Origin: a virus
Direction: 5' to 3' (one strand)
Virus record (IMG/VR): IMGVR_UViG_3300025362_000004
Location: 59,583-123,582 of that record
DNA length: 64,000 nucleotides
Part shown: in pieces, positions 1-64,000 of the stretch
How the letters are laid out: each line of letters starts with the position of its first letter
Position numbering within the stretch: the first letter of the stretch is position 1
Notes under the pieces: model-generated
Seen by the model: only the letters and a program-made list of their open reading frames with translations
Databases searched by the model: none
Told to the model about the DNA's origin: nothing
Made by a program: the position numbers and the translations under genes

Positions 1-90
1 GACAAGCCTGTATCAATGTGGAAGAAAATGCACTTTGATAAGAGTAAAATATCTTTTGTAGGCAAGAGATAAAAAACTACTAATGTAGAT

Positions 91-119
91 TTGATTTTTA
101 TATCAGTTTATGATATAAT
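91..119 (+). promoter_or_regulatory. sigma70-type phage promoter (recurrent motif, about 20 copies in window)
   Basis: TTGATT-N17-TATAAT with extended -10 TG. The same architecture recurs at about 1053, 2509, 3534, 7227, 8962, 12819, 13104, 13914, 21705, 23645, 25373, 27390, 28330, 29096, 30327, 38266, 44738, 44844, 53285. Confidence 0.8.
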
Positions 120-149
120 TATATTATAAAGATAAGAAATAAATATTTT

Positions 150-1000
150 TATCTTCGGTTGAGATACCCTACGGCACAGGTCGTTAAAAGAGGCGTGTTA
201 TCCGCCATACGGCACAGGTCGTTAAAAGGAACTAAGGCGAGCCATACCCGCGTGTGGTGTAACTCCACCAAATATGGTTTCTCCATGGTAATCGCCGCCT
301 TATGAAAATGATATTTAAGTAATAAAGATACGGGTTTATACATTCTCCCAGCGATAAAAAATGTTTTGCGTTAAACTCTTATACAGAAAAGGGTGGGCTT
401 AAAGGCGGGTCAGCATAATGGTCTGGGCGTGTGGCGTCAGTAAAAATCCATGTGGCAGTTGTGGCTATGTCAATAGAAAATGTCATAAGTAGTAATACTT
501 TCATTCGAAAGACGTAAAAATTATAGTGTTACGCAAAATTAGTAGAGAACACTTAAAATAAACGATACTGACATGATTATATGTTAAATAACACAGTTCA
601 ACAGGTTAGATTCAAACCGTCGCTGAGAGTAAGAGTCGTGTCTAAGGAAGCACTCTACCTCGCTTGAAGATTAAACACTAGCGAGTAAGAAATAAGAAAA
701 GCGCTTTGGCGAAAATCCAAATGAGTCAACATAGAGGTGTTGGCCTAGAGCAAACTAGGTAGGGAAAACAACGCTGAGAGTTAGAGTTGCGTGTATTGAT
801 TAACCACTTTACTTTAAACACTCTACCGTAAGGTCTGGAAGCTGTTACCTTATGAGCAACTATATTAAAAACAGCGTATTATTTAATTGCCTGTCGAGGA
901 AAAGTAATATTAAACTATATGAGAATGACGACACGAATAAAATCCTTTCCAAAGGACTGCCCGCGATAAAGTGAACGGCGCAACGGCATGCGAAAGAAGA
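150..1000 (+). ncRNA. large unclassified structured ncRNA (about 0.87 kb)
   Basis: Lies between a promoter and a terminator, has no credible ORF, is richer in GC than the CDSs, with many hairpins and internal duplicated motifs. Confidence 0.65.
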
Positions 1001-1032
1001 CATCAAGGTTGGAAACTTGGTGTTTTTTTTTA
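1000..1032 (+). terminator. intrinsic terminator
   Basis: ACATCAAG-loop-CTTGGTGT followed by a T run. Confidence 0.8.
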
Positions 1033-1127
1033 TGAGTTTTTGGAATATAAGATTTGCTTTTTTTTTAAATCTATGATATAATAAAGTATAAAGATAAAAA
1101 TATACTATTTTTGTGAGGTGTTGAAAT

Positions 1128-1511
1128 ATGAATAAACGATATACATTATTCCTTGCTATGGCGGGGACATATGACCCAAACTTAATAACAAGCAATTTAG
1201 TGCCTGTGGAATATGATTTCACAAAAATAAAACGGTCTTATCGTAAAGTGAAAAAAATATTGAAATATAATAATGTTGTAATAGAAATTCACGATAGACT
1301 GTTAGGTTTTAAAATTCCATATATTTTAGTAATACCTGCAAAAGGAGTAGATAATACTCTATGGTATATGGAAAGAGGTTGGGTAGAAATAGATAAAAAA
1401 TATGCTTATTTTAATAAGCGAAAAGAATTGAAAAGAAAAGTACCAAGAGAACATATAATACAATTAGACAATAAAGAATTATTAAATGAATATTTAGAAG
1501 GGAATGATTAA
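1128..1511 (+). CDS. hypothetical protein
   Basis: Own promoter and GAGGTG RBS. Confidence 0.75.
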   Translation: MNKRYTLFLAMAGTYDPNLITSNLVPVEYDFTKIKRSYRKVKKILKYNNVVIEIHDRLLGFKIPYILVIPAKGVDNTLWYMERGWVEIDKKYAYFNKRKELKRKVPREHIIQLDNKELLNEYLEGND

Positions 1512-1513
1512 AA

Positions 1514-1780
1514 TTGGCAACTAAATTCAAAGAACTAATGAAATTAAAAGGTTATACACAAACACAACTAAGCAAAATTAGTGGTGTTGCTCAATCCAAT
1601 TTGAGTATTTATTGTAATCACAGAGAAACACTAGAGGTATCAACAATGGTTACTCGAGCAAGATTGGCAGGCGCTTTTAGTATGACAGTAAAAGAATTTG
1701 AAGAATATTTAGATTTAGAACCTGCAACACTAATCGCATCAAATAAACAAACAGGCAACTTTACATTACACAAAAACTAA
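1514..1780 (+). CDS. XRE/Cro-family HTH regulator
   Basis: KGYTQTQLSKISGVAQSNLSIY helix-turn-helix. Confidence 0.8.
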   Translation: MATKFKELMKLKGYTQTQLSKISGVAQSNLSIYCNHRETLEVSTMVTRARLAGAFSMTVKEFEEYLDLEPATLIASNKQTGNFTLHKN

Positions 1781-1792
1781 GAGGTGAAATAA

Positions 1793-2068
1793 ATGCCATT
1801 AACAACTACAAAGATTTTTGATTATCTCAACAAAAATGAATTAGCACACCAAGTACACATAAGAAACGATGAGATAATTTTTTATCATTGGAATAGGAAT
1901 ATGACAGATTTAATTAAATCTGTTGTTTTGCACAATGACAAAATAGAACAAGTATATTATTCAAGGAACATAATTCCCATGTTATATACTTTTATGAATA
2001 GTGGAATAGTAAATGATTTTACTGGAGCAGAGAAGTATGTTAGGGATAAAAGAATTTATGCAAGATAA
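1793..2068 (+). CDS. hypothetical protein
   Basis: GAGGTG RBS, operon context. Confidence 0.7.
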   Translation: MPLTTTKIFDYLNKNELAHQVHIRNDEIIFYHWNRNMTDLIKSVVLHNDKIEQVYYSRNIIPMLYTFMNSGIVNDFTGAEKYVRDKRIYAR

Positions 2069-2501
2069 AGAACAACTTGTGTGTGCTATAAAATATTTAT
2101 TAGATGTTGGACTACCTGAGAAATTAGTAGTTCTTGTTACTCAAGCAAAACAACCATACGTTAATAAAATTAAAAATGGTAAATTACATAGAAATACAAA
2201 AATAGAAGAAGGTTTTAAACTAAATTCTGAGCAACAAAATAAATATGAAATCGTTAAAAAGATATTATTTATGCCTGAATTACCTACATCAGGTATAGGA
2301 GAGCAAGATGTTATTTATATGCAATTATTAAAGTTTTTTATGATACCGAAAGACAAAATAATTGAACTTTATAATAATTTAGCAAAAGTTAAAGTTAGTA
2401 GGTTATTATTAAAAAAGAAAATTGACTTAGGAAACTTTGATTCAGAATTAATTGGAGTAGATAAAAAAGAATATCTGGAATTAATGATAGAATTTCTGTA
2501 G
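2058..2501 (+). CDS. hypothetical protein
   Basis: ORF overlapping the previous stop. Confidence 0.65.
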   Translation: MQDKEQLVCAIKYLLDVGLPEKLVVLVTQAKQPYVNKIKNGKLHRNTKIEEGFKLNSEQQNKYEIVKKILFMPELPTSGIGEQDVIYMQLLKFFMIPKDKIIELYNNLAKVKVSRLLLKKKIDLGNFDSELIGVDKKEYLELMIEFL

Positions 2502-2717
2502 TGTAGATTTGATTTTTTTGTGAGTTTATGATATACTATATATAGAAAGATAGAAAAGACTATCTTATTAAAAGAGGTGAAATGCATGAAAAAAGTAATA
2601 CGATTATTTAGTTATAATATTAGAACAGTTGGGCAAAACCCTAGTTTTTCAGCGCACCTTGATTATATGAGACAAATTTCTGTGAGTAGATACTAACACG
2701 ACCATAATAGGTCTATT

Positions 2718-2743
2718 AGTCCACAGAGATGTGGACTTTTTTT
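2718..2743 (+). terminator. intrinsic terminator
   Basis: AGTCCAC-loop-GTGGACT plus T run. Confidence 0.75.
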
Positions 2744-2766
2744 ATTAAAGAGAAGGAGAGGATAAT

Positions 2767-3531
2767 ATGAATAAATATTTTGTATTTGGTGATTCACACG
2801 GGCATTATGAAGCACTAATTTCAAGCCTCGAAGCCGCAGGTTTCGATATAGATAACCCTAATCACATGATAATTGGTTGTGGAGATTACTTTGACAGAGG
2901 AGATAGAAACGCACAGATATATAATTTTCTTACTTCTGAAAAACTGATTGGAAGGGTATATCTTGTATATGGCAACCATGACGCAATGCTAAAAGATTTC
3001 TTAAGCAAACAAAATGATGGCGTATTTAATGCGACATATAATGGCTTAAATAAAACTATTGGAAATTTTGCACAAGTAAGTTGTAATTCAAATATGTTGA
3101 TGTATGATGGCGATTTTTATATTAGTAAAATTAAACAAAATTATCCAAATCTAATGAAGTTCTTACAATCAATGGAAGATAGTTTTACATTAGATGAATA
3201 CATATTTACTCACGCGGGATTAAAGTATGAAAATATGTATGATACTTGGGCTAAACCAATTTGGGTAGTAGACCATTGGGCTAATACACCAACATTTGTA
3301 AATGAGTTTAAATCAGTTGGTAATTATTTAACTGAAGGAAAGAAATTTGTATTTGGACATTGGCATGCTAGAAGATTAAGAAGTGATTTCGGATTAGAAC
3401 CAAGTAACGAGACATTTAAGTATAAAAACTTTATTGGATTAGATGCTTGCACTAACGCAAGTGGTTTCGTAAATGTTTTAGTAATTGAAAGCGATAATTT
3501 ACCTCAAGTTAATAAAAATTTGGAATATTAG
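2767..3531 (+). CDS. calcineurin-like metallophosphoesterase (PPP/lambda phosphatase-like)
   Basis: GDSHG, GDYFDRG, GNHD, THAG, GHWH motifs. Confidence 0.9.
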   Translation: MNKYFVFGDSHGHYEALISSLEAAGFDIDNPNHMIIGCGDYFDRGDRNAQIYNFLTSEKLIGRVYLVYGNHDAMLKDFLSKQNDGVFNATYNGLNKTIGNFAQVSCNSNMLMYDGDFYISKIKQNYPNLMKFLQSMEDSFTLDEYIFTHAGLKYENMYDTWAKPIWVVDHWANTPTFVNEFKSVGNYLTEGKKFVFGHWHARRLRSDFGLEPSNETFKYKNFIGLDACTNASGFVNVLVIESDNLPQVNKNLEY

Positions 3532-3733
3532 ATTTGAAATTTTAGTTAGATTATGGTATAATAAAGTATAAAAATAAAGATATAAATATAGATATATGGG
3601 AAATGAACTCCCAGTCGTGCACAGACAAACTGTTCAAGGTACGTAGTCGTTCGGACCGCCAAAAGGTAAGTGAGACAAAGGTGTAGTGGGAGCTACCGAT
3701 TGGATACCTAGAAACTAAAGTTCAATCGTATAT

Positions 3734-3812
3734 TGGGATGTGGGCTAATTTGGTAAGCCACCTGCTTTGGGAGCAGGGCATCGTGAGAGTTCAAGTCTCT
3801 TCATCCCAACCA
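3734..3812 (+). tRNA. tRNA-Pro(TGG)
   Basis: Cloverleaf, encoded CCA. Confidence 0.9.
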
Positions 3813-3813
3813 T

Positions 3814-3889
3814 GGTGATATAGTAGAGTGGTTTAGAATGTCGGTTTGTCGAACCGAAGAACGGGGTTCAATTCCCCGTATCACCGCCA
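3814..3889 (+). tRNA. tRNA-Asp(GTC)
   Basis: Cloverleaf, GCCA end. Confidence 0.9.
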
Positions 3890-3902
3890 AAAAAATGAAT
3901 AT

Positions 3903-3991
3903 GTTGTCTGTGGTGGAATGGTAAACACGCTAGGTTGTGGCCCTAGTGCCGATAATTCGGTTTGCGAGTTCAAATCTCGTCAGTCAACCCA
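3903..3991 (+). tRNA. tRNA-His(GTG) with long variable arm
   Basis: G-1:C73, GTG loop, extra arm GCCGATAATTCGGT. Confidence 0.85.
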
Positions 3992-3992
3992 T

Positions 3993-4070
3993 TCGAGTGT
4001 AGCTTATGTTTGGAAAAGCACCCACCTTATAAGTGGGAGAGCGTGGGTTCAAACCCCACCACTCGGACCA
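3993..4070 (+). tRNA. tRNA-Ile(TAT)
   Basis: CCCAC-CTTATAA-GTGGG anticodon arm. Confidence 0.85.
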
Positions 4071-4074
4071 ATTT

Positions 4075-4148
4075 GGGGATATAGTATAATGGGATTACGG
4101 GTGGTTTGCAACCACTTAATCGGGGTTCAACTCCCCGTATCTCCACCA
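4075..4148 (+). tRNA. tRNA-Ala(TGC)
   Basis: G3:U70, TGC loop. Confidence 0.9.
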
Positions 4149-4156
4149 AATGAAAT

Positions 4157-4231
4157 GGATTAGTAGCTCAGTGGTAGAGCAAGCGGCTGTTAACCGCTAG
4201 GTCGTAGGTTCAAGTCCTACTTAGTCCGCCA
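4157..4231 (+). tRNA. tRNA-Asn(GTT)
   Basis: Cloverleaf. Confidence 0.9.
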
Positions 4232-4232
4232 T

Positions 4233-4309
4233 GCCGATTTAGTGTTAATGGCTTAACATAAATGCCTTGTAAGCATAAGATATGGGTTCAACTCCTGTAA
4301 TCGGCACCA
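4233..4309 (+). tRNA. tRNA-Thr(TGT)
   Basis: Cloverleaf. Confidence 0.85.
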
Positions 4310-4310
4310 T

Positions 4311-4384
4311 AGTCCTATGGTATAAAGGGAACACACCTGTTTTACAAGCAGGAATTCACGGTTCAAGTCCGTGTGGGACTACCA
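4311..4384 (+). tRNA. tRNA-Val(TAC)
   Basis: Cloverleaf. Confidence 0.85.
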
Positions 4385-4460
4385 AAAAAAAAAATAACCT
4401 AAAACAAAGAGTTTGAAGTTTAGATAGCCAGAATACTGTGTCTAAATTTGAGTTTGATAT

Positions 4461-4534
4461 GCACGTGTAGTTTAATGGTAGAACCTCTGCCTTCCAAGCA
4501 GACTATGACAGTTCAATTCTGTTCACGTGCTCCA
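4461..4534 (+). tRNA. tRNA-Gly(TCC)
   Basis: Cloverleaf, U73. Confidence 0.9.
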
Positions 4535-4535
4535 T

Positions 4536-4611
4536 GATTGGGAAGCTCATTAGGTAGAGCGACGGACTGTTACTCCGCTGGTTAAGGGTTCAAATCCCTT
4601 CTCAATCGCCA
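4536..4611 (+). tRNA. tRNA-Asn(GTT)
   Basis: Cloverleaf. Confidence 0.8.
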
Positions 4612-4694
4612 ATAAAAATAACAGGATACGACTGAACACAGGCTTGATACAAGACAGTTAATCCTTATGGGTAATCAAGATAAACCCATTATAT

Positions 4695-4769
4695 TCCTCA
4701 GTAGCAAAATGGCTTTGCAGGCGGCTTTTAACCGTCGAGATGCAGGTTCAAATCCTGTCTGAGGAACCA
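4695..4769 (+). tRNA. tRNA-Lys(TTT)
   Basis: Cloverleaf. Confidence 0.85.
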
Positions 4770-4772
4770 TAT

Positions 4773-4846
4773 CCTAGGGAGAATCGGATATTCAAGCAGG
4801 TCTCATAAGCCAGCCCTCGTAAGTTCAACTCTTGCCCCTAGAACCA
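4773..4846 (+). tRNA. tRNA-Met(CAT), C1:A72 mismatch (initiator-like)
   Basis: CTCATAA loop, CCA. Confidence 0.7.
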
Positions 4847-5003
4847 AACAAATAAAGGAATACAATATATGCCGTCCTGCAAGACGATAAAAGGCATGCC
4901 GAGTAGCTTAACAGAAGTCTGGAATTTCGAAATAAGGATGAAAATAGAGCGCCCCTGTTTGAAGGGGAATGGTAGTGTTGAGAATACACTTTCGGTTATA
5001 AAT

Positions 5004-5078
5004 GGGATTATAGTGTTAATGGGAGCACATCTGTGTTGCACGCAGATAGTCAGGGTTCAACCCCCTGTAGTTCTACCA
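5004..5078 (+). tRNA. tRNA-Ala(TGC)
   Basis: G3:U70, TGC loop. Confidence 0.8.
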
Positions 5079-5081
5079 AAT

Positions 5082-5157
5082 AGGAGTGTGGCCAAATGGC
5101 TAAGGCATGGGACTTTGACTCCCAGAATGGCGGGTTCAATTCCCCCCTCTCCCACCA
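5082..5157 (+). tRNA. tRNA-Gln(TTG)
   Basis: TGGGA-CTTTGAC-TCCCA arm. Confidence 0.85.
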
Positions 5158-5160
5158 AAT

Positions 5161-5236
5161 GCAAGCGTAGCATAATGGATAGTGCAACATCCTTCTAAGG
5201 TGTCCCGTGTGGGTTCAACTCCCGCCGCTTGTGCCA
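5161..5236 (+). tRNA. tRNA-Arg(TCT)
   Basis: Cloverleaf. Confidence 0.9.
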
Positions 5237-5237
5237 T

Positions 5238-5311
5238 GTGAGTATAGTTTAGTGGTAAAATAGGTGGTTTCCAACCATCGGTCGAGGGTTCAATCCCCTC
5301 TACTCACACCA
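5238..5311 (+). tRNA. tRNA-Gly(TCC)
   Basis: Cloverleaf. Confidence 0.85.
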
Positions 5312-5315
5312 ATAT

Positions 5316-5562
5316 TTAATTAAATGAATAGTTATTTAGACCGAAATTATATAAGTGCGCCGAATCGTAGTAGGCAACGAGTTTAGCGACTCAAGCACTT
5401 GGTTGAGAAAAGGACTTGTCCCGTTTAACGAAAATGCCGATAGGATAAGATATAGTTTTAGGAAAAGAGTAGCTCTCAATACCGAAGCAAGAAAACTTTA
5501 GAAAGGGGTCGCGACCTATCTAATGGAAACCTGTAGGTCTGAATAATTATTCATTTAATTAA
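5316..5562 (+). ncRNA. unclassified structured RNA (about 245 nt)
   Basis: About 27-bp closing helix TTAATTAAATGAATAGTTATTTAGACC / GGTCTGAATAATTATTCATTTAATTAA with G-U pairs; no ORF. Confidence 0.7.
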
Positions 5563-5579
5563 AAGGAAGAGGAGATAAA

Positions 5580-6269
5580 ATGCGAATTATATCAAACAAA
5601 AGAGACTATTACGATGGTTGGGCGACATATGATAAAACATATAAAACTAAAGTATGGGTTCGGAGACCACAAGAAATTGAATATAGCAAATATAAATTAG
5701 AAACTTTTACAGAAAATAGAGTTTGGATTAATAGTAGAGCTTTTCATATTGGTTATCTAATTATCGCTGGTATAGTTTATCCATATATCGAATACGAAAG
5801 TCTATGTGATGAAATTTGGTATAAAGGTAAGTGGATAAAAGAAAATAACAAAGAAGATAAATTCTTCTATGACTATGAAACTCTTATGAGTGAACATGGA
5901 GATTTCCTAAAAAAACATTGTTGGAATGATGCTAGAGATATTAAGAATTTCTTTGAACAAGACCAATTCGATATGACAGAAATGTGTTTAGAATTAGATG
6001 CACCAATCATTTTAATTGAATTTAAAAAGTTTCCTTGGAGACTTGCAGACACAACAAAAAGAGTTATTACAATAAATCCTAATCTAAAAGAAATTAGTTT
6101 AAGTAAGGTATTTAGTTCACCACAAATGTATCAAATATTAGACAGATTTGTTAGTAATGTTATGGTAGGAGATAAAACTCCAACATCAAAACAAACAGAT
6201 ATTGAAAAAGTTGAAGCACATGGCTTTGACAAGAAAATTTCCTTTAGAAAGGGGAAACAAAAAAAATGA
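5580..6269 (+). CDS. hypothetical phage protein
   Basis: GAGGAG RBS, 229 aa ORF. Confidence 0.8.
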   Translation: MRIISNKRDYYDGWATYDKTYKTKVWVRRPQEIEYSKYKLETFTENRVWINSRAFHIGYLIIAGIVYPYIEYESLCDEIWYKGKWIKENNKEDKFFYDYETLMSEHGDFLKKHCWNDARDIKNFFEQDQFDMTEMCLELDAPIILIEFKKFPWRLADTTKRVITINPNLKEISLSKVFSSPQMYQILDRFVSNVMVGDKTPTSKQTDIEKVEAHGFDKKISFRKGKQKK

Positions 6270-6499
6270 AGTTAAGTGAAATTAAAAAAGGTATTCAAGA
6301 AAAGGTTAAAAATTGGGAAGACGAATTAATTGAAATAGTTAATTCTCATGCTAGAGAACTTGCTGAAGAAGGGTATAATTTTAGAGAAGACGATATTAGT
6401 GATGATTTCATGTGTGATATAGAGTGTCTAATCAATGAAAGAGTTGAAATTTATAATTTATGTTATAAGGAGAAAAATAATGAACTTAAAGAAAATTAA
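6266..6499 (+). CDS. hypothetical protein
   Basis: Translationally coupled ORF. Confidence 0.7.
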   Translation: MKLSEIKKGIQEKVKNWEDELIEIVNSHARELAEEGYNFREDDISDDFMCDIECLINERVEIYNLCYKEKNNELKEN

Positions 6500-6800
6500 A
6501 GAACTAGCAGATTACATGGAAGACAATCCCTATGAATTACCACAAGCACTGATGTATAATGAAATTACTTGTTATACAGATGAAGAAATTTCTGATGAAG
6601 TAATGGAATTACTATTAGATTTCGGTGAAGAAATATTATTTGATTTTGAATATTCAACAGCAATTGCAGTTGGTTGTGTAATAGGTTCATGGTATAATAC
6701 TTTTATGCAAGATAAAGTAGATATACTTAAAAGAGATAGAGATAAATTATACAAAGATTTAAGAGAGAATTATATTTTTAGTGATTGGGCTTTAGCCTAG
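6480..6800 (+). CDS. hypothetical protein
   Basis: AAGGAG RBS before ATG 6480. Confidence 0.7.
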   Translation: MNLKKIKELADYMEDNPYELPQALMYNEITCYTDEEISDEVMELLLDFGEEILFDFEYSTAIAVGCVIGSWYNTFMQDKVDILKRDRDKLYKDLRENYIFSDWALA

Positions 6801-6808
6801 TCATTAAT

Positions 6809-6882
6809 GTCTTGATAGTTTAAAGGTAGAACTTATCGTTGCCAACGATAGAGTGGGAGTTCAATTCTCCCTCTTGACACCA
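6809..6882 (+). tRNA. tRNA-Gly(GCC)
   Basis: Cloverleaf with acceptor mismatches. Confidence 0.8.
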
Positions 6883-6888
6883 ATATAT

Positions 6889-6978
6889 GGGGATGCTGGG
6901 CATTGGTGAGCCTAAGAGACTGTAAATCTCCCGCATAAAAGTAAGACTGTGGCGGTTCAACCCCGTCCGTCCCCACCA
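6889..6978 (+). tRNA. tRNA-Tyr(GTA)
   Basis: Class II cloverleaf. Confidence 0.85.
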
Positions 6979-7070
6979 GAAGATAGTAAGATATTGAAAA
7001 GTATTTTATATATAAAATTTTTATAGAGACGGAGTTTTGCATTTCATTCTAAAATGCAAGACAACTCTAT

Positions 7071-7149
7071 GGTCTTGTAGCTCAGTTTTAGGTAGAGCAC
7101 GCGGTTGAAGCCCGCGGTGTCGAGGGTTCAAGTCCCTCTGAGACCACCA
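7071..7149 (+). tRNA. tRNA-Phe(GAA)
   Basis: Cloverleaf. Confidence 0.9.
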
Positions 7150-7169
7150 TTAAAGAAACATAGCTTTAG

Positions 7170-7189
7170 TTACGCCGCGTGCGGCGATT
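7170..7189 (+). repeat. dispersed REP-like palindrome YACRCCGCGTGCGGCGA (8 copies)
   Basis: Copies at 7170, 8064 (minus, variant), 10574 (minus), 11768, 13856, 17177, 35393, 53221. Confidence 0.85.
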
Positions 7190-7302
7190 TGGACTAAAAA
7201 TATTCCAATAAAAATGAACTATGAAAGTTGACTTTTTTCGGATTTTGTGATATAATAAATTATAAAGATAAAAAAGTAGAACTTTTTTTGAGAGGTGTTG
7301 TT

Positions 7303-8061
7303 ATGTCAATAGGTATTTATAAATACGAAAATAAAATCAATGGAAATATTTATATTGGTCAGTCAATTAATATAGAAGGAAGGCACAGTAAGCATTTATA
7401 TCGAGCTATTAGAGGCAAAGAAACAAACAGTGAATATAATACAAGTTTATCTAAAGCGATTAGAAAATATAATATAGAAAATTTTGATTTTTCAATAATT
7501 GATGAATGTAAAATTGAAGAATTAGATAAAAGAGAGATTTACTGGATTAAATATTATGATAGCTATAATAATGGTTATAATCAAACACTTGGTGGTCAAA
7601 GTGGTAATAATTATAAGTTTGACAAAGAAGTTATTATTAAAGTGAAAGAACTGTTAAAAAATACAACATTGTTATATGATACAATAAATGAATTAACTGG
7701 TGTTTCTAAAACTACTATATCAGAAATTAATACTGGAAAATATCATATTGATGAAGGTCAAGAATATCCTCTTAGGGTAACGACTAAAGAAGAAAATTAT
7801 TGCTCTAAATGCGGAAAACCAATAAGTAAAAGAAATGAAAATAATTTATGTAGGATTTGTTATAGTGAAACTACTAGAAGAGTAGAACGACCTACACCAA
7901 TAGACCTCGCTAAAATGGTTGTTGAAAAAGGTTTTAGTAGCGTTGGTAGGAATTATGGAGTGTCTCATACCAGTATAAAGAGATGGTGTAAAACATATAA
8001 AATTCCGTATATAAAGAAAGAATTAAAAGTATGGTATCAAAATCAAATAGGCTCTGAGTAG
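7303..8061 (+). CDS. free-standing GIY-YIG homing endonuclease
   Basis: GIYKY...IYIGQS, E..WI, GYN motif; C-terminal Zn-finger/HTH. Confidence 0.9.
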   Translation: MSIGIYKYENKINGNIYIGQSINIEGRHSKHLYRAIRGKETNSEYNTSLSKAIRKYNIENFDFSIIDECKIEELDKREIYWIKYYDSYNNGYNQTLGGQSGNNYKFDKEVIIKVKELLKNTTLLYDTINELTGVSKTTISEINTGKYHIDEGQEYPLRVTTKEENYCSKCGKPISKRNENNLCRICYSETTRRVERPTPIDLAKMVVEKGFSSVGRNYGVSHTSIKRWCKTYKIPYIKKELKVWYQNQIGSE

Positions 8062-8085
8062 GGCCAATCGCCGCAAGGCGTAAAT

Positions 8086-8165
8086 GCCAGTGTAGCTCAA
8101 TTAGGTAGAGCGGCCGCCCGATTAGCGGTGACACAGTAAGAGTTCGATTCTCTTCTCTGGTACCA
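8086..8165 (+). tRNA. tRNA-Ile(GAT)
   Basis: Cloverleaf. Confidence 0.8.
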
Positions 8166-8168
8166 AAT

Positions 8169-8248
8169 GCCATTAAATTAGGTCTGGGAAAACTATTGTC
8201 CTCTAAGGGTAATAGAAGTGGAAGGTTCGAATCCTTCCGTTGGCACCA
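8169..8248 (+). tRNA. atypical or degenerate tRNA, apparent CTA anticodon
   Basis: Good T-arm and ACCA; TTGTC-CTCTAAG-GGTAA arm; weak D and acceptor stems. Confidence 0.5.
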
Positions 8249-8251
8249 AAT

Positions 8252-8326
8252 GCAACTATAGTATAACGGATAATACAACATCCTTCTAAGGTGTCCGATG
8301 GGGTTCAAATCCCTCTAGTTGTGCCA
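8252..8326 (+). tRNA. tRNA-Arg(TCT)
   Basis: Cloverleaf. Confidence 0.9.
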
Positions 8327-8350
8327 TAAAAAAACAAAGGAAGTGATTAT

Positions 8351-8866
8351 ATGTCAAGATTAGATGAAGCGTTTAAATTCATGAAAACAAAACACGGAAT
8401 ACAAGAAAGAGCGACTGGTGGCTATTACTTTGAGCATCCAAGACGCGTGGCTTCGTATGTCCTAATGTATAAAGATAGTTATAGAATAGAAGATATTGTT
8501 ATAATTGCTTTATTACACGACGTAATCGAAGATACTAACGCAACATATGAGCAAGTCAAAAATGCTTTTGGAGAAATGATTGCTGATACTGTAATGGAAT
8601 TAACAAGTAATCCTTTAGATGTTAAAGAACAAGGAAAGAAAGAGTATTTAGCAGACAAAATGGTTAATATGAGTTCTTATGCGCTTGTAGTTAAATTATG
8701 CGATAGACTTGATAATGTAAGTGATTTGCATAAGATGAGCGATGGATTCAGAGAACGTTATACAAAAGAAACAAAATACATATTAGATAAGATTGATGAA
8801 GAAAGAGAAGTAATTACTATCACGCATCACAGAATTATACACCAAATCCGATTAAAATTGGAATAA
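8351..8866 (+). CDS. HD-domain (p)ppGpp hydrolase-like protein (small alarmone hydrolase/Mesh1-like)
   Basis: H..Q.R..G.YF.HP, ALLHDVIEDT, VKLCDRLDN. Confidence 0.85.
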   Translation: MSRLDEAFKFMKTKHGIQERATGGYYFEHPRRVASYVLMYKDSYRIEDIVIIALLHDVIEDTNATYEQVKNAFGEMIADTVMELTSNPLDVKEQGKKEYLADKMVNMSSYALVVKLCDRLDNVSDLHKMSDGFRERYTKETKYILDKIDEEREVITITHHRIIHQIRLKLE

Positions 8867-8867
8867 T

Positions 8868-8944
8868 GGGGATATAGGCCAATTGGAAGAGTCAATGCGC
8901 TTAAAACGCATAAAGTGCGGGTTCAACTCCCGCTATCCTTACCA
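8868..8944 (+). tRNA. tRNA-Leu(TAA), short variable loop
   Basis: ATGCG-CTTAAAA-CGCAT. Confidence 0.8.
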
Positions 8945-9075
8945 AATTCTGGAATGTCAGATTTGCATATTTTTGTAATCTATGGTATAATTATAATATA
9001 AAGAAGTAAAGTGACTATAACACTATAAAAGGCTCTTTTAATACATTTTGAGAGTAGAAATCAAAATAGGAACAT

Positions 9076-9152
9076 GCGTCTGTAGCCCAATGGAAGAGGC
9101 AAATGATTTAAGCTCATTACAGGTGGGGGTTCGAATCCCCCGAGACGTACCA
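9076..9152 (+). tRNA. tRNA-Leu(TAA), short variable loop
   Basis: AATGA-TTTAAGC-TCATT. Confidence 0.8.
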
Positions 9153-9155
9153 AAT

Positions 9156-9230
9156 GCGAGTATGGTATAATGGTATTACGACAGTCTCCAAAACTGCAAA
9201 ATGTGGGTTCAAATCCTACTACTCGTGCCA
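9156..9230 (+). tRNA. tRNA-Trp(CCA)
   Basis: CTCCAAA loop, G73. Confidence 0.9.
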
Positions 9231-9233
9231 AAT

Positions 9234-9361
9234 ATGCGAATGACGAAACGGTAAACGTAACCCTATTGAATAGGGCGACTGGTTAATAAGATTAACGACA
9301 ATACGTATAAAGTTAATTGAATGCCAGTTATCTGTAGGTTCAAATCCTGCTTCGCATACCA
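9234..9361 (+). tRNA. tRNA (apparent TGA/Ser anticodon) with about 55-nt variable arm
   Basis: ATGCGAA/TTCGCAT acceptor, D and T arms, long inserted hairpin. Confidence 0.65.
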
Positions 9362-9364
9362 AAT

Positions 9365-9439
9365 GCACTTATAGTGAAATGGATATCACGAGTCGCCACG
9401 AACGATTTATTGCGGGTTCAAGTCCTGCTAGGTGTGCCA
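9365..9439 (+). tRNA. tRNA-Arg(ACG)
   Basis: Cloverleaf. Confidence 0.85.
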
Positions 9440-9440
9440 T

Positions 9441-9518
9441 GGGAGTGTGACGCAACTGGAAAGACGTGTTAGTCTTAGAAACTAAATTTTGGGGGTTCAA
9501 ATCCCCCTACTCCCACCA
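9441..9518 (+). tRNA. tRNA-Leu(TAG), short variable loop
   Basis: TTAGT-CTTAGAA-ACTAA. Confidence 0.85.
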
Positions 9519-9537
9519 AAAAAGAAAGAGGTAAATA

Positions 9538-9828
9538 ATGAAAGAAACACTTAATGAATATTGCAAAAGAGTGCATGATTGTATTGATGGAACCTGTGAG
9601 TTTTCAAAACCTTGCTGTCTTGAATTCTTTGAGAAATATAGAAATACAGATATTTCTATAATTAGAGAGGACATTCTTAGCAACACATCTGAAGAAGACA
9701 CAAGTCCGATAGTGAGAATTAGAATGAACAATCTATGGGACATATTAAAGAGAGAATTTGAAGTTCATCTTGATTTTACGAAAGAAAAAGTAGTAAAGAA
9801 ATTCGAAGAATTTTTTGAGGGAGAATAA
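9538..9828 (+). CDS. hypothetical protein
   Basis: GAGGT RBS. Confidence 0.7.
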   Translation: MKETLNEYCKRVHDCIDGTCEFSKPCCLEFFEKYRNTDISIIREDILSNTSEEDTSPIVRIRMNNLWDILKREFEVHLDFTKEKVVKKFEEFFEGE

Positions 9829-9917
9829 ATATGAAAATTAAATTATTTTTAATTAAACACATTCACAATTTTTTAACAGTATTTTATAGCGTTCTTAAAT
9901 TGCTTTAAGACGCAAAT

Positions 9918-10001
9918 GAGTGAGTACCCAAGTGGTTTAAGGGGGTAGGTTGCAACCCTACTGCGAAAGCTTCGTTGGTTCAAATCCGACCTCATTCTCC
10001 A
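9918..10001 (+). tRNA. tRNA-Cys(GCA) with variable arm
   Basis: GCA loop, U73, extra GCGAAAGC hairpin. Confidence 0.85.
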
Positions 10002-10004
10002 AAT

Positions 10005-10081
10005 GGTCGCGTAGCTCAGTAGATAGTAGCACTTGACTTTTAATCAAGATGTCGCGGGTTTGAGTCCCGCCGCTTCCACCA
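10005..10081 (+). tRNA. tRNA-Lys(TTT)
   Basis: Cloverleaf. Confidence 0.85.
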
Positions 10082-10177
10082 AATAATTAAATAAAGAAAT
10101 AAAAGAAGGTACGATTGTGAGGTTAGACACCAACGTTAAATTGTAGAACATGTTGTTCATCGAGAGCCTTCGAACAT

Positions 10178-10254
10178 TGGCGCGTAGCTTAGTCGGTTAA
10201 AGCCCCGAGCTCATAACTCGGTGACCAGGGGTTCAACTCCCCTCGGGCCTACCA
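10178..10254 (+). tRNA. tRNA-Met/Ile2(CAT)
   Basis: CCGAG-CTCATAA-CTCGG. Confidence 0.85.
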
Positions 10255-10479
10255 CATGACCCTTATTGATACAAGTGTATCCAAGCGTTTTGAAAATGCT
10301 TGCACTAAGAGTATGTAAATAATAATATAGAGTTATTTATAGAGGGGAGACAATACTCCCGAGGGTGCTAATCTATAACAAAAAATCATACTACCACATT
10401 CGAAACCAGTATGGTATCTTTCTAGATAAGATATTAGGTGTGGCGTTAACGGGGATTCAACGATAAAGTCCCTACCAAT

Positions 10480-10566
10480 GGAAGATAAATTGCACTGGCG
10501 TGTAACCTTGATTTGAAACCAAGTGGTTCCGAAAGGGATGGGGATCGATACCTCTATCTTCCGCCA
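10480..10566 (+). tRNA. tRNA-Ser(TGA), 8/4 fold
   Basis: 8-bp acceptor GGAAGATA/TATCTTCC, 4-bp T stem, 6-bp D stem, G73. Confidence 0.75.
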
Positions 10567-10734
10567 AAAAAAACTATGCTTGAATCGCCGCACGCGGTGT
10601 CCTCAATCATATATAAAGTGTTGTCGAGACACATACATGCGACCCTTCCTCGACGTGTTGAGGAGTATCTTGTTCATAAAGAGATACTTACAGCAAGACA
10701 TGAGAATGTCGATAAAAAATTAAAGTCGCACCAA

Positions 10735-10811
10735 CGCTCAGAGGTCCTAATGGTTAGGACGCTCGCCTCATAAGCGAGAGGTAGTGGGTTCAATTCCCGC
10801 CTGAGCGACCA
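10735..10811 (+). tRNA. tRNA-Met/Ile2(CAT)
   Basis: Cloverleaf. Confidence 0.85.
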
Positions 10812-10813
10812 AC

Positions 10814-10888
10814 GGATTCATAGTTCAATGGAAGAATGGTCGGTTCTTACCCGATAAGATTAGGGTTCAAATCCCTATGAATCCACCA
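10814..10888 (+). tRNA. tRNA-Lys(CTT)
   Basis: Cloverleaf. Confidence 0.85.
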
Positions 10889-10910
10889 AAAAAGTTTTCG
10901 GAGGTGTAAT

Positions 10911-11237
10911 ATGGAACATAACAGAGCATATCATCGATACCAAACAGAAGTAAAAAAAAATAGACTAATAAAAATAAACAAGCACGTTGGTTTTAATTTC
11001 GTTAATGGTCATTTTCGCAAGGGGAAACTTCATTGTAGTTGCCCAATGTGTGCAACAAAAACAAATACAAAACATGGGACATATGATGGCGGACATAAAC
11101 CATCAGAATTAAAAAGACTTTACGATATTAGTGAAGTAGTTCTTGAAGAATATAATGAAGCGTTTATAGCGTTAGCTGAGTTCGATGAATTTATGGAAGA
11201 CGAGTGCGGCGATTCATACTTAAAAACAGTAAAATAA
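10911..11237 (+). CDS. hypothetical phage protein (HCSCPMC motif)
   Basis: GGAGGTG RBS. Confidence 0.75.
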   Translation: MEHNRAYHRYQTEVKKNRLIKINKHVGFNFVNGHFRKGKLHCSCPMCATKTNTKHGTYDGGHKPSELKRLYDISEVVLEEYNEAFIALAEFDEFMEDECGDSYLKTVK

Positions 11238-11359
11238 TTAAATATGCTGAAGTTAAAGAGTAAGATACGACCGCAAACTATATCTTACTTATGGAGAGCT
11301 CCTCCCTTTAATAGAGTCTTTTGCGGGAACTCGAGCGTGAAGCTTAGGCATTAACATAT

Positions 11360-11446
11360 AGAGAGTAATCCATGATGGTGATTGGGTCCGCCTGCTAAGC
11401 GGCACGACGTGAAAGCGTTACGGTTCAAATCCGTTACTCTCTGCCA
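11360..11446 (+). tRNA. tRNA-Ser(GCT), 8/4 fold
   Basis: AGAGAGTA/TACTCTCT acceptor, 4-bp T stem, variable arm. Confidence 0.8.
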
Positions 11447-11453
11447 AAAGAAA

Positions 11454-11762
11454 ATGACATATAAGGAAAATAGATTGGCCGCGACTGCACTGCAGAGTGG
11501 CGCGACGATTACTATTCAAGGCTTTGGTAATTCAATGACACCTATTTTATCTTCTGGACAAAAAGTGCTAGTGGCACCTATTACAGAAGAAATAAAATTA
11601 AAGAAAAGGGACATTGTTTTATGTAAAGTTAGAGGTAATTATTATTTGCATTTAATAAGTGCAAGAAAAGGAAATCAATTCCAAATTAGTAATAATCATA
11701 AGCACGTGAATGGTTGGATTACTATTAAGAACATATTTGGAGTAGTAACAGAAAGATTATAA
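11454..11762 (+). CDS. peptidase S24/S26-like beta-barrel protein
   Basis: GNSMTPIL...DIV motif. Confidence 0.7.
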   Translation: MTYKENRLAATALQSGATITIQGFGNSMTPILSSGQKVLVAPITEEIKLKKRDIVLCKVRGNYYLHLISARKGNQFQISNNHKHVNGWITIKNIFGVVTERL

Positions 11763-11796
11763 TTCTTGATACACCGCGTGCGGCGATTCAAGCAAT

Positions 11797-11871
11797 GGGC
11801 GCGTAATTCAGCGGGAGAAATTCTGTTTTACAAGCAGAAAGTCGTAGGTTCAATCCCTACCGTGCCCACCA
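11797..11871 (+). tRNA. tRNA-Val(TAC)
   Basis: Cloverleaf. Confidence 0.9.
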
Positions 11872-11891
11872 TTAAAAAATCGGAGGTTAAT

Positions 11892-12143
11892 ATGATACAT
11901 AAAAATATTGAGAACCAAAGAAGAATGAAAAAACAATGCAATAGTAAAGGACAAGAATATAATCCATTCTGTGCATGGTATAATGAAGATTTAGGTCGTT
12001 ATACTAGAGACGATAAATATCGCATGAGAATAAAACGGTTTTTAAAAAAAGCGAGTAATAAAAAAATTAGAAACTATAAAGGAGAATTAAGCGAAGGCTG
12101 TAATCATAGAAAATTATTTGATTACTGGTGGGAGTTATTCTAG
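11892..12143 (+). CDS. basic hypothetical protein (paralog of 17662-17913)
   Basis: Shared LKK.SN..IR...G..YRK..D.WW C-terminus. Confidence 0.75.
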   Translation: MIHKNIENQRRMKKQCNSKGQEYNPFCAWYNEDLGRYTRDDKYRMRIKRFLKKASNKKIRNYKGELSEGCNHRKLFDYWWELF

Positions 12144-12161
12144 ACCAGAAAGGAAAACAAC

Positions 12162-12815
12162 ATGATTACAAGATTAAAAGAAATAACAAAAGTATATACA
12201 GACCCTCATTTCGGGCATGATAGATTAAGAATTTTGGCTAGACCAGAGTTTGAAAGTCTTGAACAAATGCACGAAACAATGATAAAGGAATATAATTCAG
12301 TAGTTAAAAATACTGATGTAGTTCTTTGGCTTGGAGACCTTGGATTTAGAGATGCAGTAAAAGAAATTTTACCACAACTTAAAGGTTATAAAATCCTTAT
12401 TTTAGGTAACCACGATAACTATTCAAAAACATTCTACGCAGAGTATTTTGATGAAGTTTATGACCACCCATTATACTACAATAGAAGAATAGTATTCTCT
12501 CATATTCCTATAATGGTAAGCCCAGGCATACTAAACGTGCATGGACATACACATAACATCGTATTAAAAAGTGACCAACATTATAACATATGCGGCGAAA
12601 TTGTAGGATGGAAGCCAATCAACATTAAGAAAATTGTTTTAATGATAGGTAAAATTCCTACTGAAAATATTCACTTTTTACAAGAGTGGTATGCAGAAAT
12701 TCAAGTTCCTAATATGACTTATGATAGCAACGATGATTTAGTGTTGCGTGAAGATGGAACTATTGATGCAGAAAAAACACTAATGGCAAAATATAAGAAA
12801 AGAGCAAGCAACTAA
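12162..12815 (+). CDS. calcineurin-like phosphoesterase
   Basis: DPHFGH, LGD, GNHD, SH.P, HGHTH. Confidence 0.9.
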   Translation: MITRLKEITKVYTDPHFGHDRLRILARPEFESLEQMHETMIKEYNSVVKNTDVVLWLGDLGFRDAVKEILPQLKGYKILILGNHDNYSKTFYAEYFDEVYDHPLYYNRRIVFSHIPIMVSPGILNVHGHTHNIVLKSDQHYNICGEIVGWKPINIKKIVLMIGKIPTENIHFLQEWYAEIQVPNMTYDSNDDLVLREDGTIDAEKTLMAKYKKRASN

Positions 12816-12896
12816 AATTTGATTTTTATTATAATTTGTGTTATAATTATAGTATATAAGAAATAAGAGCCTTTAAATAGGCAAGGAGAGTGTATT

Positions 12897-13091
12897 ATGG
12901 CAGATTTATTAAAACAATCAAAACAGTATCGTGTTAATAGCGAGGCTGAAGTTGCAGACTTAATCGACTTAGCAAAAGATGAAAGTCAAGGAACTATTGA
13001 ATTTAGTAGAAAACATAAAACCAAGAAGTCAAAAGGTGAAATAGTTGACGAATGGTGAGTTGTTGAAATAACTGAAAAGTTCGTAGAATAG
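12897..13091 (+). CDS. hypothetical phage protein, TGA=Trp readthrough
   Basis: Promoter plus GGAG RBS; KGEIVDEW*VVEI reads ...DEWW... to TAG. Confidence 0.7.
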
Positions 13092-13174
13092 TAGAATTAT
13101 AGATTTGAAATATATTGTAGTTTATGATATAATATATTATAAAGGTAAGAAATATATTTAAAAAGGAGACCTCA

Positions 13175-13369
13175 ATGAAGAAATCATTAAAAGTATTTGA
13201 AGTTCATATAAAGTTTAAATATATGACAAATGATATAGGTACTGAAGTCGTGACAAAAGATGTCGTAGAGGTTGAATTCGCACAAACAAAACAAAAATTA
13301 TTAAAAATGTTAAAGAAAAAATTTAGATATTCAACAATTTTAGAATTAGAAATTATAGAACTAATATAG
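13175..13369 (+). CDS. hypothetical protein
   Basis: Promoter and AGGAG RBS. Confidence 0.7.
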   Translation: MKKSLKVFEVHIKFKYMTNDIGTEVVTKDVVEVEFAQTKQKLLKMLKKKFRYSTILELEIIELI

Positions 13370-13496
13370 ATTTTAACTCCTGAGTATGAGTATAAACTAT
13401 AGGGCGCCCGCAAGGGATAATTGTGAGATAATAATAACCTCTGCCCCCGTTATCGGCTCACTCGACGTTGTAGGTTTTCGTTAAACCTTCTTAAAT

Positions 13497-13572
13497 GTCG
13501 GCGTGGTGAAGCGGTCAACACATTGCCCTTTCAAGGCAACATGCACGGGTTCAAGTCCCGTCGTCGATACCA
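13497..13572 (+). tRNA. tRNA-Glu(TTC)
   Basis: TTGCC-CTTTCAA-GGCAA. Confidence 0.85.
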
Positions 13573-13681
13573 AAAAGAAACTAAATGACTACTAGATAAA
13601 TACTAGTTTTGAGCGGAAGCAAGAAGAATATAAATGTGCCTTAGACGTTAAGTGGGCTGTATTAAAGTCATTTACATATAT

Positions 13682-13758
13682 GCCGACTTAGCTCAGATGG
13701 CTAGAGCGCGTCACTTGTAATGACGATGTCGAGGGTTCAATTCCTTTAGTCGATACCA
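13682..13758 (+). tRNA. tRNA-Thr(TGT)
   Basis: Cloverleaf. Confidence 0.9.
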
Positions 13759-13761
13759 AAT

Positions 13762-13836
13762 GCTCCTATGATGAAATCGGTATCATAATTGCCTTGTAAG
13801 CAATATTTCGGGGTTCAAATCCTCGTGGGAGCACCA
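13762..13836 (+). tRNA. tRNA-Thr(TGT)
   Basis: Cloverleaf. Confidence 0.85.
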
Positions 13837-13973
13837 TTAAAAAGAATAACTTTAGTTACGCCGCGTGCGGCGACTCAAGCATAGAATAAATATACCAAAA
13901 TGGTTGCACAGATTTGACTTCTTTATAAGATTGTGATATAATAAATTATAAAGATAAAAAAGAGGTGTTTATT

Positions 13974-14648
13974 ATGTTAGGTTTTATTTATATAATTAAA
14001 AATAATATAAACGATAAGGTTTATATCGGTAAGACTTATCTTGCTGTCGAAAAAAGATTTGAAGACCATAAAAAAGATTGTTTTAGAGAACGTAATTCTG
14101 AAAGACCAATTTACAAAGCAATGAAAAAGTATGGTTTAGAAAATTTTTCAATATCAAAAATCGGAGAATATGAAGAAGGACTACTAGAAGAAAAAGAAAT
14201 AGATTTCATAAAAAAATATAATTCTTATATTGGCTTCGACAATTCCCAAGGTTATAACGCAACACTAGGTGGAGACGGAAGAAGATATCTCAACTTATCT
14301 GAAGAAGAAGTTATAGCAAAATATAAAGAGTTAAAATTTGTTAATAAAACCGCAGATTATTTTAATTGTTCTTATGACTCAATAAGAATAATACTGGACA
14401 ACAATAATGTAGAAATTAAAAAATATACTGAAATTGGTTTAGGTGGTCAATTCAAGAAAGAAAAAGTTACAATGATGGACAATAAAGGAAAATTTCTTTA
14501 TTTTGATTCAGTAATTGATGCCGCAAAATATTTAGTAGATAATGAGATTGCTAAATGTAAAGTTAATTCTGCTAGAGTTAGCATAGGAAGAGCAATATCA
14601 GGTTTAAGAAAAACATATCTAGGTTTTCATTGGTCAAAAGGCCAATAA
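13974..14648 (+). CDS. free-standing GIY-YIG homing endonuclease
   Basis: GFIYII...VYIGKT, GYNATLGG, NUMOD1-like C-terminus. Confidence 0.9.
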   Translation: MLGFIYIIKNNINDKVYIGKTYLAVEKRFEDHKKDCFRERNSERPIYKAMKKYGLENFSISKIGEYEEGLLEEKEIDFIKKYNSYIGFDNSQGYNATLGGDGRRYLNLSEEEVIAKYKELKFVNKTADYFNCSYDSIRIILDNNNVEIKKYTEIGLGGQFKKEKVTMMDNKGKFLYFDSVIDAAKYLVDNEIAKCKVNSARVSIGRAISGLRKTYLGFHWSKGQ

Positions 14649-14651
14649 TAC

Positions 14652-14730
14652 AGTGGAGTAGAGCAGTGGTCAGCTCGTCAGGTTCATACCCTGGAGGTCG
14701 CGTTTGGTTCGAATCCCGCCTCCACAACCA
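14652..14730 (+). tRNA. tRNA-fMet(CAT)
   Basis: GTAGAGCAGTGGTCAGCTCGTCAGG, 1:72 mismatch. Confidence 0.85.
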
Positions 14731-14746
14731 AAGAAAATAAAACATT

Positions 14747-14796
14747 AGAGCCTATACTTACTTCAAATACATTCAGCGTAGATTAGTTAGGCCTCT
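14747..14796 (+). ncRNA. Y-RNA-like (YrlA-type) small RNA, copy 1
   Basis: Bulged closing stem plus CTTACTTC motif shared with the copies at 16791-17156. Confidence 0.65.
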
Positions 14797-14817
14797 AAAA
14801 AAAAGGAGATGTTTTAA

Positions 14818-16782
14818 ATGAAAGAAAAGATTTTAATAAGACGTAATTATTTTTTAGGTAATACAAGTTATGAAGATAGCAATTACCGTAGATATTACGC
14901 AGCACAATTACTAAACAAGTTTGGTATCCTAGTTGATAGACCAAGCATGGTAACACGTAGACACGTGGAATTGACTAGTGAATTGTTTGGAGTTAATATT
15001 CCAAAGAGTTTTTATAGTAATCCACAAGATATGAGATATTTCACTTGTAGTGAATTACTTGTTGAACAAGTAATTTCATATTTTAACATTGAGTTTGTTA
15101 CAGGCGTAAGTTCTGACGATGAAAGTTCTTTTGATAGAATAGAAATCTTTAGAAAAGCCCTACCAAATTATAGAGAAGGCGATGAAGTTGTTTTTAGAAA
15201 CTTTAGAATCCTTACTGATAATGAAGCAAGTCCAATATTAGAAGAAGTTTATAGTAACTTAGCAAGTTATACAAGAAAATGGAATGAAACTGAAAATGAA
15301 GAATTTGTTTGGTTATTCAATAACCATGTCGCGAATGACACAAGAATAAAAAGCAAGGACAATGCTATTGCAATGTTCAACGCTTATCCATGCCGTTTAT
15401 TTGGTCATTCATTAGACCAAAAAGATGTTGTAAAATTAAGCGTTGAAATGATTGGTAGAGAAGAAAAACACTTTTCTTATACTCCTGAACAAAAGCAAAA
15501 ACTTGGCTATGCTTTAGAATCTTGCTATAGTGTTCCATTGACAAATAAACAAGCAAAATACTTTAATACTATTTCTAGAAAATTAGGATATAAAAGCAAT
15601 GAAACAAACGACCGTAGTCCATATAAAATGGCAACAGAGTATATGAATAAGGGTAGAGTTGTTGATGCTGCAAGAATTTTTGCAAGAAATGGTTCTTTGC
15701 TTGAAAGAAACTTAATATGGTTACTTTCAAGAGCTGATATGCAAGAAGCACAAGAAATCATGAAGTTCGTTAAAATCAAGAATCCAATTGTTGGTATTCA
15801 ATTCTTCAATGGCTTAATTGCTCAAGGAGAAAACAATGGGAGTAGAACCTTCAAATTCTACAAAAATAGATTGATTAGACAACACATTGAAACAGACGTA
15901 GAAGCAAGATACAGAAAATCTGTTCTATCTTTAGGTATGAAAAAATACTTAAAGAAAGTAATGAATGAAAAAATTGATGAATATTACAAGAATTTACCAA
16001 GTCTTGGAAAAGTATATGTTGATGATGAATTTGAAAATATTGGTTTACCAATGAATACAAGTGCATCTGGAACAGGAATTGATGTATTACCAGTAGGTAG
16101 TAGATTAATGATTACTGAAGATTACATCAGAACATTCTGTTATTGGAACGGACCAAGAGATATTGATACAAGTGTAATTTTCATACATAGAGATGGTCAT
16201 CAAGCTACATTCTATTGGGGAAATTATTACGCAAAACCATTTGGACGTAGCGCACTATATTCTGGCGATGACAGAAGTAAAAACGGTGCAGAATATGGAG
16301 ACTTTAAAATTAGTGAACTTAAAGCATTAGGTTATACACACGCTATTTATACACTAAATGGTTATAGTGATAATCTTGACGTTGGGGAAATTTATTGTGG
16401 TTATCAAAATAAAAAAGACCTACACACACAAGCTTGGGATGCTAAGAATATTCAAATGAAAATTAAAGTTCATGGAGATAGTAGAAGTTATGCTGGATTC
16501 GCTATTGATTTTGAGACAAGAGAAATCATTGTTTTAAATCAAATGGTAGACAGTAAAAATCGTGTCGTTAATCCCGAAACATTAAAATCATTTGAACCAT
16601 ATTTAAAATCTAATTTCTTAGATACATTTAATGTTGCTAGAATCGCAAGATTAAGAGGAGAAGTTGTAACAGACCCATCTAAAGCAGATTATGTATTTAG
16701 TAGAGATTATTTTGAAAATATAAAAGGTCAAAAAGTTATCAGACCATCTGATATCGAAAAGATTGTTAAGTTATTAAATTAA
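14818..16782 (+). CDS. alpha-helical Ro/TROVE-like domain fused to C-terminal TerD-like domain
   Basis: C-terminal W....DIDTSV.F...YSGDDRS..GAEYGDF resembles TerD; helical N-terminus; flanked by Y-like RNAs. Confidence 0.6.
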   Translation: MKEKILIRRNYFLGNTSYEDSNYRRYYAAQLLNKFGILVDRPSMVTRRHVELTSELFGVNIPKSFYSNPQDMRYFTCSELLVEQVISYFNIEFVTGVSSDDESSFDRIEIFRKALPNYREGDEVVFRNFRILTDNEASPILEEVYSNLASYTRKWNETENEEFVWLFNNHVANDTRIKSKDNAIAMFNAYPCRLFGHSLDQKDVVKLSVEMIGREEKHFSYTPEQKQKLGYALESCYSVPLTNKQAKYFNTISRKLGYKSNETNDRSPYKMATEYMNKGRVVDAARIFARNGSLLERNLIWLLSRADMQEAQEIMKFVKIKNPIVGIQFFNGLIAQGENNGSRTFKFYKNRLIRQHIETDVEARYRKSVLSLGMKKYLKKVMNEKIDEYYKNLPSLGKVYVDDEFENIGLPMNTSASGTGIDVLPVGSRLMITEDYIRTFCYWNGPRDIDTSVIFIHRDGHQATFYWGNYYAKPFGRSALYSGDDRSKNGAEYGDFKISELKALGYTHAIYTLNGYSDNLDVGEIYCGYQNKKDLHTQAWDAKNIQMKIKVHGDSRSYAGFAIDFETREIIVLNQMVDSKNRVVNPETLKSFEPYLKSNFLDTFNVARIARLRGEVVTDPSKADYVFSRDYFENIKGQKVIRPSDIEKIVKLLN

Positions 16783-16790
16783 AATTATAT

Positions 16791-17156
16791 AGAGCCGATG
16801 CTTACTTCAAATTTCACAGGCCTTTAAAGCCTGTACCATACAATTCTAGCTCGGCCTTATAGTAAAAATAATAAAATAGAACCAATGCTTACTTCAAATT
16901 TAATCTAATCCGCTGATGAGGTTCGAATCCTCCTAGTCGTCTAATGGTAAGACCGCGGACTCTAAAAGACAGCTTGGTCATAATTAAAAAATAAATAGAA
17001 CCGAAACTTACTTCAAATGGATATTACAGGTTCGATTCCTGTATTAGGTCCCGAAAGGGTTGCCTGATATATAAAATAGTTCGGTCAAAAATAAAAATAA
17101 ATAAATTAGAGCCTAAGCTTACTTCTAAAACAATTCGATGTTAATTAGCTAGGCCA
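16791..17156 (+). ncRNA. array of four Y-RNA-like small RNAs (copies 2-5)
   Basis: Copies at 16791-16857, 16878-16980, 16997-17087, 17108-17156; covarying bulged stem, CTTACTTC, tRNA-arm inserts. Confidence 0.7.
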
Positions 17157-17255
17157 TCTTAAAAAGAAGACTTCAGTTACGCCGCGTGCGGCGACCTAAG
17201 CCTTGAATAAAAAGTCGCGGCGACTTGGCTTTAATAAAAGCCTAAAACCGCATTT

Positions 17256-17331
17256 GGTCCTAAAGTGTTAATGGTGTGCATGGTAGCTTGTCAAGCTATA
17301 GGGGCGGGATCGAAACCCGCTAGGACCGCCA
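17256..17331 (+). tRNA. tRNA-Asp(GTC)
   Basis: Cloverleaf. Confidence 0.85.
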
Positions 17332-17405
17332 ATAAAATATGTAATTTGAAAATATAGAGTGTCATATAAATCCTCTAGTTTTATGAATTATAAGAGAGGT
17401 GTAAT

Positions 17406-17603
17406 ATGAACGGTATAGTAAAATGGTTTAATGCTGAAAAGGGTTATGGATTTATTACTGATGAAGATGGAAATGATGTGTTCGCACATTTTAGTCAAAT
17501 TCAAATTGATGGATACAGAACTTTAGAAGCAGAACAAGCAGTAACATTCGACGTAGCTGAAGGTCAACGTGGCCCACAAGCAGAAAACATTGAATTAGTA
17601 TAA
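17406..17603 (+). CDS. cspA: cold-shock protein
   Basis: [15 protein letters not shown]...DVFAHFSQI. Confidence 0.95.
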
Positions 17604-17661
17604 TCTAAAAAGAGGTGTAGTAAATGAGGAAATTAAGTATCTTCTAAGGTTTTAATTAGAG

Positions 17662-17913
17662 GTGAAAGAAATGATTAATGGACACAAAGAAACACAAAAA
17701 AGATTAAAAAAGGAATATAATAATTATTGGAAAAGCCAAGTTTCTTATAGAAAAGATGGCGATTATTATGTTGAATGCGGTAGTAATTATCCTAAAAGGA
17801 CTAAAAAAAGTTTAAAAAAGTTTAGTAATAGACGTATTAGACAATGTAAAAGAGATTTAGATGACGGTAATTATTATCGAAAAGTAGTAGATATGTGGTG
17901 GATTATATATTAG
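17662..17913 (+). CDS. basic hypothetical protein (paralog of 11892)
   Basis: Shared C-terminal motif. Confidence 0.7.
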   Translation: MKEMINGHKETQKRLKKEYNNYWKSQVSYRKDGDYYVECGSNYPKRTKKSLKKFSNRRIRQCKRDLDDGNYYRKVVDMWWIIY

Positions 17914-17925
17914 TTCACTACCCAT

Positions 17926-18002
17926 TGGAGTGTAGCTCAGAAGGATAGAGCGCACGCCTGATAAGCGTGAGGTCGAGGGTTCAATTCCCTCTTCTCCAAC
18001 CA
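17926..18002 (+). tRNA. tRNA-Ile(GAT)
   Basis: Canonical cloverleaf. Confidence 0.9.
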
Positions 18003-18005
18003 AAC

Positions 18006-18397
18006 GGGGCTGTTTATGGATTCGACAGGGTAAAAACGGATACGATTAGCATAGGTTCGATGGAACTAAAACACACGATAAAACAATCGGAAACTTATTT
18101 AACACAGTTATTTCTTGGGTAAAGGGTTTATTCTCTCCAAGAGTAGCACTTTCAGTCTAAGAAGAGACAGAACGAATTTATAACTATTACCTATAAGTTA
18201 TAATTTCGCCAGAATATAGGATACGACTACTGACTAATACAAAGTGGTAAGAGATAAATTGTATTGAACGATTCGTAATAAAGTTTGTATGTAGTAAAAA
18301 GCGAAAAGTTCTAAAACCCTCTAAAAACATACTAACTATGTAGAATATGGTATCACGAATATCGTGGACAGGGGTTCAAATCCCCTCAGCTCCACCA
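18006..18397 (+). ncRNA. ssrA: tmRNA
   Basis: GGGGCTG..GGATTCGAC 5' end, GGTTCAAATCCCCTCAGCTCCACCA 3' end, G3:U70, tag ORF 18089-18160. Confidence 0.95.
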
Positions 18398-18415
18398 AAA
18401 AAGGAAAGAAGGAAT

Positions 18416-18790
18416 ATGATAATGATAAGAAAATTAATTTTAGGTAATACAGGCTCTGGAAAAACTACAGAATTATGCAAGATAGCCGCAAAAGGTTTGC
18501 TTGATGGTGAAAATATACTTTTTATAAAAGATGGTGAAAGTAAAGACTTCTTAGTTAATAGAGTATTACATTTCGTTGCGCCTGCTTTAGGTTTTAGTTC
18601 TAAATTACAAATAAAAGGCACAGTTTTATTCATAAATAAAAATGAACTAAATGGTATTAGAGGAATGGCTTTTGATACTATATTATTTGATAATTATGAA
18701 CGACAAGACATATTTAATATCCCTGCAAAAATAGGAATATTTACTCAACAAATGAATAATACAGAATACGCAACAACAGTAATATTATAA
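18416..18790 (+). CDS. small P-loop NTPase
   Basis: GNTGSGKT Walker A. Confidence 0.7.
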   Translation: MIMIRKLILGNTGSGKTTELCKIAAKGLLDGENILFIKDGESKDFLVNRVLHFVAPALGFSSKLQIKGTVLFINKNELNGIRGMAFDTILFDNYERQDIFNIPAKIGIFTQQMNNTEYATTVIL

Positions 18791-18801
18791 AGGAGAGCAT
18801 T

Positions 18802-19002
18802 ATGGCAAAGATATTTTTTAAACAACCAAAAGCAAAGAAGATTAGAGGCGGATATATAAAACCAAAAGGTTTGACTTATAGCCGCGAACCATTTATCAAA
18901 AAAGTATTTGGGGAAGTGCGAGAATTCGCAAATCGTCAAGAATACAAAGCTTTCTATAGACGTAACAGAAGAAATAGAAAACTAGGGATTGAAATAGTAT
19001 AA
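18802..19002 (+). CDS. basic hypothetical protein
   Basis: AGGAG RBS. Confidence 0.7.
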   Translation: MAKIFFKQPKAKKIRGGYIKPKGLTYSREPFIKKVFGEVREFANRQEYKAFYRRNRRNRKLGIEIV

Positions 19003-19373
19003 TGATACTAAGAGATGTTTTAGATGAAGCAAAAGAGGGAGATTATTTCGTATTAGACGCAGAATTGCCAGGCGATATTATCAACCAATTAGATGAAATT
19101 GAGTTAGATTACAATGAAAAATACACTTGTTGCTCAGGCGATAAAGATAAAGTATTTGATTATTGTGGCGACGAAGACCTATTAGAAGAAGAAGTTACTG
19201 GTTATAATAAAAGTGGTAACAGAATTTATATCACAATAGGAGAGTTTGGTTCATACGAAATCTATGAACATTATTTAGAAATCGTAGCAACAAAAGTTAT
19301 GAATTACGAGCAATGGCTTGATGATTATAAAGACGCATTTAAAGAATTAGAAGATTTACAGAAATACAGATAA
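19002..19373 (+). CDS. acidic hypothetical protein
   Basis: TAATG coupling. Confidence 0.7.
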   Translation: MILRDVLDEAKEGDYFVLDAELPGDIINQLDEIELDYNEKYTCCSGDKDKVFDYCGDEDLLEEEVTGYNKSGNRIYITIGEFGSYEIYEHYLEIVATKVMNYEQWLDDYKDAFKELEDLQKYR

Positions 19374-19667
19374 AGAAATTGACCTAACGCACTAAGGTGA
19401 GGAAAGTCCGAACTACTATATCGCTTAACGCCGTATCTCTAATAAAGTATGGCAGGTATGGAACAGAGACGAGTAAATTTATTTGGCTTATTATTATATT
19501 ATTTTACACCGAGTATAACGGGTAGAATATTATACATGTGATTGTTACGACGTAAGCAAATAAATGGATATGAAACGGCTGTATCTGGCGAGGTAGCAAG
19601 TCAAACTATGGTAGACGCAAATAGGTAGATGTTAGGATAAAACAGAATTCGGCTTACTAATTTTTTT
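19373..19667 (+). ncRNA. rnpB: RNase P RNA
   Basis: Universal GAGGAAAGTCCG and AAACAGAATTCGGCTTAC (P4) motifs, terminal P1 pairing. Confidence 0.9.
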
Positions 19668-19697
19668 ACTTCTGAAATAAAATACAAAGGAGAATAT

Positions 19698-19892
19698 ATG
19701 TTAGCAATATTTTTAGTAATGGCGCCTTTATTGGCATCAGCATTAACAATTTTAGCAATAACAATTGGAGCGGCGATATTGTTTTATATAATGTATCATA
19801 CATTCCATGGAGATTTACCATTTATAATGAAAACCGTAATAGTAATTTTACTAATAATTGGTTTTACATTATTAGGAATAGCAATTTTATAG
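19698..19892 (+). CDS. small membrane protein (2 TM)
   Basis: AGGAG RBS, hydrophobic segments. Confidence 0.75.
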   Translation: MLAIFLVMAPLLASALTILAITIGAAILFYIMYHTFHGDLPFIMKTVIVILLIIGFTLLGIAIL

Positions 19893-19957
19893 GGTTGAGG
19901 TTAGAACCGCCGCAGAAACTATCCCTTTCAAAAAAAAGTTTTAACAGCGGCACCAAT

Positions 19958-20032
19958 GAAAATATAGTGTAATGGTTAGCACACTGAGTTCCGAACTCAG
20001 GAGTAGGGGTTCAATTCCCCTTAGTTTCACCA
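19958..20032 (+). tRNA. tRNA-Arg(CCG)
   Basis: CTGAG-TTCCGAA-CTCAG. Confidence 0.75.
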
Positions 20033-20034
20033 AT

Positions 20035-20127
20035 GGGACGGTGTATGGGCTACAAGAGGTCACGAGTCAACAATGTAAACTGATTGGCTTAACGTCGGAG
20101 CGGGTTCAATTCCCCTTCGTTCCACCA
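20035..20127 (+). ncRNA. tRNA-like RNA resembling an isolated tmRNA tRNA-like domain
   Basis: GGG..TCC-ACCA acceptor with G3:U70, T-loop, no canonical D or anticodon arm. Confidence 0.5.
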
Positions 20128-20132
20128 AATAA

Positions 20133-20342
20133 TATGAAGAGAGCGTACGACATAATTGCGTCAGGGTCTTCTCGAAGGTTCAATTCCTTCCTTCATAACC
20201 ATATTACGAAGAGCGAGTGCGACATAATTGCGCCAGAGCTAATTGGAGGTTAAATCCCTCTCTTCGTAACCATGCTGAGGAGAGTGTGCGACATAATTGC
20301 GCCAGAGTCTAATTGAGGGTACGATGCCCTCCCTCATCACCA
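20133..20342 (+). ncRNA. three tandem D-armless tRNA-like RNAs
   Basis: Units at 20133-20201, 20205-20272, 20274-20342; each has acceptor, T-arm, ACCA and a shared CGACATAATTGCG core. Confidence 0.75.
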
Positions 20343-20469
20343 AAAAATCTATAAGCGAGGTATAAAAATGGAAAATCGGAATATAAACCTAGTTTTAAAT
20401 CAAGAGAGAACCAAGAACTAGACATGGAAGTTTACTTCCATGTAAAATAAATGGAAGAGGTGCAATAAA

Positions 20470-20985
20470 ATGAGCAAATTTAAAAAAATACCATTATCAA
20501 AACAAACAAAACCATACCACTCACGGACATATGGTCAATTAATTGAAGAAGATATGTTTTTCATCCTTGGCGAAAGACTAAAAATGTCTAATAATCCTTG
20601 TATATTGTTTATAGGAACAGATAGTCAAACATTCTCACAAACAAAGGTTATTAGTGTTATTGCTGTCCATGAAATTGGACACGGCGGTTTCTGGTTCCAT
20701 ACAGTAGACTGGACAGATGCATATAGAAAAGCTAGAATTGCAGAAAAAATTGCTGAAGAAACAGTTCGTTCAATCGAATTAGCTAAGAAAGTTATTAAGT
20801 TTGTTGAAGATAATAAATTAGACGTAAGTATTAAAATCCATGCAGATGTTGGGCGTGGTAAACATAGTAAAACAAAAGAAATGATTAACTGGGTAGTTGC
20901 AATGATTGAAGCCGAAGGATTTGAAGCGGAAATCAAACCAAACTCTTGGGCTGCATCAAGTATCGCAGATAGAATTTCAAAATAA
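20470..20985 (+). CDS. RNase H-like YkuK/DUF458 family protein
   Basis: IGTDSQ, E...S, IHADVG, IKP.SWAAS.IAD. Confidence 0.85.
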   Translation: MSKFKKIPLSKQTKPYHSRTYGQLIEEDMFFILGERLKMSNNPCILFIGTDSQTFSQTKVISVIAVHEIGHGGFWFHTVDWTDAYRKARIAEKIAEETVRSIELAKKVIKFVEDNKLDVSIKIHADVGRGKHSKTKEMINWVVAMIEAEGFEAEIKPNSWAASSIADRISK

Positions 20986-21219
20986 AATTAAATAATGAAT
21001 AAAATCTAGTAATGTAGATTTTATTTTTTTTCTAATCTATGGTATAATATATATATAAGATAAACTTATAGAGGTGATTATTATTCCAAGAAAATGGACA
21101 AATAGCAAGGGAAACTCTATATTTGTTGATAAAAGCAAAGATAGAAGATTAGACAAGTTAAGAAGAGAATTAAAAGAAAAAGAAAGACAGGAAAAGGAAG
21201 CTAAGAAACGGAGATAAAT

Positions 21220-21702
21220 ATGAAACGAAAAGTAATATTTTTAGATGTAGACGGAGTATTGAATAGCGAAAAATTTTTTATAGCAAGAAAACCAGGCTTA
21301 AATAAAGATAGCAATTATCCTTATAGCCACTTAGATAATGATGCAGTTGGAAGATTTGCATATTTTGTTGCAGAACTTAAAAATAATTTTGAAGTTAAAA
21401 TAGTTATTTCTTCGTCTTGGAGAGTAATGAATTATGATGAAATCAGACAAGTTCTTGCTAAAAACTTTATTGCGAGATATGATGAATTTACAAGAACAGA
21501 GTATAGTGATGGAGATAGAGGACAAGAAATTTTAAACTATTGTGCTTTTTATGGTATTGATGTATCTGAAATAATTGTTATTGATGATGATGATTTCGAT
21601 ATTAAAGATTATATCCCCGCAGAGAACTTCATTCATACCTCTTGGAAAAACGGATTAACCTACAAATTAGTTTCAGATTTCCTAAATAAATTAGCAGTGT
21701 AG
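21220..21702 (+). CDS. HAD-family phosphatase (Swiss-army-knife RNA-repair type)
   Basis: FLDVDGVLN, ISSSWR, RG.EI, IDDD. Confidence 0.85.
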   Translation: MKRKVIFLDVDGVLNSEKFFIARKPGLNKDSNYPYSHLDNDAVGRFAYFVAELKNNFEVKIVISSSWRVMNYDEIRQVLAKNFIARYDEFTRTEYSDGDRGQEILNYCAFYGIDVSEIIVIDDDDFDIKDYIPAENFIHTSWKNGLTYKLVSDFLNKLAV

Positions 21703-21799
21703 ATTTGATTTTCTTTATGGTTTATGATATAATTATATTATAACTAAGTGAGATATATAATATTATTTAGTTATCGGTCTTTGAAAAACAAATGAGAAA

Positions 21800-23580
21800 T
21801 TATCACTCATTTCATATGAAATTAATGGTGGCCTCAAAGCTGTTCGCGGCTTAAAGGTGGGTATCAACACGAACTCCAAAGGTTCGTTCGTAGTCCAAAA
21901 GACAAGGGGATATCGCTGTTATCATTAGTTGTTGTAAATTAATACCATCGGTGGTCATTTAGTAAAGTGAGAGTAGCGTCTCAAACTATACTATGGGAAA
22001 ATGATTTTACTGCTGTTGACGGGGAGAAATGCCTCTATAACACGGGTGGTAGTTGAACGTAGAAACCAGTAGAATTTTTAAATAATTAAGCAAATGCTAA
22101 ATTTGTAGGTAATCAATCCTACCTATTACACGCCTTGTGCAATATAGAGACCTTGCTAGTCAATATATGTAATAGTCGCATAATGAATAAGTTGTATATG
22201 TATTGGACTTCCTAATCAGAAGACCCTAACGTAAGTTAGTACACTAAAACCCTAACTCTTGCTTGGAGTAAGTGGCGTATAAATGAGGTTGAAATACCTT
22301 TCGAGCCTGTTGAGGCAAATTTATACGGCGAAACATATATAATTTAATTAGTGCATCGAGAAGCGACTCAGTATCTGGGGCCCGCGACCCTCCCAGGGCG
22401 TGGATGAGACCCAAGCGTAGATATGAAAACCGTTGAAACGGGTAAAACCGTGTATAATGAGTCAAGCCAATTCGAGTAAAAGCATAAAAACGGAAAAAAA
22501 TACAGATACTTTCTTAAAGTGAAAGTTGACTTGTTTAAGACAGGTAAAATAGATTAAAGCCTACGTACTTGTGAGTAATCAATCTCACTATCCTTCGGGA
22601 TATGTAATGAACCAACACAGTTAATGAATAAACTTATTGGTAAGATAATAAATCCAATCCGTTAATTTTATATGAAATGAGTGAATAACACGAGGCAGTT
22701 TAGTGTCTCTAAAGGGAAAAGGTGGGTAACCATCTGGAAGGTATTTGACAAATATCGCTATGTAATATAGCCCGTCTAAACAAAAGTAGTCAAGTGAGAG
22801 TATTAAAAATGTAGCTCACTCTTCAAGATAGTAACGAATTGTTGGAGAATAGATACTGTTATTATGTTAAAAGGAGTCAACGGCAAGTGCTTAGATTCTG
22901 TGGTTATCTCGTGGTGGGATAATCGGCATATCCAAAAATAATAGAATTGAAAGAAAACTACAAGGGTAATAAGTATGAGGTTAGCAACTAAATGCAGTTA
23001 CCCATTAAGTAAAGTAAAAATGGAGCTTTATTTAAAGTGAAAGTACCGCGAGGAAATCACAACGGAGATATTGAATATTTTGTGTCCCAAAAGGAAACGA
23101 AGTTCAGGTTGAAGTATATCTTCTGTCAAAACAAACAATACATATGGGGGTTCGAGTCCCTCCCTAGCCTCCAATAAAAATTATATGGCTGGGTAGCTTA
23201 ATGGGTAAAGCAGTTGTCTAAGAAACAATACATTTGTATAAGCGAAATCTTCAAAGATTTAAGATGAAAATGCCTTAATTCCACAGAGTAATACTTAATG
23301 TGGAGCAGTAAAACTCGCAAGGTAATACTGTTTGATAAGGAAATGCACGGCGTCTCTAGCGAGACTTAGTGAGTCGCAAGCTCACACGGTAATGGAATTG
23401 TCGATTAATCTTAAATGACAGGGTGCTAAGCATCATCCTTCCAGAGATGGTAAAACAAAGCAGGCATGCTTCTAAACAGACCCGAGTCTGTGGATAAGTT
23501 AATTAACACGTGCAGATAAGCATCGCGTGGTACGATTAACTAAAGTAGGAGTATTAAAGATATAATCTCAGTCTTTAAAA
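21800..23580 (+). ncRNA. giant (about 1.8 kb) structured RNA locus, GOLLD-like 3' part
   Basis: Promoter at 21705, terminator at 23589, no credible ORF, 26-bp long-range helix 21803-21828/22659-22684, embedded permuted tRNA. Confidence 0.7.
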
Positions 23581-23588
23581 ACTAAACT

Positions 23589-23612
23589 AGCACTTCCGAG
23601 TGCTCTTTTTTT
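23589..23612 (+). terminator. intrinsic terminator
   Basis: AGCACT-TCCG-AGTGCT plus T run. Confidence 0.85.
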
Positions 23613-23716
23613 ATGGAATAAAAGTAAATACATAAATTAAAAATTGACTTTTGGTTTAAATTATGTTATAATTAAGTATAAAAAGATAGATATATATTTA
23701 ATATTAGGAGAGTAAA

Positions 23717-24121
23717 ATGAATAGTACTGAAGCACACATAAAATATAACGATTTAATAACTAAATTAAAATTAACTTTACCTTATGGAAATTTTAATGAT
23801 TTAAGCATTTCAGATTACTTTAAAAATCGCAAGACTGGACCAAAGCGTTGGTTATATAATCGTCATCACATCTGTGAAATAGATATAAGCGGTTCAAGAA
23901 TTATGCAATCAGGATATGCTAACTCAGAATCAATAATTGTAGATACAGATACTCATTGTGTATTACACTACTTAATTATTTTAAGTGGCAGGACTAGACC
24001 AGATTGGGGTATGCGATTACAATTCGATAACATACATGAATGGGAAGAATCAATAAGAAGAGGTTGCAGAAAATATAATATACCATTTGATTATGAATGG
24101 CAAAAAAGTATAAGGAGTTAA
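23717..24121 (+). CDS. hypothetical protein, possibly HNH-like
   Basis: RHHI.E...H...H pattern. Confidence 0.6.
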   Translation: MNSTEAHIKYNDLITKLKLTLPYGNFNDLSISDYFKNRKTGPKRWLYNRHHICEIDISGSRIMQSGYANSESIIVDTDTHCVLHYLIILSGRTRPDWGMRLQFDNIHEWEESIRRGCRKYNIPFDYEWQKSIRS

Positions 24122-24124
24122 ATT

Positions 24125-24406
24125 ATGGGATTATTTAAAAAAAGAAAAGTACAAGCTGGATATACACGAGAAAAACCAACTCATGTAAAAGCACCACCAA
24201 AGAAAGAAGTTGAAGTGCGTGACTTTTATATAGAAGGTTTAAGCAAAGAGGAAATAATTGGCTTAATAAAAACGTCAAGAATACTACAAACTACTTGCTG
24301 GAATAATACAGGTGGACCAGCATACAAACATTACGAAACATTCTATCAGATAGATTACCGATATATTAGAGACTTGGTAAATATGATGGTGGAAGAAGAT
24401 GAATAA
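24125..24406 (+). CDS. hypothetical protein
   Basis: AAGGAG RBS. Confidence 0.7.
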   Translation: MGLFKKRKVQAGYTREKPTHVKAPPKKEVEVRDFYIEGLSKEEIIGLIKTSRILQTTCWNNTGGPAYKHYETFYQIDYRYIRDLVNMMVEEDE

Positions 24407-24788
24407 AATAATTGAATGTTCAAGTAGAGGCGACAAAAGATTCAGTTCATTATACGCAAAGATGCCAGATGGATTTTCAATAGAACATCACTATCAAGTT
24501 AATATAAAAGGATATAATACTATTGCTGATGGAAAAAATAAAATTGGAAAATTATTTAGTTTTAAAAAGCAACTACGTAAATTTAAAGCACTTTGGATAG
24601 AATACTTAAGAGTTAATCCAGAGCTTTTTAAGTATCTTATTCAGAAGAGAAAAGAAGGGTACGACTTTAATGACTCATATGGTAAGCCCGGTGCGGCGAA
24701 CCAAGCTACAACACTAATGGAAATAATAGATGAATGGATAAGCGGAGAAGATTTTACAAGTTACGCAGACGACTATATTGAAGATTAA
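24399..24788 (+). CDS. conserved phage protein, possibly NADAR-like
   Basis: ECSSRGDKRFS.LYA...E.HYQ..IKG. Confidence 0.55.
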   Translation: MNKIIECSSRGDKRFSSLYAKMPDGFSIEHHYQVNIKGYNTIADGKNKIGKLFSFKKQLRKFKALWIEYLRVNPELFKYLIQKRKEGYDFNDSYGKPGAANQATTLMEIIDEWISGEDFTSYADDYIED

Positions 24789-24799
24789 AGGAGAATAGT

Positions 24800-25333
24800 A
24801 TGAGAAAACAAATGGTATTAAATTTATTCGGTGGGCCTGGGACAGGCAAATCAACAGGAGCGGCTTATATATTTAGCAAATTAAAAATTGATGGATATGA
24901 CGTAGAATTAGTTACGGAGTTTGCTAAAGATAAAGTATACGAAGATACAAAAGAAGTATGGAATAATCAACTTTATATATTCGGTAAACAGAGTTTTAGA
25001 TTATCGAGAATAGAGGGAAAAGTAGATTTGATTATAACTGATGCACCGATATTGCTTTCAGTTTATTACAATCAAGGCAAGTTAAGTTGGCACTTCGATG
25101 AAATGGTAGAAGAATTTCATAATGACTTTGATAATATAAATATATTTTTAAAAAGAGTTAAAGAATATAATCCTAAAGGAAGATTCCAGACAGAAAAGCA
25201 AGCAATACAGATTGATGATGACGTAAAACAAATGCTAAGAGATTTAAACGAATCATATATATGTTATCCTGCTGATGAAGGCGGCTATCAAAGAATATAT
25301 GAAAAAATCAAATTTGTATTAGACAACCTATAA
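24800..25333 (+). CDS. NadR/Ttd14-like P-loop ATPase/kinase
   Basis: NLFGGPGTGKST, EFAKD, ITD.P. Confidence 0.8.
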   Translation: MRKQMVLNLFGGPGTGKSTGAAYIFSKLKIDGYDVELVTEFAKDKVYEDTKEVWNNQLYIFGKQSFRLSRIEGKVDLIITDAPILLSVYYNQGKLSWHFDEMVEEFHNDFDNINIFLKRVKEYNPKGRFQTEKQAIQIDDDVKQMLRDLNESYICYPADEGGYQRIYEKIKFVLDNL

Positions 25334-25458
25334 ATGGTTGTTTTTTTATTCCATAGGCATATCAGAAAAGAATTGATTTTTTTATGAAATCGTGTTATAC
25401 TATATATAAGAAGTTGGAATATAGAGTTCCAATTAATAAATAAAAGAGGTGGAATAAT

Positions 25459-27345
25459 ATGGCAATACTTAATATTACCTATGGTTTATTTGGTGGAATT
25501 AATAATGTTGGGAACCCAGCATCATATGAAAGTACAACAGATTTACCAGTAACGCTACTAGACCCTACTAAGGAAGGATATACCTTTGTAGACTGGTATG
25601 ATAATGGAGATTTTATCGGAGACCCTATAACAGAGATTCCGTTAGGAACAACATCAGACGAAGCAGTTTATGCTGAGTTTACAATTAATTCTTATGCATT
25701 ACAATTTACAGACCATGATGATACCGTTCTTCAAACGGCAGATTATGAATTTGGAGCTGACACAAGTGGAGTGACAGCACCAGTAGCTCCTACAAGAACT
25801 GGATATGTATTTAGCGCATGGGATATATCAATTCCAGAAACAATGCCTGCGGCAGTAGTAACAATCCAAGCGATATATACAGCAGAACAACATGTATTAA
25901 GCTTTGAAAGCAATGGTGGTTCAGCAGTAACATCACTTACACAAGACACAGGTTCAGCAGTGGTTCAACCAGCTAACCCAACTAAAGAAGGATATGTATT
26001 CGATGATTGGTACAATGAAGTTGGATTATCAACAGCTTATGTATTTGATACAATGCCAGCAGTAGATACAGAAATCTATGCAGGTTGGACAGTAGTTCAA
26101 TATACAATTACTTTTGATAGTAATGGCGGTACAGTTGTAGCACCAATTACACAAGATTTTGGTACAGTAGTTACTGAACCTGCAGACCCAACTAAAGCAA
26201 ACCTAAACTTTAGAGTATGGTCTTCAGATGCAGAGTTGACTCAAGAATATATTTTTGATACAATGCCTGCAGAAGACATCACCGTATATGGATATTGGTA
26301 TGCCGTTTTAACTTATGATTCAAATGGTGGTAGTGCAGTAGCTCAAGAAAATGTTGGCGAAGGCAATACACCAGTAGAGCCTGATGCACCGATATTCGCA
26401 GGATATACATTTAATGGGTGGTATATAGATGATAATACATTCTTAGTGCCAGTTGATTTTGAAACTCCACTTACAGCAGATGAAGTATTTTATGCTGAAT
26501 GGGTAGCAGTTCTTTATTCAGCACAATATTTAGATTGGGACGGGGCAGTTCTTCAAACAGCTAACTATGAATTCGGAGCAGATACAAGCGGAGTAACACC
26601 TCCAGCTGAACCAACTAGAACAGGTTGGACATTTACAGCTTGGGATTCAGTAGCACCAGCGACAATGCCAGTTGACGGAATAACTATTACAGCTACTTAT
26701 ACAATAGATGTAATCACAATGACATTCGATACAGGTGTAGGTTCAGTAGTAGCACCGTATGTTCAAGACTATGGGACACCTGTAGTAGAACCTACAACTT
26801 CTGAAACTGGTTATACATTTGATGGCTGGTTCGAAGAAGCAGAGTTTACAACTCCTTACGTATTTACAACAATGCCTGCGGCGAATTTAACAATTTATGC
26901 TAAACTTACAGAGTTGGTATTTAATATTACTTACGTAAATGTATTAGGAATAGCACACACTAACCCTGCAACATACGAGTCAGATACGCCTGTCACATTC
27001 ACAGACCCAACAACAACAACAGGATATACTTTTAAAGGTTGGTATAATGCAATTAGACAAGGAACAGAAGTCTTAGGAACTACAACAGAAACTATTGGTA
27101 GTTTCACAGTATATGCTCAATGGGTTATGGTAAATAATCAAATTGCAATACCACAAGTTAATGCAGATGACACAGATTTAAGAATACCTACTTCTGCTAT
27201 CAGAATATCTGGTACAGCAAAAACACCAACAGGATATGCAATGTGGGTTGAAACAGATAGTTATAAAAACTATACGTTCCCTACTAAATATGTTACATTG
27301 GCAGAAGCAGTAGCGGCTAGAGATGCTTTCTTAGCACTATTATAA
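25459..27345 (+). CDS. InlB B-repeat (Listeria-Bacteroides repeat) protein
   Basis: Repeated F.SNGGS...P..PTK.GY.F..WY units. Confidence 0.9.
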   Translation: MAILNITYGLFGGINNVGNPASYESTTDLPVTLLDPTKEGYTFVDWYDNGDFIGDPITEIPLGTTSDEAVYAEFTINSYALQFTDHDDTVLQTADYEFGADTSGVTAPVAPTRTGYVFSAWDISIPETMPAAVVTIQAIYTAEQHVLSFESNGGSAVTSLTQDTGSAVVQPANPTKEGYVFDDWYNEVGLSTAYVFDTMPAVDTEIYAGWTVVQYTITFDSNGGTVVAPITQDFGTVVTEPADPTKANLNFRVWSSDAELTQEYIFDTMPAEDITVYGYWYAVLTYDSNGGSAVAQENVGEGNTPVEPDAPIFAGYTFNGWYIDDNTFLVPVDFETPLTADEVFYAEWVAVLYSAQYLDWDGAVLQTANYEFGADTSGVTPPAEPTRTGWTFTAWDSVAPATMPVDGITITATYTIDVITMTFDTGVGSVVAPYVQDYGTPVVEPTTSETGYTFDGWFEEAEFTTPYVFTTMPAANLTIYAKLTELVFNITYVNVLGIAHTNPATYESDTPVTFTDPTTTTGYTFKGWYNAIRQGTEVLGTTTETIGSFTVYAQWVMVNNQIAIPQVNADDTDLRIPTSAIRISGTAKTPTGYAMWVETDSYKNYTFPTKYVTLAEAVAARDAFLALL

Positions 27346-27436
27346 TATAGATTGTGCGACTTTTGAATAAAAAGTCGCATTTTTTATTATTGACTTTTTT
27401 CCAATTTTGTGATATAATAAATTATAAAGATGTAAA

Positions 27437-27500
27437 GGTAAAGTTATTGGGAAATAACTACACAAAATTAAGAGCCTAGAACAGGTAGTCTGATTGCCAC
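27437..27500 (+). promoter_or_regulatory. c-di-GMP-I (GEMM-I) riboswitch
   Basis: GGTAAA-stem-GNRA-stem-ACACAAAA...GCCTA..AGGTAG...TTGCC, between a promoter and an ORF. Confidence 0.75.
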
Positions 27501-27531
27501 TTTAAATCAAAAAACTTAAAGGTGGTTTAAA

Positions 27532-28005
27532 ATGAAAAATTTAAAAAGAAAACTTATTGCGACATTCACAGTAATGATGTTTGCCTTACTGGCAACAATT
27601 GGAACAACTTATGCTTACTGGAATTACTTTGTACATACAGAGTCTAGTATTACAGTAGAAGTTGGAGTAGCCGACAGAATAGTCGTAGCAATTAACACAA
27701 CAGGTGCAGGTGCTTTAGTCCCAGCAGGACAATCTACAGGTGCTGAAGTTGAATCTATTGTATTGACTTATGATGTTTCAGTTACACAAGGTGCAGTTGA
27801 CAGTGGTATTACAACATTATCTGTAACAACAGCAAATGAATCAACAGCATTAGTTAACATCTCTGTTAGCGCGCCAACAACTTTAACAGTGGCTAATCAA
27901 ACAGTTACGGTTACAGTTACATTAGATTCCCCAGCAGACCAAGCGGCTTATGATGCTTTAATTGCAGCTGGGATTACATTCGACTTAGTTTTTACTATAG
28001 CGTAA
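27532..28005 (+). CDS. secreted TasA/SipW-signal-like protein
   Basis: Signal peptide ending GTTYAYW. Confidence 0.7.
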   Translation: MKNLKRKLIATFTVMMFALLATIGTTYAYWNYFVHTESSITVEVGVADRIVVAINTTGAGALVPAGQSTGAEVESIVLTYDVSVTQGAVDSGITTLSVTTANESTALVNISVSAPTTLTVANQTVTVTVTLDSPADQAAYDALIAAGITFDLVFTIA

Positions 28006-28013
28006 GTCAGAAT

Positions 28014-28283
28014 ATGGCGAAAAGAATAGCAATCATTTGGCTTGTTATTGGAATGTTATTCCTAATGGGGATAAATCAAACTTACGCATATTCTTGGAAT
28101 ATATTACAAGAAACAAAAGCTAGTCAAATAACAGTTGGAGCATGGGATTATGCGCCTCAATGGAATTCTACAACAACTTACTTAAGGGGAGATATCGTAG
28201 AATATAATGGAATTAAATATGAGGCTAAAAAAACTAGTACAAACCAATTACCAACGAACAATAAATATTGGAGAACAGTTTAA
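28014..28283 (+). CDS. secreted protein with CBM5/12 carbohydrate-binding module
   Basis: Signal peptide; W....Y..GD.V.YNG..Y.A......P....W. Confidence 0.8.
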   Translation: MAKRIAIIWLVIGMLFLMGINQTYAYSWNILQETKASQITVGAWDYAPQWNSTTTYLRGDIVEYNGIKYEAKKTSTNQLPTNNKYWRTV

Positions 28284-28385
28284 TACGAACGCGGTTACCT
28301 TCGGGATAGCCGCATTTTGTTATTTAGATTTGATTATTTTTATAATCTATGTTATAATATAAGTATAAGAAAGGAGAATTATAAA

Positions 28386-28685
28386 ATGAAAAAATGGATT
28401 TTAGATACTTTATTTGCTTTAACACATATCCAACATTGGGTTAGGAATCATTCAACAAGTAAAGAGTTAGACAAGTGGTTTAACAAGGAAATAGAAAAAG
28501 GAACAAAGTTTAAAAGAGTTTATATATACGATACTTTAGATGAATACTGTGCGGAATTTGCTGGAATAGACTTATGGATAAAAAATATACCTTATGCTTG
28601 TTTTGTTATTAATGGTTTTATGCCAAAAAGAAGAACAGTCAATAAACTACAAAGGTTATTAATGGAGAGTTCATTAGATGTATAA
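28386..28685 (+). CDS. hypothetical protein
   Basis: Promoter and AGGAG RBS. Confidence 0.7.
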   Translation: MKKWILDTLFALTHIQHWVRNHSTSKELDKWFNKEIEKGTKFKRVYIYDTLDEYCAEFAGIDLWIKNIPYACFVINGFMPKRRTVNKLQRLLMESSLDV

Positions 28686-29061
28686 AAATGTATTTACATA
28701 TGAACCACATAAATACACATTAGCATTTATAGACTTAAACGGAACTATCTCGGGTGACCTTATGAAACAAATTAAATACCGCCAACCAAAAGTTATAGAA
28801 AAAATGCATAATTTTATTTCTTCTGTAGAACTTTCTATAGGCGATAACTTTACTATAGATGATTATGTATTTATAATTTCTCGTAAACACTACCGTAATA
28901 AAACAAATCTAATATTAACAGAAAAGGCTCTTGAGGATTTAACTTTTAATCATATGAAAACAACTCTTGAAAATTTTCCAGAATTAAAACCATTATTAGA
29001 TAAATTCAATATTGAAATTTATGAAACTTCGGAATGGGGAGTTTGGGATAAACGTGACTAA
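28678..29061 (+). CDS. hypothetical protein
   Basis: Overlapping ORF. Confidence 0.7.
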   Translation: MYKNVFTYEPHKYTLAFIDLNGTISGDLMKQIKYRQPKVIEKMHNFISSVELSIGDNFTIDDYVFIISRKHYRNKTNLILTEKALEDLTFNHMKTTLENFPELKPLLDKFNIEIYETSEWGVWDKRD

Positions 29062-29285
29062 AATATCACATAAATATTCTTTTTTTATTCCAAAGTTGAC
29101 AATTTTTTAAAATCGTAGTATAATATTAATGTAAAGATAAGAAATGCGGCGAAATTTAAACAAAAGAGCGAATATTTTATATTTCGGCAAAACACGTAAA
29201 TTTCCGTCGTACCCCCGAACTGGCAGTACCAGTTTTGGTATGGGTCAAATAGGGCGGCGCCGCAGATTTAGTCTTTATTTTTATT

Positions 29286-29363
29286 GGGAGTATAGTGTCA
29301 ACTGGACAGCACGTCGGCCTTCAAACCCGTACAGCCCCAGTTCAATTCTGGGTACTCCTGCCA
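29286..29363 (+). tRNA. tRNA-Trp(TCA), opal-reading
   Basis: CTTCAAA loop, G73, class I fold, mismatched anticodon stem. Confidence 0.8.
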
Positions 29364-29396
29364 ATATTACTGTCAAAGCGACGAGGGCGATACAAC

Positions 29397-29906
29397 ATGG
29401 ATATTTGATTAATAATAGGAACAATAACTGGGCTTTTAGTAGGTATTACAGGGCTTTTAACATACTTTGAACATAGACGAGATGCAAAAGAGAATAAAAG
29501 AAAAAAAGCTACAATTGAAAAACAAGAGGAATTTAAAAAAGAAATAATAAATGAAGTAACTCATAGAACTGCTGAAGAAAGAGAAAGTTGTTTAGAAGAG
29601 AAATTGATCGATTATCTTGATAAAAAAACATACACTGAAAGACATGAAGAAGTTATTAAAGAAATACATAAATTATCAGGACAATTAACCAAACACTACT
29701 CAGAATCAATAGAAACAGAAAGACAAAGATTGGCTTCTGAAATAATTAATTTTGCAGAAGATATAAAAAATAAATTGCCAAAATCTTCAGTCGCATATGA
29801 ACATATACATATATGTTATAAACGATATAAAGATATTGGTGGAAATCATTATATAGATAAAGTGTTTGAATATATACAAAATAGCATGGGTGAAGATGAT
29901 GTTTAA
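29397..29906 (+). CDS. holin-like single-TM coiled-coil protein, TGA=Trp at codon 4
   Basis: MDI*LIIGTITGLLVGITGLLTYF, in frame with ORF 29604-29906. Confidence 0.65.
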
Positions 29907-30300
29907 AATTATTAGTTTTATCTGACAATTACCACAGAACTTAATAGGATTATTTTTATACTTGGTATTTGGAACTGCGAAACGCTATAAATATAAAGGA
30001 AAATATGTAGCTCATGCTAAAACAAACAAATGAGGTGCAATAAGTTTAGGAATGTTTATTATTTTCTTTGCTGATTACGGCGATGGAGAATATTATACAA
30101 ATACAATAAATCATGAATATGGACATACAAAGCAATCAAAAATGTTAGGTCCATTTTATTTGTTAATAGTTGGATTACCTTCAATAATTTGAGCTAGTTG
30201 TTTTAAAGGGTATAGGGTGTCTACGGGCGCAAGCTACTACTGATTTTATACAGAGCATTGAGCTGATAAATTAGGTGGAGTTTCCCGCTGTAAAAAATAA
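29899..30300 (+). CDS. membrane-associated HExxH (zincin-like) protein, 5 TGA=Trp
   Basis: I*QLPQNLIG...NHEYGHTKQS..LGP.Y; TGA at 29923, 30031, 30190, 30241, 30259. Confidence 0.8.
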
Positions 30301-30386
30301 CAATACGAAAAGCAAGTTTATGAAATTTGCTTTTTTTTATAATTTATGGTATAATATATATATAAGATATGGAAATGGAGGTATTT

Positions 30387-30962
30387 ATGTTAGTTTTATT
30401 TAAAAATATGAAACAAGATAATATACTCGTTTTCGATGCCGAATATAATGAAGGAGACTTAATTCAATTTGCTGGGATATTATTTCGGAAAATAGAAGAA
30501 GATATTTTTCAAGTTCATAAATCAATTAATTTCTATGTAAAGTTAGATGGAACAAAAATTAATTATTTTATAGAACGATTTACTGGTATTACAGACGAGT
30601 ATTTAGAAGAAGAAGGGATTAACCTTTCAGAAGCAAAAGAAAAAATAGATGAGTTATTAAGAGAATCTAATAACACATTAATAGTTAGCCACGGATTATA
30701 TAACGATAGATTAACTTTAGAGAATAATGGTATCGATTTTTATGAAATGGAAGAATGCGTTACAGGACTATGTACATATAATATGTCCAAAAGAATATTA
30801 AAAAGAGATAATCATTTAAAATTAGAAGATGTTGCAAGTGAAGCGGGGATCTTCCTTTCACGCAAGCATAATGCTTTTGATGACACCTGGGCAACGGTTG
30901 CGGTTTTTAGCCTATTGTGTAAACTTGATGCGGAGGAAACAGATGAAAAAAGTATTTTATAA
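30387..30962 (+). CDS. DEDDh 3'-5' exonuclease
   Basis: FDAE, SHG...D, HNAFDD. Confidence 0.85.
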   Translation: MLVLFKNMKQDNILVFDAEYNEGDLIQFAGILFRKIEEDIFQVHKSINFYVKLDGTKINYFIERFTGITDEYLEEEGINLSEAKEKIDELLRESNNTLIVSHGLYNDRLTLENNGIDFYEMEECVTGLCTYNMSKRILKRDNHLKLEDVASEAGIFLSRKHNAFDDTWATVAVFSLLCKLDAEETDEKSIL

Positions 30963-31392
30963 TTATGATAAGATGGATTTAGAACGAAGAAAATCCTATA
31001 AAAAGGTAGTTTTCAATTTGAATGTTCCGAACTTTTATGGAATGGAATTTTTTCAAGAGATTGATAAAAAGATAATAGAGTTTATAAATGAACTAGATAA
31101 AAATGAGCCAACAGTAATCCAAATAGTTGGTGATTTTAGTTTGGTTAAAAATGAAGAGCCAGCAGATATTGAGGATTTTTTAACTTCAATCGTGGCTCTA
31201 TTTATTTCTGCCATTCATATTAAAACGGAAAAATCAGATAGGGAGCATAGATTGGCAGTACCTCAAAAGTTAGCCAATATAAATCTGCCCTATACTTCAA
31301 AATTAAAAATAATAAATTATAAATTAAGACTTCCGATCTTTACGATAGAAATCTTAAATGAAAAGCAAGAAATTTTGCTAAAAATATTTTAG
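30943..31392 (+). CDS. hypothetical protein
   Basis: GGAGG RBS. Confidence 0.7.
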   Translation: MKKVFYNYDKMDLERRKSYKKVVFNLNVPNFYGMEFFQEIDKKIIEFINELDKNEPTVIQIVGDFSLVKNEEPADIEDFLTSIVALFISAIHIKTEKSDREHRLAVPQKLANINLPYTSKLKIINYKLRLPIFTIEILNEKQEILLKIF

Positions 31393-31400
31393 GTGATATA

Positions 31401-31892
31401 ATGAAAATATTATTATTAACAACTGTTGAGCCAACTCAAGCGGCTATAGACTATAGAGAATTAACTGATGTAATAGATATTAAAAATATTAGTTTAATTT
31501 CAATACCATTTTTTGCTGAGATTGATTCAATGAATAATGGGAGATTATATCTTCCTACTTTATTTGCAATGTATAAAGCAATGACAGATAAACCAACTCA
31601 AAAAAAGATATTTGATAAAAGGCATACATTGATTATTGGGAACTCATATAAGAGTGAGAAGTTTGATATGATTATATCTTTAGGTGATTCTTCAGAAGAT
31701 ACCTATACAAAAATGATAAGAGATTCACAAGAATATAAAGAGTTTAATTTATTAGTAGAAGCAGAAAAATTATACGACTGGCAAGATGCAGAGTTAAACT
31801 TTCCTACAATAAGACACGTCATACTATTTTTAGAAGGAGTTATAAAAGATGGAACAATTCAACGAAAAGCAAAAACTAGCAATACAATGTAA
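31401..31892 (+). CDS. hypothetical protein
   Basis: AGGTG RBS. Confidence 0.7.
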   Translation: MKILLLTTVEPTQAAIDYRELTDVIDIKNISLISIPFFAEIDSMNNGRLYLPTLFAMYKAMTDKPTQKKIFDKRHTLIIGNSYKSEKFDMIISLGDSSEDTYTKMIRDSQEYKEFNLLVEAEKLYDWQDAELNFPTIRHVILFLEGVIKDGTIQRKAKTSNTM

Positions 31893-33117
31893 TGAAACAG
31901 AAATAGTTATTATCGCGCCTGCGGGAAGTGGTAAGACTACAACACTTGTTGGCGCAATTACAAGATATAAAAATGAAAATCCTGATTCAAAAGTAGTGGC
32001 TATTACATTCACCCGTAAAGCCGCAGAGGATTTATCAAATAAATTAATGGAATATACTAATATAAGAACGTCAACTATTCATAGTTGGGCTTATACAGAA
32101 TTAGATATATTATCAAAAAGAGTTTCAAAAGAGTTTCCTCAAAATACTTTTAAAGTAAAATTGTTAGAGGAAGATAGAATTAAAGAAATACTTAATAGTA
32201 TCATTAAAAATAGAGGTTATAAATACTTAAATATGTATCAATTATATAGTTATGTTATGGGTAATTATAATATTGAGGTTAATGATAAACTAAAAAGAGT
32301 ATTTCAGTCAGTAAAAGATAGTTATGTAGCGTATAAAGAAGATAATGGTTTATATGATTTCACAGATTTACCACAATACTTACTTGATAAGTTAAATGAC
32401 TACGGGTTAAACATTGAAAAAATAGATGCATTATTTGTTGATGAGTTTCAAGACGTAGATGAAACACAATTAGAATTATTTAATCGTGTTCCTGCGCAAA
32501 AGAAGTTTTATATTGGAGACCCACAGCAAGCAATTTATATTTTTAGAGGTGCTACTCCAGATGTTTTAGATAAGTTAGATGATTTTAAAACACACGATTT
32601 GAATATAAATTACAGAAGTTATCAAGAGATTGTAGACTTCGCAAGCAGTGTTCAAGATAAAGCAATGATTCAAGGAGTAAATTTCACTATTGAAAAAGAA
32701 TCATCAAGAAGTAATATTGAATGTATTAAAGGATATGGTGGAAATGTTTATACTCTTAATGCTTCTGGAGATGCATATAAAGTAAATGAGTATATAAGAG
32801 TAAAAGGCATTGATGTCATACGTGGATTTATTATGAGAAATTCAATGATATTGTGTAGAAAAAATAAAGAAGTAAGAGCAATAAAGAATTTAGGTTATGA
32901 TAATGTTTCAACAATACATCAAGCAAAAGGGTTAGAATACGAAAGTGTTATTATAACAAGTTTCGAACTAGCACCTGGTAATATGGAAGAAATAAATATT
33001 GCATATGTCGGAATGACAAGGGCTGAAGATTATCTATTAGCGGCTGACTACAACGCATTTATATATCTATTACCAAAAATTATGCCAGATTATAAAAAAG
33101 CAAATAGTTTATTTTAG
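31849..33117 (+). CDS. UvrD/REP-like SF1 helicase
   Basis: APAGSGKT, VDEFQD, GDPQQAIY.FRGA, TIHQAKGLE, YVGMTRA. Confidence 0.9.
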   Translation: MEQFNEKQKLAIQCNETEIVIIAPAGSGKTTTLVGAITRYKNENPDSKVVAITFTRKAAEDLSNKLMEYTNIRTSTIHSWAYTELDILSKRVSKEFPQNTFKVKLLEEDRIKEILNSIIKNRGYKYLNMYQLYSYVMGNYNIEVNDKLKRVFQSVKDSYVAYKEDNGLYDFTDLPQYLLDKLNDYGLNIEKIDALFVDEFQDVDETQLELFNRVPAQKKFYIGDPQQAIYIFRGATPDVLDKLDDFKTHDLNINYRSYQEIVDFASSVQDKAMIQGVNFTIEKESSRSNIECIKGYGGNVYTLNASGDAYKVNEYIRVKGIDVIRGFIMRNSMILCRKNKEVRAIKNLGYDNVSTIHQAKGLEYESVIITSFELAPGNMEEINIAYVGMTRAEDYLLAADYNAFIYLLPKIMPDYKKANSLF

Positions 33118-33130
33118 AAGGAGAAAGAAA

Positions 33131-34219
33131 ATGAAGATAAGTAAAGAAGAATTTAGAACAACTTACTGGAATATGCCTGCCATGAAATACTATGAAGGAG
33201 ATTTATCAAAACAAAAAGCATTAGATATGATAGATAATAACAATAATAATTGTGTTGCTATGGTTAAGTGGGATGGCGAATGGAATATGTCTATTATTGA
33301 TGAAGATGAAACATTAATGAGAGGTCGTAATAAAACTGTTAGCGGCGACTATAAGAATCGCGCAGATTGGTTACCACATATAACTAAACAACTACAATCT
33401 ATTTTTCCTTCTGGAACAGTTTTCTTAGGAGAGGTATCATTTAATGACATAACTAAAACGTCTAAAGACGTTGGAACAATAATGAGATGTAATGTTAGTA
33501 AAGCATTAGAGCGACAACAAAGAGGCCCATTATCATTCCATATTTTTGATTGTCTATGTTATGATTATGAAGACCTTCGGAAAAAAACATTTGAAGAAAG
33601 AATCCAAGTGGTCTACGATAACTATAAGCAAGTAATAGATTATATTTATCCCGTTGCTATTGTAAAAGAAAATTTTATGGATTTTGCAGAAAAAGTTTGG
33701 GCTAAAGGTGGAGAAGGAGTTCTTGTTATTAAAAGGAACGAACCTTATAGAGCTGGCTCAAGAAAAGCTTGGTCAAGTCTAAAATTGAAAAAGAAACTTG
33801 GAGAAATTAAAGTAAAAGTAATAGACCTTATTGAACCAAATAGAGACCACGAGGGAACTAGTGGAGAAGCTTGGCAATACTGGTTAATACAAAAGAACAT
33901 TAATTTCGGTGAAGTTGGTAGAGCTATTTGGATAGATGAAGAATTTTGTAAAACACGCAAAATGATTAAAGACCCATTCCATAGAACTTTACCTGTAACT
34001 AAGCCATACTGGAATAAATGGAAAAATGGTGTTTTAGTTGAACATGAAGGAAATAGAATTAGAGTAGCGTCTGGATTAGACGATGCAACTAGAGAATGGC
34101 TAGCAACGCCTGAAGCGGCTGAATTGCTAGAGAAAGAAGAATTATTCGTAAATATAACTGGCATGGAAATTACTGACGACAGTATCAGACATCCAGTATT
34201 TTTAGGAGTTATAAAATAA
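33131..34219 (+). CDS. ATP-dependent DNA ligase
   Basis: KWDG, FHIFD, EGVL, W..LKLK, RHPVF. Confidence 0.85.
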   Translation: MKISKEEFRTTYWNMPAMKYYEGDLSKQKALDMIDNNNNNCVAMVKWDGEWNMSIIDEDETLMRGRNKTVSGDYKNRADWLPHITKQLQSIFPSGTVFLGEVSFNDITKTSKDVGTIMRCNVSKALERQQRGPLSFHIFDCLCYDYEDLRKKTFEERIQVVYDNYKQVIDYIYPVAIVKENFMDFAEKVWAKGGEGVLVIKRNEPYRAGSRKAWSSLKLKKKLGEIKVKVIDLIEPNRDHEGTSGEAWQYWLIQKNINFGEVGRAIWIDEEFCKTRKMIKDPFHRTLPVTKPYWNKWKNGVLVEHEGNRIRVASGLDDATREWLATPEAAELLEKEELFVNITGMEITDDSIRHPVFLGVIK

Positions 34220-34233
34220 ATACGAGGTGTATA

Positions 34234-36747
34234 ATGCAAGTTAAAAAAAGAAATGGAGAACTTGAAGATTTTAATTTAATGAAAATCGCCAAGGCAGTAT
34301 ATAGAGCAAGGCTTGATGCGGGTTATGAAAAAGACTTAGAGCGTTGCGTTGATGAAGCAAAAATAATCATGAAAGATATTGTTAATGGTAAAACTTTAGA
34401 TATTGAAACAATTCAAGATGAGATAGAAAAGTATTTTATTAAAAATGATGATATAGAAGTATTTAAACTTTTCACTTTCTATCGTGAAAAAAGACGACAA
34501 GACAGAGCTAATCCATGAGCCAATAATGACGAGCGTCAAGATTTAATACTTCAAAAATATTTACTTCCAACAGAAACTAAAAAGGAATTTTTAGATAGAA
34601 TATCACTTGGGAGAACAGACCTTCTTAAGATTTTTAGAAATCGAGAGGGTATTTGAGGTGGAAGAAACCTTTTTGCGATAGGTAGAGACGGTAATATTAC
34701 TGGTTCTAATTGTTATGTTGCTGAAAATCCAACAGATAGTTTAGAGGATATTTATAGAGTAGCTTTTGATATTGCTAAAACTTATAGTTATGGTGGTGGA
34801 CAAGGTATGAACTTATCTAATCTTAGACCTAAGGGCGCTAAAGTAAATAATAGTAGTAATACGACACCTGGTGTCATGACTTTTGCAGAGTTATATTCAT
34901 TTATTACTTTACACACACAACAAGAAAGTAGACGTGGAGCACTAATGCTTATGTTAAATATTGACCACCCAGATATAATTGATTTTATTACTTCTAAGCT
35001 AGACTTATCTAAAATTACAGGTGCTAATATTAGCCTTGCGATTACGGATGATTTTATGGAAGCATATAATAATAATAAAGATTGAAATTTAACTTTTGAA
35101 ACGCCTTATGAGATGATAGTAAAAACTGTAAATGCAAGAGATTTAATGCATTTAATTAGTTACTCAGCTCATACAATGGGAGACCCAGGATTCATTTACA
35201 TTGATAATGTTAATAATTATCATTTATTAAGTGAATATGATGAAGTAGAATTTACAGCTACAAACCCGTGTGGTGAACTGCTTGCCTCACATTAAACATC
35301 GAGCAATATCGGTGAAGGCTTAACTGCTAATACCGAGATAAGTTACACTTTAATAGGTGTAACCATCGTAACGCATAGATAATGAAACTTTTGATACACC
35401 GCGTGCGGCGATCCGGACTGGTTCAAAAGAATATAATTTATCCACGAGTGCTCGATATATAATCCCCTACGGATTATATAAAAATATATGCTGACCTACC
35501 AGATGAATAAATCTGGAAAGCCGCGTCTAATTGTCATACGACAGTGGTTGAACGAAAGTTCTAGAAGTAGAGAATAAAAAGTCTTTACGATAACAATAAA
35601 GGAGCAACCTTTAATGGCAAATGGTTCATGCAACCTCGGAAGTATTAACTTAAATGCTTTTGTAAGAAAAAATTTTACTGAAGAGGCGTATTTTGATTCT
35701 GGAAGATTTATTGAAGTAGTTAAATCTATGATTAGTGGATTAGATGAATTATTAGATATAATGGGTGAAAGACATGCATTGGCATCTCAAAGAGAACATG
35801 TTATAGAATGGCGTGAAGTTGGATTAGGAGTTATGGGACTTGCTGATTTAGCTTTAAGTATGGGATTAGGATATGGAACATCTGAATTTATTAAAGTTCT
35901 TGATGTGATTATGTCTACAATGGCTAATGCGGCGGCGCAAGCGTCGGTTGAATTAGCGGTAGAAAAAGGAACATTCCCGAAATATGATTATGAAAAGATT
36001 TCTAGTTCAAGGTTCTTTAATGAAGTCTATTCAGAAGAAACAAAAAATATGATACAAGAGTATGGTTTAAGAAATAGTAGATTACTAAGTATTGCACCAA
36101 CTGGTAGTATATCAAATATTATTGGAGTTAGTGGCGGCGTTGAGCCTTATTTTATGCTTGGCTATCAAAGAACTATTAAGTCTATGTTCGAGGATGAAAA
36201 GACAATTTGAATTTACGAAAAAACTCCGTTAAAAATGATGAAGTATTTCAAACTTGAAAATCATTATGATTTACCTGATTGGGCTAAAATAACTTCACAG
36301 AATATTAATGTTAATTCAAGATTAAAAGTTCAAGAGACTATTCAAAAATATGTTGATACAGCAATTTCTTCAACATTTAATTTACCTAATGATGCTACAA
36401 CTGGAGATGTCGAAGGTATTTATAAAAGCGCTTGGGCTAGAGGAATTAAAGGAGTTACAGTATTTAGAGATAACTGTAAAAAAATTGGTATTCTTACAGG
36501 TGGTGGAGATAGTTTTGATAAACATCCTGCGGAAAAACCATCAATGGTTATTAAAGAGCTATGATATAATAAAGCGACTCAAGAAGAAAAACAATTTATT
36601 ACTAATATCCAAATAGGAGAAAGTGATTATCAAGTTGAAAAAATTGGTTTAGAATATTGTCCAGAGTGTGGTAGTCATTTAGTTAAAAAGAATGGCTGTA
36701 CTCAATGTAGTAGTAACGATTGCGACTACGAGAAGTGTGGAATATAA
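34234..36747 (+). CDS. nrdJ: class II ribonucleotide reductase with ATP-cone; join 34234-35274 and 35602-36747; 5 TGA=Trp
   Basis: VKKRNG ATP cone, SNC, TNPCG|EQPL, CNLGSIN, SIAPTG, C-terminal Zn ribbon; TGA at 34516, 34654, 35083, 36208, 36562. Confidence 0.9.
35275..35601 (+). mobile_element. group I intron without homing endonuclease in nrdJ
   Basis: Splits NPCG|EQPL; 5' exon ends in U, intron ends in G; guide sequence pairs both exons; AATATCGGTGAA/AATACCGAG, CGTAACG, ATATGCTGAC core motifs. Confidence 0.85.
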
Positions 36748-37061
36748 TGGATTTAGATAAAAGCTCTTTAAAGAGAGCCAGTCAAAATCAAAAATTTATT
36801 CTTGACTTTTATGCAGACTGGTGTAAAGGGTGTCAAAAAATAAAACCAATCCTTGAAGAAGAACAAGAAGTTAGTAAAGATATTAGATTTATTTATATTA
36901 ACGTTGATGACTTTGATAAAGAATTGTTAAAAAAACAATTTGGAGTCATAGCAATTCCTAACGTTCAATTCTGATACGAGGGCAGAAAAATGGATTTCAC
37001 TGTTGGCTCTGTCGCTGAAGAAAAGATAGTAGGAAAAATAGAGAAGTTTAAACAAAAATAA
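36747..37061 (+). CDS. thioredoxin, TGA=Trp at 36972
   Basis: DFYADWCKGC, cis-Pro IP; fold is complete only with readthrough. Confidence 0.85.
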
Positions 37062-37073
37062 GGAGAGCATATA

Positions 37074-37532
37074 ATGAAAATTATTAATCAAGATATTACT
37101 TTAATTGAAGAAGGGATTATTTGTCATCAAGTTAATACTTGGGGTGTAATGGGTTCGGGGTTGGCAAAGCAAATAAGAGCTAAGTTTCCTGACGTATTCG
37201 AATTCTATAATGGAGTTTGTGATAGAGCACCTAATAAAGACTCATTATTAGGGTCTGGCTTATTAGTTAACGTTAATAAAAAGTTACAAATAGCTAATTT
37301 GTTTGGACAGTCTAATTATGGAACAAAAGGGCAATTCACTGATTACAGTGCGCTTAAGGACGCTTTTGAAGGTGTACTAAGAGAAGCTAATTCAACAGGT
37401 AAAAAAGTTTATGTGCCATTAGGAATGGGTTGTGGACTTGGCGGCGGGAGCTGGATGACAGTCCAAAGAATGATAGAAAATGCCGAAAAAGAATTTAACA
37501 TTGAAGTAATAGTTTGTAGATATACAGTTTAG
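37074..37532 (+). CDS. macrodomain protein
   Basis: HQVN..G.MG.GLA, GMGCGLGGG.W. Confidence 0.9.
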   Translation: MKIINQDITLIEEGIICHQVNTWGVMGSGLAKQIRAKFPDVFEFYNGVCDRAPNKDSLLGSGLLVNVNKKLQIANLFGQSNYGTKGQFTDYSALKDAFEGVLREANSTGKKVYVPLGMGCGLGGGSWMTVQRMIENAEKEFNIEVIVCRYTV

Positions 37533-37553
37533 AACAAAAATAAATATTACGGG

Positions 37554-38210
37554 GTGAGAATTATTAGTGTTGTAGGTGTAACAACTAAAGGCAATAATGA
37601 ACAAGCAGAATTGGTTAGATTGATATTTGAAAACAATAGACCAATTATTTTTGGAACAGGTAATGCGGGGACAGGTAAGACTTTTATAGCCTTAGCTTCA
37701 GCCTTACAGTTAGTAGCGAGAGATAGAAAGTACGGAAAAATTGTATATACTCGTGAGCCTGAAGAAGTGGGTAAGAGCCTTGGCTTTTTACCAGGGGACT
37801 TAGATGAGAAGTTCGAAGTATATATGAGAGGTCTACATGACAATATTGAGCATATTACTGCATATAGCGGCATAGGTAAAATGGAAGCTATGAAGTATAT
37901 TGAATGTGTACCAATCCAATTTCTAAGAGGCGCAAGCTTTGAGAACACTATTGTTATTGTAGATGAAGCACAGAACCTAGAAATGAATAGTATTAAAACT
38001 GTCTTAACAAGGATAGGAAAATATTGTAAAGTCATATTGTTAGGTTCACTTAAACAAATTGATAATAAAGCACAACAGAAAAAACAAAAATGTGATTTTC
38101 AAATCGCATTAGAAAAATTAAGAGGCCAGCCTTTTGCTGGAGAAGTAGAATTAATTGAGAGTATGAGAAGTCCATGGTGCTCAATCATAGATGAAATACT
38201 AAGTGAATAA
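37554..38210 (+). CDS. phoH: PhoH family ATPase
   Basis: GNAGTGKT, GFLPG, FLRG, DEAQN, LTRIG. Confidence 0.9.
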   Translation: MRIISVVGVTTKGNNEQAELVRLIFENNRPIIFGTGNAGTGKTFIALASALQLVARDRKYGKIVYTREPEEVGKSLGFLPGDLDEKFEVYMRGLHDNIEHITAYSGIGKMEAMKYIECVPIQFLRGASFENTIVIVDEAQNLEMNSIKTVLTRIGKYCKVILLGSLKQIDNKAQQKKQKCDFQIALEKLRGQPFAGEVELIESMRSPWCSIIDEILSE

Positions 38211-38331
38211 TTTTTATTTTATAAGAACTAAATAGCTCTAAAACAAGTCAAATTTAAACTGAAATTTGACTTTTTTCATTATTTGTGATATAATATAAGT
38301 ATAAGAAAAGAAAAAGGAGAATTATAACATA

Positions 38332-39135
38332 ATGGAAGAGAAGAGAACAAGTTGGTCTATGTTACCATTTGAAAATTTAACAATAGCTGAAAAAATAGAA
38401 GTCTGTAGAAGAATACAGAATGATGAAGAATGTGAAAAAGGATATATTGAATTTAATGCCGTTGAGAGGTCAGGTTTTGTAAATGTATCTGATGAGCAAT
38501 ATGAAAAGTATGAAGATTATGCTGATGGGACTAGAGAATATATGTATTCAAAAATGGACTTAATCCTAGATATATTAAGAAAGAACGCTGGGACTACAAT
38601 AACGTTTAGAGATAGAATAATGCCGTTAATGAAAAAATGTGCAATATATTTATATACTGATTTGACTGATAAACAAAAAGAACTATATCATGAAAAAGAA
38701 GTGTATGGGAAAGATTTTAGTAAATTTAGAGGTTGTTGCATAGGTTGGGGACATTGCTTATTAATGTATCCTAAAGAAACTTATTATAAAGACGAGTTAA
38801 TTGAAATTTTTATTCATGACCAAAATGAAACTATAGAAAGCGCGGCTTGGATTCTTATGCACGAACTAGGTCATGCGATGATTACAAGAGATTTCTCAGG
38901 GCCTTTGGGCGGTTTTATCCATGCAATGAAATGGACACATGAAGGCCATCTTAAGGCACAGAAAATAGACAGAGTAGAATATTATAATACAGACGAAGGG
39001 CATGAAGCAGACCCCGAAGAACAATTCTGTAATATGATTGCAAATACATGGATTAATAAAAATCTAGATAGACATTGGTGGCGTAAGAATATGGCGCCAA
39101 AAGGAGAATTATATTATGAAAAGAGAAAGCACTAA
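38332..39135 (+). CDS. zincin-like HExxH protein
   Basis: MHELGH...EE.FCN. Confidence 0.65.
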   Translation: MEEKRTSWSMLPFENLTIAEKIEVCRRIQNDEECEKGYIEFNAVERSGFVNVSDEQYEKYEDYADGTREYMYSKMDLILDILRKNAGTTITFRDRIMPLMKKCAIYLYTDLTDKQKELYHEKEVYGKDFSKFRGCCIGWGHCLLMYPKETYYKDELIEIFIHDQNETIESAAWILMHELGHAMITRDFSGPLGGFIHAMKWTHEGHLKAQKIDRVEYYNTDEGHEADPEEQFCNMIANTWINKNLDRHWWRKNMAPKGELYYEKRKH

Positions 39136-39427
39136 AATGTTAAATATTTATATTGACGAGTATATGGCTTTTACTGAATCAGCTTTAATAAGTAATTTTA
39201 AACATGAGTATGGATTAGAATTTGATGGTTGGTTTAAAATAATAATTGAGACAGGTAGAAGCGGAAAAAGAATAGACAGTTTGTTTATAACGCATACAGA
39301 AGGATTTGGTTCTGGAACGTTCTTCTTTCTAGAAGAATCAAAAAGATGGATTGGAACAGTAGCTAACAGTTTTGGTGAGTATGAAAATGAATTAATAGAA
39401 AAAACATTAAACGAGTTGGAGGAATAA
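39116..39427 (+). CDS. hypothetical protein
   Basis: RBS within the repeat. Confidence 0.7.
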   Translation: MKRESTKMLNIYIDEYMAFTESALISNFKHEYGLEFDGWFKIIIETGRSGKRIDSLFITHTEGFGSGTFFFLEESKRWIGTVANSFGEYENELIEKTLNELEE

Positions 39428-39430
39428 GGA

Positions 39431-39652
39431 ATGGACAAAAAACAAAAGGTAGTTGATTACGATAGCTATGATAATCCATATATAGCTACTTTTATAGAAA
39501 AAGAATTGGATGAGGGTTATTTTATTATTGGGGTTTCTTCTCAATTCTATTATGCTTATAGTCCTCAAACAGGGGGATCAGAAAAATTTACAGTAACAAC
39601 TGTAATATATGAAAAAAAAGGAGAATTATATTATGAAAAGACAAAGCACTAA
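39431..39652 (+). CDS. hypothetical protein
   Basis: GGAGG RBS. Confidence 0.7.
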   Translation: MDKKQKVVDYDSYDNPYIATFIEKELDEGYFIIGVSSQFYYAYSPQTGGSEKFTVTTVIYEKKGELYYEKTKH

Positions 39653-39827
39653 AATGGAAAAGAATAAAACATTGAATAGTATATTGCAAGAAACTAATGA
39701 ACTTGATTTCCTTGTAGAAAATATCGGAAGCTTAGCGGGCTTCTATGATTCAATGGAGCACCCTCAAGTTATTAGAATGAGAGAACAATATGGAAAAAGA
39801 AAAAGAGAAATTATGAATGGAATGTAG
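39633..39827 (+). CDS. hypothetical protein
   Basis: RBS within the repeat. Confidence 0.65.
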   Translation: MKRQSTKMEKNKTLNSILQETNELDFLVENIGSLAGFYDSMEHPQVIRMREQYGKRKREIMNGM

Positions 39828-39838
39828 AGGTAGAAAAA

Positions 39839-40057
39839 ATGACTAAGAATAACGAATTAAAATTATTTGCTGGAGAAGAGCAAGTTATAGCTATTAAGAA
39901 TGTTTTAACAATAGACTATCAACCATATAAAGAAGAATTTGGATATATTTTATATACGAAAGAATATAATGACTTAACGGTTTATACAAGAGAAATAAAT
40001 TATACATTTAATATACCAATAACGAAAATAATATTAATCGAGGTACAAGATGAATAA
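39839..40057 (+). CDS. hypothetical protein
   Basis: GAGGT RBS. Confidence 0.65.
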   Translation: MTKNNELKLFAGEEQVIAIKNVLTIDYQPYKEEFGYILYTKEYNDLTVYTREINYTFNIPITKIILIEVQDE

Positions 40058-40415
40058 AGAAGGACAAAGATTACTAGAAGAGATTCATGACGAATATAAT
40101 AAATTAATGAAAAACTTTAGAAGATTTAAAAATACTGACAACCCTATAGACCGCCTTGAATTTTTCGGAGACGCCTATTCGGACATATTTGTTTGGTTAA
40201 AATCTCTTAATAAGCTTATTGAAGATTGTTTAGATAACGATTTTGGTGATACATTTTATAGATATATGTTATCTTATATAATGAGTTTTGAGGACGGGAC
40301 TGTAGAGGCAGAAACTATGTTTGAAGCAGTGCAACATCTAAGTGAAATAATACATCAGAATAAAGGTAAAGAAATATCAATAAAATTTGAGGTGGAAGAT
40401 GAGTTACACAAGTAA
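40050..40415 (+). CDS. hypothetical protein
   Basis: GAGGT RBS. Confidence 0.65.
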   Translation: MNKEGQRLLEEIHDEYNKLMKNFRRFKNTDNPIDRLEFFGDAYSDIFVWLKSLNKLIEDCLDNDFGDTFYRYMLSYIMSFEDGTVEAETMFEAVQHLSEIIHQNKGKEISIKFEVEDELHK

Positions 40416-42267
40416 AAATATAACAACACTCGAGGGCATTGAGGCGATTCGCTTAAGACCAGCTATGTATATAGCTAATGTAGATTCAAGCGGAATACAT
40501 CACTTAGCACTTGAAGTTATTTCAAATAGCATTGATGAAGCTTTAAACAGCCATGCCGATGTAATAGAAATAACAACAAAAGGAAAAACAATAACAGTAA
40601 CAGATAATGGCCGTGGAATACCTTTCGGTAAAACTAAAAATGGTAAAGAAGCGATAATTGAAATCTGCACAAGTTTACACAGTGGTGGTAAATTTGGACA
40701 AGGCGGATATTCAGTATCTGGTGGATTACATGGTATCGGACTAACAGCAGTTAATGCTTTGTCTGATTATTTTTACATTGAGTCAAGACGTGATAATAAA
40801 AAAGCAATGGTTGAAGCCAAAAAGGGAATCATTCAAGAGTTCGAAGTAGTTAATAAGGTTTCTAAAGATACTGGGACTACAATAGAATTTATTCCCGATA
40901 CAGAAATATTTAAAAACGAAACATTTAATCTTAAAGAGCTTGAGAGAATAGTTCAAGAATTGAGTTTCTTGACTTCAGAAGCCACCTTTATTTTAAATGG
41001 TAAGAAGTTTAAAAGTAAAGACGGTCTTAAGGAAATGATTAAAGACAAATCAAAGAAACCGCTTACCGATATTATTTACGTAAGAGGAGAAGAACCTGGC
41101 TTCATGGTAGAGCTTGCATTTCAATTTGAAGATAGAAGCATGGAAAGAATATATGCCTACACAAATAACATCCCCAATGAAGAGGGGGGAACTCACGTTA
41201 CTGGATTTAAAACTGCGTTCACAAATTCAATAAATAAACTTGCAAGAAAATATGGTATGTTAGAAGAGAAAGATGAAAATCTAAACGGAGATTTACTACG
41301 TATTGGATTGAATGCGGCTATCTCGATAAGGACAGCTGAAGCACCTATATTCAAAAGTCAAACAAAAAATAAACTAATGACGCCTGGAGCTCGTGGAGCA
41401 GTTAGTAGATTACTAACAGCTAACTTTGAAAATAGCATAACGAAAAAAGATTTAAAGATAATTGTAGACCGTGCTATATCTGAACAGAAAGCACTTGATG
41501 CGGCTAAACGAGCTAGAGAAGCCGCAGGTAAAGTTAAGTCAGGCGGCAAGGACATGAATTCTATTAAAGACTTACCAAGTAAGCTTGTAGATTGTAAAGA
41601 TAGAAATGGAGAAGTTTGGATTCTTGAAGGAGACTCAGCTGGTGGATTAGCTAAGATGTGTCGTAATCCAAAGAATCAAGCAATACTACCTTTAAGAGGA
41701 AAAGTATTAAATACACATGGAAAAGAACTAGCAGACATTATAAAAAATAAAGAAATCAAGGATATGATTACAGCCTTTGGAACAGGCGTTGCTAATCAGT
41801 TCAATATAAGGAACTTCAGATACAGTAAAATAATTATACTCGCAGACGCAGACCCAGATGGGAAACACATCAATGTCCTAATACTAACATTAATCGCAAT
41901 GCACCTGCCAGAACTAATCAAACAAGGTAAGGTTTATGTGGCTATACCGCCGCTATTCAAATCTACAACACCTAAATCAGTAAAATATTTCTTTTCTACT
42001 GATGAGTTAGATAAAGCTAGCGGTAAAGGACAAGTTACACGATTCAAAGGTATTGGTGAAATGAATGCCGAAGACTTATGGGATACAACAATGAATCCAG
42101 AAACAAGAAAGATTGTAAAATTAACTGCAGAAAACTTTGAAGATACATTAAAACTATTTGATACACTTATGGGTAAATCTTCAACAGCTCGTAGAAATTT
42201 TATTATCCAAAATACAGATAAATTAAACGAAGAAGATTTCTTTGGAGATGGAGAGGATAGTGAATAA
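40399..42267 (+). CDS. gyrB: type IIA topoisomerase B subunit (GyrB/ParE)
   Basis: DNGRGIP, GGLHGIG, EGDSA, PLRGK, DADPDG.HI. Confidence 0.9.
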   Translation: MSYTSKNITTLEGIEAIRLRPAMYIANVDSSGIHHLALEVISNSIDEALNSHADVIEITTKGKTITVTDNGRGIPFGKTKNGKEAIIEICTSLHSGGKFGQGGYSVSGGLHGIGLTAVNALSDYFYIESRRDNKKAMVEAKKGIIQEFEVVNKVSKDTGTTIEFIPDTEIFKNETFNLKELERIVQELSFLTSEATFILNGKKFKSKDGLKEMIKDKSKKPLTDIIYVRGEEPGFMVELAFQFEDRSMERIYAYTNNIPNEEGGTHVTGFKTAFTNSINKLARKYGMLEEKDENLNGDLLRIGLNAAISIRTAEAPIFKSQTKNKLMTPGARGAVSRLLTANFENSITKKDLKIIVDRAISEQKALDAAKRAREAAGKVKSGGKDMNSIKDLPSKLVDCKDRNGEVWILEGDSAGGLAKMCRNPKNQAILPLRGKVLNTHGKELADIIKNKEIKDMITAFGTGVANQFNIRNFRYSKIIILADADPDGKHINVLILTLIAMHLPELIKQGKVYVAIPPLFKSTTPKSVKYFFSTDELDKASGKGQVTRFKGIGEMNAEDLWDTTMNPETRKIVKLTAENFEDTLKLFDTLMGKSSTARRNFIIQNTDKLNEEDFFGDGEDSE

Positions 42268-42461
42268 TGACTAAAGACGAATTAAGAAAAAAATATAGAT
42301 ATACTCACAGAGTATATAGACTGAATGAAAAAGAAGTTATGATTGAGGGGAATACACACGATACAATTATAACATATAATACAGGCGAGGAGTGTTTAGA
42401 AAACTTCTTGAGAATAAAAAATGAATTCAAGGAGGCTTGGCAATTTTATGGAGATAAATAA
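42267..42461 (+). CDS. hypothetical protein
   Basis: TAATG coupling. Confidence 0.6.
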   Translation: MTKDELRKKYRYTHRVYRLNEKEVMIEGNTHDTIITYNTGEECLENFLRIKNEFKEAWQFYGDK

Positions 42462-44718
42462 AAAGATATCAGAAGATTTTCTTGAATACGCAAATGCGGT
42501 AATTACATCAAGAGCAATTCCTAAGGTTGAAGATAATCTAAAGCCTGTTCATAGACGTATTTTATATGCTATGGCAGAGAAAAAACTATGGAATAATAAA
42601 TCAATGATGAAATGCGCAAGTGTTGTTGGTGAAATAATGCACTATCATCCTCATGGAGATAAGGCAATTTACGACTCACTAATTAGATTAGGACAATCTT
42701 GGAAAATGAGATACCCTCTTATTGAAGTCGGTGGTAATAATGGTAGTATTTTAGGAGACAAACCTGCGGCTATGCGTTATACAGAGTGTAGACTTACAAA
42801 AATTGGTGAGTTAATGCTTGAAGATTTAAGTTCAGATGTTGTTTTATTCAAACCAAATTATGATGAAACCACAACTGAACCAATGATGCTACCAAGTAAA
42901 TTCCCGAATATCATTTGTAATGGCAACGCGGGAATCGCAGTAGGATTAAGTTCAAGCTTAGTTCCGCACAATTTAACAGAGGTAGTAAATGCAATTCTTG
43001 CATATTTAAAGAAACCTAATATGACAATAGAAGAATTAATGGAATACGTACCTGGTCCAGATTTCCCTACTGGGGGAGTTATAGTTGATAGCGAAAAATT
43101 AAAAGATATTTATATTTATGGTAGTGGAGCAGTAACGCTTCAGGCTAAATATGAAATAGAAAAAATTGGAACTAAACAGGCTATCCATTTCACAGAAATA
43201 CCTTATTTGATTGATGTAGAAGAAGGCGTAGTTAAAAAAATCAAGAAGCTCGTTATTGAGGATGGATTCGATTTAATCGAAGATTATGAAAATAACACTA
43301 ACAAAGATGGTATTAGTTTGAGAGTATTTTTAAAGAAAGGCGCTAATGTTTACAAAGTGCTTGACACTTTATGGAAAAATACAAGACTTCAGACAAGTCA
43401 AAGAATAAGCAATACTGTAATATATAAGGGAACACCAAAAGTATTAGGATTAATTGGTTTAATTGAACATTTTGTGAAATTTAGAAGCGAAATAATAGAA
43501 AACAAAAGTATAAAAGAGTATCAAGAAACTACAAGAAAGAGAGTTATTTCTGAAGGATTAATTAAAGCAATTGTTATTATTGATGAAATTATTGAGATGA
43601 TAAAACAATCTGATGATAAAGCTTCAGCAAAATTAACTCTAACAGAAAAATATGGATTTGTTCCAGCGCAAGCAGAAGCAATTCTTAATATAAAATTAAG
43701 TAGTTTAAGTAAATTAGATAGTGAAAAAATTCATAAAGACTTATTAGACTCTGCAAAAAGAGCGAAAGAATTAGAAAAAATATTTACTAGTGAAAAAGCT
43801 CGTTATGAAATTATAGCATCTGAATTAAAAGAAATTCAAAAGAATTTTGGAGATACAAGAAAAACTAAACTTTCAAATACTTCTATCGCAACTAACAAAC
43901 TTGCTAAGGAACCAGTGAATATCATTGTCTTTGAAAATGGGAAAGTATATACATCTCAAAATGATATAAATAAAATTCCTTTTGGTAAAAGAGGTTCAGT
44001 TTTGAACGATGCGGCTATAGCAGGAATTTTAAATGCTAAGCCAATTGATACACTTTCAACATTCTCATCAGATGGCGTTATAATTAAACATAAAATATTA
44101 AATCTAACTGTTGATGAGTTAGAAACATTAGATAATAGTATTGATGTTATTGCGGCATTTGATATAGAAAACTCAAAGAAAGATATGGCTATTTTTGTTA
44201 CAGCGAATGGAACTGTAAAAATGACAGATTTATCTGAATATGCTAAAGTAAAAACAACAACAAAAGCAATTAAACTTCGTGAAGGAGATAAATTAATTTA
44301 TGTTGGACTCGTTAGTAAAAATGATGTTCTTTATATACTTGGAGAAAAAGGAAAACTAGTTAAGTATTCTATTTCAGAAGTAACAAAAACAAGTAGGCTT
44401 ACAATTGGAACAAAAGGGATAAACGATAACGCCATTGCGGCTTTAGCGGCGAACCCAGCTGATAAAGTATTTTCTATTAATAGTGATAACCAAGCAAAAC
44501 TAACCGAAGGCAAAGATTTTAATATCACTGCTAAAGGTTCTAATGGGCAAGTAATTGCCGAAAATACAATAAAAATATTAAATGGTGAAAAAGATTATGT
44601 TATTATTTTTAGCGGGAAAAAGAATAGTTTAGTGAGTATAAAGACCCTAGCTGTTAAAAGTAAAAGTTCACTTGGAGCTAAAATAGCAAACGGCGATATT
44701 AGTAGCATAATTAACTAA
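42448..44718 (+). CDS. gyrA: type IIA topoisomerase A subunit (GyrA/ParC)
   Basis: LKPVHRR, YHPHGD, AAMRYTE, GPDFPTGG. Confidence 0.9.
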   Translation: MEINKKISEDFLEYANAVITSRAIPKVEDNLKPVHRRILYAMAEKKLWNNKSMMKCASVVGEIMHYHPHGDKAIYDSLIRLGQSWKMRYPLIEVGGNNGSILGDKPAAMRYTECRLTKIGELMLEDLSSDVVLFKPNYDETTTEPMMLPSKFPNIICNGNAGIAVGLSSSLVPHNLTEVVNAILAYLKKPNMTIEELMEYVPGPDFPTGGVIVDSEKLKDIYIYGSGAVTLQAKYEIEKIGTKQAIHFTEIPYLIDVEEGVVKKIKKLVIEDGFDLIEDYENNTNKDGISLRVFLKKGANVYKVLDTLWKNTRLQTSQRISNTVIYKGTPKVLGLIGLIEHFVKFRSEIIENKSIKEYQETTRKRVISEGLIKAIVIIDEIIEMIKQSDDKASAKLTLTEKYGFVPAQAEAILNIKLSSLSKLDSEKIHKDLLDSAKRAKELEKIFTSEKARYEIIASELKEIQKNFGDTRKTKLSNTSIATNKLAKEPVNIIVFENGKVYTSQNDINKIPFGKRGSVLNDAAIAGILNAKPIDTLSTFSSDGVIIKHKILNLTVDELETLDNSIDVIAAFDIENSKKDMAIFVTANGTVKMTDLSEYAKVKTTTKAIKLREGDKLIYVGLVSKNDVLYILGEKGKLVKYSISEVTKTSRLTIGTKGINDNAIAALAANPADKVFSINSDNQAKLTEGKDFNITAKGSNGQVIAENTIKILNGEKDYVIIFSGKKNSLVSIKTLAVKSKSSLGAKIANGDISSIIN

Positions 44719-44987
44719 GAGAAAGCTTAACTAAATTTGATTTTTTGTTTAATTTAAAGTATAATATAAGTATAGAAAGTTAAAAATAAGTAAACTTTTT
44801 TACTAAGATTTTGGAATACAAAACTGGAGAAAGGTTTTATAAATTTGACTTTTTAAGAAGTTTGTAGTATAATATTTATATAAGAGAAAAAACCTAAAAT
44901 ATTATATTTTATACGAGCGGTCTTGCCCACTGTTAGTATTTAAAACAAACTATAAAAAAATAATTACCAAACGGAGGAACACAAAAC

Positions 44988-45269
44988 ATGCCAAATGAAA
45001 CAAAAGTAGAATTAACTGAAAAAGCTGCAGTAGTATTAGAGTTTTTACAAGGTCAAGAAGAAGCAATGACTGGAGCTCAAATTGCAGAAGCAACAGATTT
45101 AAACCCTAGAGGAATTCATGGCGTTCTTAACTCATTAGTAAAAAGATTATTTGTTGAAAAACCAGCAAAAATTACTATGAAAATTATCAATAAAGATGGA
45201 TTAGAAGAAGAACGCGCATACACTACTTACCAAGTGACAGCACTTGGAGCAGAATTCGTAGCTGAGTAA
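44988..45269 (+). CDS. winged-helix DNA-binding protein
   Basis: MTGAQIAEAT.L....I.GVLNSLVKR. Confidence 0.7.
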   Translation: MPNETKVELTEKAAVVLEFLQGQEEAMTGAQIAEATDLNPRGIHGVLNSLVKRLFVEKPAKITMKIINKDGLEEERAYTTYQVTALGAEFVAE

Positions 45270-45371
45270 TAATTTAACAAGCGATATGACTTTGTTGGGC
45301 TACTAAGTCATATCACAACATTATCTTAAAAAAACGAAAATAAAAATCTAAAAGAGGAGAAAAAGAAGAAA

Positions 45372-46220
45372 ATGGAAAAAACAAACAAGACTTATGTTAT
45401 TGGAACATTAAAAGATTTAGAAGTTAGACGTGATGAAAAAGATGGTAAAAACTATATTGCAGGTAAATTCACTGTTCACGTTTCAGAAACCAATCAAGTA
45501 GAACACAAGTTTTTCTCTTACGAGTTGACTAAGAAAGACGAACCTAACAAGCGTTATAGAAACTATAATGACTTAGAAGGATATGTTGACCGTAGAGTTA
45601 AAATTACTGGTGAAATAGGAAGTAGAGCTTTCTATAATACTACCGAAGGACAAGTAATTCCTTTTACCGAAGTTAATGCAGGATTTGTTAACTTAGCGAA
45701 AGACACTGAACCAAATGTAGCAACATTTGAACTTGGTGGATATGTAATCAAACCTATTCATGAAAGAATGAATAAAGAAGAAAAATTAATTGCATATGAA
45801 ATGGAAGTTGGTCAATCAGATTATTCTGGAAACAATTTAAGAGTTATTAAATTAACTGTTAAAATGGACAATACCAAAATGGTTAATAACATTGAAACGC
45901 ATTATACTAAAGGCACAACAATCTTTGTTAATGGAGAAATCAATTACAACACTACTATTGAAGAAGTAGTAGAAGAAGTTATGTTCGGTAAGCCGATTGT
46001 TAAACATTTCCCTAAAACTATTAAGGCATTTGAAATTGTTGGTGGAAAACAACCTATCGTTTCAGGAGAAGCTTATTCTAAAGAACAAATTAGTCAATTA
46101 GAAAAATCTTATCAAGAATACCTATTAAATGTTGAAGAAGAAGGAAAAACAAGAGTACAATCTGGCGAATCAACTGTAAATAACAATCCTGACAAATCTG
46201 GCGCAGGAAGCTTATTATAA
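45372..46220 (+). CDS. phage single-stranded DNA-binding protein (double OB-fold type)
   Basis: Beta-rich, upstream of the Sak4/DnaB module. Confidence 0.6.
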   Translation: MEKTNKTYVIGTLKDLEVRRDEKDGKNYIAGKFTVHVSETNQVEHKFFSYELTKKDEPNKRYRNYNDLEGYVDRRVKITGEIGSRAFYNTTEGQVIPFTEVNAGFVNLAKDTEPNVATFELGGYVIKPIHERMNKEEKLIAYEMEVGQSDYSGNNLRVIKLTVKMDNTKMVNNIETHYTKGTTIFVNGEINYNTTIEEVVEEVMFGKPIVKHFPKTIKAFEIVGGKQPIVSGEAYSKEQISQLEKSYQEYLLNVEEEGKTRVQSGESTVNNNPDKSGAGSLL

Positions 46221-46278
46221 TCAAAAAATGGGGGTTCTTACAAAAGAACCCTATTTTTAAAAATGGAGATGAAAAGAA

Positions 46279-47250
46279 ATGAGTTTATTAGATATAAAAC
46301 CTCATCAAGTTAGTAGTTCACCTTTAGACAAGGTATTTCTTATCTATGGCGAGCCTGGAACTAGAAAAACATCTGTTGCAGTTGGAGATATAGAACATAC
46401 ACTTTTACTTGCTTTTGAAGTAGGTTATAAGTTTATACCAGGCGTATACGCAAAGAATATTATGAATTGGGTTACTCTTAAACAAATTTTAAGAGAACTG
46501 GACAATGATAATGTTAGAGAAAAATTTAAAACTATTGCTATTGATACAATCGGATTGGCATACAAAGCGTGTGTTAATTATATTTGTTCACAAAAGGGTG
46601 TAGAAGAAATTGGTAAAATCCCTTATGGACAAGGATACTCAATGGCTAAAAATGAATTTGAAAAAGTGATTAACTCAATCCCACAAAGAGGATTCGGGCT
46701 TATCATGGTTGCGCATTCTGACGAAGTAACAGACGATAATGGAATTTCAGTTAAAGTAGACATCAATAAAAGGCCTTCAAGTGTTATTAAAGGTTTAGCG
46801 GACTTTATACTTTATAGTAGAAAGGAACAACTTGATGACAAACCTGAAGAATCAACAGTTTATGCTTACTCAGAAATTAGTAAAGGACATGTTGAAGTTA
46901 AAAAGAGAGCAAGATTTTTCCCGAAAAGATTTGAATTTACTTATGAAAATCTTATTAAAGGGTTAGAAGAAGCTATCAAAAAACAAGATGAATTCTTTGG
47001 AACGCAATCTATTGAAGAAGCAGACTTTAAAGTTTTTGTAGAAGAAAAGGAAGTTGATTTAAAAGCGTTGCAAGATGAAGTAGCGGCTTTAGCAAGTTCA
47101 TTATTCGAAACTGCTGAAAAAGATATAACCATAAAAACTATTAAAGAACTATTACCTAATGTTAGAATCACTAAAACCAATAGAAATCATATCTCAGCGT
47201 TATTCGCACTAAGAGAAAGATTAACTACACTTAAAAAAGGACTTAGATAA
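46279..47250 (+). CDS. Sak4-like AAA ATPase
   Basis: YGEPGTRKT, IAIDT, YGQGY, VAHS. Confidence 0.8.
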   Translation: MSLLDIKPHQVSSSPLDKVFLIYGEPGTRKTSVAVGDIEHTLLLAFEVGYKFIPGVYAKNIMNWVTLKQILRELDNDNVREKFKTIAIDTIGLAYKACVNYICSQKGVEEIGKIPYGQGYSMAKNEFEKVINSIPQRGFGLIMVAHSDEVTDDNGISVKVDINKRPSSVIKGLADFILYSRKEQLDDKPEESTVYAYSEISKGHVEVKKRARFFPKRFEFTYENLIKGLEEAIKKQDEFFGTQSIEEADFKVFVEEKEVDLKALQDEVAALASSLFETAEKDITIKTIKELLPNVRITKTNRNHISALFALRERLTTLKKGLR

Positions 47251-47252
47251 AA

Positions 47253-47618
47253 ATGGAAAAAAAAGAGTTAGAACAATTTATTTGCTCTACTCTAGGAATA
47301 GAACTTATTAATGACACTATAAAAAGACAAATTAATAAATTCGTAACTAAGCGTGGGTTGGGATACGACGATATCGCCCGCGCTTTAACTTTCCATGTCG
47401 AAGTAAAGAAAGAAAAGTATGAACCGAGATATGGGATATCTTTTATAGAGTGGACAGCAGACGAAGCAAAAGAGTATTATGAAAAAGAAGAAAGAAGAGA
47501 AAAGGCTAAGTTGAATAGCCTTAAAAAAGAATCAACCAATATTATATTAAAAGCAGACAAGTTAAAAGAAAGAAAACCAATGAAAAAAATTGAAATAGGA
47601 GAATTAGGCGATGATTAA
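47253..47618 (+). CDS. hypothetical replication protein
   Basis: Between Sak4 and DnaB. Confidence 0.7.
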   Translation: MEKKELEQFICSTLGIELINDTIKRQINKFVTKRGLGYDDIARALTFHVEVKKEKYEPRYGISFIEWTADEAKEYYEKEERREKAKLNSLKKESTNIILKADKLKERKPMKKIEIGELGDD

Positions 47619-47638
47619 GAAATCGGGGGTAATGATTA

Positions 47639-49222
47639 ATGGCAGAAAAAACATTGTATGATTCGAATGCGATAATGTATGTGCTTGGAGTAATCATGCG
47701 TCAGCCAGATATAATCCATCAAAATGGATATATATTATCTACAACAGATTTTGAAGGATTACATGAAATTTTGTTTGGCGCCATGTACAATCTTTCGGTG
47801 GAAGGTTCAATTACACTTACGCCGGGGCAAGTAGACCTATATCTTAGACAGTTTACTAAACAATACGAGATATATACAAAAACAAACGGATACGAATATT
47901 TACAACGATTAAACACGTTAGTAGATATAAATTTTGATAAGAGTCAATTTGACTATTATTATAATAGAGTTAAGAAATTTACTATTTTAAGAGATTTTAG
48001 TAGAAGCGGTATAGACATAAGAGAATTCTATAACCCAGATGCAGATTTTCTGAAAATAGATGAAGAAAATGAAAAATTAAACAATTTAGAAGTTAAACAA
48101 ATCTTTGATAGAATTCGTGAAAGAATTGCGAATGTTGAAGATAAAAATATAAGTAAAGCAAATGTAAAAGCAATTCCTGTAGGTCAAGGACTACAAGAAT
48201 TAGTAGAAGAATTAAGTGTCCATCCTGAAGTGGGGTACCCATTAGATGGCGAGATATTAAACTTTTCTACTCGTGGTGCAAGACTTGGAAAGTATTATCT
48301 TTATAGCGCTCCGACTGGACATGGGAAGACTCGTTTTATGGTTGGTAATGCTTGTGCACTATCAATGCCATATATCAAAGATGGAAAGATTATTATTAGA
48401 GACCATTTAAGACCAATACTTTTTATTGCAACTGAAATGGAGCCTGATGAAATTCAAACATTAGTATTAGCATATGTTAGCGGAATTAATGAAGACAAGA
48501 TACTTAATGCTACTTACAGTCCAGAAGAAAAGAAAATAATTCAGATTGCGATAAGGCTAATTCAAGACTATTCAGAAAATTTTAGAATTGAAAAGATTAG
48601 TGACCCAAACATCTCATTAGTGCGTAGTAAAATAATTAAGTATATATTGTCAGATAAAATCTACAATATATTCTACGATTATATTTTCACAACGCCTTCT
48701 TTAAACATGGAATTTTCTCGTACAGGATTACGCGAGGACGTTACATTAATGATGTTATCAAATACTTTGAAAGAGCTTGCGGCTGACTATAATGTATTTA
48801 TAATGAGCGGGACTCAAGTTAATAGAGGCTGGGAAAAACGTCAATTTAGAAATGAGAATAATATCGCTGGTTCAAAAGCGATTGCAGATAAAGCAGACTT
48901 TGGTATGATTGCATTAAAACTATTAGATACAGAGTTAGAAGAAATTGCAACTTATTTAAAAGAATTAGATTTACCAATACCTAATGTGGTTATTGATATT
49001 TATAAAAACCGTAGAGGTAAAATTGTAAATGCAAAATTATTTAGAATATTTGATTATGGAACTTGTAGAGCAATAGACGTATTATTAACAGATACTAATT
49101 ATAATGTTATGCATAATCTAGGAAAAATTGAATATACTTATAAGGTAAAAGATTTATTAGAAGTTATAGTGGATAAACATAATAAGAAAAAAGATGATGA
49201 TGATGAGGGTGGTGACAAATAA
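47639..49222 (+). CDS. dnaB: DnaB-like replicative helicase
   Basis: APTGHGKT, TEM, DYI, TQVNR, KNRRG. Confidence 0.85.
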   Translation: MAEKTLYDSNAIMYVLGVIMRQPDIIHQNGYILSTTDFEGLHEILFGAMYNLSVEGSITLTPGQVDLYLRQFTKQYEIYTKTNGYEYLQRLNTLVDINFDKSQFDYYYNRVKKFTILRDFSRSGIDIREFYNPDADFLKIDEENEKLNNLEVKQIFDRIRERIANVEDKNISKANVKAIPVGQGLQELVEELSVHPEVGYPLDGEILNFSTRGARLGKYYLYSAPTGHGKTRFMVGNACALSMPYIKDGKIIIRDHLRPILFIATEMEPDEIQTLVLAYVSGINEDKILNATYSPEEKKIIQIAIRLIQDYSENFRIEKISDPNISLVRSKIIKYILSDKIYNIFYDYIFTTPSLNMEFSRTGLREDVTLMMLSNTLKELAADYNVFIMSGTQVNRGWEKRQFRNENNIAGSKAIADKADFGMIALKLLDTELEEIATYLKELDLPIPNVVIDIYKNRRGKIVNAKLFRIFDYGTCRAIDVLLTDTNYNVMHNLGKIEYTYKVKDLLEVIVDKHNKKKDDDDEGGDK

Positions 49223-50275
49223 ATGTCAAGCCAGATTAAAGAAATGAGAATGCAATTGACGCATACAGAAATTAAGAATATTTTAGGTCAATACGGCGTT
49301 CTACCATTTGACGAAAATGAAACAGAGATTATATTTCCTACTGCCTGTCATAATTTAAAAGGCGGCAGTCCGAAACTATATTATTATAAAAACGAAAAGA
49401 TGTTTAGATGTTATACAGAGTGTAATAAAATGTTTGATATATTTGATTTACTTATGAAGATGGACAAACTTCGTGGTATAGAAACTAATTTATCTCAGGC
49501 AATAAGAACAACTGGGGTTGATAACAACAAACCTGTTGATGTGGAAATATATAAAGATATTGAGTTTCTACGTAAAGTAACGCAAAAAACATCATATGGT
49601 CAGACTGAATTAACAGTATATGATAAAGATGTATTAAATAGATTTAGTTATGATTTAAAAGGATTAAAGTCATGGATTGATGAAGGAATTACAGAAAGGG
49701 CTATGAAGAAGTTTAACATATTATATGATAGCTTCCTTAATGCAATAGTAATACCTAATTTTGACCATGCTGGTGATTTAATAGGAATCCGAGGTAGATT
49801 TCTTAATCCAGACTCACCATATAAATACTTGCCTCTAAAGTCTTATAACACAACTTATTCTTTTCCTACTGGAAAGGTGCTATACGGACTTTATCAAAAT
49901 CAAGAGAACATAAAGAAAAAGAAAACCATAATTATATTTGAAGGAGAAAAATCAGTATTAAAAGCAGATGAATATTTAAAAGGTAATAATATTAGTGTTG
50001 CGACGCTAGGTAATAAAATCACATTAGACCATTTAAACTTATTATTATCATTAGAAGTTAATGAAGTTATGTTAGCATATGACAAAGATTTTACTAATAA
50101 GAAAGAAAGAGAAGAAACTATGGCAGAATGGGATAAATTATTAACTATATTAAAGCCATATTTTAAAGTTACATTTCTTATTGATACTGATAACCAATTA
50201 GATTTAAAGGATTCTCCTATTGATAAAGGAAAGGATGTTTTTATGGAATTAATAAAATACAGGGTGAAAAGATAA
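49223..50275 (+). CDS. DNA primase
   Basis: CH...C...C Zn finger, FEGEKS, YDKD TOPRIM. Confidence 0.85.
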   Translation: MSSQIKEMRMQLTHTEIKNILGQYGVLPFDENETEIIFPTACHNLKGGSPKLYYYKNEKMFRCYTECNKMFDIFDLLMKMDKLRGIETNLSQAIRTTGVDNNKPVDVEIYKDIEFLRKVTQKTSYGQTELTVYDKDVLNRFSYDLKGLKSWIDEGITERAMKKFNILYDSFLNAIVIPNFDHAGDLIGIRGRFLNPDSPYKYLPLKSYNTTYSFPTGKVLYGLYQNQENIKKKKTIIIFEGEKSVLKADEYLKGNNISVATLGNKITLDHLNLLLSLEVNEVMLAYDKDFTNKKEREETMAEWDKLLTILKPYFKVTFLIDTDNQLDLKDSPIDKGKDVFMELIKYRVKR

Positions 50276-52059
50276 TGAGTAGTAAAATTAGATATAGAGT
50301 GAAACCGAACACGAGCATTAATTTGAATTCAGCTAATCCAGTAAAGGATTATTTAGAAGCACTTGGTATAGAGAATGCGTTCAGTTTTATAGAGAGACCA
50401 AGATTAGAAGACCAAGAATTTTACGGAAATTTAGACAATATTGAAGAGGCAGCAGAATTATTATATAAGGGATTTAAAGAGAACAAAATATTTTTCCTAC
50501 AAGTCGATAGCGACGTGGATGGTATTACAAGTTCAGCAATATTTTATTCGTTTTTCAAAAGACTCTTTCCAGAAGCAAAAATAAGATATAGACTTCATGA
50601 AGGTAAAGAGCATGGGGTTATAGTGGATACAGTTCCGCTAGATACAGATTATGTTATTATACCAGATGCGGGAACCATGCAATATAAACAGCAACAAGAA
50701 ATGGTTGAATTAGGTTATCAAGTTATTATTATGGACCACCATAATGCTGATGAATTTATAGAAATGGAAAACGTATGTGTTGTAAATAACCAAATGTCCG
50801 AGAACTTTAATAACAAGAGTTTGAGTGGTGCTGGAGTAGTTTATAAAGTTATTCAAGCATTTAACTTTTTATATCAAGATGAATTTCCAATCATCTATCA
50901 AGATTTCGTTGATTTAGCCGCATTGGGGATTGTCGCAGATATGATGGATACTAGGAACTTAGATAACAATTATATTATTTATAAAGGTTTAAGTAATATT
51001 AAAAATCCTATGTTTAAAGCGTTATTAGAAAAGCAAGCTTATAGTGTCACAAGCACGGAGAATCCAACAAAGATAGACGTAGCATTTTATGTAGCACCAT
51101 TAATGAATGGAGTTATTAGATATGGAACTGAAAATGATAAAGCAGAATTATTTAAAGGATTCATTGATTACCATAATGAAGAAATAATTGAAACAACTTA
51201 TGCTGGCAATCTAAGAAGAGAAAAGTATTATGAGTTCGTTGCTAGAAATTCATATAATGTAAAAGAAAAACAGAATCGTGAGAAATTAAAATTCATGAAA
51301 TATCTTTGTGATAGAATTGATGCAGATAAAAGTTATGAGAATCAATTACTTATTGTAAAAGCTTCGAAAGAAGATGATGTAGCTATACCAAAAACAATCA
51401 CTGGTTTAGTGGCTATGGAATTATTAAAGAAATATAAGAAACCTACTTTACTATTAAGACCAAAAATGATAGATAACGAATTATATTATGCAGGAAGTGG
51501 TCGTGGTAAACAGAATGGAGATTTTACTTCATTAATGCATTTCTTAAGAGAAAGCGGATTAGTTGAATACGCCGAAGGGCATGGAATGGCGCATGGTGTA
51601 ATGATAAGAGAAGATAATATTGATAGACTAATTGAATACGCTAATAAAAAATTAAAACACATTGAGTTTGATGTAAACTCATTGGAAGTAGATTTTATGT
51701 TCACAGAAATGAATATTAATAGAAATTTAATAACTCAATTTGGTTCAATAAATCATATTTATGGTAATGGAATACAACAACCTAAATTTGCATTTGAATT
51801 AATGATAGATAAAATGGCAATTAATTTTATCGGTAGAGGAGAAAATACAGTCAAATTTAGAGTTAATGGGGTAGATTTTATTAAATTTAATAATAAAGCT
51901 CTAGCCACTCAGCTAAAAGAGATTGAAGAACCAACAATAAAAGCTACCGTTATAGGTAGAGCACAAGTAAACGAGTGGGGTGGAAATATAACTCCACAAA
52001 TAATGATAGATGATATAGAGGTGGAAGGATATGAGCAAGAACTCAACAAACTCTTTTAG
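50275..52059 (+). CDS. recJ: RecJ-like DHH exonuclease
   Basis: DSDVDG, DHH, SGAGV, GSGRG, GH..AHG. Confidence 0.9.
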   Translation: MSSKIRYRVKPNTSINLNSANPVKDYLEALGIENAFSFIERPRLEDQEFYGNLDNIEEAAELLYKGFKENKIFFLQVDSDVDGITSSAIFYSFFKRLFPEAKIRYRLHEGKEHGVIVDTVPLDTDYVIIPDAGTMQYKQQQEMVELGYQVIIMDHHNADEFIEMENVCVVNNQMSENFNNKSLSGAGVVYKVIQAFNFLYQDEFPIIYQDFVDLAALGIVADMMDTRNLDNNYIIYKGLSNIKNPMFKALLEKQAYSVTSTENPTKIDVAFYVAPLMNGVIRYGTENDKAELFKGFIDYHNEEIIETTYAGNLRREKYYEFVARNSYNVKEKQNREKLKFMKYLCDRIDADKSYENQLLIVKASKEDDVAIPKTITGLVAMELLKKYKKPTLLLRPKMIDNELYYAGSGRGKQNGDFTSLMHFLRESGLVEYAEGHGMAHGVMIREDNIDRLIEYANKKLKHIEFDVNSLEVDFMFTEMNINRNLITQFGSINHIYGNGIQQPKFAFELMIDKMAINFIGRGENTVKFRVNGVDFIKFNNKALATQLKEIEEPTIKATVIGRAQVNEWGGNITPQIMIDDIEVEGYEQELNKLF

Positions 52060-52258
52060 TCTAGAAGGGTTATTTAGAAAAAGGGGTATTTCATTATATC
52101 ACGCAGATGGTATTGAGAGAAGCCCTATAGATATAATTGAAGATTTATATATAAGACTTAACCAACGGGAATTAAGTACATTATTTTATGAAATTGGGGA
52201 AGAGGAAGATTTGGGAAATAACATTTTCCAAAGGGAGAGAGAACAGAATGAAAATTAA
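52031..52258 (+). CDS. hypothetical protein
   Basis: Overlapping ORF. Confidence 0.65.
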   Translation: MSKNSTNSFSLEGLFRKRGISLYHADGIERSPIDIIEDLYIRLNQRELSTLFYEIGEEEDLGNNIFQREREQNEN

Positions 52259-52805
52259 TTTAATTGAATTAATGCCAATACAACAAGAAGTAAATGATGT
52301 TGTTATTAAAAGACTTGGTAGAAAAGTATCAATAGATGAATACATATTAGCATTTAATGTAGAGTTATTTGAATACTTTAACGCAATCGGGACTTGAAAA
52401 TGGTGAAAACAAAGCCATAAACAAGATAGAGAAAAAATACTTGACGAGCTAGCGGATTGCTTTGCGTTTTTCTTATCTGTGCTTTTAAGGTCAGATGAAG
52501 TTATGGAAGAACGAGGTAAAAATAAGATGTCTAAAACTGCCGAAAGAGAAGTTGAAGATACGCTTAATTTACTTTTAAAAGACCAAGAAAGAGACAACAT
52601 AGATACAACAAAATTAATAAATAGTTGGATTACTATGATTGCCTGTGACCATGAGACTGAAGATAATGTATTCACAACTCAAAGATTCTCAGTAGCAATT
52701 TTTTTAGCAACACAATTATTTGAAAACATAACTTGAAGTGAAATTACTGAAGCATATAAACAAAAATCAAAGGTCAATATTGACCGACAAAACGGAGGGT
52801 ATTAA
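52248..52805 (+). CDS. dimeric (all-alpha) dUTPase, 3 TGA=Trp
   Basis: VELFE..N.IGT*KW*K...LDELAD...K..VNIDRQ.GGY; TGA at 52395, 52404, 52734. Confidence 0.85.
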
Positions 52806-52807
52806 AA

Positions 52808-53215
52808 ATGAAAAAATTTATTAATGGAATGTGGGTAGCAGATAATCTAAACGAACCAGCACCTGAACAATTATCAGGAACTTTATCAGCAACTGCAACT
52901 ATTAGCGGGACGACTCTTAATTTAACAGATTATACTACTACTGATAGTGTTGATTGGAGTGGAACCTCTATTTCTGGTACAACTACTTGCTGGCCATACT
53001 ATGACGGATATCCATACTACTGGATTCCAAATTATGGTTGGTCTTATCATTCATGTGAACAACCAGCTTATCAAGCTCTTAGTTGGAATGGAACTACTAT
53101 ACTTTATCGTTTCTTAACTAACTGTATTGAATATGCAATTATTGAAGCTGGAGAAAGTATAGAATTTGCAACAGCAGATAAGTTAGAAGAAATTTTAACG
53201 TTACTAAGAGATTAA
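52808..53215 (+). CDS. hypothetical protein
   Basis: GGAGG RBS. Confidence 0.7.
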   Translation: MKKFINGMWVADNLNEPAPEQLSGTLSATATISGTTLNLTDYTTTDSVDWSGTSISGTTTCWPYYDGYPYYWIPNYGWSYHSCEQPAYQALSWNGTTILYRFLTNCIEYAIIEAGESIEFATADKLEEILTLLRD

Positions 53216-53333
53216 TTTCTGATACACCGCGTGCGGCGATTTAAGCATGGTAGAAAATTTTCAACATTTTGCACAACCATAAAGTTGAAAATTTTCCTAT
53301 TTTGTGTTATACTATATGTATAGAGGTGATAAA

Positions 53334-54284
53334 ATGTTAGTTTATAAATTTATTAATACTGTTAACGAAAAATCTTACATAGGTATTACAACAAAAATTT
53401 TAGAAGAGAGAAAATTATTACATATAAGAGACGCTATGAACCATAATACTAATTCTATTTTTCATAAAGCGATAAGAAAATATGGAATAAAGTCTTTTAA
53501 AATCGAAGTCTTAGAAGATAACATAGAGGATAAAGAGGAATTAAAAGAAAGGGAAATATTTTATATATTAAAATATAATACTCATTATATTGAAGGATAT
53601 GGTTATAATATGACTCATGGAGGAGATTTAATGAATTCAGGTGAAGACCATCCAAGCTCTAAAATGACAAACGATGAAGTTAAAGAGATAAGAGAATTAC
53701 TTAAAAATACATCTTTGACGTATCCAGATATTGTTAAAAAATTAAACTTAAATGTAACAGGGAATCAAATCTATTACATAAACAACGGCGAACAATGGAA
53801 TGATTCGAATACAGAATATCCAATTAGAAAAAATCCAAAATCAATAAGTAAAACAGGGGAAAATAATCCAGCTGCAAAGTTGACAGATGAAAAAGTTTTA
53901 GAAATAATAGAGTTATTAAAAAATACTAGACTTAGCCAACAAGAAATTGCCGATAAATATAATATGCATAGGAATATGATTAACTATATAAATACCTGTA
54001 AGAGTTGGAAACATTTACATAATTTCAAAAACAATATAAGACAGGAATCTGGTATGAGTACAGAGAATAGAAAAATGCGGATAGGCGATAAAAAGACAAT
54101 AGAAATAATAGAACTTTTACAAACTAATATGTTACAAAAAGATATTTCAAAAAAAACTGGCATCGGTACTGTAACAATAAGTAAAATAAACAACTGCAAA
54201 GTAGGAAAATATTTACACAAATTTAAAAAGAACATTCGTAGAGAATGGAAAGGTGGTGGTACGGGTTATGAAAAAGATAAATAG
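53334..54284 (+). CDS. free-standing GIY-YIG homing endonuclease
   Basis: LVYKF...SYIGIT, GYNMT.GG, repeated KLT..V.EI HTH modules. Confidence 0.9.
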   Translation: MLVYKFINTVNEKSYIGITTKILEERKLLHIRDAMNHNTNSIFHKAIRKYGIKSFKIEVLEDNIEDKEELKEREIFYILKYNTHYIEGYGYNMTHGGDLMNSGEDHPSSKMTNDEVKEIRELLKNTSLTYPDIVKKLNLNVTGNQIYYINNGEQWNDSNTEYPIRKNPKSISKTGENNPAAKLTDEKVLEIIELLKNTRLSQQEIADKYNMHRNMINYINTCKSWKHLHNFKNNIRQESGMSTENRKMRIGDKKTIEIIELLQTNMLQKDISKKTGIGTVTISKINNCKVGKYLHKFKKNIRREWKGGGTGYEKDK

Positions 54285-57200
54285 TTATACTAGTTTACAT
54301 AACCATACGTAACTGATTATAGTAATTTACGTTTGATTGACTCAATAAACACGGTAGATAAACTTATAGACCGTGCTTTTGAGCTTAATCTGAAAGGTGT
54401 TGCTATAACTGACCATGATGCATTAAGCGGTCATGTAAAAGCAATTAACTATTATAACAAGAAGTATAAAGATGAAGATTTTAAACTTATACTCGGTAAT
54501 GAAATATATCTTACTCGTAGAGATTTAACTTCAGACAATCATGTAAAAGGCGAAAAGTTCTATCACCTATTACTTTTAGCAAAAGATAAAATAGGACATA
54601 AACAATTAAGAGAAATATCAAGTAAAGCTTGGGGTAGAGCATATTATAAAAACATAATGAGAGTCCCAACTTTCATAACAGACCTACAAAAGATTATAGG
54701 TAGAAGCCCAGGTCACTTAGTAGCAACTACTGCTTGTTTAGGTGGATATACTGGGCACATGTTCGCAATGAATGACTTTGATAAAATTACAGAGTTCCTT
54801 TCAACTATGGAAGGAATATTCGGTAAAGGGAATTTCTTTGTCGAATTACAACCGTCAAATAGTGAAGACCAAATAGCATACAATAAGCATATGATTATTA
54901 ATCATTGGAAAGATTATCCTTTTGTATTCACAACAGATAGTCATTATCTTAAAAAAGAAGATAGAGAAATGCATAAGAAATTCTTACATAGTAAGAGTGG
55001 AGATAGAGAAGTAGATGCTTTCTATTCAGCCGCATATCTTATGTCATATCAAGAAGTCGTATCTTATTTTAATACATATATCTCAATGCCAAAAATTGAA
55101 GATATGAAAAATAATACAAACAAAATACTTAATATGATTGAAGATTATGATTTAAACCATAGCCAAGTCGTTCCTAAAGTTAGATACGAACAAGAAAGAT
55201 TTGACCAAGAAAAATTAAGAATAGTAAAAGATTTATTCAAAGAGAACAACTTAGATAAATACAAATACCTTAACCTGTTTATTAATGGCCATTCAGCCGC
55301 GAACAGATACCTAATGGATTTAGTATTTGAAGGTTATTATGACAAGATATATTCTATTTCTTCTGAAATAACGATAGAAGAAAGAATGAAAAGACTTGAC
55401 TACGAATTAGAACAAATCTATGAAACATCAGTAAAAATCGACCAATCACTTTCAGATTACTTTATAACTATGGCAAAAATGATTGAGATTATTTGGAACG
55501 AAGCAGATAGTTTAGTTGGTCCAGGTCGTGGTTCAGCTGCGGGATTCTTAATCAATTATTTGATTGGTATTACTCAGTTAGACCCACAAACACAAATGTT
55601 ATACTTACCGCCATGGAGATTTATTCATGCCGATAGACCAGGGTTACCTGATATTGATGTTGATACTGAATCAACGAAAAGACTTAAAATATTCAATAAA
55701 CTACAAAGTTATTTCAATAGTATCGGTGCAGACTTAATTAATGTTTGTACATTTGGGACTGAAGGAAGTAAATCAGCATTAAGAACTGCTGGTAGAAGTT
55801 TAGAATTAGATGATTCATTCGTTGGATACTTAACATCAATGGTTCCTAGTGAGCGTGGGTTTGATTTAACTCTTACCCAATGTTTCTATGGTGATGATGA
55901 ACATAAACCTGTAAAACAATTTTTAGAAGAAATGAATAAGAATCCTGATTTATGGGAACTTGCAATAGCAATTGAAGGATTAATAACACGTATTGGGGTT
56001 CATGCCGCAGGTGTTTTAATCACGAATGAAGACCCAACCCTACATAGTTCAATTATGAAAACTAGTCGTGGTGTAGTTGTAAGTGCTTATAATCTTGATG
56101 ATAGTGAACAAATTGGTGGGCTTAAATATGATATGTTAACTGTGCAAGCACTTGACAAAATTCATGCGACAATGAACTACTTACTAGATGACCATTCAAT
56201 ACAATGGCAAGGAACATTAAGAGATACATATAATAAGTATCTACTTCCAGCAAATCTAAATTATACTGAACCTGAAATGTGGAAGAAACTTGGAGATGGA
56301 GATATAGTTGATATTTTCCAATTTGATACTGCTGTTGGTTCACAAGCAATTGTAAAAATTAAACCACAAAATATTGGTGAACTAGCAGTTGCAAACTCTA
56401 TAATGAGATTAATGTCGCAAGGTGAAATGGAACAACCACTTGAAACATATGTAAAATATAAAAATAATATAAGCCTTTGGTATAGAGAAATGGAAATGTA
56501 TGGTCTTTCAGAAGAAGAAATGGATTCTTTAGAGAAGTACTTGAAGCCACTTTACGGAGTAGCAGATTCTCAAGAAGCAGTTATGCAACTTACAATGGAG
56601 CCAAAAATAACAAACTTTAATCTTACTGAAGCAAACTCATTAAGAAAAGCGATTGCTAAAAAGAAAGCAGATATTCTTGCTAAAACAAAAACAATGTTTT
56701 ATGATAAAGGTAACGAATTAGGAACAAGTCTTAATCTGTTAAATTATGTATGGAATGTTCAAATTGGTAGACAAATTGGATACTCATTTAGTTTACTACA
56801 TACAATGGCTTATTCAACAATCGCATTACAACAAATGAACTTATCATATTTTTATCCAGATATCTATTGGAAAACAGCATGTCTTTCAGTTAATGCTGGG
56901 GCGATAAATGAAGAAGATTATTATAATTTAGTTGAAGAAGGAATCATTGAATTAACAGATGAAGATGATGTCAGAACACAAACTAAAATTCAATACGGAA
57001 AAGTAGCATCTGCTATTAGTAATTTCCGCGGCGACATCAACATAAAATTACCAGACATAAATTTATCAAGATTGGGATTTACTCCTGATGTAAAAGAAAA
57101 TACTATTCGTTATGGTATTAAAGGTATCTCAAGAGTTGGAGAACATATTATCCAAGAGATAATTTTGAATAGACCTTATACAAGTTTAGTTGATTTCTTA

Positions 57201-58175
57201 GATAAGTTAAATAATGGTAAAAAGAAAAAAGTTATTTCAAAAGAAAAAGTAGTTAATTTGATTAAAGCGGGAGCTTTTGATAAACTTGAGGATAAACCAA
57301 GAGGAGAGATTTTAATTAATTTTATGCATATGATTGCAGACCAAAAGAAAAATCTTACTTTATCAAACTTCTTAATGTTAATTAGAAAAAACTTAGTTCC
57401 TATCGAATACGAAGAAGAAAAGAAATGTTATATGTTCACGAAATATATTCGTAAGAGTAGATATGATAACTCTTATGTTCTTGACGAAGTAGCGCAAGAT
57501 TACTTCTTTGAGAGATTCCCTAAAGAAAAAACAAAGACTTTAATTCAAGATGAAGAAGAAGTTATTGTAATTTCAGAAAGTTGGTGGGATAGTGTTTATA
57601 ATACATTTATGAATAGAATACGTGAATGGTTAAAAATAAATAAAGAAGAATTATTAAAAAAACTAAATAATGAATTATATTTAGAAGAATATAATAAATA
57701 TGCACAAGGTGATATTTTAGATTGGGAACTTCAATCAATAAACTTCTTTTATAGTGGACATCCGCTTAAAGATATTGAAATACCAATAGAACATACAAAG
57801 CTTGCTGATGTAAATGACCCAGAAATAGTTGGATTTTTCCAAATCAAAGGTAAGCAAATTCCTGAGTTTAGACTTTATACTATAATCGGAACGGTTATAG
57901 ATAAAAATAGACAAAATGGTCATGTTACATTATCAACTCCTGATGGAGTAATTGATATTAAATTCTATAAATCACAATTCTCAAAGCTAGTTCATGAAGA
58001 CGAAGAATTAGCCGAAGAAAACTATTTTGAAAAAGGAAATCATTTAATGATAACTGGTATGAAACGTGGAGACATCTTCGTACCAAAAGCATATAAGAAA
58101 ACGGGTATTGATGCTGTTCTTTTAATGCACCTCGATGAAGATAGAAAATTTATAGGATTTAGAAAGAAAGCATAA
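54268..58175 (+). CDS. dnaE: DNA polymerase III alpha; N-terminal PHP motif broken by a 5-nt insertion near 54309
   Basis: SLHNHT/DYS, AITDH, GRGSAAG, PDIDVD, HAAG. Confidence 0.9.
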
Positions 58176-59338
58176 TGAAAGTAACTATTTGGGATATGGA
58201 CTTTTATAATAAAAAGTCCTTCCTACCTAATCCAACATTAATGAAAATCTCTTCTTTTCATAAACAACAAGGGCACGTTGTTAATTTTGTGGAAGAGAAA
58301 CATCACCTTAGTATGGCTTATGATATTTTCTATATTATGAGAAAGAAAAGAAAAACACCTAGACCTTCGTCAAAATTAATAGACGATAATAGAGTTAGAT
58401 TACTTGGAGAAAGTTTTAAACCGTTTGATAATTATTGGGAAATAGATGCGGTTATTGCCGCTGTTCGCCCAGATTATATGCTATACCCCGATGATGACAA
58501 ACATAATCCTTACTATAACGCTAGCTTTGTTCAATTCTACCATGATGGAAAATTACTTACGATGAAACAACCATTTGAGAATACTAAGAAGTATCACAAA
58601 AAGACGGTTGTTATAGATGAAGACTTCTGGGAACATTCCGATGAAAATGTGATTTTATGTCTAACTGAGTTAACAACTTATAAAAATGTTGCGTTTTTGG
58701 CTCCAATAAAGCTTAAAAAAATAATAGATTCAGAAGAAATTAGGAAATGTTTTCTAAAAATTATTTTTTCAAAAGGAACAATTTTTAAATTTCAAAACAA
58801 TATAGGTTCTAGCTATAAAAACGCAAGCACCATGTTCGATTTTATTGAAGATTTAAAGGAAGTAAATGAGAAATGTAAGTTAGGAAGCGTACCTATCAGA
58901 ATTGTATCTTCTAATCATTGGGAAGATAAACAGAATGCAGTTGACGATTTAGAGCGATGCTTAAAGATTATGTCAGAAGCAAAAAGAAGAAAGATACATA
59001 TTATTCTTGTCTCACCTACACGAGAAGATTTTGAAACACCTTATTGGTATTATTTTGAAATCCTGCAATCTTGGAGTATAAATTTCTATGATAAAAGTTA
59101 TATCGAACTAATGCTTTATAGTAGTGTATCTAGGTTTAATTTGCCGTGGTATGCTATATTGAATGATAGTATGAAGTGGAGTTTACCTAACGCTAATCAT
59201 TTATTAGCGGTAATTACGCAAAAAAGAGAATGGATAGAAAAATATGGTTATGTACAATGGGGCGAAAAAGAGTTAGAGAAGGAATTAATAAATTGGAAAG
59301 AAATAGAAAAATTTACAGGAGGCGAGATAATTGATTAA
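58175..59338 (+). CDS. hypothetical protein (N-terminus resembles phage radical-SAM-associated PN..LMKIS family)
   Basis: LPNPTLMKISSFHK...RPDY.LY; no CxxxCxxC seen. Confidence 0.6.
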   Translation: MKVTIWDMDFYNKKSFLPNPTLMKISSFHKQQGHVVNFVEEKHHLSMAYDIFYIMRKKRKTPRPSSKLIDDNRVRLLGESFKPFDNYWEIDAVIAAVRPDYMLYPDDDKHNPYYNASFVQFYHDGKLLTMKQPFENTKKYHKKTVVIDEDFWEHSDENVILCLTELTTYKNVAFLAPIKLKKIIDSEEIRKCFLKIIFSKGTIFKFQNNIGSSYKNASTMFDFIEDLKEVNEKCKLGSVPIRIVSSNHWEDKQNAVDDLERCLKIMSEAKRRKIHIILVSPTREDFETPYWYYFEILQSWSINFYDKSYIELMLYSSVSRFNLPWYAILNDSMKWSLPNANHLLAVITQKREWIEKYGYVQWGEKELEKELINWKEIEKFTGGEIID

Positions 59339-59894
59339 AGAGATGCATGTAGATATAGAAACAACAGGTTTTAGTAGAGAATGGGATTTTATTTTAGAAA
59401 TTGCGGCTATTATATATGATTCAGAAACAGATAAAGAATTGACTAGATTCCACGAATATATTAAACCAGGCAAAACTATATCAAAGAAAATTACAGATAT
59501 AACTGGTATCACAAACGACCAAGTTAAAAACTGTAGAAATGAGTTTGAAGTCCTAACTGATTACATAGAATGGGTATTTATAAATAAACCAGATGTAGAA
59601 ATAGGACACAATGTAAAAACGTTTGACCATCAATTCTTTGCAAGAAAATGTGAAAAATATAGAATAACTATGTATGATATAGAAATTATAGATACTTTAA
59701 AACTTGCAAGACAAATGAGTAAAGACGGAAAAATAAAAGTTGCTAATCATAAACAACCAACTATTGCACAGTATTTTAATATAGACTACCAAGCGCATAG
59801 TGCGATTGAAGATATATTAGCAAACAGAAAAATGTATAAAAAAATGACAGTTGAAACCGGCGTGAAAAGTAAGAGAAAAGAGCTAGGTTTTTAA
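59331..59894 (+). CDS. DnaQ-like DEDDh exonuclease
   Basis: DIETTG, GHN..FD, HSAIED. Confidence 0.9.
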   Translation: MIKEMHVDIETTGFSREWDFILEIAAIIYDSETDKELTRFHEYIKPGKTISKKITDITGITNDQVKNCRNEFEVLTDYIEWVFINKPDVEIGHNVKTFDHQFFARKCEKYRITMYDIEIIDTLKLARQMSKDGKIKVANHKQPTIAQYFNIDYQAHSAIEDILANRKMYKKMTVETGVKSKRKELGF

Positions 59895-59907
59895 CAGAGG
59901 TGATTAC

Positions 59908-60087
59908 ATGTCAAAATTAGATTTCACTAATATTAGTGATAAAGAATTATTAGAACTTGAGAAAAATGAAGATTCAGCGATTGGGAAAAAATTAATTAAA
60001 ATGATTTATGACCCAGAACTTGGAGAACATTATGAAAAGTTAGAAGAAATCAAGCAAGAAAAAGACCGCAGAAATTTAGATGGCTAG
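59908..60087 (+). CDS. hypothetical protein
   Basis: GAGGTG RBS, short ORF. Confidence 0.6.
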   Translation: MSKLDFTNISDKELLELEKNEDSAIGKKLIKMIYDPELGEHYEKLEEIKQEKDRRNLDG

Positions 60088-60820
60088 GTTAAGTAAAGCT
60101 CAATTCTTAGAAGAACTTGAAAATAAAAATCTGACTTTGGATACACAGTCAGAAGAATATAAAAATATAAGTTCTCCAATTCTCGTTAACTGTAAGGAAG
60201 GACATAGAATAGAAACTAATTTGAAAACAATTAGAAGAACTAATTTTAGATGTCCAGTTTGCGAAGGAGAATCGTCTACAGGATTGAGTACACCTAATCC
60301 GCAATCAGTTCCACCTAAAAAGGGATACAGAATTATTGGGATTGATAATGCGACGCAAAGTTTTGGTTTAAGTATATTCGAGAGTGGCAAATTAATTTAT
60401 TATACGTTGTTGACTTTTAGCGGCGATACGACAGCACGATTAAATGCGATAAGAGATGCCATGGAGAATATGATTATACCAGTTTGAGAACCAGATTTTG
60501 TTCAGTTTGAAGACGTGCAATTACAAGGACAAGGATTCGGCAAAGGATTTAAAACTTATGAGGTTTTAGTTAAATTAGTTGGATTACTTGAAATGAGTTG
60601 TGCTAGATTTGGAATTAGATATAGTAAAGTAAGAAGTAATATCTGGAGAAGTAATTTCTTAATTAATGGAAAGGGTAGGACTGAAGAAAAGAAAAAATCT
60701 ATTGCAAAGGTAAAAGAAATGTATGGAGTTACACTTAATGATGATATTGCAGAAGCAATACTTATTGGGAAATACAGAGTTACATTACATGAAAAAAGTG
60801 AACGAAAAGATTTATTTTAA
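60080..60820 (+). CDS. Zn-ribbon plus RuvC-like resolvase, TGA=Trp at 60485
   Basis: IIGID..T..G, V*EPDFVQFED, DDIAEAILIG. Confidence 0.8.
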
Positions 60821-60825
60821 TAGAA

Positions 60826-60859
60826 AAAGACTTAGCAAAGGCTAAGTCTTATTTTTTTT
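60826..60859. terminator. bidirectional terminator between convergent modules
   Basis: AAGACTTAGC-AAAG-GCTAAGTCTT flanked by A and T runs. Confidence 0.8.
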
Positions 60860-61163
60860 ATACTTCTACATATTGTGACGCCTGTGCAGATATACTTTTA
60901 CCAGTTGCTGTGGCTGTAGCATAAATTGTTGTATACGGAGTCGTAGAGCCTGCAACTATTTCAATAGTTTTTGATAGATAAGTAATTCCAGTGTAGTCAC
61001 TGCCGCCGCTATTAATTGTTGCCGTCACGGTGTCATTATTTTGTACTTTTCAGTAAACGTCATAGAATCTAAATCCATCATAAACAATTGAATAGTCTGT
61101 TATTGTTGGAGTCGTAGTTGGCTCTTTTTGTTGACTTAATACTCCAAATAAGATAATACTAAT
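60858..61163 (-). CDS. small virion-associated protein, one TGA=Trp, probable ATT start
   Basis: Open frame with one TGA; AGGTGA RBS. Confidence 0.55.
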
Positions 61164-63297
61164 TGTAATCACCTACTATATACCACACTGTTGAAGTATA
61201 AGCAATTAATGTAACAGCCGCATATACAGTAGAGACGACTTTGCTTGCTGAAGAACCATTTAAAGTTACACCACTACATGCTATTGTAACATCATCACCA
61301 GAAGAATTAAATACAGTTATTTGTGTCCCAGCAGTTAGAGTCGACGGTATTGTTAATGTACATTCAGCATAGGCATTTACAAAGCCGTTATTATCTGTAG
61401 CTGCAAAATTCCTAGCTGAGCCCTGACCGTCTATGTGAGCGTATAATAGTCTGTATCCTGCCTTAACATGTGCTGTAGTTGCAATCTGTGTTGTATCTGT
61501 ACCCACTGCGGCTGTTGGGGCCGTAGGGGTTGAAGTTAAAGCTGCACTTGTAAACATCGTAGCTTTTGATTCATTCGTTACATTTTGTAAAAGTAAATCT
61601 GTTTTAAAGAGTGTTGCTGTAAGCAAACTAGCAACGCCTCCAGTTGTGATTTGAATATAACTAGTTGTAGCTGGAGTAGTTTTTGTGAATAAATCTTTTC
61701 CTACATCTGTACCGCCAAGTGACGTTCTACCTGTCGCCGCTACTAGGCCAGTACTACCACCGTCTCATTTAAGCCTATCTGTGTAGGCTGTAGACCAATT
61801 AGTCTGGTTTGTAGTCGTAGGTATACTGTATCCTGCAGTAAATGATAACGCTAATGTACCAGAACCTGTAATAGGTGAATTCGAAACTGTTAAACCGGTA
61901 GGCGCAGATAATCCCACTGAAATTACTGTACCAGTATTATCTGTAGGTGTGAATCCTAAAGCCGTAGTGACATCTAATGAAACTATAGCTGAAGTATAAG
62001 TAGGCACTCCACTATCTGTAACTTTATCATCATTAGTTTGAACTCTGTATTCAAGTTTTCTAAAACTGTCTAATATCGAATCTGTTGCAATTAAATCTGA
62101 TGCACTACCGTAAGTTGTAAAGCCAGTTAAAGCCATGGCAATTACTTGAGCATTACTTAACTGTGTGTTAGGTGGTGCAGTAAATGCACCATCTCCACGA
62201 AGATATTTAGTTGTAGCTGCTGCTGCAGGTACTAAGCCACTATTCCCTTCAGCGATTGCTGAAGAATACTGTATATTTGTAGAATTAAAAGCATTACTTC
62301 CAAAACCTGAAGTTAAAGTATAATCACCGAGTGCAGTTGTTAAGTCTGATGTTACTAAATTTCCACTTGCTGTCCCTGTTAATGCTCCTTTAAAAGTTGT
62401 TGCAGTAATACTTTTATTATCTCTATTTATAGTTATACCAGTTGTAGAATAAACAGTGTCTCCTGAATTCCATACTATATTGTATTCACCAGTTCCACTA
62501 TTACTTGCATTTACATCTACTGTGTCCGCTCATTTTACATATAAATTATCAACCATTGTCGTTGATGCCACTGTAAACGGTGCTGTTCCAGTTACTATTG
62601 ATGATTCAAGTATATTCGCTTTTAATGTACCAGTCGAACTTTGTATTTGGACATTTGTTGCTGAATATAAAGCATTCCCACTATGCCAAGGTACACTGTA
62701 AAATGTTGCATCAGTTCTACCAGTTGCAACTGCTGGGGGGAATGAGGTTCTACTATCAATTCCACTTCTTGAAACCATTGCTACATTGCCAGTTCCTGCA
62801 CCAGTTAATACATAACCATTTGTAAGTGTTGTTAATCCAGTACCACCATGAGTTACTGCAACTGTCCCAGTAACATTTGATGCGTTTCCTGTTATATTAC
62901 TAGTAGATTGAATTGGTGTAAACCCTAACCCAGCAACTACTGCTGCACTTGTAACTACTGCAGTTTTAACACTTGCCAAGCTTGTTGGTCTAACATAATT
63001 ATCTGTCCCATCTCCTGGCGTTACTTGGGTCATAAAGTGATTTGGTGTTGTGTTATTTGATGTATAAGTTGGTCTAAGCAATCTAATTTTTAAATCTCCA
63101 CTGCTATCTCTTAAAGCAATTGTATTTGCCGTATTTTCAGAAGAACTAGAATATCCGTCTAATAAATCTGCATTTAAATTAGTTACTTTTGTCGTTGAAC
63201 CAATCACAAGAGGTGCTGTTCCCGTAGAAACTAAAGAGATAATTTGTCCTGTAATTTTTTGTGCTCCGTATATTTCTGTATATCCTAATTTAGCCAT
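61159..63297 (-). CDS. tail fibre protein (712 aa) with 2 TGA=Trp
   Basis: Three track ORFs are one frame joined at TGA 62530 and 61765; LNADLLDG, TAYTDRLK*DGGSTGL, TTQIATTA fibre motifs. Confidence 0.85.
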
Positions 63298-64000
63298 TTA
63301 ATCAACCTCCGAGAATTCGCCTTCTATAACAAGAGTCCCATCTATTTTTATCTCTGCGGCTTGACCGTTTGAAGTGCCGCTTACTTCGTCTATATTTGTA
63401 AAATATGCGATACTTTTTTCAGAAATTCTATAATTTTCTCCATCTGTAATATCAAATACGTTTAAATCTTTTATATATAAATCTGTTCCTAAAATTCCTG
63501 TACTTGAGTATGTAAAACCAAATTTATATTGTCTATATGTATCTCAATATCTATCAGTTTTTAATACTATCCCAGTACCACTACTTGTCGCATTATTGCT
63601 TGTAGTAAAACTTACATCTGTAGTTAAACCAGTTACTGTCGTTCCATCTGGAAAATACGAATTTGGTAAAATAGTATCTCCAACTGTGACATCTGGGGCG
63701 CTTGTGTGTTTATTTGTATAAAGTACAATATTAGAACCATTTGTTATATCTGAATTTCAACTACCATTTAATCATCTACTACCGACTGTATAATAAATTT
63801 TAATTAAAATATAATCAGCAGATTCAAAATCTGTAAAATTATAAGCCATACTAGCTGTACGAGTAGCTAATCCTATTCCCATTGTACTCCAACCAACCCT
63901 ATATGCAAAATAAGAAGATGCGTTATTTGATGTTTGCCCCTTTATTTTAAAAGTCATTACATAATCATGTTCAGGTATTAAAGCATAATCATCTAAATAT
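63298..64000 (-). CDS. virion/tail protein, 3' part, 3 TGA=Trp
   Basis: Frame open through three TGA codons to TAA at 63298. Confidence 0.7.

What the first reader, a model, noticed from the sequence alone, without database searches (positions are those of the whole stretch)
150..1032. Stand-alone 0.87-kb ORF-free RNA gene with internal duplicated modules
Seen: its own promoter (91) and terminator (1000), no credible ORF, many GNRA-type hairpins. An exact 21-nt repeat TACGGCACAGGTCGTTAAAAG (170, 208) and a second repeated motif CGCTGAGAGTWAGAGT (621, 772). Inference: a large structured ncRNA in the size class of ROOL/GOLLD/OLE phage RNAs, but I do not recognise it. Repeated loop motifs could be oligomerisation contacts.
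Basis: partly seen in the sequence, partly recalled or inferred. Interest (0 to 1): 0.7.

Follow-up and report, generated by a model that had tools for sequence, protein, structure and literature searches.

The report
Orphan phage non-coding RNA gene
A salt-lake phage carries a 0.9-kb stretch with its own promoter and terminator that encodes no protein and matches no known RNA family, so it is probably a new non-coding RNA, but unlike the phage's other giant RNAs it shows little sign of an elaborate fold.

Summary
Window 127-1032 is a real, self-contained, ORF-free transcription unit. Its promoter belongs to a 24-member phage promoter family and a strong intrinsic terminator closes it. Every frame holds 14-25 stops. 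Coding potential equals that of the tRNA arrays and the GOLLD unit, and GC is in the top 5% of the genome. Both internal repeats are exact as described. "Many GNRA hairpins" is not above chance.

It matches no Rfam 15 family, even at E<=10. I found no DNA relative in any collection searched. The one exception is a 194-nt contig in an aquatic metatranscriptome, 90-95% alike over window 172-326, with two 1-nt insertions that no ORF would tolerate.

The whole-length fold is no more stable than shuffles (z -0.22). The same phage's GOLLD unit scores -4.5 and its ROOL-like unit -4.9. So "ornate giant RNA" is not supported.

One strand-specific long-range helix stands out: repeat copy 2 pairs with an anti-repeat at 416-436.

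Verdict: probable orphan non-coding RNA, function unknown, no covariation test possible. Two other first-stage readings of this same stretch exist; none on other DNA.

The parts
88..119 (+). Early-type promoter: AGAT, then -35 TTGATT (91-96), 17-nt spacer, extended -10 TGATATAAT (111-119). The start at about 126 is inferred.
   Evidence: 10 of 12 consensus matches, TG present; 24 of 32 TGATATAAT sites in the genome share a TTG -35 hexamer at 17 nt. The same promoter type drives protein genes (for example 1074), the ROOL-like/GOLLD transcript (21725) and a c-di-GMP riboswitch (27410).
129..155 (+). A/U-rich 5' leader hairpin (129-138 with 146-155). It overlaps the initial transcribed sequence ATAAAGATAAG that is shared by the promoter family.
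   Evidence: 10 pairs, mean probability 0.89.
167..190 (+). Repeat copy 1: hairpin ACGGC-ACAG-GUCGU (171-184) followed by UAAAAG.
   Evidence: family D4; no other copy in the genome; local fold.
205..228 (+). Repeat copy 2 (23 of 24 bases identical to copy 1). Predicted to pair with the anti-repeat at 416-436 rather than fold locally.
172..326 (+). Block found in a relative. A 194-nt contig of an aquatic metatranscriptome (run X11, depth 13.8) is 90-95% alike here, with 8 substitutions and 2 single-base insertions. The listed differences cluster at 279-289. The 33 bases after 326 are too different to lay, but they keep a GGG...CCC hairpin.
   Evidence: tables 1, 3, 4, 7, 8; coordinates converted from L001 by subtracting 1374.
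396..410 (+). 15-mer GGCTTAAAGGYGGGT, shared only with the ROOL-like unit at 21848-21862.
   Evidence: 2 matches in 64 kb allowing up to 2 mismatches, 0.15 expected. The pattern was derived from these two sites, so the test is post hoc.
416..436 (+). Anti-repeat. It pairs with 203-224 (9 + 10 pairs, 4 of them G-U) and closes a domain of about 190 nt.
   Evidence: probability 0.83. (-28.1 kcal/mol, the best partner of copy 2 anywhere in the unit). (0 of 150 shuffles reach it; mean -20.0, sd 2.3). (the same duplex on the minus strand is only -16.1).
614..685 (+). Module 1: CGCUGAGAGUAAGAGU ... CACUCUACC helix (about 629-636 with 652-658), directly followed by hairpin 659-664/680-685.
   Evidence: (D3, D9).
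765..877 (+). Module 2, a paralogue of module 1. It has the same two helix strands with a longer loop, directly followed by a hairpin of different sequence (827-834/847-854). It is closed by 771-776/872-877.
992..1031 (+). Intrinsic terminator (stem with loop GUUGGAAA, U9 tail).
   Evidence: (probability 0.97).

Best explanation
Window about 126-1031 is a stand-alone gene for a roughly 905-nt non-coding RNA of an uncultured 124-kb salt-lake phage. It is the founding, so far orphan, member of its own family.

Shown:
- It is bracketed by a promoter of the phage's main host-type family and by a strong intrinsic terminator.
- It has no coding capacity.
- It is GC-enriched like the phage's known RNA genes.
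- It holds two pairs of internally duplicated modules.
- Its 5' part (172-326) is kept at 90-95% identity in a relative sampled from an RNA library.

Inferred working model:
- The RNA is modular rather than compact.
- Copy 1 of the 24-nt element forms a small hairpin with an A-rich tail near the 5' end.
- Copy 2 pairs with an anti-repeat 190 nt downstream and closes the conserved 5' domain.
- The 3' half carries two paralogous hairpin modules joined by A-rich linkers.

Most likely mechanism, at low confidence for this step: such an RNA acts through its sequence and modules as a binding platform or decoy. The partner would be a host or phage protein of RNA metabolism, since the gene opens the phage's tRNA and RNA-repair island. 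It does not look like a self-assembling cage of the GOLLD/ROOL type.
For: Transcription unit: promoter family; terminator.

Non-coding:
- ORF lists.
- 14-25 stops per frame.
- best-of-six-frames codon score has mean -0.35. The tRNA array scores -0.32 and the ROOL-like plus GOLLD stretch 21748-23613 -0.32. The genome median is +0.14.
- 5 of 6 ORFs in or overlapping the unit were never called as genes in a 15-billion-protein collection.
- the two longest ORFs have no homologue.
- the relative carries two 1-nt insertions 10 nt apart inside both of the longest 5' ORFs.

RNA-like composition: GC is 0.39 against 0.32 for the genome, which is the top 5.2% of 906-nt windows, alongside the tRNA arrays.

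Repeats far beyond chance.

Strand-specific long-range helix: -28.1 kcal/mol on the plus strand against -16.1 on the minus strand; 0 of 150 shuffles reach it.

Paralogous modules keep a hairpin at the same place with unrelated sequence.

Presence in an RNA library: of the 3.9 kb laid, the 5' domain is the only piece found in run X11.
Against: - No covariation test was possible, because no full homologue could be fetched.
- The full-length folding energy equals that of shuffles (z -0.31; z -0.22). All 150-nt windows lie between z -1.6 and +1.1. Positive controls from the same phage score -2.5 to -4.9.
- The X11 piece is an assembled contig. It shows neither strand nor ends, and DNA can contaminate RNA libraries. 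Its flanks in the relative may be too diverged to lay, so their absence is uninformative.
- The 5 substitutions listed in the relative give 2 G-C to G-U changes and 2 disruptions in the predicted local helices. That is no net support for that fold.
- The DNA runs X7-X9 gave only identical fragments, so no population variation was available.
- The function is unassigned. The neighbouring proteins are uninformative.
Confidence: 0.6

Rival explanations
1. It is a third 'ornate' self-assembling RNA of the GOLLD/ROOL kind, too diverged for the models, and the repeats make intermolecular contacts.
For: - Its size (about 905 nt) equals that of the phage's ROOL-like unit (943 nt) and GOLLD unit (923 nt).
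- It uses the same promoter type as their transcript.
- It sits 2.7 kb before the tRNA arrays, the usual setting of GOLLD and ROOL (10.1101/2024.12.08.627333, passages).
- A 15-mer is shared with the ROOL-like unit.
Against: - There is no GOLLD or ROOL match even at E<=10.
- Its z-score is -0.22 against -4.5 and -4.9 for those units.
- Nothing like it turned up in 49 whole records of GOLLD-bearing phages. Those were 50 of the 120 loci found, with one not held; only 14-35-nt matches appeared, best E 0.005 per record.
- The 15-mer test is post hoc.
Confidence: 0.1
2. It is a nuclease-resistant decoy RNA. Each 24-nt repeat plus the following hairpin would act like the plant-virus coremin knot, stalling a 5'-3' exoribonuclease, so that a stable RNA starting at about 168 accumulates.
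For: - The layout resembles coremin: a 4-5-bp hairpin with a 4-nt loop, then (G)UUAAA, then a second small hairpin after copy 1 (GGCG N7 CGCC, 192-205). For comparison, coremin is described in PMC6546385 (abstract) and in passages of PMC10520033 and PMC10321173.
- The scan's index links this repeat by shared short words to a phage element that another agent called coremin-like.
- The X11 contig begins about 4 nt before window 172, at the foot of copy 1. That is a hint only, because contigs do not show ends.
Against: - The loop is ACAG, not YGAD or YGNNAD.
- The spacer lacks CUAC.
- The loop cannot form the three Watson-Crick pairs of the WCC variant with either flank (read).
- Copy 2 has no hairpin at the required distance.
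- Hairpin-plus-TTAAA sites are not enriched in this genome: 9 on the plus strand against 8.6 in shuffles.
Confidence: 0.1
3. It is a DNA-level element (replication origin with iterons, a packaging site or another protein-binding site) that merely lies between a promoter and a terminator.
For: - Two pairs of direct repeats lie in an ORF-free stretch.
- The global minimum of cumulative GC skew lies about 1.7-2.7 kb to the left, at genome 57-58 kb, where transcription diverges.
Against: - In this genome the skew follows transcription direction.
- No DnaA box with up to 1 mismatch lies in 127-1032; there are 19 in the window against 22 expected.
- Each repeat has only two copies.
- The strongest complementarity works only on the plus strand through 4 G-U pairs.
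- GC is raised rather than lowered.
- A relative's copy lies in an RNA library.
Confidence: 0.07
4. It is non-functional: a transcribed spacer or the decayed remnant of genes.
For: - There is no thermodynamic signal.
- No homologues were found in IMG/VR or JGI contigs.
- The sequence after 326 diverges fast in the only relative.
Against: - GC is higher than in coding DNA, and the codon score is as low as in RNA genes, which a recent pseudogene would not show.
- The internal repeats are exact and there is a significant anti-repeat.
- Identity is 90-95% over 155 nt with a phage from another habitat.
- No translated frame has a homologue.
Confidence: 0.1
5. It encodes one or more micro-proteins, for example the 24-aa Cys-rich ORF at 418-492.
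For:: MVWACGVSKNPCGSCGYVNRKCHK, with four Cys at a regular spacing and one more. Such peptides escape ORF filters.
Against: - No Shine-Dalgarno sequence like those of the phage's genes precedes it (compare the leaders).
- Its Cys codons come from the UGUGG words of the anti-repeat region.
- The codon score is low in all frames.
Confidence: 0.03

Closest known systems
GOLLD RNA (Rfam RF02032) and ROOL RNA (RF03087), large phage and prophage RNAs near tRNA islands
   Same: The host is a phage, the length is about 0.9 kb, and the position is next to a tRNA island. It is expressed from its own strong promoter. The same genome carries a GOLLD (23063-23574, 150.4 bits) and a ROOL-like unit.
   Different: There is no covariance-model match at E<=10. 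The fold shows no excess stability, whereas both comparators have z below -4.5. It is absent from 49 GOLLD-bearing phage records.
Coremin motif (xrRNA-C) of beny- and cucumoviruses and its Watson-Crick variant (PMC6546385 abstract; PMC10520033 and PMC10321173 passages)
   Same: A small hairpin with a 4-nt loop, followed by (G)UUAAA and, for copy 1, by a second small hairpin. The element stands at the 5' end of the piece seen in RNA.
   Different: The loop is ACAG instead of YGAD. There is no CUAC. There is no loop-spacer pairing. Copy 2 lacks the second hairpin at the right distance. Nuclease resistance is untested.
An approximately 620-nt ORF-less phage RNA built from coremin-like knots
   Same: A stand-alone promoter-to-terminator non-coding unit of a lake phage, with internally duplicated small modules.
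   Different: I could not see its sequence. The index reports no shared words with it. The link is by description only.

Membership tests
GOLLD (RF02032) | Match to the conserved 3' domain model at or above the 150-bit gathering score | tested here: not met
   No match in 1-1200 at E<=10. A whole-genome search finds only 23063-23574 of the window.
ROOL (RF03087) | Match to the 574-position model (gathering score 99.1 bits) | tested here: not met
   No match at E<=10. The genome search finds only two sub-threshold matches, both in 21935-22635 of the window.
GOLLD/ROOL/OLE kind ('ornate' large RNA) | Extensive conserved secondary structure supported by covariation | not testable with these tools
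   No homologue could be fetched. As a proxy, the MFE z-score is -0.22 against -4.53 (GOLLD unit) and -4.93 (ROOL-like unit) in the same phage.
Any Rfam 15 family (4227 models, OLE, HEARO, raiA and others included, as far as they are in that release) | Covariance-model match | tested here: not met
   There is nothing at gathering score in 1-3700. At E<=10 there are only two noise hits (E 3.8 and 4.5) in the AT-rich leader.
Coremin / xrRNA-C | Hairpin 1 of 3-4 bp with loop YGAD (or YGNNAD) | tested here: not met
   The stem is present (CGGC/GUCG, or 5 bp ACGGC/GUCGU). The loop is ACAG, or CACAGG if the stem is read as 4 bp.
Coremin / xrRNA-C | Conserved 8-10-nt spacer ending in CUAC, followed directly by hairpin 2 | tested here: not met
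   The spacer is UUAAAAG(A). It shares UUAAA and lacks CUAC. Hairpin 2 is present after copy 1 only.
Coremin, Watson-Crick variant | Loop nucleotides 6-8 pair with spacer nucleotides 18-20 | tested here: not met
   CAG faces AGA (copy 1) or AGG (copy 2), so no standard pair forms.
Coremin / xrRNA-C | Stalls a 5'-3' exoribonuclease | not testable with these tools
   This needs an enzyme assay.
Type III antitoxin RNA (ToxI-like; features recalled, not from a call) | Tandem near-identical repeats of about 34-45 nt next to an endoribonuclease toxin gene | tested here: not met
   The period is 38 nt, but only 24 of 38 nt are shared. No defence or toxin family occurs among 8 neighbouring proteins except weak methyltransferase- and phosphoesterase-like hits.
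CRISPR-like mini-array or repeat decoy (features recalled) | Repeats of about 28-37 nt separated by spacers of similar length | tested here: not met
   The repeats are 24 nt and the gap is 14 nt.
Bacterial-type independent transcription unit | Promoter and intrinsic terminator on the same strand with nothing between | tested here: met
   The only internal terminator-like site (255-270) has a poor U tail.

The most novel reading that the evidence does not exclude
This is the first member of an undescribed class of large phage RNAs. It would be a third giant RNA beside a ROOL-like RNA and a GOLLD in one phage. It is built not as a compact cage subunit but as a modular RNA with a repeat/anti-repeat switch: one anti-repeat can pair with either of two identical 24-nt elements. 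Its conserved, abundant 5' domain would act as a decoy for a host RNA-processing or defence factor.
Probability: 0.25. Interest if true: 0.7.

Novelty: new variant of a known kind. Interest (0 to 1): 0.45.

Why it matters
Phages with tRNA islands are the home of GOLLD and ROOL, giant RNAs that form cages and whose function is still unknown. This one phage puts three 0.9-kb non-coding units under the same early promoter type: one GOLLD, one ROOL-like and this unclassified one. That makes it a natural system for asking what such RNAs do together. If the unit is functional, it widens the repertoire of large viral RNAs beyond the compact 'ornate' type. If relatives show no constraint, it is a caution that a promoter, a terminator and the lack of an ORF do not make a structured RNA.

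Tried and rejected
Searches for homologues that gave nothing usable:
- blastn at 'distant' sensitivity against 50,697 phage records: no match.
- The window's own genome: only the unit itself.
- IMG/VR exact-pattern scans. The 20-mer of the repeat gave 0 hits.
- The 16-mer of the second motif gave 17 hits. All are chance, because none carries the 3' strand of the helix.
- The two-copy core pattern gave 2 hits, both high-GC coding repeats.
- The JGI metagenome scan with the 18-mer gave 7 hits, all in unrelated high-GC context.
- The flanking proteins used as single queries found no relatives in IMG/VR.
- The DNA polymerase found one 11.6-kb relative (63% identity) that has no match to the unit.

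The methyltransferase route:
- The upstream methyltransferase has relatives at 52% (P0002, contig 121,670 bp) and 40% (P0005, contig 125,751 bp).
- P0002 is not in the GenBank phage set: 7 records match, all at 24-32% identity.
- An alignment of 7 methyltransferases retrieved 80 IMG/VR loci (at most 33% identity) and 1 genome locus.
- nhmmer found nothing in 81 loci (L026-L106), 1.51 Mb.

GOLLD-bearing phages:
- 120 loci were found.
- nhmmer found nothing in them. blastn gave only two 29-nt matches at E 0.23 and 0.81.
- BLAST over 49 whole records gave only short chance matches.

Sequencing runs:
- DNA runs X7, X8 and X9 hold only identical fragments, so their small word shares reflect patchy assembly, not divergence. 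No variation was gained.
- Parts of the stretch without cover in any run are not evidence of anything.

Readings considered and dropped:
- tRNA or tmRNA mimic: ARAGORN found none.
- Tandem array: one weak row.
- Trans targets of the repeat in the phage genome: none above chance.
- Enrichment of GGA words: 7 against 12 expected.
- The inverted repeat 364-382/520-538 loses to local hairpins in the ensemble.
- 'Cognate' pairing of each repeat copy with its own GCGUGUGG word: the cross pairs are as good or better.
- ROOL signature words in my loci: none convincing.
- One paper read in passages (PMC11702639) turned out not to deal with coremin and was not used.

Literature:
- 'coremin' together with 'bacteriophage' finds 1 paper, on a plant virus.
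- 'GOLLD', 'ROOL' and 'phage' together find 9 papers. From the listing and the passages I read, none describes this RNA.
They could hold motif lists that I did not see.
Full report
WHAT IS THERE

The window is the right half of a 123,582-bp IMG/VR virus record. Coded sequencing runs place it in salt-lake metagenomes. The 64 kb hold 39 tRNA matches, a tmRNA, a c-di-GMP-I riboswitch and a GOLLD RNA at 23063-23574. The finding lies at the left edge, 2.7 kb before the first tRNA array.

The described features are present.
- Promoter: 91-119, TTGATT, 17 nt, TATAAT, with a TG extension.
- Terminator: 992-1031 (pairing probability 0.97).
- First repeat: the exact 21-mer at 170 and 208, extending to 24 nt at 167-190 and 205-228 with one mismatch.
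- Second repeat: the motif at 621 and 772, extending to 31 nt at 77% identity, with a collinear 12-mer at 648-659 and 816-827.
- Neither repeat has any further copy in the 124-kb genome.

The promoter is not a chance consensus hit.
- TGATATAAT occurs 32 times in the genome.
- 24 of those, this one included, have a TTG-starting -35 hexamer exactly 17 nt upstream.
- Many share AGAT before it and the first transcribed bases ATAAAGATAAG.
- The same promoter type drives protein genes, including the next gene at 1074. It also drives the 1.9-kb transcript that ends in GOLLD (21725) and the riboswitch (27410).

The claim of many GNRA hairpins does not hold: 4 were found against 2.1 expected, and 75 of 500 shuffles reach 4.

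IT IS NOT CODING

- The longest ORFs touching the unit are 64 aa (149-343, minus strand) and 120 aa (860-1222, minus strand). The second runs antisense through the terminator and the next promoter.
- Another note of this scan reports TGA-to-Trp recoding in the phage's late genes, so I re-listed ORFs under table 4 and under TAG=Q. Nothing opens.
- Each of the six frames holds 14-25 stops of all three kinds.
- I trained a codon-usage score on 51 long ORFs of the phage. The best of six frames has a mean of -0.35 inside the unit. The tRNA array scores -0.32 and the ROOL-like plus GOLLD stretch 21748-23613 -0.32. The genome median is +0.14.
- Five of six ORFs in or overlapping the unit were never called as genes in the 15-billion-protein collection.
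- The two longest ORFs have no homologue there.
- GC is 0.39 against 0.32 for the genome. That is the top 5.2% of 906-nt windows, a group that otherwise holds the tRNA arrays.

IT IS NO KNOWN RNA FAMILY

- Rfam 15 gives nothing at gathering score.
- At E<=10 there are only two noise hits, in the AT-rich leader.
- Genome-wide searches with the ROOL and GOLLD models hit only 21935-22635 and 23063-23574 of the window.
- ARAGORN finds nothing.

RELATIVES

The outcome:
- No relative was found in the GenBank phage set, in IMG/VR, in the JGI metagenome contigs (one 18-mer scan) or in 49 whole records of GOLLD-bearing phages.
- Relatives of the phage do exist. The upstream methyltransferase has homologues at 52% and 40% identity on contigs of about 122-126 kb.

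The only relative of the RNA itself came from laying sequencing runs.
- An aquatic metatranscriptome (run X11) holds a 194-nt contig, depth 13.8, that matches window 172-326.
- It differs by 8 substitutions and 2 single-base insertions (the 90-95% identity class).
- The listed differences cluster at 279-289.
- Past 326 the contig continues for 33 bases too different to lay. Read by eye, these bases still keep a GGG...CCC hairpin with a different loop.
- The two insertions lie 10 nt apart, inside both the 48-aa plus-strand ORF and the 64-aa minus-strand ORF. This conservation is therefore not protein-coding.
- It is the only piece of the 3.9 kb laid that appears in that RNA library.

This contig is a hint of expression and of constraint, not proof. 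Contigs show neither strand nor ends. DNA can be present in RNA libraries. The relative's flanks may simply be too diverged to lay.

The three DNA runs laid held only identical fragments and gave no variation.

IS IT A LARGE STRUCTURED RNA?

- The full-length fold is no more stable than dinucleotide shuffles. The z-score is -0.31 on the plus strand and -0.02 on the minus strand.
- In my own run with 30 shuffles the z-score is -0.22.
- In that same run the phage's ROOL-like unit (21748-22690) scores -4.93, its GOLLD unit (22691-23613) -4.53 and its tmRNA -2.52.
- Sliding 150-nt windows lie between -1.6 and +1.1.

Some structure signals do exist.
- Long-range helix. Repeat copy 2 and its left flank (203-224) pair with 416-436 in a 9 + 10-pair helix with 4 G-U pairs. 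Its ensemble probability is 0.83 and its energy -28.1 kcal/mol. It is the best partner anywhere in the unit. It is stronger than the best duplex in any of 150 shuffles of the downstream 804 nt (mean -20.0, sd 2.3, minimum -25.5). The same duplex is worth only -16.1 on the minus strand. This fits selection on the plus-strand RNA rather than on DNA.
- Copy 1. It can pair with the same anti-repeat less well (-20.7). On its own it folds as a 5-bp hairpin with loop ACAG followed by UAAAAG.
- Paralogous modules. The two modules of the 3' half share both strands of one helix. Each is followed directly by a hairpin of unrelated sequence: CUCGCU/AGCGAG in one, CGUAAGGU/ACCUUAUG in the other. I regard this as weak, post-hoc support.

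In the relative, the four substitutions that fall in predicted local stems give two G-C to G-U changes and two disruptions. That is no net support for that fold.

THE COREMIN LEAD

The scan's own index linked the repeat, by shared short words, to a phage element that another agent had called coremin-like. About 140 notes of the scan use that label. I tested it against the published definition:
- hairpin 1 of 3-4 bp with loop YGAD or YGNNAD;
- a conserved spacer (G)UUAAACUAC;
- then hairpin 2;
- in the Watson-Crick variant, loop positions 6-8 pair with spacer positions 18-20.

Sources were PMC6546385 (abstract) and passages of PMC10520033 and PMC10321173.

The repeat shares the small hairpin, the UUAAA and, for copy 1, a following hairpin. 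However, its loop is ACAG, the CUAC is missing and no loop-spacer pairing is possible. Hairpin-plus-TTAAA sites are not enriched in this genome (9 against 8.6). It is therefore not a member. A like function (nuclease stalling) stays a minor possibility. It is hinted at only by the X11 contig beginning at the foot of copy 1.

OTHER RIVALS

- DNA-level element. Cumulative GC skew has a minimum 1.7-2.7 kb to the left, where transcription diverges. But skew follows gene direction here. No DnaA-type box lies in the unit. The key complementarity is RNA-strand-specific.
- Decayed gene. This is contradicted by the raised GC, the exact repeats and the conserved 5' block.
- Micro-protein. A 24-aa Cys-rich ORF lies at 418-492. 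It has no ribosome-binding site like the phage's genes, and its Cys codons are by-products of the UGUGG words of the anti-repeat.

VERDICT

This is a real, autonomous, non-coding transcription unit. It is most likely a functional RNA of a so far orphan family (confidence about 0.6). It is modular and loosely folded rather than 'ornate'. Its conserved 5' domain is closed by a repeat/anti-repeat helix. Its function is unknown. My best guess is a binding platform or decoy in the phage's RNA-metabolism programme. It is a new variant within the known kind 'large phage non-coding RNAs near tRNA islands'. The decisive covariation and transcript tests remain to be done.

Noticed in passing
window 21748-22690: The 0.94-kb unit just upstream of GOLLD in the same transcript gives two sub-threshold ROOL matches. 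One is at 21935-22187 (31.7 bits, E 6e-6 per genome) and one at 22346-22635 (19.7 bits). Its fold z-score is -4.93. The phage may therefore carry a diverged ROOL-like RNA fused to a GOLLD.
   Followed up: partly
whole genome; window 111, 1074, 7248, 13125, 13934, 21725, 27410, 38286 and others: There is a promoter family with an extended -10 TGATATAAT. 24 of 32 sites have a TTG -35 hexamer at 17 nt, often with AGAT upstream and a shared start ATAAAGATAA. The family drives both protein genes and RNA genes.
   Followed up: partly
window 23145-23260: Inside the GOLLD linker there are weak YrlA-like (28 bits) and tRNA-like (24 bits) matches. This fits a tRNA-like insert in the GOLLD linker.
   Followed up: no
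genome about 29 kb and about 57-58 kb (window about -2500 to -1500): Cumulative GC skew has two near-equal minima at points where transcription diverges. Genes at 47-58 kb run on the minus strand from the same promoter family.
   Followed up: no
L001 563-1279 (window -811 to -95): The upstream 238-aa SAM-methyltransferase belongs to a family with 162 members at E<=0.001 among 399 candidates. It is present in 111 IMG/VR stretches, mostly on phage contigs of 50-480 kb. It has a weak PHROG match to 'tRNA methyltransferase'.
   Followed up: partly
window 418-492: A 24-aa ORF with five cysteines overlaps the anti-repeat. It is probably a by-product of the UGUGG words.
   Followed up: partly
window 396-410 and 21848-21862: An identical 10 + 4-base word (GGCTTAAAGG, then one variable base, then GGGT) is shared by this unit and the ROOL-like unit and occurs nowhere else in the 64 kb. 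Its meaning is unknown.
   Followed up: partly

Follow-up and report, generated by a model that had tools for sequence, protein, structure and literature searches.

GOLLD and ROOL are among the largest structured RNAs of bacteria, and both form cages made of RNA only; we know of no function for either. In bacterial rRNA operons, boxA recruits Nus factors and protects the long untranslated transcript from premature termination, and stalks flank 16S and 23S rRNA, where RNase III cuts. The red alga Cyanidioschyzon has permuted tRNA genes, in which the 3′ half comes before the 5′ half. GOLLD was reportedly discovered by Weinberg et al. in 2009. Cryo-EM has shown GOLLD to be a 14-mer cage (Kretsch et al., PMC12286853), many of its members exceed 800 nt and its 5′ regions vary (PMC12286853). 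In addition, tRNAs can be embedded in the GOLLD linker (PMC12286853), as is a tRNA-Phe in J13/15 of a Mycolicibacterium GOLLD (PMC12990946).

The locus described here lies in a window of 64,000 nucleotides (the whole stretch of DNA that was analysed) from a phage that its sequencing runs identify as a salt-lake phage. Two different large structured RNAs follow one another here, RNA 1, of a family that Rfam does not list, and RNA 2, a GOLLD, with a single boxA-like element upstream of both. We read this 1.8-kb gene-free interval as one unit styled like an rRNA operon, and give that reading a probability of roughly 0.6. New here are the tandem itself, the single rRNA-type boxA-like leader, placed 1.8 kb ahead of the GOLLD 3′ end, and a permuted tRNA in the GOLLD linker.

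Layout of the gene-free interval

The features of the interval, in order along the plus strand, are as follows.

21220-21702, plus strand: flanking gene with the HAD domain of 'Swiss Army Knife' RNA-repair proteins (PF18143; Pfam E 3e-20)
21705-21733, plus strand: sigma-70-type promoter TTGATT-17-TATAAT with extended -10 TG (10/12 consensus match)
21776-21787, plus strand: boxA-like leader GGTCTTTGAAAA, one mismatch from GTTCTTTGAAAA
21803-22684, plus strand: RNA 1, closed by a terminal helix, member of a phage RNA family of about 0.9 kb absent from Rfam (7-sequence alignment)
21803-21828, plus strand: 5′ arm of the 26-bp closing helix, pairing with 22659-22684
21935-22187, plus strand: unit A, weak local match to the ROOL core (model positions 185-523, 31.7 bits), holding the hairpin at 22105-22122
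22346-22635, plus strand: unit B, second and weaker ROOL-core match (model positions 182-526, 19.7 bits), holding the hairpin at 22571-22588
22659-22684, plus strand: 3′ arm of the closing helix, abutting the GOLLD 5′ domain with no terminator between (inverted-repeat and terminator scans)
22685-23062, plus strand: RNA 2, part 1, variable GOLLD 5′ domain, ORF-free and continuous with the Rfam match
23063-23574, plus strand: RNA 2, part 2, conserved GOLLD domain, with CAAAAG-loop first hairpin, linker, and 3′ domain with pseudoknot
23133-23233, plus strand: circularly permuted tRNA in the GOLLD linker (read from the sequence; the joined halves give an ARAGORN tRNA)
23589-23612, plus strand: intrinsic terminator, a 6-bp GC-containing hairpin (23589-23604) and a T run (terminator scan)

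The flanking genes stop at 21702 and begin at 23717, leaving 21703-23716 free of credible genes. The longest ORF between them is 73 aa, on the minus strand (22244-22465), followed by ORFs of 48, 46 and 40 aa; the 73-aa ORF has no Pfam match, in agreement with an earlier, sequence-only reading that had seen no credible ORF. Beside the GOLLD lies a phage tRNA island of 39 tRNAs and a tmRNA (ARAGORN). In a set of 5.8 billion proteins, the closest relative of the HAD protein is 36% identical and the 134-aa protein encoded downstream matches only itself; no loci related to the flanking proteins were found in IMG/VR, and the window stretch gave no blastn match against 50,697 GenBank phage records. 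Ahead of the GOLLD 3′ end, the window has 1869 nt free of ORFs and tRNAs, against a median of 1162 (quartiles 929-1252) at 80 other GOLLD-motif loci among the matches listed. There are at least 120 such loci, and the counts out of 92, 106 and 120 given below include a few that are not GOLLD: at least L127 is a chance coding match, and two of 50 records tested have no GOLLD.

RNA 1, its relatives and ROOL

RNA 1 is closed by a terminal helix whose 26-nt arms, 21803-21828 and 22659-22684, are 92% complementary and lie 830 nt apart. Four to six pairs of this helix covary in the family alignment, and in the relative L154 the closing helix is 24 bp long and unrelated in sequence to that of the window. 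Inside the helix, a hairpin GTAGG-TAATCAAT-CCTAC at 22105-22122 has a second copy, GTGAG-TAATCAAT-CTCAC, at 22571-22588, and the motif CCAAAAG occurs at 21895 in RNA 1 and at 23087 in the GOLLD. The sequence-only reading had proposed the 26-bp long-range helix, the duplicated TAATCAAT hairpins and a pair of CCAAAAG hairpins, and all were recovered: the helix with covariation in relatives, the hairpins at 22105 and 22571, and CCAAAAG at 21895 and 23087. Its extra 0.88-kb 5′ domain likewise proves to be a real structured RNA domain closed by a long helix, and the predicted fold of 21800-22690, at -242.7 kcal/mol, is more stable than those of 20 shuffles (-199.4 ± 7.8, z -5.6).

The alignment of seven sequences supports 127 consensus pairs, with 90.1% of cells paired against 71.9 ± 1.0% when shuffled and 38.6-42.5% when the partners are slid. 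Both sides have changed in 78 of the 127 pairs, compared with 44.5 ± 3.9 after shuffling (a count of 78 was reached in none of 500) and 18-28 with partners slid; these pair counts lean towards the consensus structure, because it was predicted from the same alignment in which the pairs were counted. An alignment of six sequences gave similar figures for pairing and covariation. The covariation that the proposal of a giant RNA called for is thus present in the closing helix and in most of the fold.

Pieces of this locus also occur in an RNA library. Contigs from a DNase-treated metatranscriptome cover 22213-22463 and 22919-23074; they are Logan contigs from a relative, from a library that may contain DNA, and show neither ends nor strand. 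The same metatranscriptome has no contigs on the flanking genes. Over 22213-22463, the contig table gives 24 other letters and 4 gaps (about 89% alike). Judged against a single-sequence predicted fold, the 20 changes that could be placed there comprise six that make up three compensated pairs, four one-sided changes that keep the pair, five at unpaired positions and five that break pairs. Over 22919-23074 there are four changes, of which three keep predicted pairs and one is unpaired. A 607-nt contig of DNA from a different run is identical and spans the junction at 22685; none of the RNA-library contigs reaches across it. The DNA runs X5, X10 and X14 contributed identical pieces and short unrelated overlaps only, with no natural variation; stretches that no piece covers count neither way.

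Viewed as DNA, 26-nt inverted repeats around an ORF-free 830 nt could be the terminal repeats of a non-autonomous mobile element, or another feature that acts at the DNA level and not as RNA. We give this explanation next to no credence. The arms of the relatives are wholly different in sequence yet complementary, 78 internal pairs covary, and the 5′ module has a single copy in the window (the window was searched, with filters off). Moreover, in every case the family has a promoter ahead of it and shares its strand with the neighbouring tRNA genes, and its pieces in the RNA library carry compensatory changes.

Six other sequences (L138, L147, L151, L154, L155 and L156) can be aligned with RNA 1 from end to end; they sit in phage tRNA islands and give the family a length range of 0.86-1.1 kb. 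A gene of the HAD (PF18143) family adjoins the RNA in five of the seven members, with homologues directly downstream of it in L138, L147, L151 and L156. The six loci of the relatives gave no GOLLD match at E ≤ 0.05, and the whole record of L138 is also without one. Judged from these comparisons, RNA 1 is a separate RNA family, standing alone in six other contigs. With the family never followed by a GOLLD in those contigs, the earlier placing of the extra domain as a part of GOLLD did not hold up.

The family is rare. A model of its 5′ module, R1, scores 142.7 bits at 21826-21988, where the window sequence is within the training set, and recovers L147, held out of training, at 143.6 bits. The module is present at none of 120 other GOLLD-motif loci among the matches listed, and among 151 genomes of the class of G065 it was found only in G065 itself. 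The RNAs of L138 and L154 gave no blastn match against the 50,697 GenBank phage records, and our literature search found no paper on the family. Two pattern searches yielded mostly false leads: of 10 loci with the double-hairpin pattern only L138 was real, five lying in long ORFs and four lacking hairpins, and of eight metagenome loci found with a 19-mer anchor, L146, L149, L152, L150 and L153 were chance matches in unrelated sequence (L148, on the same contig as L138, was left out).

Like ROOL (Weinberg et al. 2017, PMC5737381), RNA 1 is found in a phage, next to tRNA genes. It also has, in the same order, a stem-GUAAUCAAUCC-stem hairpin and a UUGA-hairpin-UAUAA junction. The ROOL model (RF03087) matches it at unit A (E 4e-4 in a 2-kb scan, 5.9e-6 per genome) and at unit B (E 0.005 per genome), and the scores of 31.7 and 19.7 bits compare with a gathering score of 99.1. 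In contrast to ROOL, RNA 1 matches only model positions 182-526 of 574, twice in tandem, and its family measures 0.86-1.1 kb against 581 nt. ROOL had no match at E ≤ 10 in L138:7280-8200, in L156:4940-5880 or in the whole records of L138, L154 and L155, and none at E ≤ 0.05 in five loci. We therefore rejected the identification of RNA 1 as a ROOL: the scores are below gathering, and the resemblance is weak, confined to the window's copy and without a match in the relatives. ROOL at E ≤ 0.01 is also absent from all 49 records behind GOLLD-motif loci among the matches listed (47 of which hold GOLLD), and likewise from two more sets of records (10 of 10 and 3 of 3). Twelve loci found with a TATAACAC-gap-GTAATCAATCC pattern held no ROOL at gathering score, and gave only short, weak blastn matches to the window (26-33 nt, best E 0.015).

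The GOLLD RNA and its permuted linker tRNA

The segment 23063-23574 matches the GOLLD model (RF02032) over positions 1-416 with an E of 4e-40 and 150.4 bits, a margin of only 0.4 bits over the gathering score of 150. The GOLLD-like 3′ domain of the sequence-only reading is accordingly a GOLLD by Rfam, across all 416 positions; with the Rfam models run on the region, GOLLD passes at 150.4 bits and ROOL does not (31.7 and 19.7 against 99.1). The 3′ motifs named in that reading are present, AAGCGAAATC at 23240, CTCGCAAG at 23314 and TAATCTCAG at 23563, and the GOLLD hallmarks, the CAAAAG loop, CUCGCAAG and UAAUCUCAG, stand at 23087, 23314 and 23563, with the pseudoknot helices kept. Together with its 5′ domain the GOLLD spans 22685-23574, an ORF-free 890 nt and thus of ordinary size, so that the earlier estimate of roughly twice the typical GOLLD size does not apply to the GOLLD itself, at about 0.89 kb. 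The predicted fold of 22685-23612 is -237.3 against -204.2 ± 6.6 when shuffled (z -5.0). RNA 1 and the GOLLD can pair over long range in stretches of 10-11 nt, at about the chance level estimated for 2 kb.

In its variable 5′ domain, its internal linker, the phage tRNA island beside it and its length of about 0.89 kb, this RNA resembles other GOLLDs. It differs from them in having no boxA-like leader of its own, in being preceded without a break by another RNA of 0.88 kb, and in the circular permutation of its linker tRNA. It is also among the most divergent: 46 of 48 matches in 50 other IMG/VR records, among the matches listed, score 181-326 bits. Because the window's GOLLD barely passes, its cage assembly may differ.

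The first part of the permuted module consists of the variable region, T arm, acceptor 3′ strand and T-CCA, and is joined by a 13-nt spacer to the acceptor 5′ strand, the D arm and the whole anticodon arm (AAG). An 11-nt direct repeat, AAACAATACAT, flanks the module at 23133 and 23223. In native order, ARAGORN finds no tRNA at 23133-23233; when a script joined 23187-23229 to 23140-23173, it reported a tRNA-Leu(aag) of 77 nt. The Rfam tRNA model matches in part at 23194-23260 (24 bits, cut-off 29), and the YrlA tRNA-like model (RF02553) matches at 23145-23211 with an E of 0.0023, its 28 bits far under the cut-off of 69. A strict rule finds a permuted linker tRNA in 1 of 106 GOLLD-motif loci among the matches listed, and ARAGORN finds ordinary linker tRNAs in 5 of the 106.

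The module occupies the same place as the embedded tRNAs of other GOLLD linkers, 330-430 nt before the GOLLD 3′ end. Unlike in those, its 3′ half precedes its 5′ half, a loop closes off the CCA acceptor end, and the variable region is where the chain comes in and goes out. With the CCA end capped and the chain passing through the variable region, the tRNA would not be releasable by RNase P and 3′ trimming. The order of the halves is that of the Cyanidioschyzon genes, and the YrlA model matches the T arm, the capped acceptor stem and the D arm; in contrast to both, the break here falls in the variable loop, an 11-nt duplication is present, and the module lies inside a giant RNA. The word 'permuted' has no occurrence in the part of PMC12286853 available to us, and its supplementary alignments may hold cases. 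A literature search for permuted tRNA in bacteriophage found nothing by title, and the motif files of PMC5737381 may hold permuted or tandem cases.

Transcription of the tandem and its meaning

The sequence-only reading gave the interval one promoter and one terminator, and the scans agree: one good promoter at 21705-21733 and one terminator hairpin at 23589-23604. Taken as a class, promoter-like sites are no more frequent in the region than chance gives (8 found against 11.6 expected from shuffles), and the assignment of this one rests on its position and on identical hexamers at the equivalent place in two relatives, TTGATT-17-TATAAT with the same spacing preceding the RNA in L154 (6012-6040) and L155 (7062-7034). 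The terminator at 23589-23612 is the sole plus-strand one within 21400-23900; the scan found none between 21734 and 23589, and the next strong promoter lies past the terminator, at 23644-23672. RNA 1 is thus not a stand-alone RNA with its own 3′ end in the window, there being no terminator past 22684. Among the relatives, L138, L151 and L147 have an intrinsic terminator directly past the closing helix.

The boxA-like element at 21776-21787 is the only match with at most one mismatch in the 64-kb window, and the only one with at most two in 21700-23620. The exact 12-mer GTTCTTTGAAAA is found at the 5′ end of L138, L147, L154 and L155. With up to one mismatch it also occurs, on the same strand, at 57 of 92 other GOLLD-motif loci among the matches listed, against 1 of 92 for its reverse complement as a control. 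Of 62 boxA-like occurrences at GOLLD-motif loci among the matches listed, 52 fall between 800 and 1000 nt ahead of the GOLLD 3′ end (median -893); the element of the window lies 1795 nt before it, compared with about 0.9 kb at other GOLLD loci. We call the 12-mer boxA-like from its place in rRNA operons: the exact 12-mer lies in the 16S-23S spacer, 89, 89 and 132 nt after the three 16S genes found (in two of four Bacilli genomes searched), with Bacilli as a reference that may not be the phage's host and a window copy that has one mismatch. A literature search on the 11-mer TTCTTTGAAAA, or its RNA form with boxA, gave nothing useful, and the portions of the GOLLD and ROOL literature available to us hold no mention of an rRNA-type leader 12-mer or of Nus-factor antitermination.

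In essence, the order of parts is that of a bacterial rRNA operon (promoter, boxA-like 12-mer, a long RNA enclosed by a helix, a second long RNA, terminator), with products that are not rRNAs. Transcription would start at the promoter at 21705-21733, pass the boxA-like element at 21776-21787 and end at the terminator at 23589-23612. The single-promoter, single-terminator scans are consistent with this, the boxA-like element strengthens it, and we infer a single transcript that contains both RNA 1 and RNA 2. Like the stalks of 16S and 23S rRNA, the 26-bp helix would be a likely RNase III site, and cutting there would free RNA 1 from RNA 2; Nus binding at this locus would likewise be by analogy with rRNA operons. 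RNA 2 would assemble, like the solved GOLLD, into a cage of many copies with its linker facing inward; that linker carries the permuted tRNA with its acceptor end capped by a loop.

The same absence of a terminator, a quality promoter or a second boxA between the parts would also fit one functional 1.8-kb chain, in which the family RNA was captured as an extra GOLLD 5′ domain and stays covalently linked. The whole would fold or assemble as one, and 14 copies of RNA 1 might, for instance, decorate the cage or fill it. GOLLD 5′ regions are known to vary (PMC12286853), and RNA 1 has short repeats in common with the 5′ domain of the GOLLD (AAAGGTGGGTA at 21853 and 22718, TAGTMAAGTGAGAGTA at 21960 and 22787). 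We nevertheless consider a linked chain unlikely, since RNA 1 is self-contained, closed by its own terminal helix and alone in six relatives, and the 26-bp duplex probably resembles a processing stalk more than a hinge. With filters off, model R1 does not match the GOLLD 5′ domain at E ≤ 10, so the shared repeats are not significant homology; the model gives no support to homology of that domain with the 5′ part of RNA 1, an idea that we set aside.

At the other extreme, the two RNAs could be independent genes that abut, with the GOLLD starting in or just after RNA 1, and RNA 1 ending without a canonical terminator. L155 offers a precedent in the fresh promoter directly after its family RNA, which drives a downstream noncoding stretch, and L154, L155 and L156 are, like the window, without a rule-based terminator past the RNA. 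In the window, the weak promoter-like site TTGACT-18-TAGATT (9/12) at 22526-22555 could serve such a start, but it lies inside the conserved unit B and is no better than chance (8 against 11.6 expected). There is no T run after 22684, and the GOLLD has no boxA-like element of its own, against the 57 of 92 GOLLD-motif loci among the matches listed that have one. Separate genes thus appear to us rather improbable. The earlier alternatives of an unusually large noncoding RNA or two fused ones come down on the side of two, which fits the evidence; a double-sized GOLLD does not.

On the reading we prefer, one rRNA-operon-styled unit, a GOLLD has, immediately upstream, a member of a third family comparable in size and setting, and therefore both may be made together and act in the same process, possibly in a takeover of tRNA and translation by the phage. 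The leader 12-mer, standing before the RNA 1 family and at most of the sampled GOLLD loci, points to host Nus-factor antitermination for long untranslated RNAs. A linker tRNA that is permuted and capped argues that it need not be releasable and may be a tethered, tRNA-shaped ligand, which bears on the ideas of 'cargo inside the cage' and 'inhibited storage' in the parts of the cryo-EM literature available to us. The phage genome has no match to RtcB (PF01139) or to the Rnl2-type RNA_ligase (PF09414), and none to PF09511 (T4 Rnl1 family), which is likewise unmatched in its control genomes, so that this last result carries no weight.

The furthest extension of these results, speculative and in our view quite doubtful, is a phage miniature 'rRNA operon' for cage RNAs, in which a boxA-led precursor would be cut at the 26-bp stalk into two self-assembling giant RNAs, the GOLLD cage tethering up to 14 unreleasable permuted tRNAs. 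If so, the tethered tRNA module would serve tRNA-directed host nucleases, or tRNA enzymes, as a decoy or docking site. Alternatively, a host ligase would mature the permuted tRNA via a circular intermediate, and among permuted tRNA genes it would then be the first from outside eukaryotes and archaea. In both cases GOLLD would carry tRNA-shaped cargo, and antitermination through boxA would be general for giant phage RNAs.

Two RNA families in tandem

Between the gene that ends at 21702 and the one that starts at 23717, no ORF exceeds 73 aa, and the one that reaches this length, on the minus strand, has no Pfam match. The sequence-only reading had placed here a giant noncoding RNA, or two fused ones, and its ORF-free interval, promoter, terminator and helix are all present as described, as are both TAATCAAT hairpins, both CCAAAAG loops and all three 3′ motifs, each at its assigned position. 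We put at about 90% the probability that the interval holds two RNA families in tandem, a 5′ RNA from a family of about 0.9 kb that has no Rfam model, here called RNA 1, and GOLLD (RF02032).

Features of the RNA pair, in window coordinates
21705-21733, plus strand: promoter TTGATT-17-TATAAT with TG, the best plus-strand promoter
21776-21787: boxA-like element GGTCTTTGAAAA, one mismatch to the 12-mer GTTCTTTGAAAA and its only match at no more than one mismatch in the 64-kb window
21803-22684: RNA 1
22685-23062: variable 5′ domain of GOLLD
23063-23574: conserved part of GOLLD
23589-23604, plus strand: terminator with T run, the sole plus-strand terminator found
23644-23672: next strong promoter, past the terminator

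The Rfam GOLLD model matches 23063-23574 over all of its 416 positions (150.4 bits, E 4e-40), and the GOLLD-like 3′ domain proposed from sequence thus passes the gathering score of 150 bits. It is divergent, since 46 of the 48 matches found across 50 further IMG/VR records reach 181-326 bits. The model spans only the first hairpin, the linker and the conserved 3′ domain, while GOLLD RNAs also have a variable 5′ region and in many cases exceed 800 nt (PMC12286853). Counted from the end of the RNA 1 closing helix, 22685-23574 comprises 890 nt, so this GOLLD is normal in length and the upstream 0.88 kb is not needed to complete it. The earlier estimate of roughly twice the typical GOLLD size is not supported, as the 5′ 0.88 kb belongs to another family. 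Both halves fold far better than their shuffled copies (z -5.6 for RNA 1 and -5.0 for GOLLD, 20 shuffles each).

In its relatives, the family RNA is a gene of its own: an intrinsic terminator lies immediately past the 3′ arm in three of them (L138, L151 and L147), and in L155 the RNA is followed by a fresh promoter. GOLLD gave no match at E ≤ 0.05 in any relative's locus or in the whole L138 record. Built on the 5′ module of the family, a covariance model that recovers the held-out L147 at 143.6 bits gave no hit at E ≤ 0.1 in any of the 120 GOLLD-motif loci among the matches listed (about 1.07 Mb). What is new in the window is that RNA 1 is joined to GOLLD. The GOLLD 5′ domain directly abuts the 3′ arm of RNA 1 with no terminator between them, and the span 22488-23094 across this junction recurs as an identical 607-nt contig from another run, so the junction is not an assembly artefact.

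Some short repeats are common to RNA 1 and the GOLLD 5′ domain. The segments AAAGGTGGGTA (21853/22718) and TAGTMAAGTGAGAGTA (21960/22787) occur in the same order in both, and there are three copies of AAGTGARAGTA (21965, 22792 and 23035) besides a near copy, GTGAAAGT, at about 22520. The family model saw no homology at the repeats common to the two.

Fold and covariation of the RNA 1 family

The arms of the RNA 1 closing helix (21803-21828 and 22659-22684) are 26 nt long and 92% complementary. A search with the two-hairpin pattern led to one relative, L138, and motifs that RNA 1 shares with L138 led to five more: two metagenome contigs (L147, L151), two IMG/VR sequences (L154, L155) and a 116-kb contig recorded as part of a Bacilli MAG (L156). 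The seven sequences, four of which are close kin, align over their full length, both arms of the closing helix included, and their longest ORFs (43-100 aa) lie in differing places and on differing strands. The RNAalifold consensus of the seven contains 127 pairs. Standard pairs fill 90.1% of its cells, against 71.9 ± 1.0% with partners shuffled among sequences and 38.6-42.5% with partners slid by 1-3 columns. Changes on both sides occur at 78 pairs, against 44.5 ± 3.9 in shuffled controls (0 of 500 reach 78) and 18-28 in slid ones; both measures are inflated, since the alignment that was scored also supplied the structure, though the gap to both controls is still large. A six-sequence alignment shows both-side changes at 63 of 123 pairs. 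The closing helix is kept as a helix and not as a sequence, with 4-6 of its pairs covarying, and in L154 it pairs 24 nt of quite different letters.

Evidence from RNA libraries consists of two Logan contigs, from a relative and from one run. A contig about 89% alike covers 22213-22463, and of its 20 substitutions, listed by place, six make up three compensated pairs (A-U to G-C, A-U to C-G and C-G to U-A). On the fold predicted from the single sequence, four of the others are one-sided with the pair kept, five are unpaired and five break pairs.

No Rfam 15 model reaches even E 0.05 on the RNA 1 relatives, and literature searches found no publication on the family. Where the sequence-only reading had called for GOLLD and ROOL searches, GOLLD came out at its gathering score in the 3′ half and ROOL (RF03087) stayed below its cut-off. 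The ROOL core matches in RNA 1 are local and weak (Rfam; 21935-22187, 31.7 bits; 22346-22635, 19.7 bits) and reach at most a third of the gathering score. Both fall on model positions of about 182-526, and each contains one TAATCAAT hairpin. The L138 and L156 RNAs scanned alone gave no ROOL match at E ≤ 10, nor was there one in the whole records of L138, L154 and L155. By the sequence tests run, RNA 1 is thus not ROOL. What the RNA 1 family has in common with ROOL is a hairpin of the form stem-GUAAUCAAUCC-stem together with a junction of the form UUGA-hairpin-UAUAA, features present twice in the family, about 460 nt apart, which may reflect distant kinship or motif reuse.

Individual members show further peculiarities. 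In L147 (5683-6115, minus strand), a segment of about 95 nt with CTACATGTGGTGTTGC is duplicated within the 5′ part, which brings this member to 1.1 kb. Past the family RNA, L154 (6930-7335, plus strand) and L155 (about 5720-6140, minus strand) each have some 400 nt more without an ORF, in the latter with its own TTGATT-17-TATAAT promoter (6172-6144); neither stretch has an Rfam match at E ≤ 0.05, and each is possibly another structured RNA. The same two loci hold partial OLE RNA matches inside phage tRNA islands (L154:4004-4282, plus strand, 108.1 bits; L155:7913-8216, minus strand, 106.9 bits; gathering score 50), which cover only positions 282-595 of the 616 in the model. The L154 match overlaps a tRNA call at 3979-4051, and the two are possibly a truncated or tRNA-fused OLE-like RNA in phage.

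The boxA-like leader and transcription of the pair

The 12-mer GTTCTTTGAAAA is present without mismatch at the 5′ end of four relatives (L138, L147, L154 and L155). In the window, its single-mismatch form sits 16 nt before the RNA 1 closing helix, and 21700-23620 contains no other match within two mismatches. The comparison set for GOLLD, collected by an exact-match pattern, comprises at least 120 loci, a few non-GOLLD ones included. Among the matches listed, 92 of these have at least 1300 nt upstream, and 57 of the 92 carry the 12-mer on the GOLLD strand at no more than one mismatch, against 1 of 92 for its reverse complement. Of the 62 occurrences among the matches listed, 52 fall within 800-1000 nt ahead of the GOLLD 3′ end (median -893); in the window the position is -1795. 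Most GOLLD RNAs thus seem to start with the 12-mer about 0.9 kb upstream, and that of the window lies 0.9 kb farther, before the extra RNA.

A boxA sits in the 16S-23S spacer. The exact 12-mer turns up 27 times in 13 Bacilli genomes, and its reversed control 12 times. Two of these genomes yielded three 16S genes, and each has the 12-mer in that spacer, 89, 89 and 132 nt beyond the 16S 3′ end on the same strand. We infer that the 12-mer is a boxA recognised by host Nus factors, which would explain how an untranslated RNA of 1.8 kb escapes Rho and suggests that both RNAs depend on a single start. GOLLD RNAs in general may be boxA-led; the accessible portions of the GOLLD literature yielded no mention of a boxA-type leader.

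In this AT-rich region, promoter-like sites taken together are no more frequent than chance predicts (8 found, 11.6 expected), and the call at 21705-21733 is made because of its position and of identical hexamers at the equivalent place in two relatives. The span free of ORFs and tRNAs before the GOLLD 3′ end measures 1869 nt in the window, against a median of 1162 nt (quartiles 929-1252) at 80 other GOLLD-motif loci among the matches listed; the sole locus with a longer span among the matches listed is a chance coding match. RNA 1 and GOLLD probably form one transcription unit.

Genomic setting, the permuted tRNA module and proposed working

The virus record, of which the window makes up bases 59583-123582, is 123.6 kb long and rated complete (CheckV), and near-identical DNA is present in several runs labelled salt lake metagenome. 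Upstream of the RNA pair, 39 tRNA genes and a tmRNA occupy 3734-20032 (ARAGORN), and all seven family members lie in or beside tRNA genes. The neighbourhood also codes for two metallophosphoesterases and two GIY-YIG endonucleases, for one HD and one RNase H-like protein, and for a HAD domain of the RNA-repair "Swiss Army Knife" type. A 654-aa ORF (14818-16782) has no Pfam match at E ≤ 0.001, and the Rfam scan found no RNase P RNA family at its gathering score anywhere in the window.

RNA features around the pair and HAD_SAK_2 genes of the family
18006-18397: tmRNA (Rfam, 94.2 bits)
27427-27501: c-di-GMP-I riboswitch (Rfam, 49.1 bits against 35)
29286-29360: tRNA (Rfam; missing from the ARAGORN list)
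21220-21702: HAD_SAK_2 gene (PF18143, RNA-repair-associated HAD), upstream of RNA 1
L138:6683-7300, L147:4369-4923, L151:2890-3441, L156:5936-6505: HAD_SAK_2 genes, downstream of the family RNA

A HAD_SAK_2 gene thus adjoins the 0.9-kb RNA in five of seven members, four downstream and one, the window, upstream, and this hints at a connection that goes further than shared synteny.

In the solved structure, the disordered GOLLD linker points into the cage, and it is reported sometimes to hold a tRNA (PMC12286853), in a Mycolicibacterium GOLLD a tRNA-Phe (PMC12990946). Ordinary tRNAs occupy this place at 5 of 106 loci among the matches listed (ARAGORN). In the window, the linker holds a permuted tRNA module that begins with the variable region, the T arm (GGGGG-TTCGAGT-CCCTC), the acceptor 3′ strand CCTAGCC and T-CCA, and continues through a 13-nt AT spacer to the acceptor 5′ strand GGCTGGG, the D arm and an entire anticodon arm with AAG. 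Both borders carry a copy of the 11-mer AAACAATACAT. In native order, ARAGORN finds no tRNA, the Rfam tRNA model reaches 24 bits against a cut-off of 29, and the strongest of the small Rfam matches is at 23145-23211, to the tRNA-like portion of YrlA (Y RNA-like; E 0.0023). With the halves joined by coordinates in a script, ARAGORN reports a 77-nt tRNA-Leu(aag). The module is not closely like any of the phage's own tRNAs (best global score 21/77), and under a strict definition (T stem 5/5, acceptor 7/7) only the window locus has it, 1 of 106 among the matches listed. The chain runs in and out through the variable loop, and a loop caps the CCA end, so that no tRNA can be released by ordinary 5′ and 3′ processing. 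Either the module is a tethered tRNA mimic, or it would have to be cut at both repeats and ligated. No ligase of the RtcB or Rnl2 type is encoded in the phage genome, which makes cutting and ligation less likely; the genome also lacks a match to the T4 Rnl1 family, but control genomes gave none either.

The window thus contains two RNA families in tandem, with conserved folds, one leader element and one terminator. In the working we propose, a single boxA-modified transcription run would extend from about 21740 to about 23612, and RNA 1 would fold and close with its 26-bp stalk. By analogy with rRNA precursors, RNase III might then cut the stalk and part RNA 1 from GOLLD, a step we regard as tentative. 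GOLLD would build its cage, with the capped tRNA-like module inside. The tRNAs, the tmRNA, the RNA-repair-type HAD and the phosphoesterases nearby suggest that the pair may have a role in the phage's handling of tRNAs or translation.

Follow-up and report, generated by a model that had tools for sequence, protein, structure and literature searches.

Organization of the locus

The stretch of DNA that we analyzed (64,000 nt, hereafter the window) belongs to a 123,582-bp virus record from a salt-lake phage. It contains 39 tRNA genes and a tmRNA, mostly upstream of a GOLLD RNA, i.e., the tRNA-array setting typical of GOLLD. CCA is encoded in all 40 of the phage's tRNAs and T occupies position -1 in 36 of the 40; the 18 short inter-tRNA spacers are A/T-rich. 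The earlier note on this DNA had suggested that a phage RNase P RNA might take part in processing; a candidate with the conserved core motifs is indeed present, but its match is sub-threshold (43.6 bits versus a cut-off of 100). No RtcB ligase or CCA-adding enzyme was found in the phage record, and a search of the complete record at E <= 0.01 returned no match to a TROVE/Ro60 gene.

The conserved part of the GOLLD RNA matches Rfam RF02032 over the full model (positions 1-416; E 4e-40) with 150.4 bits, barely above the cut-off of 150. Its variable 5' domain lies upstream. By blastn, only the hairpin at ~23062-23112 is recognizable in other GOLLD loci, and similarity sets no 5' boundary for the RNA. 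A blastn comparison of positions 22600-23700 with the phage collection gave no match.

Window positions 23133-23233, inside the GOLLD linker, hold a circularly permuted, CCA-bearing tRNA-like module. The earlier note had recognized such a module within a giant RNA; each element that it listed is present at its assigned place (Table 1), and the giant RNA is GOLLD. The module forms an insertion in columns 62-130 of the GOLLD model, which represent an unstructured linker. An 11-nt repeat, AAACAATACAT, occurs exactly at 23133 and 23223 (period 90); the window has no further match (expectation, 0.20), and at least two matches were seen in 3 of 100 shuffles. Allowing mismatches lengthens the repeat to 17 nt (88% identity).

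Table 1. Features of the GOLLD locus and of the permuted module (positions in the window)
Feature	Position	Strand	Remarks
One-piece tmRNA	18006-18397		Sole gene returned by the ARAGORN tmRNA search
Candidate RNase P RNA	19371-19672		Sub-threshold match
Degenerate T-arm plus ACCA fragment	20313-20397		
Non-coding stretch with the variable GOLLD 5' domain	21703-23062		
12-nt element fully complementary to the D-stem and D-loop (23197-23208)	22998-23009	+	Possible alternative pairing partner; 187 nt upstream
Conserved GOLLD part (first hairpin, inter-domain linker, 3' domain)	23063-23574	+	Rfam RF02032
Upstream repeat copy	23130-23146	+	Exact 11-mer 23133-23143; final bases act as variable-loop nucleotides ahead of the T-stem (U at 23145)
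Upstream ACAAT	23135-23139	+	Within the upstream repeat copy
T-arm, 5-bp stem (GGGGG/TTCGAGT/CCCTC)	23146-23162	+	Sequence; covariation; found independently by RNAalifold
Acceptor 3' strand with CCA	23163-23173	+	CCTAGCC 23163-23169, discriminator U 23170, CCA 23171-23173; sequence
13-nt A/T spacer that caps the acceptor helix	23174-23186	+	T at position -1; resembles the phage's inter-tRNA spacers
Acceptor 5' strand GGCTGGG	23187-23193	+	7/7 pairs with 23163-23169; predicted RNase P site 23186/23187
U8-A9 and D-arm (D-arm 23196-23211)	23194-23211	+	D-loop GG would meet the T-loop
Local anticodon-like hairpin GTTGT-CTAAGAA-ACAAT, 5-bp stem	23213-23229	+	GTTGT 23213-23217; "anticodon" AAG 23220-23222; covariation; in the minimum-energy fold
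Downstream repeat copy	23220-23236	+	Exact 11-mer 23223-23233; exit of the chain to the GOLLD 3' domain
Terminator-like hairpin and downstream T run	23589-23604	+	15 nt past the end of the GOLLD match

Fold of the module

In its native order, the module is called as a tRNA neither by ARAGORN, which reported 40 genes elsewhere, nor by the Rfam tRNA model at its gathering score. When its 77 nt were re-joined in silico, however, they yielded a full cloverleaf with a 7-bp acceptor helix, D, anticodon, and T arms, and the conserved tertiary nucleotides, a result reached by none of 2,000 shuffles of the same 77 nt. The native order is matched by the permuted-order Rfam model YrlA (RF02553) at 23145-23211 with 28.0 bits (E 0.0018), which is below the gathering score of 69 bits and covers only positions 30-81 of the 114-position model; the tmRNA model gave 9.2 bits on the same module. 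The fold z-score of the window sequence is weak (-1.27): judged by energy only, the module does not stand out. The minimum-energy fold contains the local anticodon-like hairpin. That fold also includes a closing helix between the module flanks, which is absent from the RNAalifold structure across relatives and was dropped as a conserved feature.

The contiguous gene, conserved anticodon loop, and single-amino-acid identity elements that mark a canonical tRNA were not found. A recent copy of one of the phage's own tRNAs was also considered and rejected, as the best paralogues are only 53/77 and 54/78 identical.

Conservation of the module in relatives

Four relatives of the module were found, one in a distant GOLLD RNA (L121) and three in another phage noncoding RNA (L124, L125, and L126). 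The L121 host RNA matches GOLLD with 138.2 bits, its 3' domain is 42% identical to that of the window (rank 87 of 108), and its module lies 80 nt into the GOLLD match, as compared with 81 nt here. The search for permuted inserts in GOLLD homologs that the earlier note had proposed turned up a module at the matching linker offset. The beta_tmRNA model (RF01850) scored 24.1 bits on the L121 module.

Across the five modules (that of the window and the four relatives), 99% of the alignment cells in helices are paired and 11 of the 20 pairs change on both sides; none of 500 shuffles was as good, and slid controls were 38-58% paired. The double-sided changes affect four of the seven acceptor pairs, four of the five pairs of the anticodon-like hairpin, and two of the five T-arm pairs, the last being 100% paired in all five sequences. 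The T, acceptor, and D helices were found independently by RNAalifold, and a full 7-bp acceptor helix is present in all five close modules. None of the positions expected to make tertiary contacts varies among the five modules (U8, the GG of the D-loop, the T-loop, and the U preceding the T-stem), a count to be read with the fact that the T-loop and D-loop motifs were partly built into the search patterns, except for L121, which was found independently. CCA, as NCCA, is kept in all five, which were found with a pattern that left this position free, while none of the tRNA genes near L124, L125, and L126 encodes CCA (0 of 2, 0 of 2, and 0 of 1, respectively). L124 and L125 are identical over the module except for the spacer, where 6 of 17 positions agree by eye.

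The loops and ends are more variable. The "anticodons" of the five modules are AAG, ATT, GTA (twice), and TTA, the loops of L124 and L125 carry an A before the anticodon (in the ARAGORN placement) where tRNAs have U, and the discriminator bases are U, G, and A. Since discriminators and anticodon loops vary in this way, an aminoacylation identity common to all modules seems unlikely.

Modules that depart from this pattern were also encountered. L129, a close relative, has no CCA and a closed loop of only 8 nt; L260, L274, L285, and L045 likewise have no CCA, with loops of 4-7 nt in L260 and L274 and 17-25 nt in L285 and L045. Loops of 4-7 nt, one of them a TTCG tetraloop, close several of the looser phage modules, so a closed form is viable. 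A covariance model built from the five modules (R1) was run on 126 loci and the window and added no member to the set; its next-best matches (18-47 bits) are apparently junctions of neighboring tRNA genes, judged by coordinates. The pattern combining the T-loop with the motif of the GOLLD linker was not selective enough (at least 118 loci) and served only as raw material for a generic scan. Several candidates were rejected: L122 and L123 were false positives of the motif scans, with 4/7 and 2/7 acceptor pairs, L276 is a tandem tRNA-Ser pair, and the junction calls in L114 are chimeras of adjacent Gly tRNAs.

With respect to gene context, the L121 record contains a TROVE gene ~9 kb away, and an RNase P RNA match was present in none of the four other records with a module, all of which are incomplete. 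A 548-aa ORF in L125 has no match in Pfam, PHROG, or PDB sequences and no relative in the phage record; its sole lead is a language-model assignment, with a high score, to TROVE clusters.

Embedded tRNAs in other GOLLD linkers

tRNAs and pseudo-tRNAs embedded in the GOLLD linker are reportedly described by Weinberg et al. in 2009 and by Morgado et al. in 2020. Such linker tRNAs are also described by Kretsch et al. (bioRxiv 10.1101/2024.12.08.627333) and in PMC12990946, together with cryo-EM evidence for multimeric RNA cage assembly by other GOLLD members. Among the GOLLD-motif loci listed, ordinary tRNAs occupy the same linker site in 3 of 120 (L018, L029, and L086), and the permuted module is found in 2 of 121 GOLLD regions among the matches listed. 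None of the three ordinary linker tRNAs carries CCA, as compared with 43 of the 48 other tRNAs of those loci, which suggests that CCA is not passively retained in the linker setting.

Proposed function and possible processing of the module

We postulate that the locus encodes a functional circularly permuted tRNA-like module in the GOLLD linker, most likely cut by RNase P and derived from a tandem-tRNA junction, which acts as a tRNA mimic rather than as a decoder; taken as a whole, we give this reading about an even chance. The full tRNA body would form from the T-arm, the 7-bp acceptor helix, the D-arm, and the module's own anticodon-like hairpin, with the GOLLD 5' domain joining right before the T-arm and the 3' domain departing right after the anticodon hairpin. 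The acceptor helix would be capped by U-CCA and a spacer akin to the phage inter-tRNA spacers. RNase P would then cleave at 23186/23187 and 3' exonucleases would trim the spacer to the CCA at 23173, as in Mycobacterium smegmatis YrlA, leaving a nicked two-piece GOLLD in which a tRNA-like clasp holds the halves and presents a free, possibly chargeable CCA end.

For the cut and the trimming in particular, we consider the prospects evenly balanced. The points that count in favor are the 7-bp acceptor helix, the NCCA retained in all five modules, the freely varying spacer, the T at -1, and the candidate RNase P RNA. M. smegmatis YrlA is described as cut by RNase P both in vivo and in vitro, as carrying CCA, and as keeping its halves together in the particle, and a 7-bp acceptor helix is the determinant named for its cleavage (Chen 2014, PMC4201824). 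We regard this RNA, as described there, as the direct precedent for a nicked two-piece GOLLD, and the earlier note's suggestion that tRNA-processing nucleases mature the module is reasonable in its light. On the other hand, the linker is described as facing into the assembled cage (PMC12990946), and its inward orientation could shield the module from RNase P.

It is conceivable, though we hold it to be the less probable outcome, that the module is conserved yet never cut, its CCA and spacer loop staying closed as in Salmonella YrlA and representing inherited baggage, while the uncut module offers a tRNA-shaped handle within the GOLLD assembly, to be used by tRNA-binding proteins or in RNA-RNA contacts. 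Such a closed state is consistent with the CCA-less, closed-loop relatives (L129, L260, L274, L285, and L045), with the uncleaved S. Typhimurium YrlA and Deinococcus radiodurans Yrn1 described by Chen et al. (PMC4201824), and with the pseudo-tRNA in the GOLLD of Mycobacterium aubagnense, for which the Northern analysis described gave no separate signal of a free pseudo-tRNA (PMC6582537). The rarity of the module (2 of the 121 regions listed) also counts against the reading postulated above, as does the lack of an RNase P RNA match in the four other, incomplete records, and CCA and T(-1), being the default in the phage's tRNA genes (40/40 and 36/40), could simply be inherited here from a tandem tRNA ancestor. 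The uncut state fits less well with L124-L126, which retain CCA despite CCA-less neighboring tRNA genes and a diverged spacer, with the embedded linker tRNAs, in which CCA is missing, or with the presence in all five close modules of the very acceptor helix that is tied to cleavage (PMC4201824).

Attachment of the GOLLD chain

The comparison of the five sequences indicates that the GOLLD chain enters and leaves the module at the variable-loop position, which in long-arm tRNAs is the site of the extra arm. The earlier note had instead attached the giant RNA at an opened anticodon loop, pairing ACAAT at 23135-23139 with GTTGT at 23213-23217 and treating the local hairpin GTTGT-CTAAGAA-ACAAT as an alternative arm that could act as a switch. 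Both pairings are possible in the window, the upstream copy stands at the correct tRNA spacing from the T-stem, YrlA (to which the Rfam match points) has this very topology, and the 12-nt complement of the D-arm 187 nt upstream hints at alternative pairings. Nevertheless, we find this fold quite improbable. The local hairpin is complete in all five modules, covaries, and sits in the minimum-energy fold, so it is the conserved arm rather than the alternative one, and each of the five modules, once re-joined at the variable loop, is called as a tRNA by ARAGORN. Moreover, neither a complement of the anticodon 5' strand nor a counterpart of the upstream ACAAT or of the 11-nt repeat is visible by eye in the flanks shown for L121 and L124-L126; the upstream ACAAT and the repeat were seen only in the window. 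A complement search of these loci and L129 found no counterpart of the 12-nt element, which was likewise seen only in the window.

Origin of the module

The upstream ACAAT copy is probably a remnant of the junction between two tandem tRNA copies. Under this origin, a single tRNA would have been present as two tandem copies and the module would stem from the point where they met; the 11-17-nt repeat would be what remains of the overlap, and its upstream copy would preserve the anticodon loop, the 3' strand of the anticodon stem, and the variable loop of the first tRNA. Counted in favor are the resemblance of the spacer to the phage's inter-tRNA spacers, the CCA in 40 of 40 phage tRNAs, and the extension of the repeat to 17 nt.

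A junction fragment of this kind might also have been captured in a tolerant, variable GOLLD linker as a non-functional scar that is now decaying, which we judge to be very improbable. In the Rfam model the linker is indeed variable and unstructured, the upstream anticodon-loop copy shows divergence (88% identity over 17 nt), few of the GOLLD regions listed have the module, and a degenerate T-arm plus ACCA fragment lies in the same window. A decaying element would, however, be hard to reconcile with four helices that are intact here and maintained by compensatory changes in relatives, with invariant tertiary-contact positions, or with a module at the same linker position in a GOLLD RNA whose 3' domain is so distant.

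Finally, an assembly artefact at the 11-nt repeat has a negligible probability: although the contigs of runs X3 and X4 break near 23148-23219, a 702-nt contig of run X2, an independent salt-lake run from another sample and study, matches 22952-23650 without a single difference and runs across the two copies of the repeat, the repeat is shorter than the 31-letter words of the Logan index for these runs, and the same element order recurs in four other contigs. The assembly, which the earlier note had wanted checked at this repeat, is thus sound. The single RNA run yielded a 156-nt contig (22919-23074, 4 differences) that ends before the module and has no bearing on processing.

Comparison with known permuted and embedded tRNA-like RNAs

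The closest known kind of RNA appears to be the tRNA mimic of YrlA Y RNAs, which shares with the functional permuted module proposed here the order of T-arm, closed acceptor helix, and D-arm, as well as a tRNA-like T-loop and D-loop. As described, however, YrlA is free-standing (~100-150 nt) and opened at the anticodon position, with ends that form the Ro60-binding stem, and its CCA is added (PMC4201824). The module of the window, in contrast, is embedded in GOLLD, includes an anticodon hairpin of its own, opens at the variable loop, encodes its CCA, and comes from a phage in which no TROVE/Ro60 gene was found; its flanks are GOLLD sequence, and a Ro60-binding stem was not seen, its place being taken by the local anticodon hairpin.

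Ordinary GOLLD linker tRNAs reside in the same host RNA and at the same insertion site, just upstream of the start of the conserved 3' domain, but they have the normal 5'-to-3' order, join GOLLD through their acceptor ends, and have no CCA in the three cases noted above. Excision of such a tRNA would free it and part the GOLLD halves, whereas the permuted form would keep the halves clasped.

Permuted tRNA genes, in which the 3' half lies upstream of the 5' half and a short sequence joins the acceptor ends, are known from Cyanidioschyzon merolae and some other algae. These are free-standing genes whose transcripts pass through a circular intermediate and are converted into decoding tRNAs by the eukaryal/archaeal splicing endonuclease, which acts on a bulge-helix-bulge, and a ligase. 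The module differs in that its outer ends run into GOLLD and in its bacterial-phage setting, with no RtcB in the record.

In two-piece tmRNA, the T-arm is followed by the acceptor 3' strand, CCA, an intervening segment, and the acceptor 5' strand, and excision of the segment leaves base-paired pieces with a chargeable end. The module likewise has a permuted acceptor/T-arm domain in which CCA is followed by an intervening stretch. tmRNA has no anticodon arm, a reduced D-arm, a tag reading frame, and pseudoknots, whereas the module has an anticodon arm, and neither a tag reading frame nor pseudoknots were seen in it. The two-piece tmRNA offered by the earlier note as a precedent holds for the permuted order and the CCA, but M. 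smegmatis YrlA, as described, is the better precedent for processing (PMC4201824).

In the main texts covered by our literature search, no paper was found that links GOLLD with a permuted or Y-RNA-like module; modules of this sort may nonetheless be among the phage YrlA lists of Chen 2014 or in the supplements of the cryo-EM papers.

Implications for GOLLD

GOLLD RNAs form large RNA-only cages, and their linker tRNAs are among the few clues to what these cages do. The permuted order would alter the outcome of tRNA processing, giving a nick and a cage-attached clasp with a free CCA instead of a released tRNA. Any account of GOLLD function should explain why the permuted modules have CCA and the ordinary linker tRNAs examined do not. 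In addition, the YrlA-style tRNA mimic is a portable module: it is also found beyond Ro60 systems, and it has a complete version that includes the anticodon arm.

As a more speculative extension, which we consider unlikely, GOLLD cages of this kind might consist of two RNA pieces per protomer held by a tRNA-shaped joint and constitute a 12- to 14-valent tRNA decoy or docking platform. If so, each protomer would carry a mature tRNA mimic whose CCA end is free and possibly chargeable and whose anticodon-like loop is exposed, and during infection the platform could soak up or recruit host factors that act on tRNA, namely anticodon nucleases, RNase P, the CCA-adding enzyme, synthetases, or EF-Tu. 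This would provide the first concrete functional handle on the purpose of GOLLD cages.

A back-to-front tRNA-like module in the GOLLD linker

The source record is a 123,582-bp virus from a salt-lake metagenome whose second half forms the window, in which ARAGORN called 39 tRNA genes and one tmRNA. The GOLLD RNA at 23063-23574 matched Rfam RF02032 over the full model (150.4 bits, cut-off 150; E 4e-40). The 101 bases flagged in the earlier note (23133-23233) fall in the linker, the part of that model lacking a consensus structure, which separates the first hairpin (23063-23123) from the 3' domain. Direct reading of the sequence and comparison with relatives confirmed that the tRNA elements described for this module are correct and that the feature is real and conserved. 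The 11-bp direct repeat reported to flank it is exact as well, with identical copies at 23133 and 23223 (period 90); this 11-mer has only these two matches in 64 kb (0.20 expected), and two or more occurred in 3 of 100 shuffles.

Coordinates of the module elements and of two associated loci (window positions unless a contig is named)
Feature	Position	Strand	Basis or remark
Upstream repeat copy, includes ACAAT	5' of T-arm		read from sequence
T-arm	23146-23162		read from sequence
Acceptor 3' strand	23163-23169, followed by U-CCA ending at 23173		read from sequence
A/T spacer, 13 nt	between CCA and acceptor 5' strand		read from sequence
Acceptor 5' strand	23187-23193		read from sequence
D-arm	23196-23211		read from sequence
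Hairpin GTTGT-CTAAGAA-ACAAT	23213-23229		read from sequence; second repeat copy comes last
Bacterial class A RNase P RNA, sub-threshold match	19371-19672	+	43.6 bits, cut-off 100; E 1.3e-13 for genome
548-aa ORF	L125 1790-3436	-	directly after module-bearing RNA; homologues in L124, L126

In its native order, the module was called as a tRNA by neither ARAGORN nor, at its gathering score, the Rfam tRNA model. Its 77 nt re-joined by script gave a clean cloverleaf with CCA, as did 0 of 2,000 shuffles. The native sequence is recognized by Rfam models with a permuted order: that of the Y RNA tRNA mimic YrlA (RF02553) scored 28.0 bits (E 0.0018) and has the same succession of T-arm, closed acceptor helix, and D-arm. 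Misassembly at the repeat, raised in the earlier note, is ruled out by an independent 702-nt contig from a different run and study, which bridges 22952-23650 with 0 differences, and the arrangement is sound.

A tRNA-shaped fold in the GOLLD linker is conserved. We tested a structure comprising the T-arm, the acceptor helix across the spacer, the D-arm, and a local anticodon hairpin on five modules, i.e., those of the window, L121 (another GOLLD), and L124-L126 (other phage noncoding RNA). This analysis revealed 99% of cells paired (38-58% in slid controls) and changes on both sides in 11 of 20 pairs, and none of 500 shuffles attained any of five measures. RNAalifold, run on its own alignment, recovered the T, acceptor, and D helices (15 pairs, 7 compensatory). 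For L124-L126, identity in the T-loop and D-loop was partly imposed by the search pattern; L121 was found independently. In addition, the GOLLD 5' region (22998-23009) and the D-stem and D-loop of the module (23197-23208), 187 nt apart, form a perfect 12-nt inverted repeat. It has no counterpart in the five related modules and may act as a switch or have arisen by chance.

Relatives of the module

Scanning viral contigs for the GOLLD 3' motif yielded at least 120 loci, three of which (L018, L029, and L086) have an ordinary tRNA in the linker. A doubling test with ARAGORN identified L121 as a second permuted case. The L121 GOLLD scored 138.2 bits, with the module starting 80 nt into the match, versus 81 nt in the window. 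Since the two 3' domains share only 42% identity (rank 87 of 108), the permuted module would be either ancient or independently acquired.

A T-loop plus D-loop motif scan returned the same six viral loci whether or not CCA was required. Four of them (L121 and L124-L126) are true modules with 7/7 acceptor pairs; L122 and L123, with 4/7 and 2/7, are not. With the same pattern, 31 loci were obtained from metagenome contigs and 9 from genome contigs; the sole additions were L129, a close relative, and L148, a second copy of the L125 contig. Around the L124-L126 modules no GOLLD was detectable; they sit in a ~780-nt non-coding stretch with tRNA genes before it and the 548-aa ORF after it. In L125, this ORF had no match in Pfam, PHROG, or PDB sequences. 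The one lead, from language-model features, is to viral TROVE/vWA_Ro60 clusters (0.94); the ORF may encode a very divergent phage Ro60. Adjoining the permuted module on the upstream side, in the same non-coding transcript region, L125 (~4095-4230, minus strand) and L124 at the same place hold a ~135-nt RNA whose ends pair into an acceptor helix of 7 bp; this RNA also has a T-arm, ACCA, and a long insert in its body.

A generic scanner for back-to-front modules gave 18 hits in 2.5 Mb and 0 on reversed sequence. Its new finds include modules in the phage contigs L260, L274, L285, L045, and L208, all with the T-arm, acceptor, and D-arm in that order. Those of the first four contigs have no CCA, and the closing loops of L260 and L274 are short, at 4-7 nt (one a TTCG tetraloop); L208 has two modules with NCCA and 5-8-nt spacers. 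On the minus strand of L195, we also observed a T-arm, acceptor 3' strand, ACCA, 3-nt spacer, and acceptor 5' strand; the sequence that follows resembles a tmRNA start, and the locus is likely to be a phage-borne gene for a permuted two-piece tmRNA. Within the window, a covariance model built from the five modules (R1) matched a degenerate T-arm, acceptor 3' strand, and ACCA at 20313-20397 (plus strand, 32.6 bits), which has no proper 5' partner and lies between a small ORF and an RNaseH-like gene.

Attachment point and origin

The earlier note attached the giant RNA at an opened anticodon loop and regarded GTTGT-CTAAGAA-ACAAT as an alternative local arm. The break in tRNA order is instead at the variable loop, because each of the five modules forms its anticodon-like arm as a complete hairpin locally, with covariation in 4 of 5 pairs, and joining the hairpin end to the five nucleotides that precede the T-stem yielded an ARAGORN tRNA call in 5/5 (anticodons AAG, ATT, GTA, GTA, and TTA). 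That hairpin is the real arm.

Among the modules compared, the upstream copy of the 11-mer with its ACAAT is confined to that of the window, with no counterpart seen by eye in the flanking sequence inspected for L121 and L124-L126. The 11-mer similarity extends to 17 nt at 88%, and by reading of the sequence a 1-nt shift takes it back to TGTC; the upstream copy thus reads as a putative anticodon arm, now decayed, that belonged to a first tRNA copy. Given this copy, a spacer resembling the inter-tRNA spacers of this phage, and CCA encoded by 40/40 of its tRNAs, the simplest origin would be a fragment bridging two tandem copies of one tRNA at their junction. Bacterial tRNA-Leu is expected to have a long extra arm; the three phage tRNAs with leucine anticodons (TAA, TAA, and TAG at 8868-8944, 9076-9152, and 9441-9518) all have variable loops of 5-6 nt, a short shape shared by the permuted module (AAG).

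The ordinary linker tRNAs of L018, L029, and L086 encode CCA in 0/3 cases, whereas other tRNAs in these loci do so in 43/48; the linker anticodons of L029 and L086 are CTA (amber-reading) and ATT. The retention of CCA in permuted modules and its absence from ordinary linker tRNAs need to be explained in any account of what GOLLD does.

Processing, charging, and neighborhood

Maturation of the module would be a cut by RNase P, as in M. smegmatis YrlA. Chen et al. (PMC4201824) describe this RNA as cut both in vivo and in vitro; it carries CCA afterwards, and both halves remain in the particle. The module shares the 7-bp acceptor helix that Chen et al. invoke to explain why M. smegmatis YrlA is cut and the Salmonella and Deinococcus Y RNAs are not. 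NCCA follows the helix in 5/5 modules, found with a pattern that did not ask for CCA, and L124-L126 keep it where neighboring tRNA genes have no encoded CCA; L129, however, lacks CCA and has an 8-nt loop, and the CCA-less, partly short-looped scanner finds likewise argue against cutting. The spacer beside CCA is only 6/17 identical between L124 and L125, the remaining module being identical, and a T precedes G23187, as in 36/40 phage tRNAs. The phage also has a candidate RNase P RNA of ~302 nt that spans the full model, part of it deleted, and holds both core motifs, GAGGAAAGUCCG and ACAGAAUUCGGCUUAC; a minimal RNase P RNA encoded by a phage would, if real, be noteworthy on its own. Conversely, the data examined (run contigs) contained no RNA ends, the linker is said to point to the cage interior (PMC12990946), and the pseudo-tRNA of one mycobacterial GOLLD gave no separate Northern signal (PMC6582537). 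On balance, we consider RNase P cutting about equally likely to occur or not. Aminoacylation appears improbable, since discriminator bases and anticodon loops vary among the modules.

Just upstream of the ~2-kb non-coding GOLLD region, the gene at 21220-21702 matched 'HAD domain of Swiss Army Knife RNA repair proteins' (E 3e-20) and that at 20470-20985 encodes an RNaseH-like protein (E 6e-34), a predicted RNA-repair/processing neighborhood. Elsewhere in this phage genome, a c-di-GMP-I riboswitch aptamer (27427-27501, plus strand; 49.1 bits, cut-off 35) lies directly upstream of an ORF at 27532-28005, and Rfam reports a tRNA at 29286-29360 (plus strand, 43.5 bits) where ARAGORN reports none.

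Comparison with known systems

By analogy, the module may work like the YrlA tRNA mimic, that of M. smegmatis in particular. It differs in scoring 28 versus 69 bits, below the family cut-off, in lacking the Ro60-binding stem, and in having its own anticodon arm; the complete source record contains no Ro60 gene, and that of L121 does. Known GOLLD linker tRNAs share its location but not its gene order, whereas two-piece tmRNAs share its gene order but have the tag frame and pseudoknots that it lacks; the phage has a separate normal tmRNA. Among the papers listed on GOLLD and on permuted tRNA in phages, we found none tying GOLLD to a permuted or Y-RNA-like module. Rare as it is among GOLLDs, the module offers a concrete, testable idea about this RNA.
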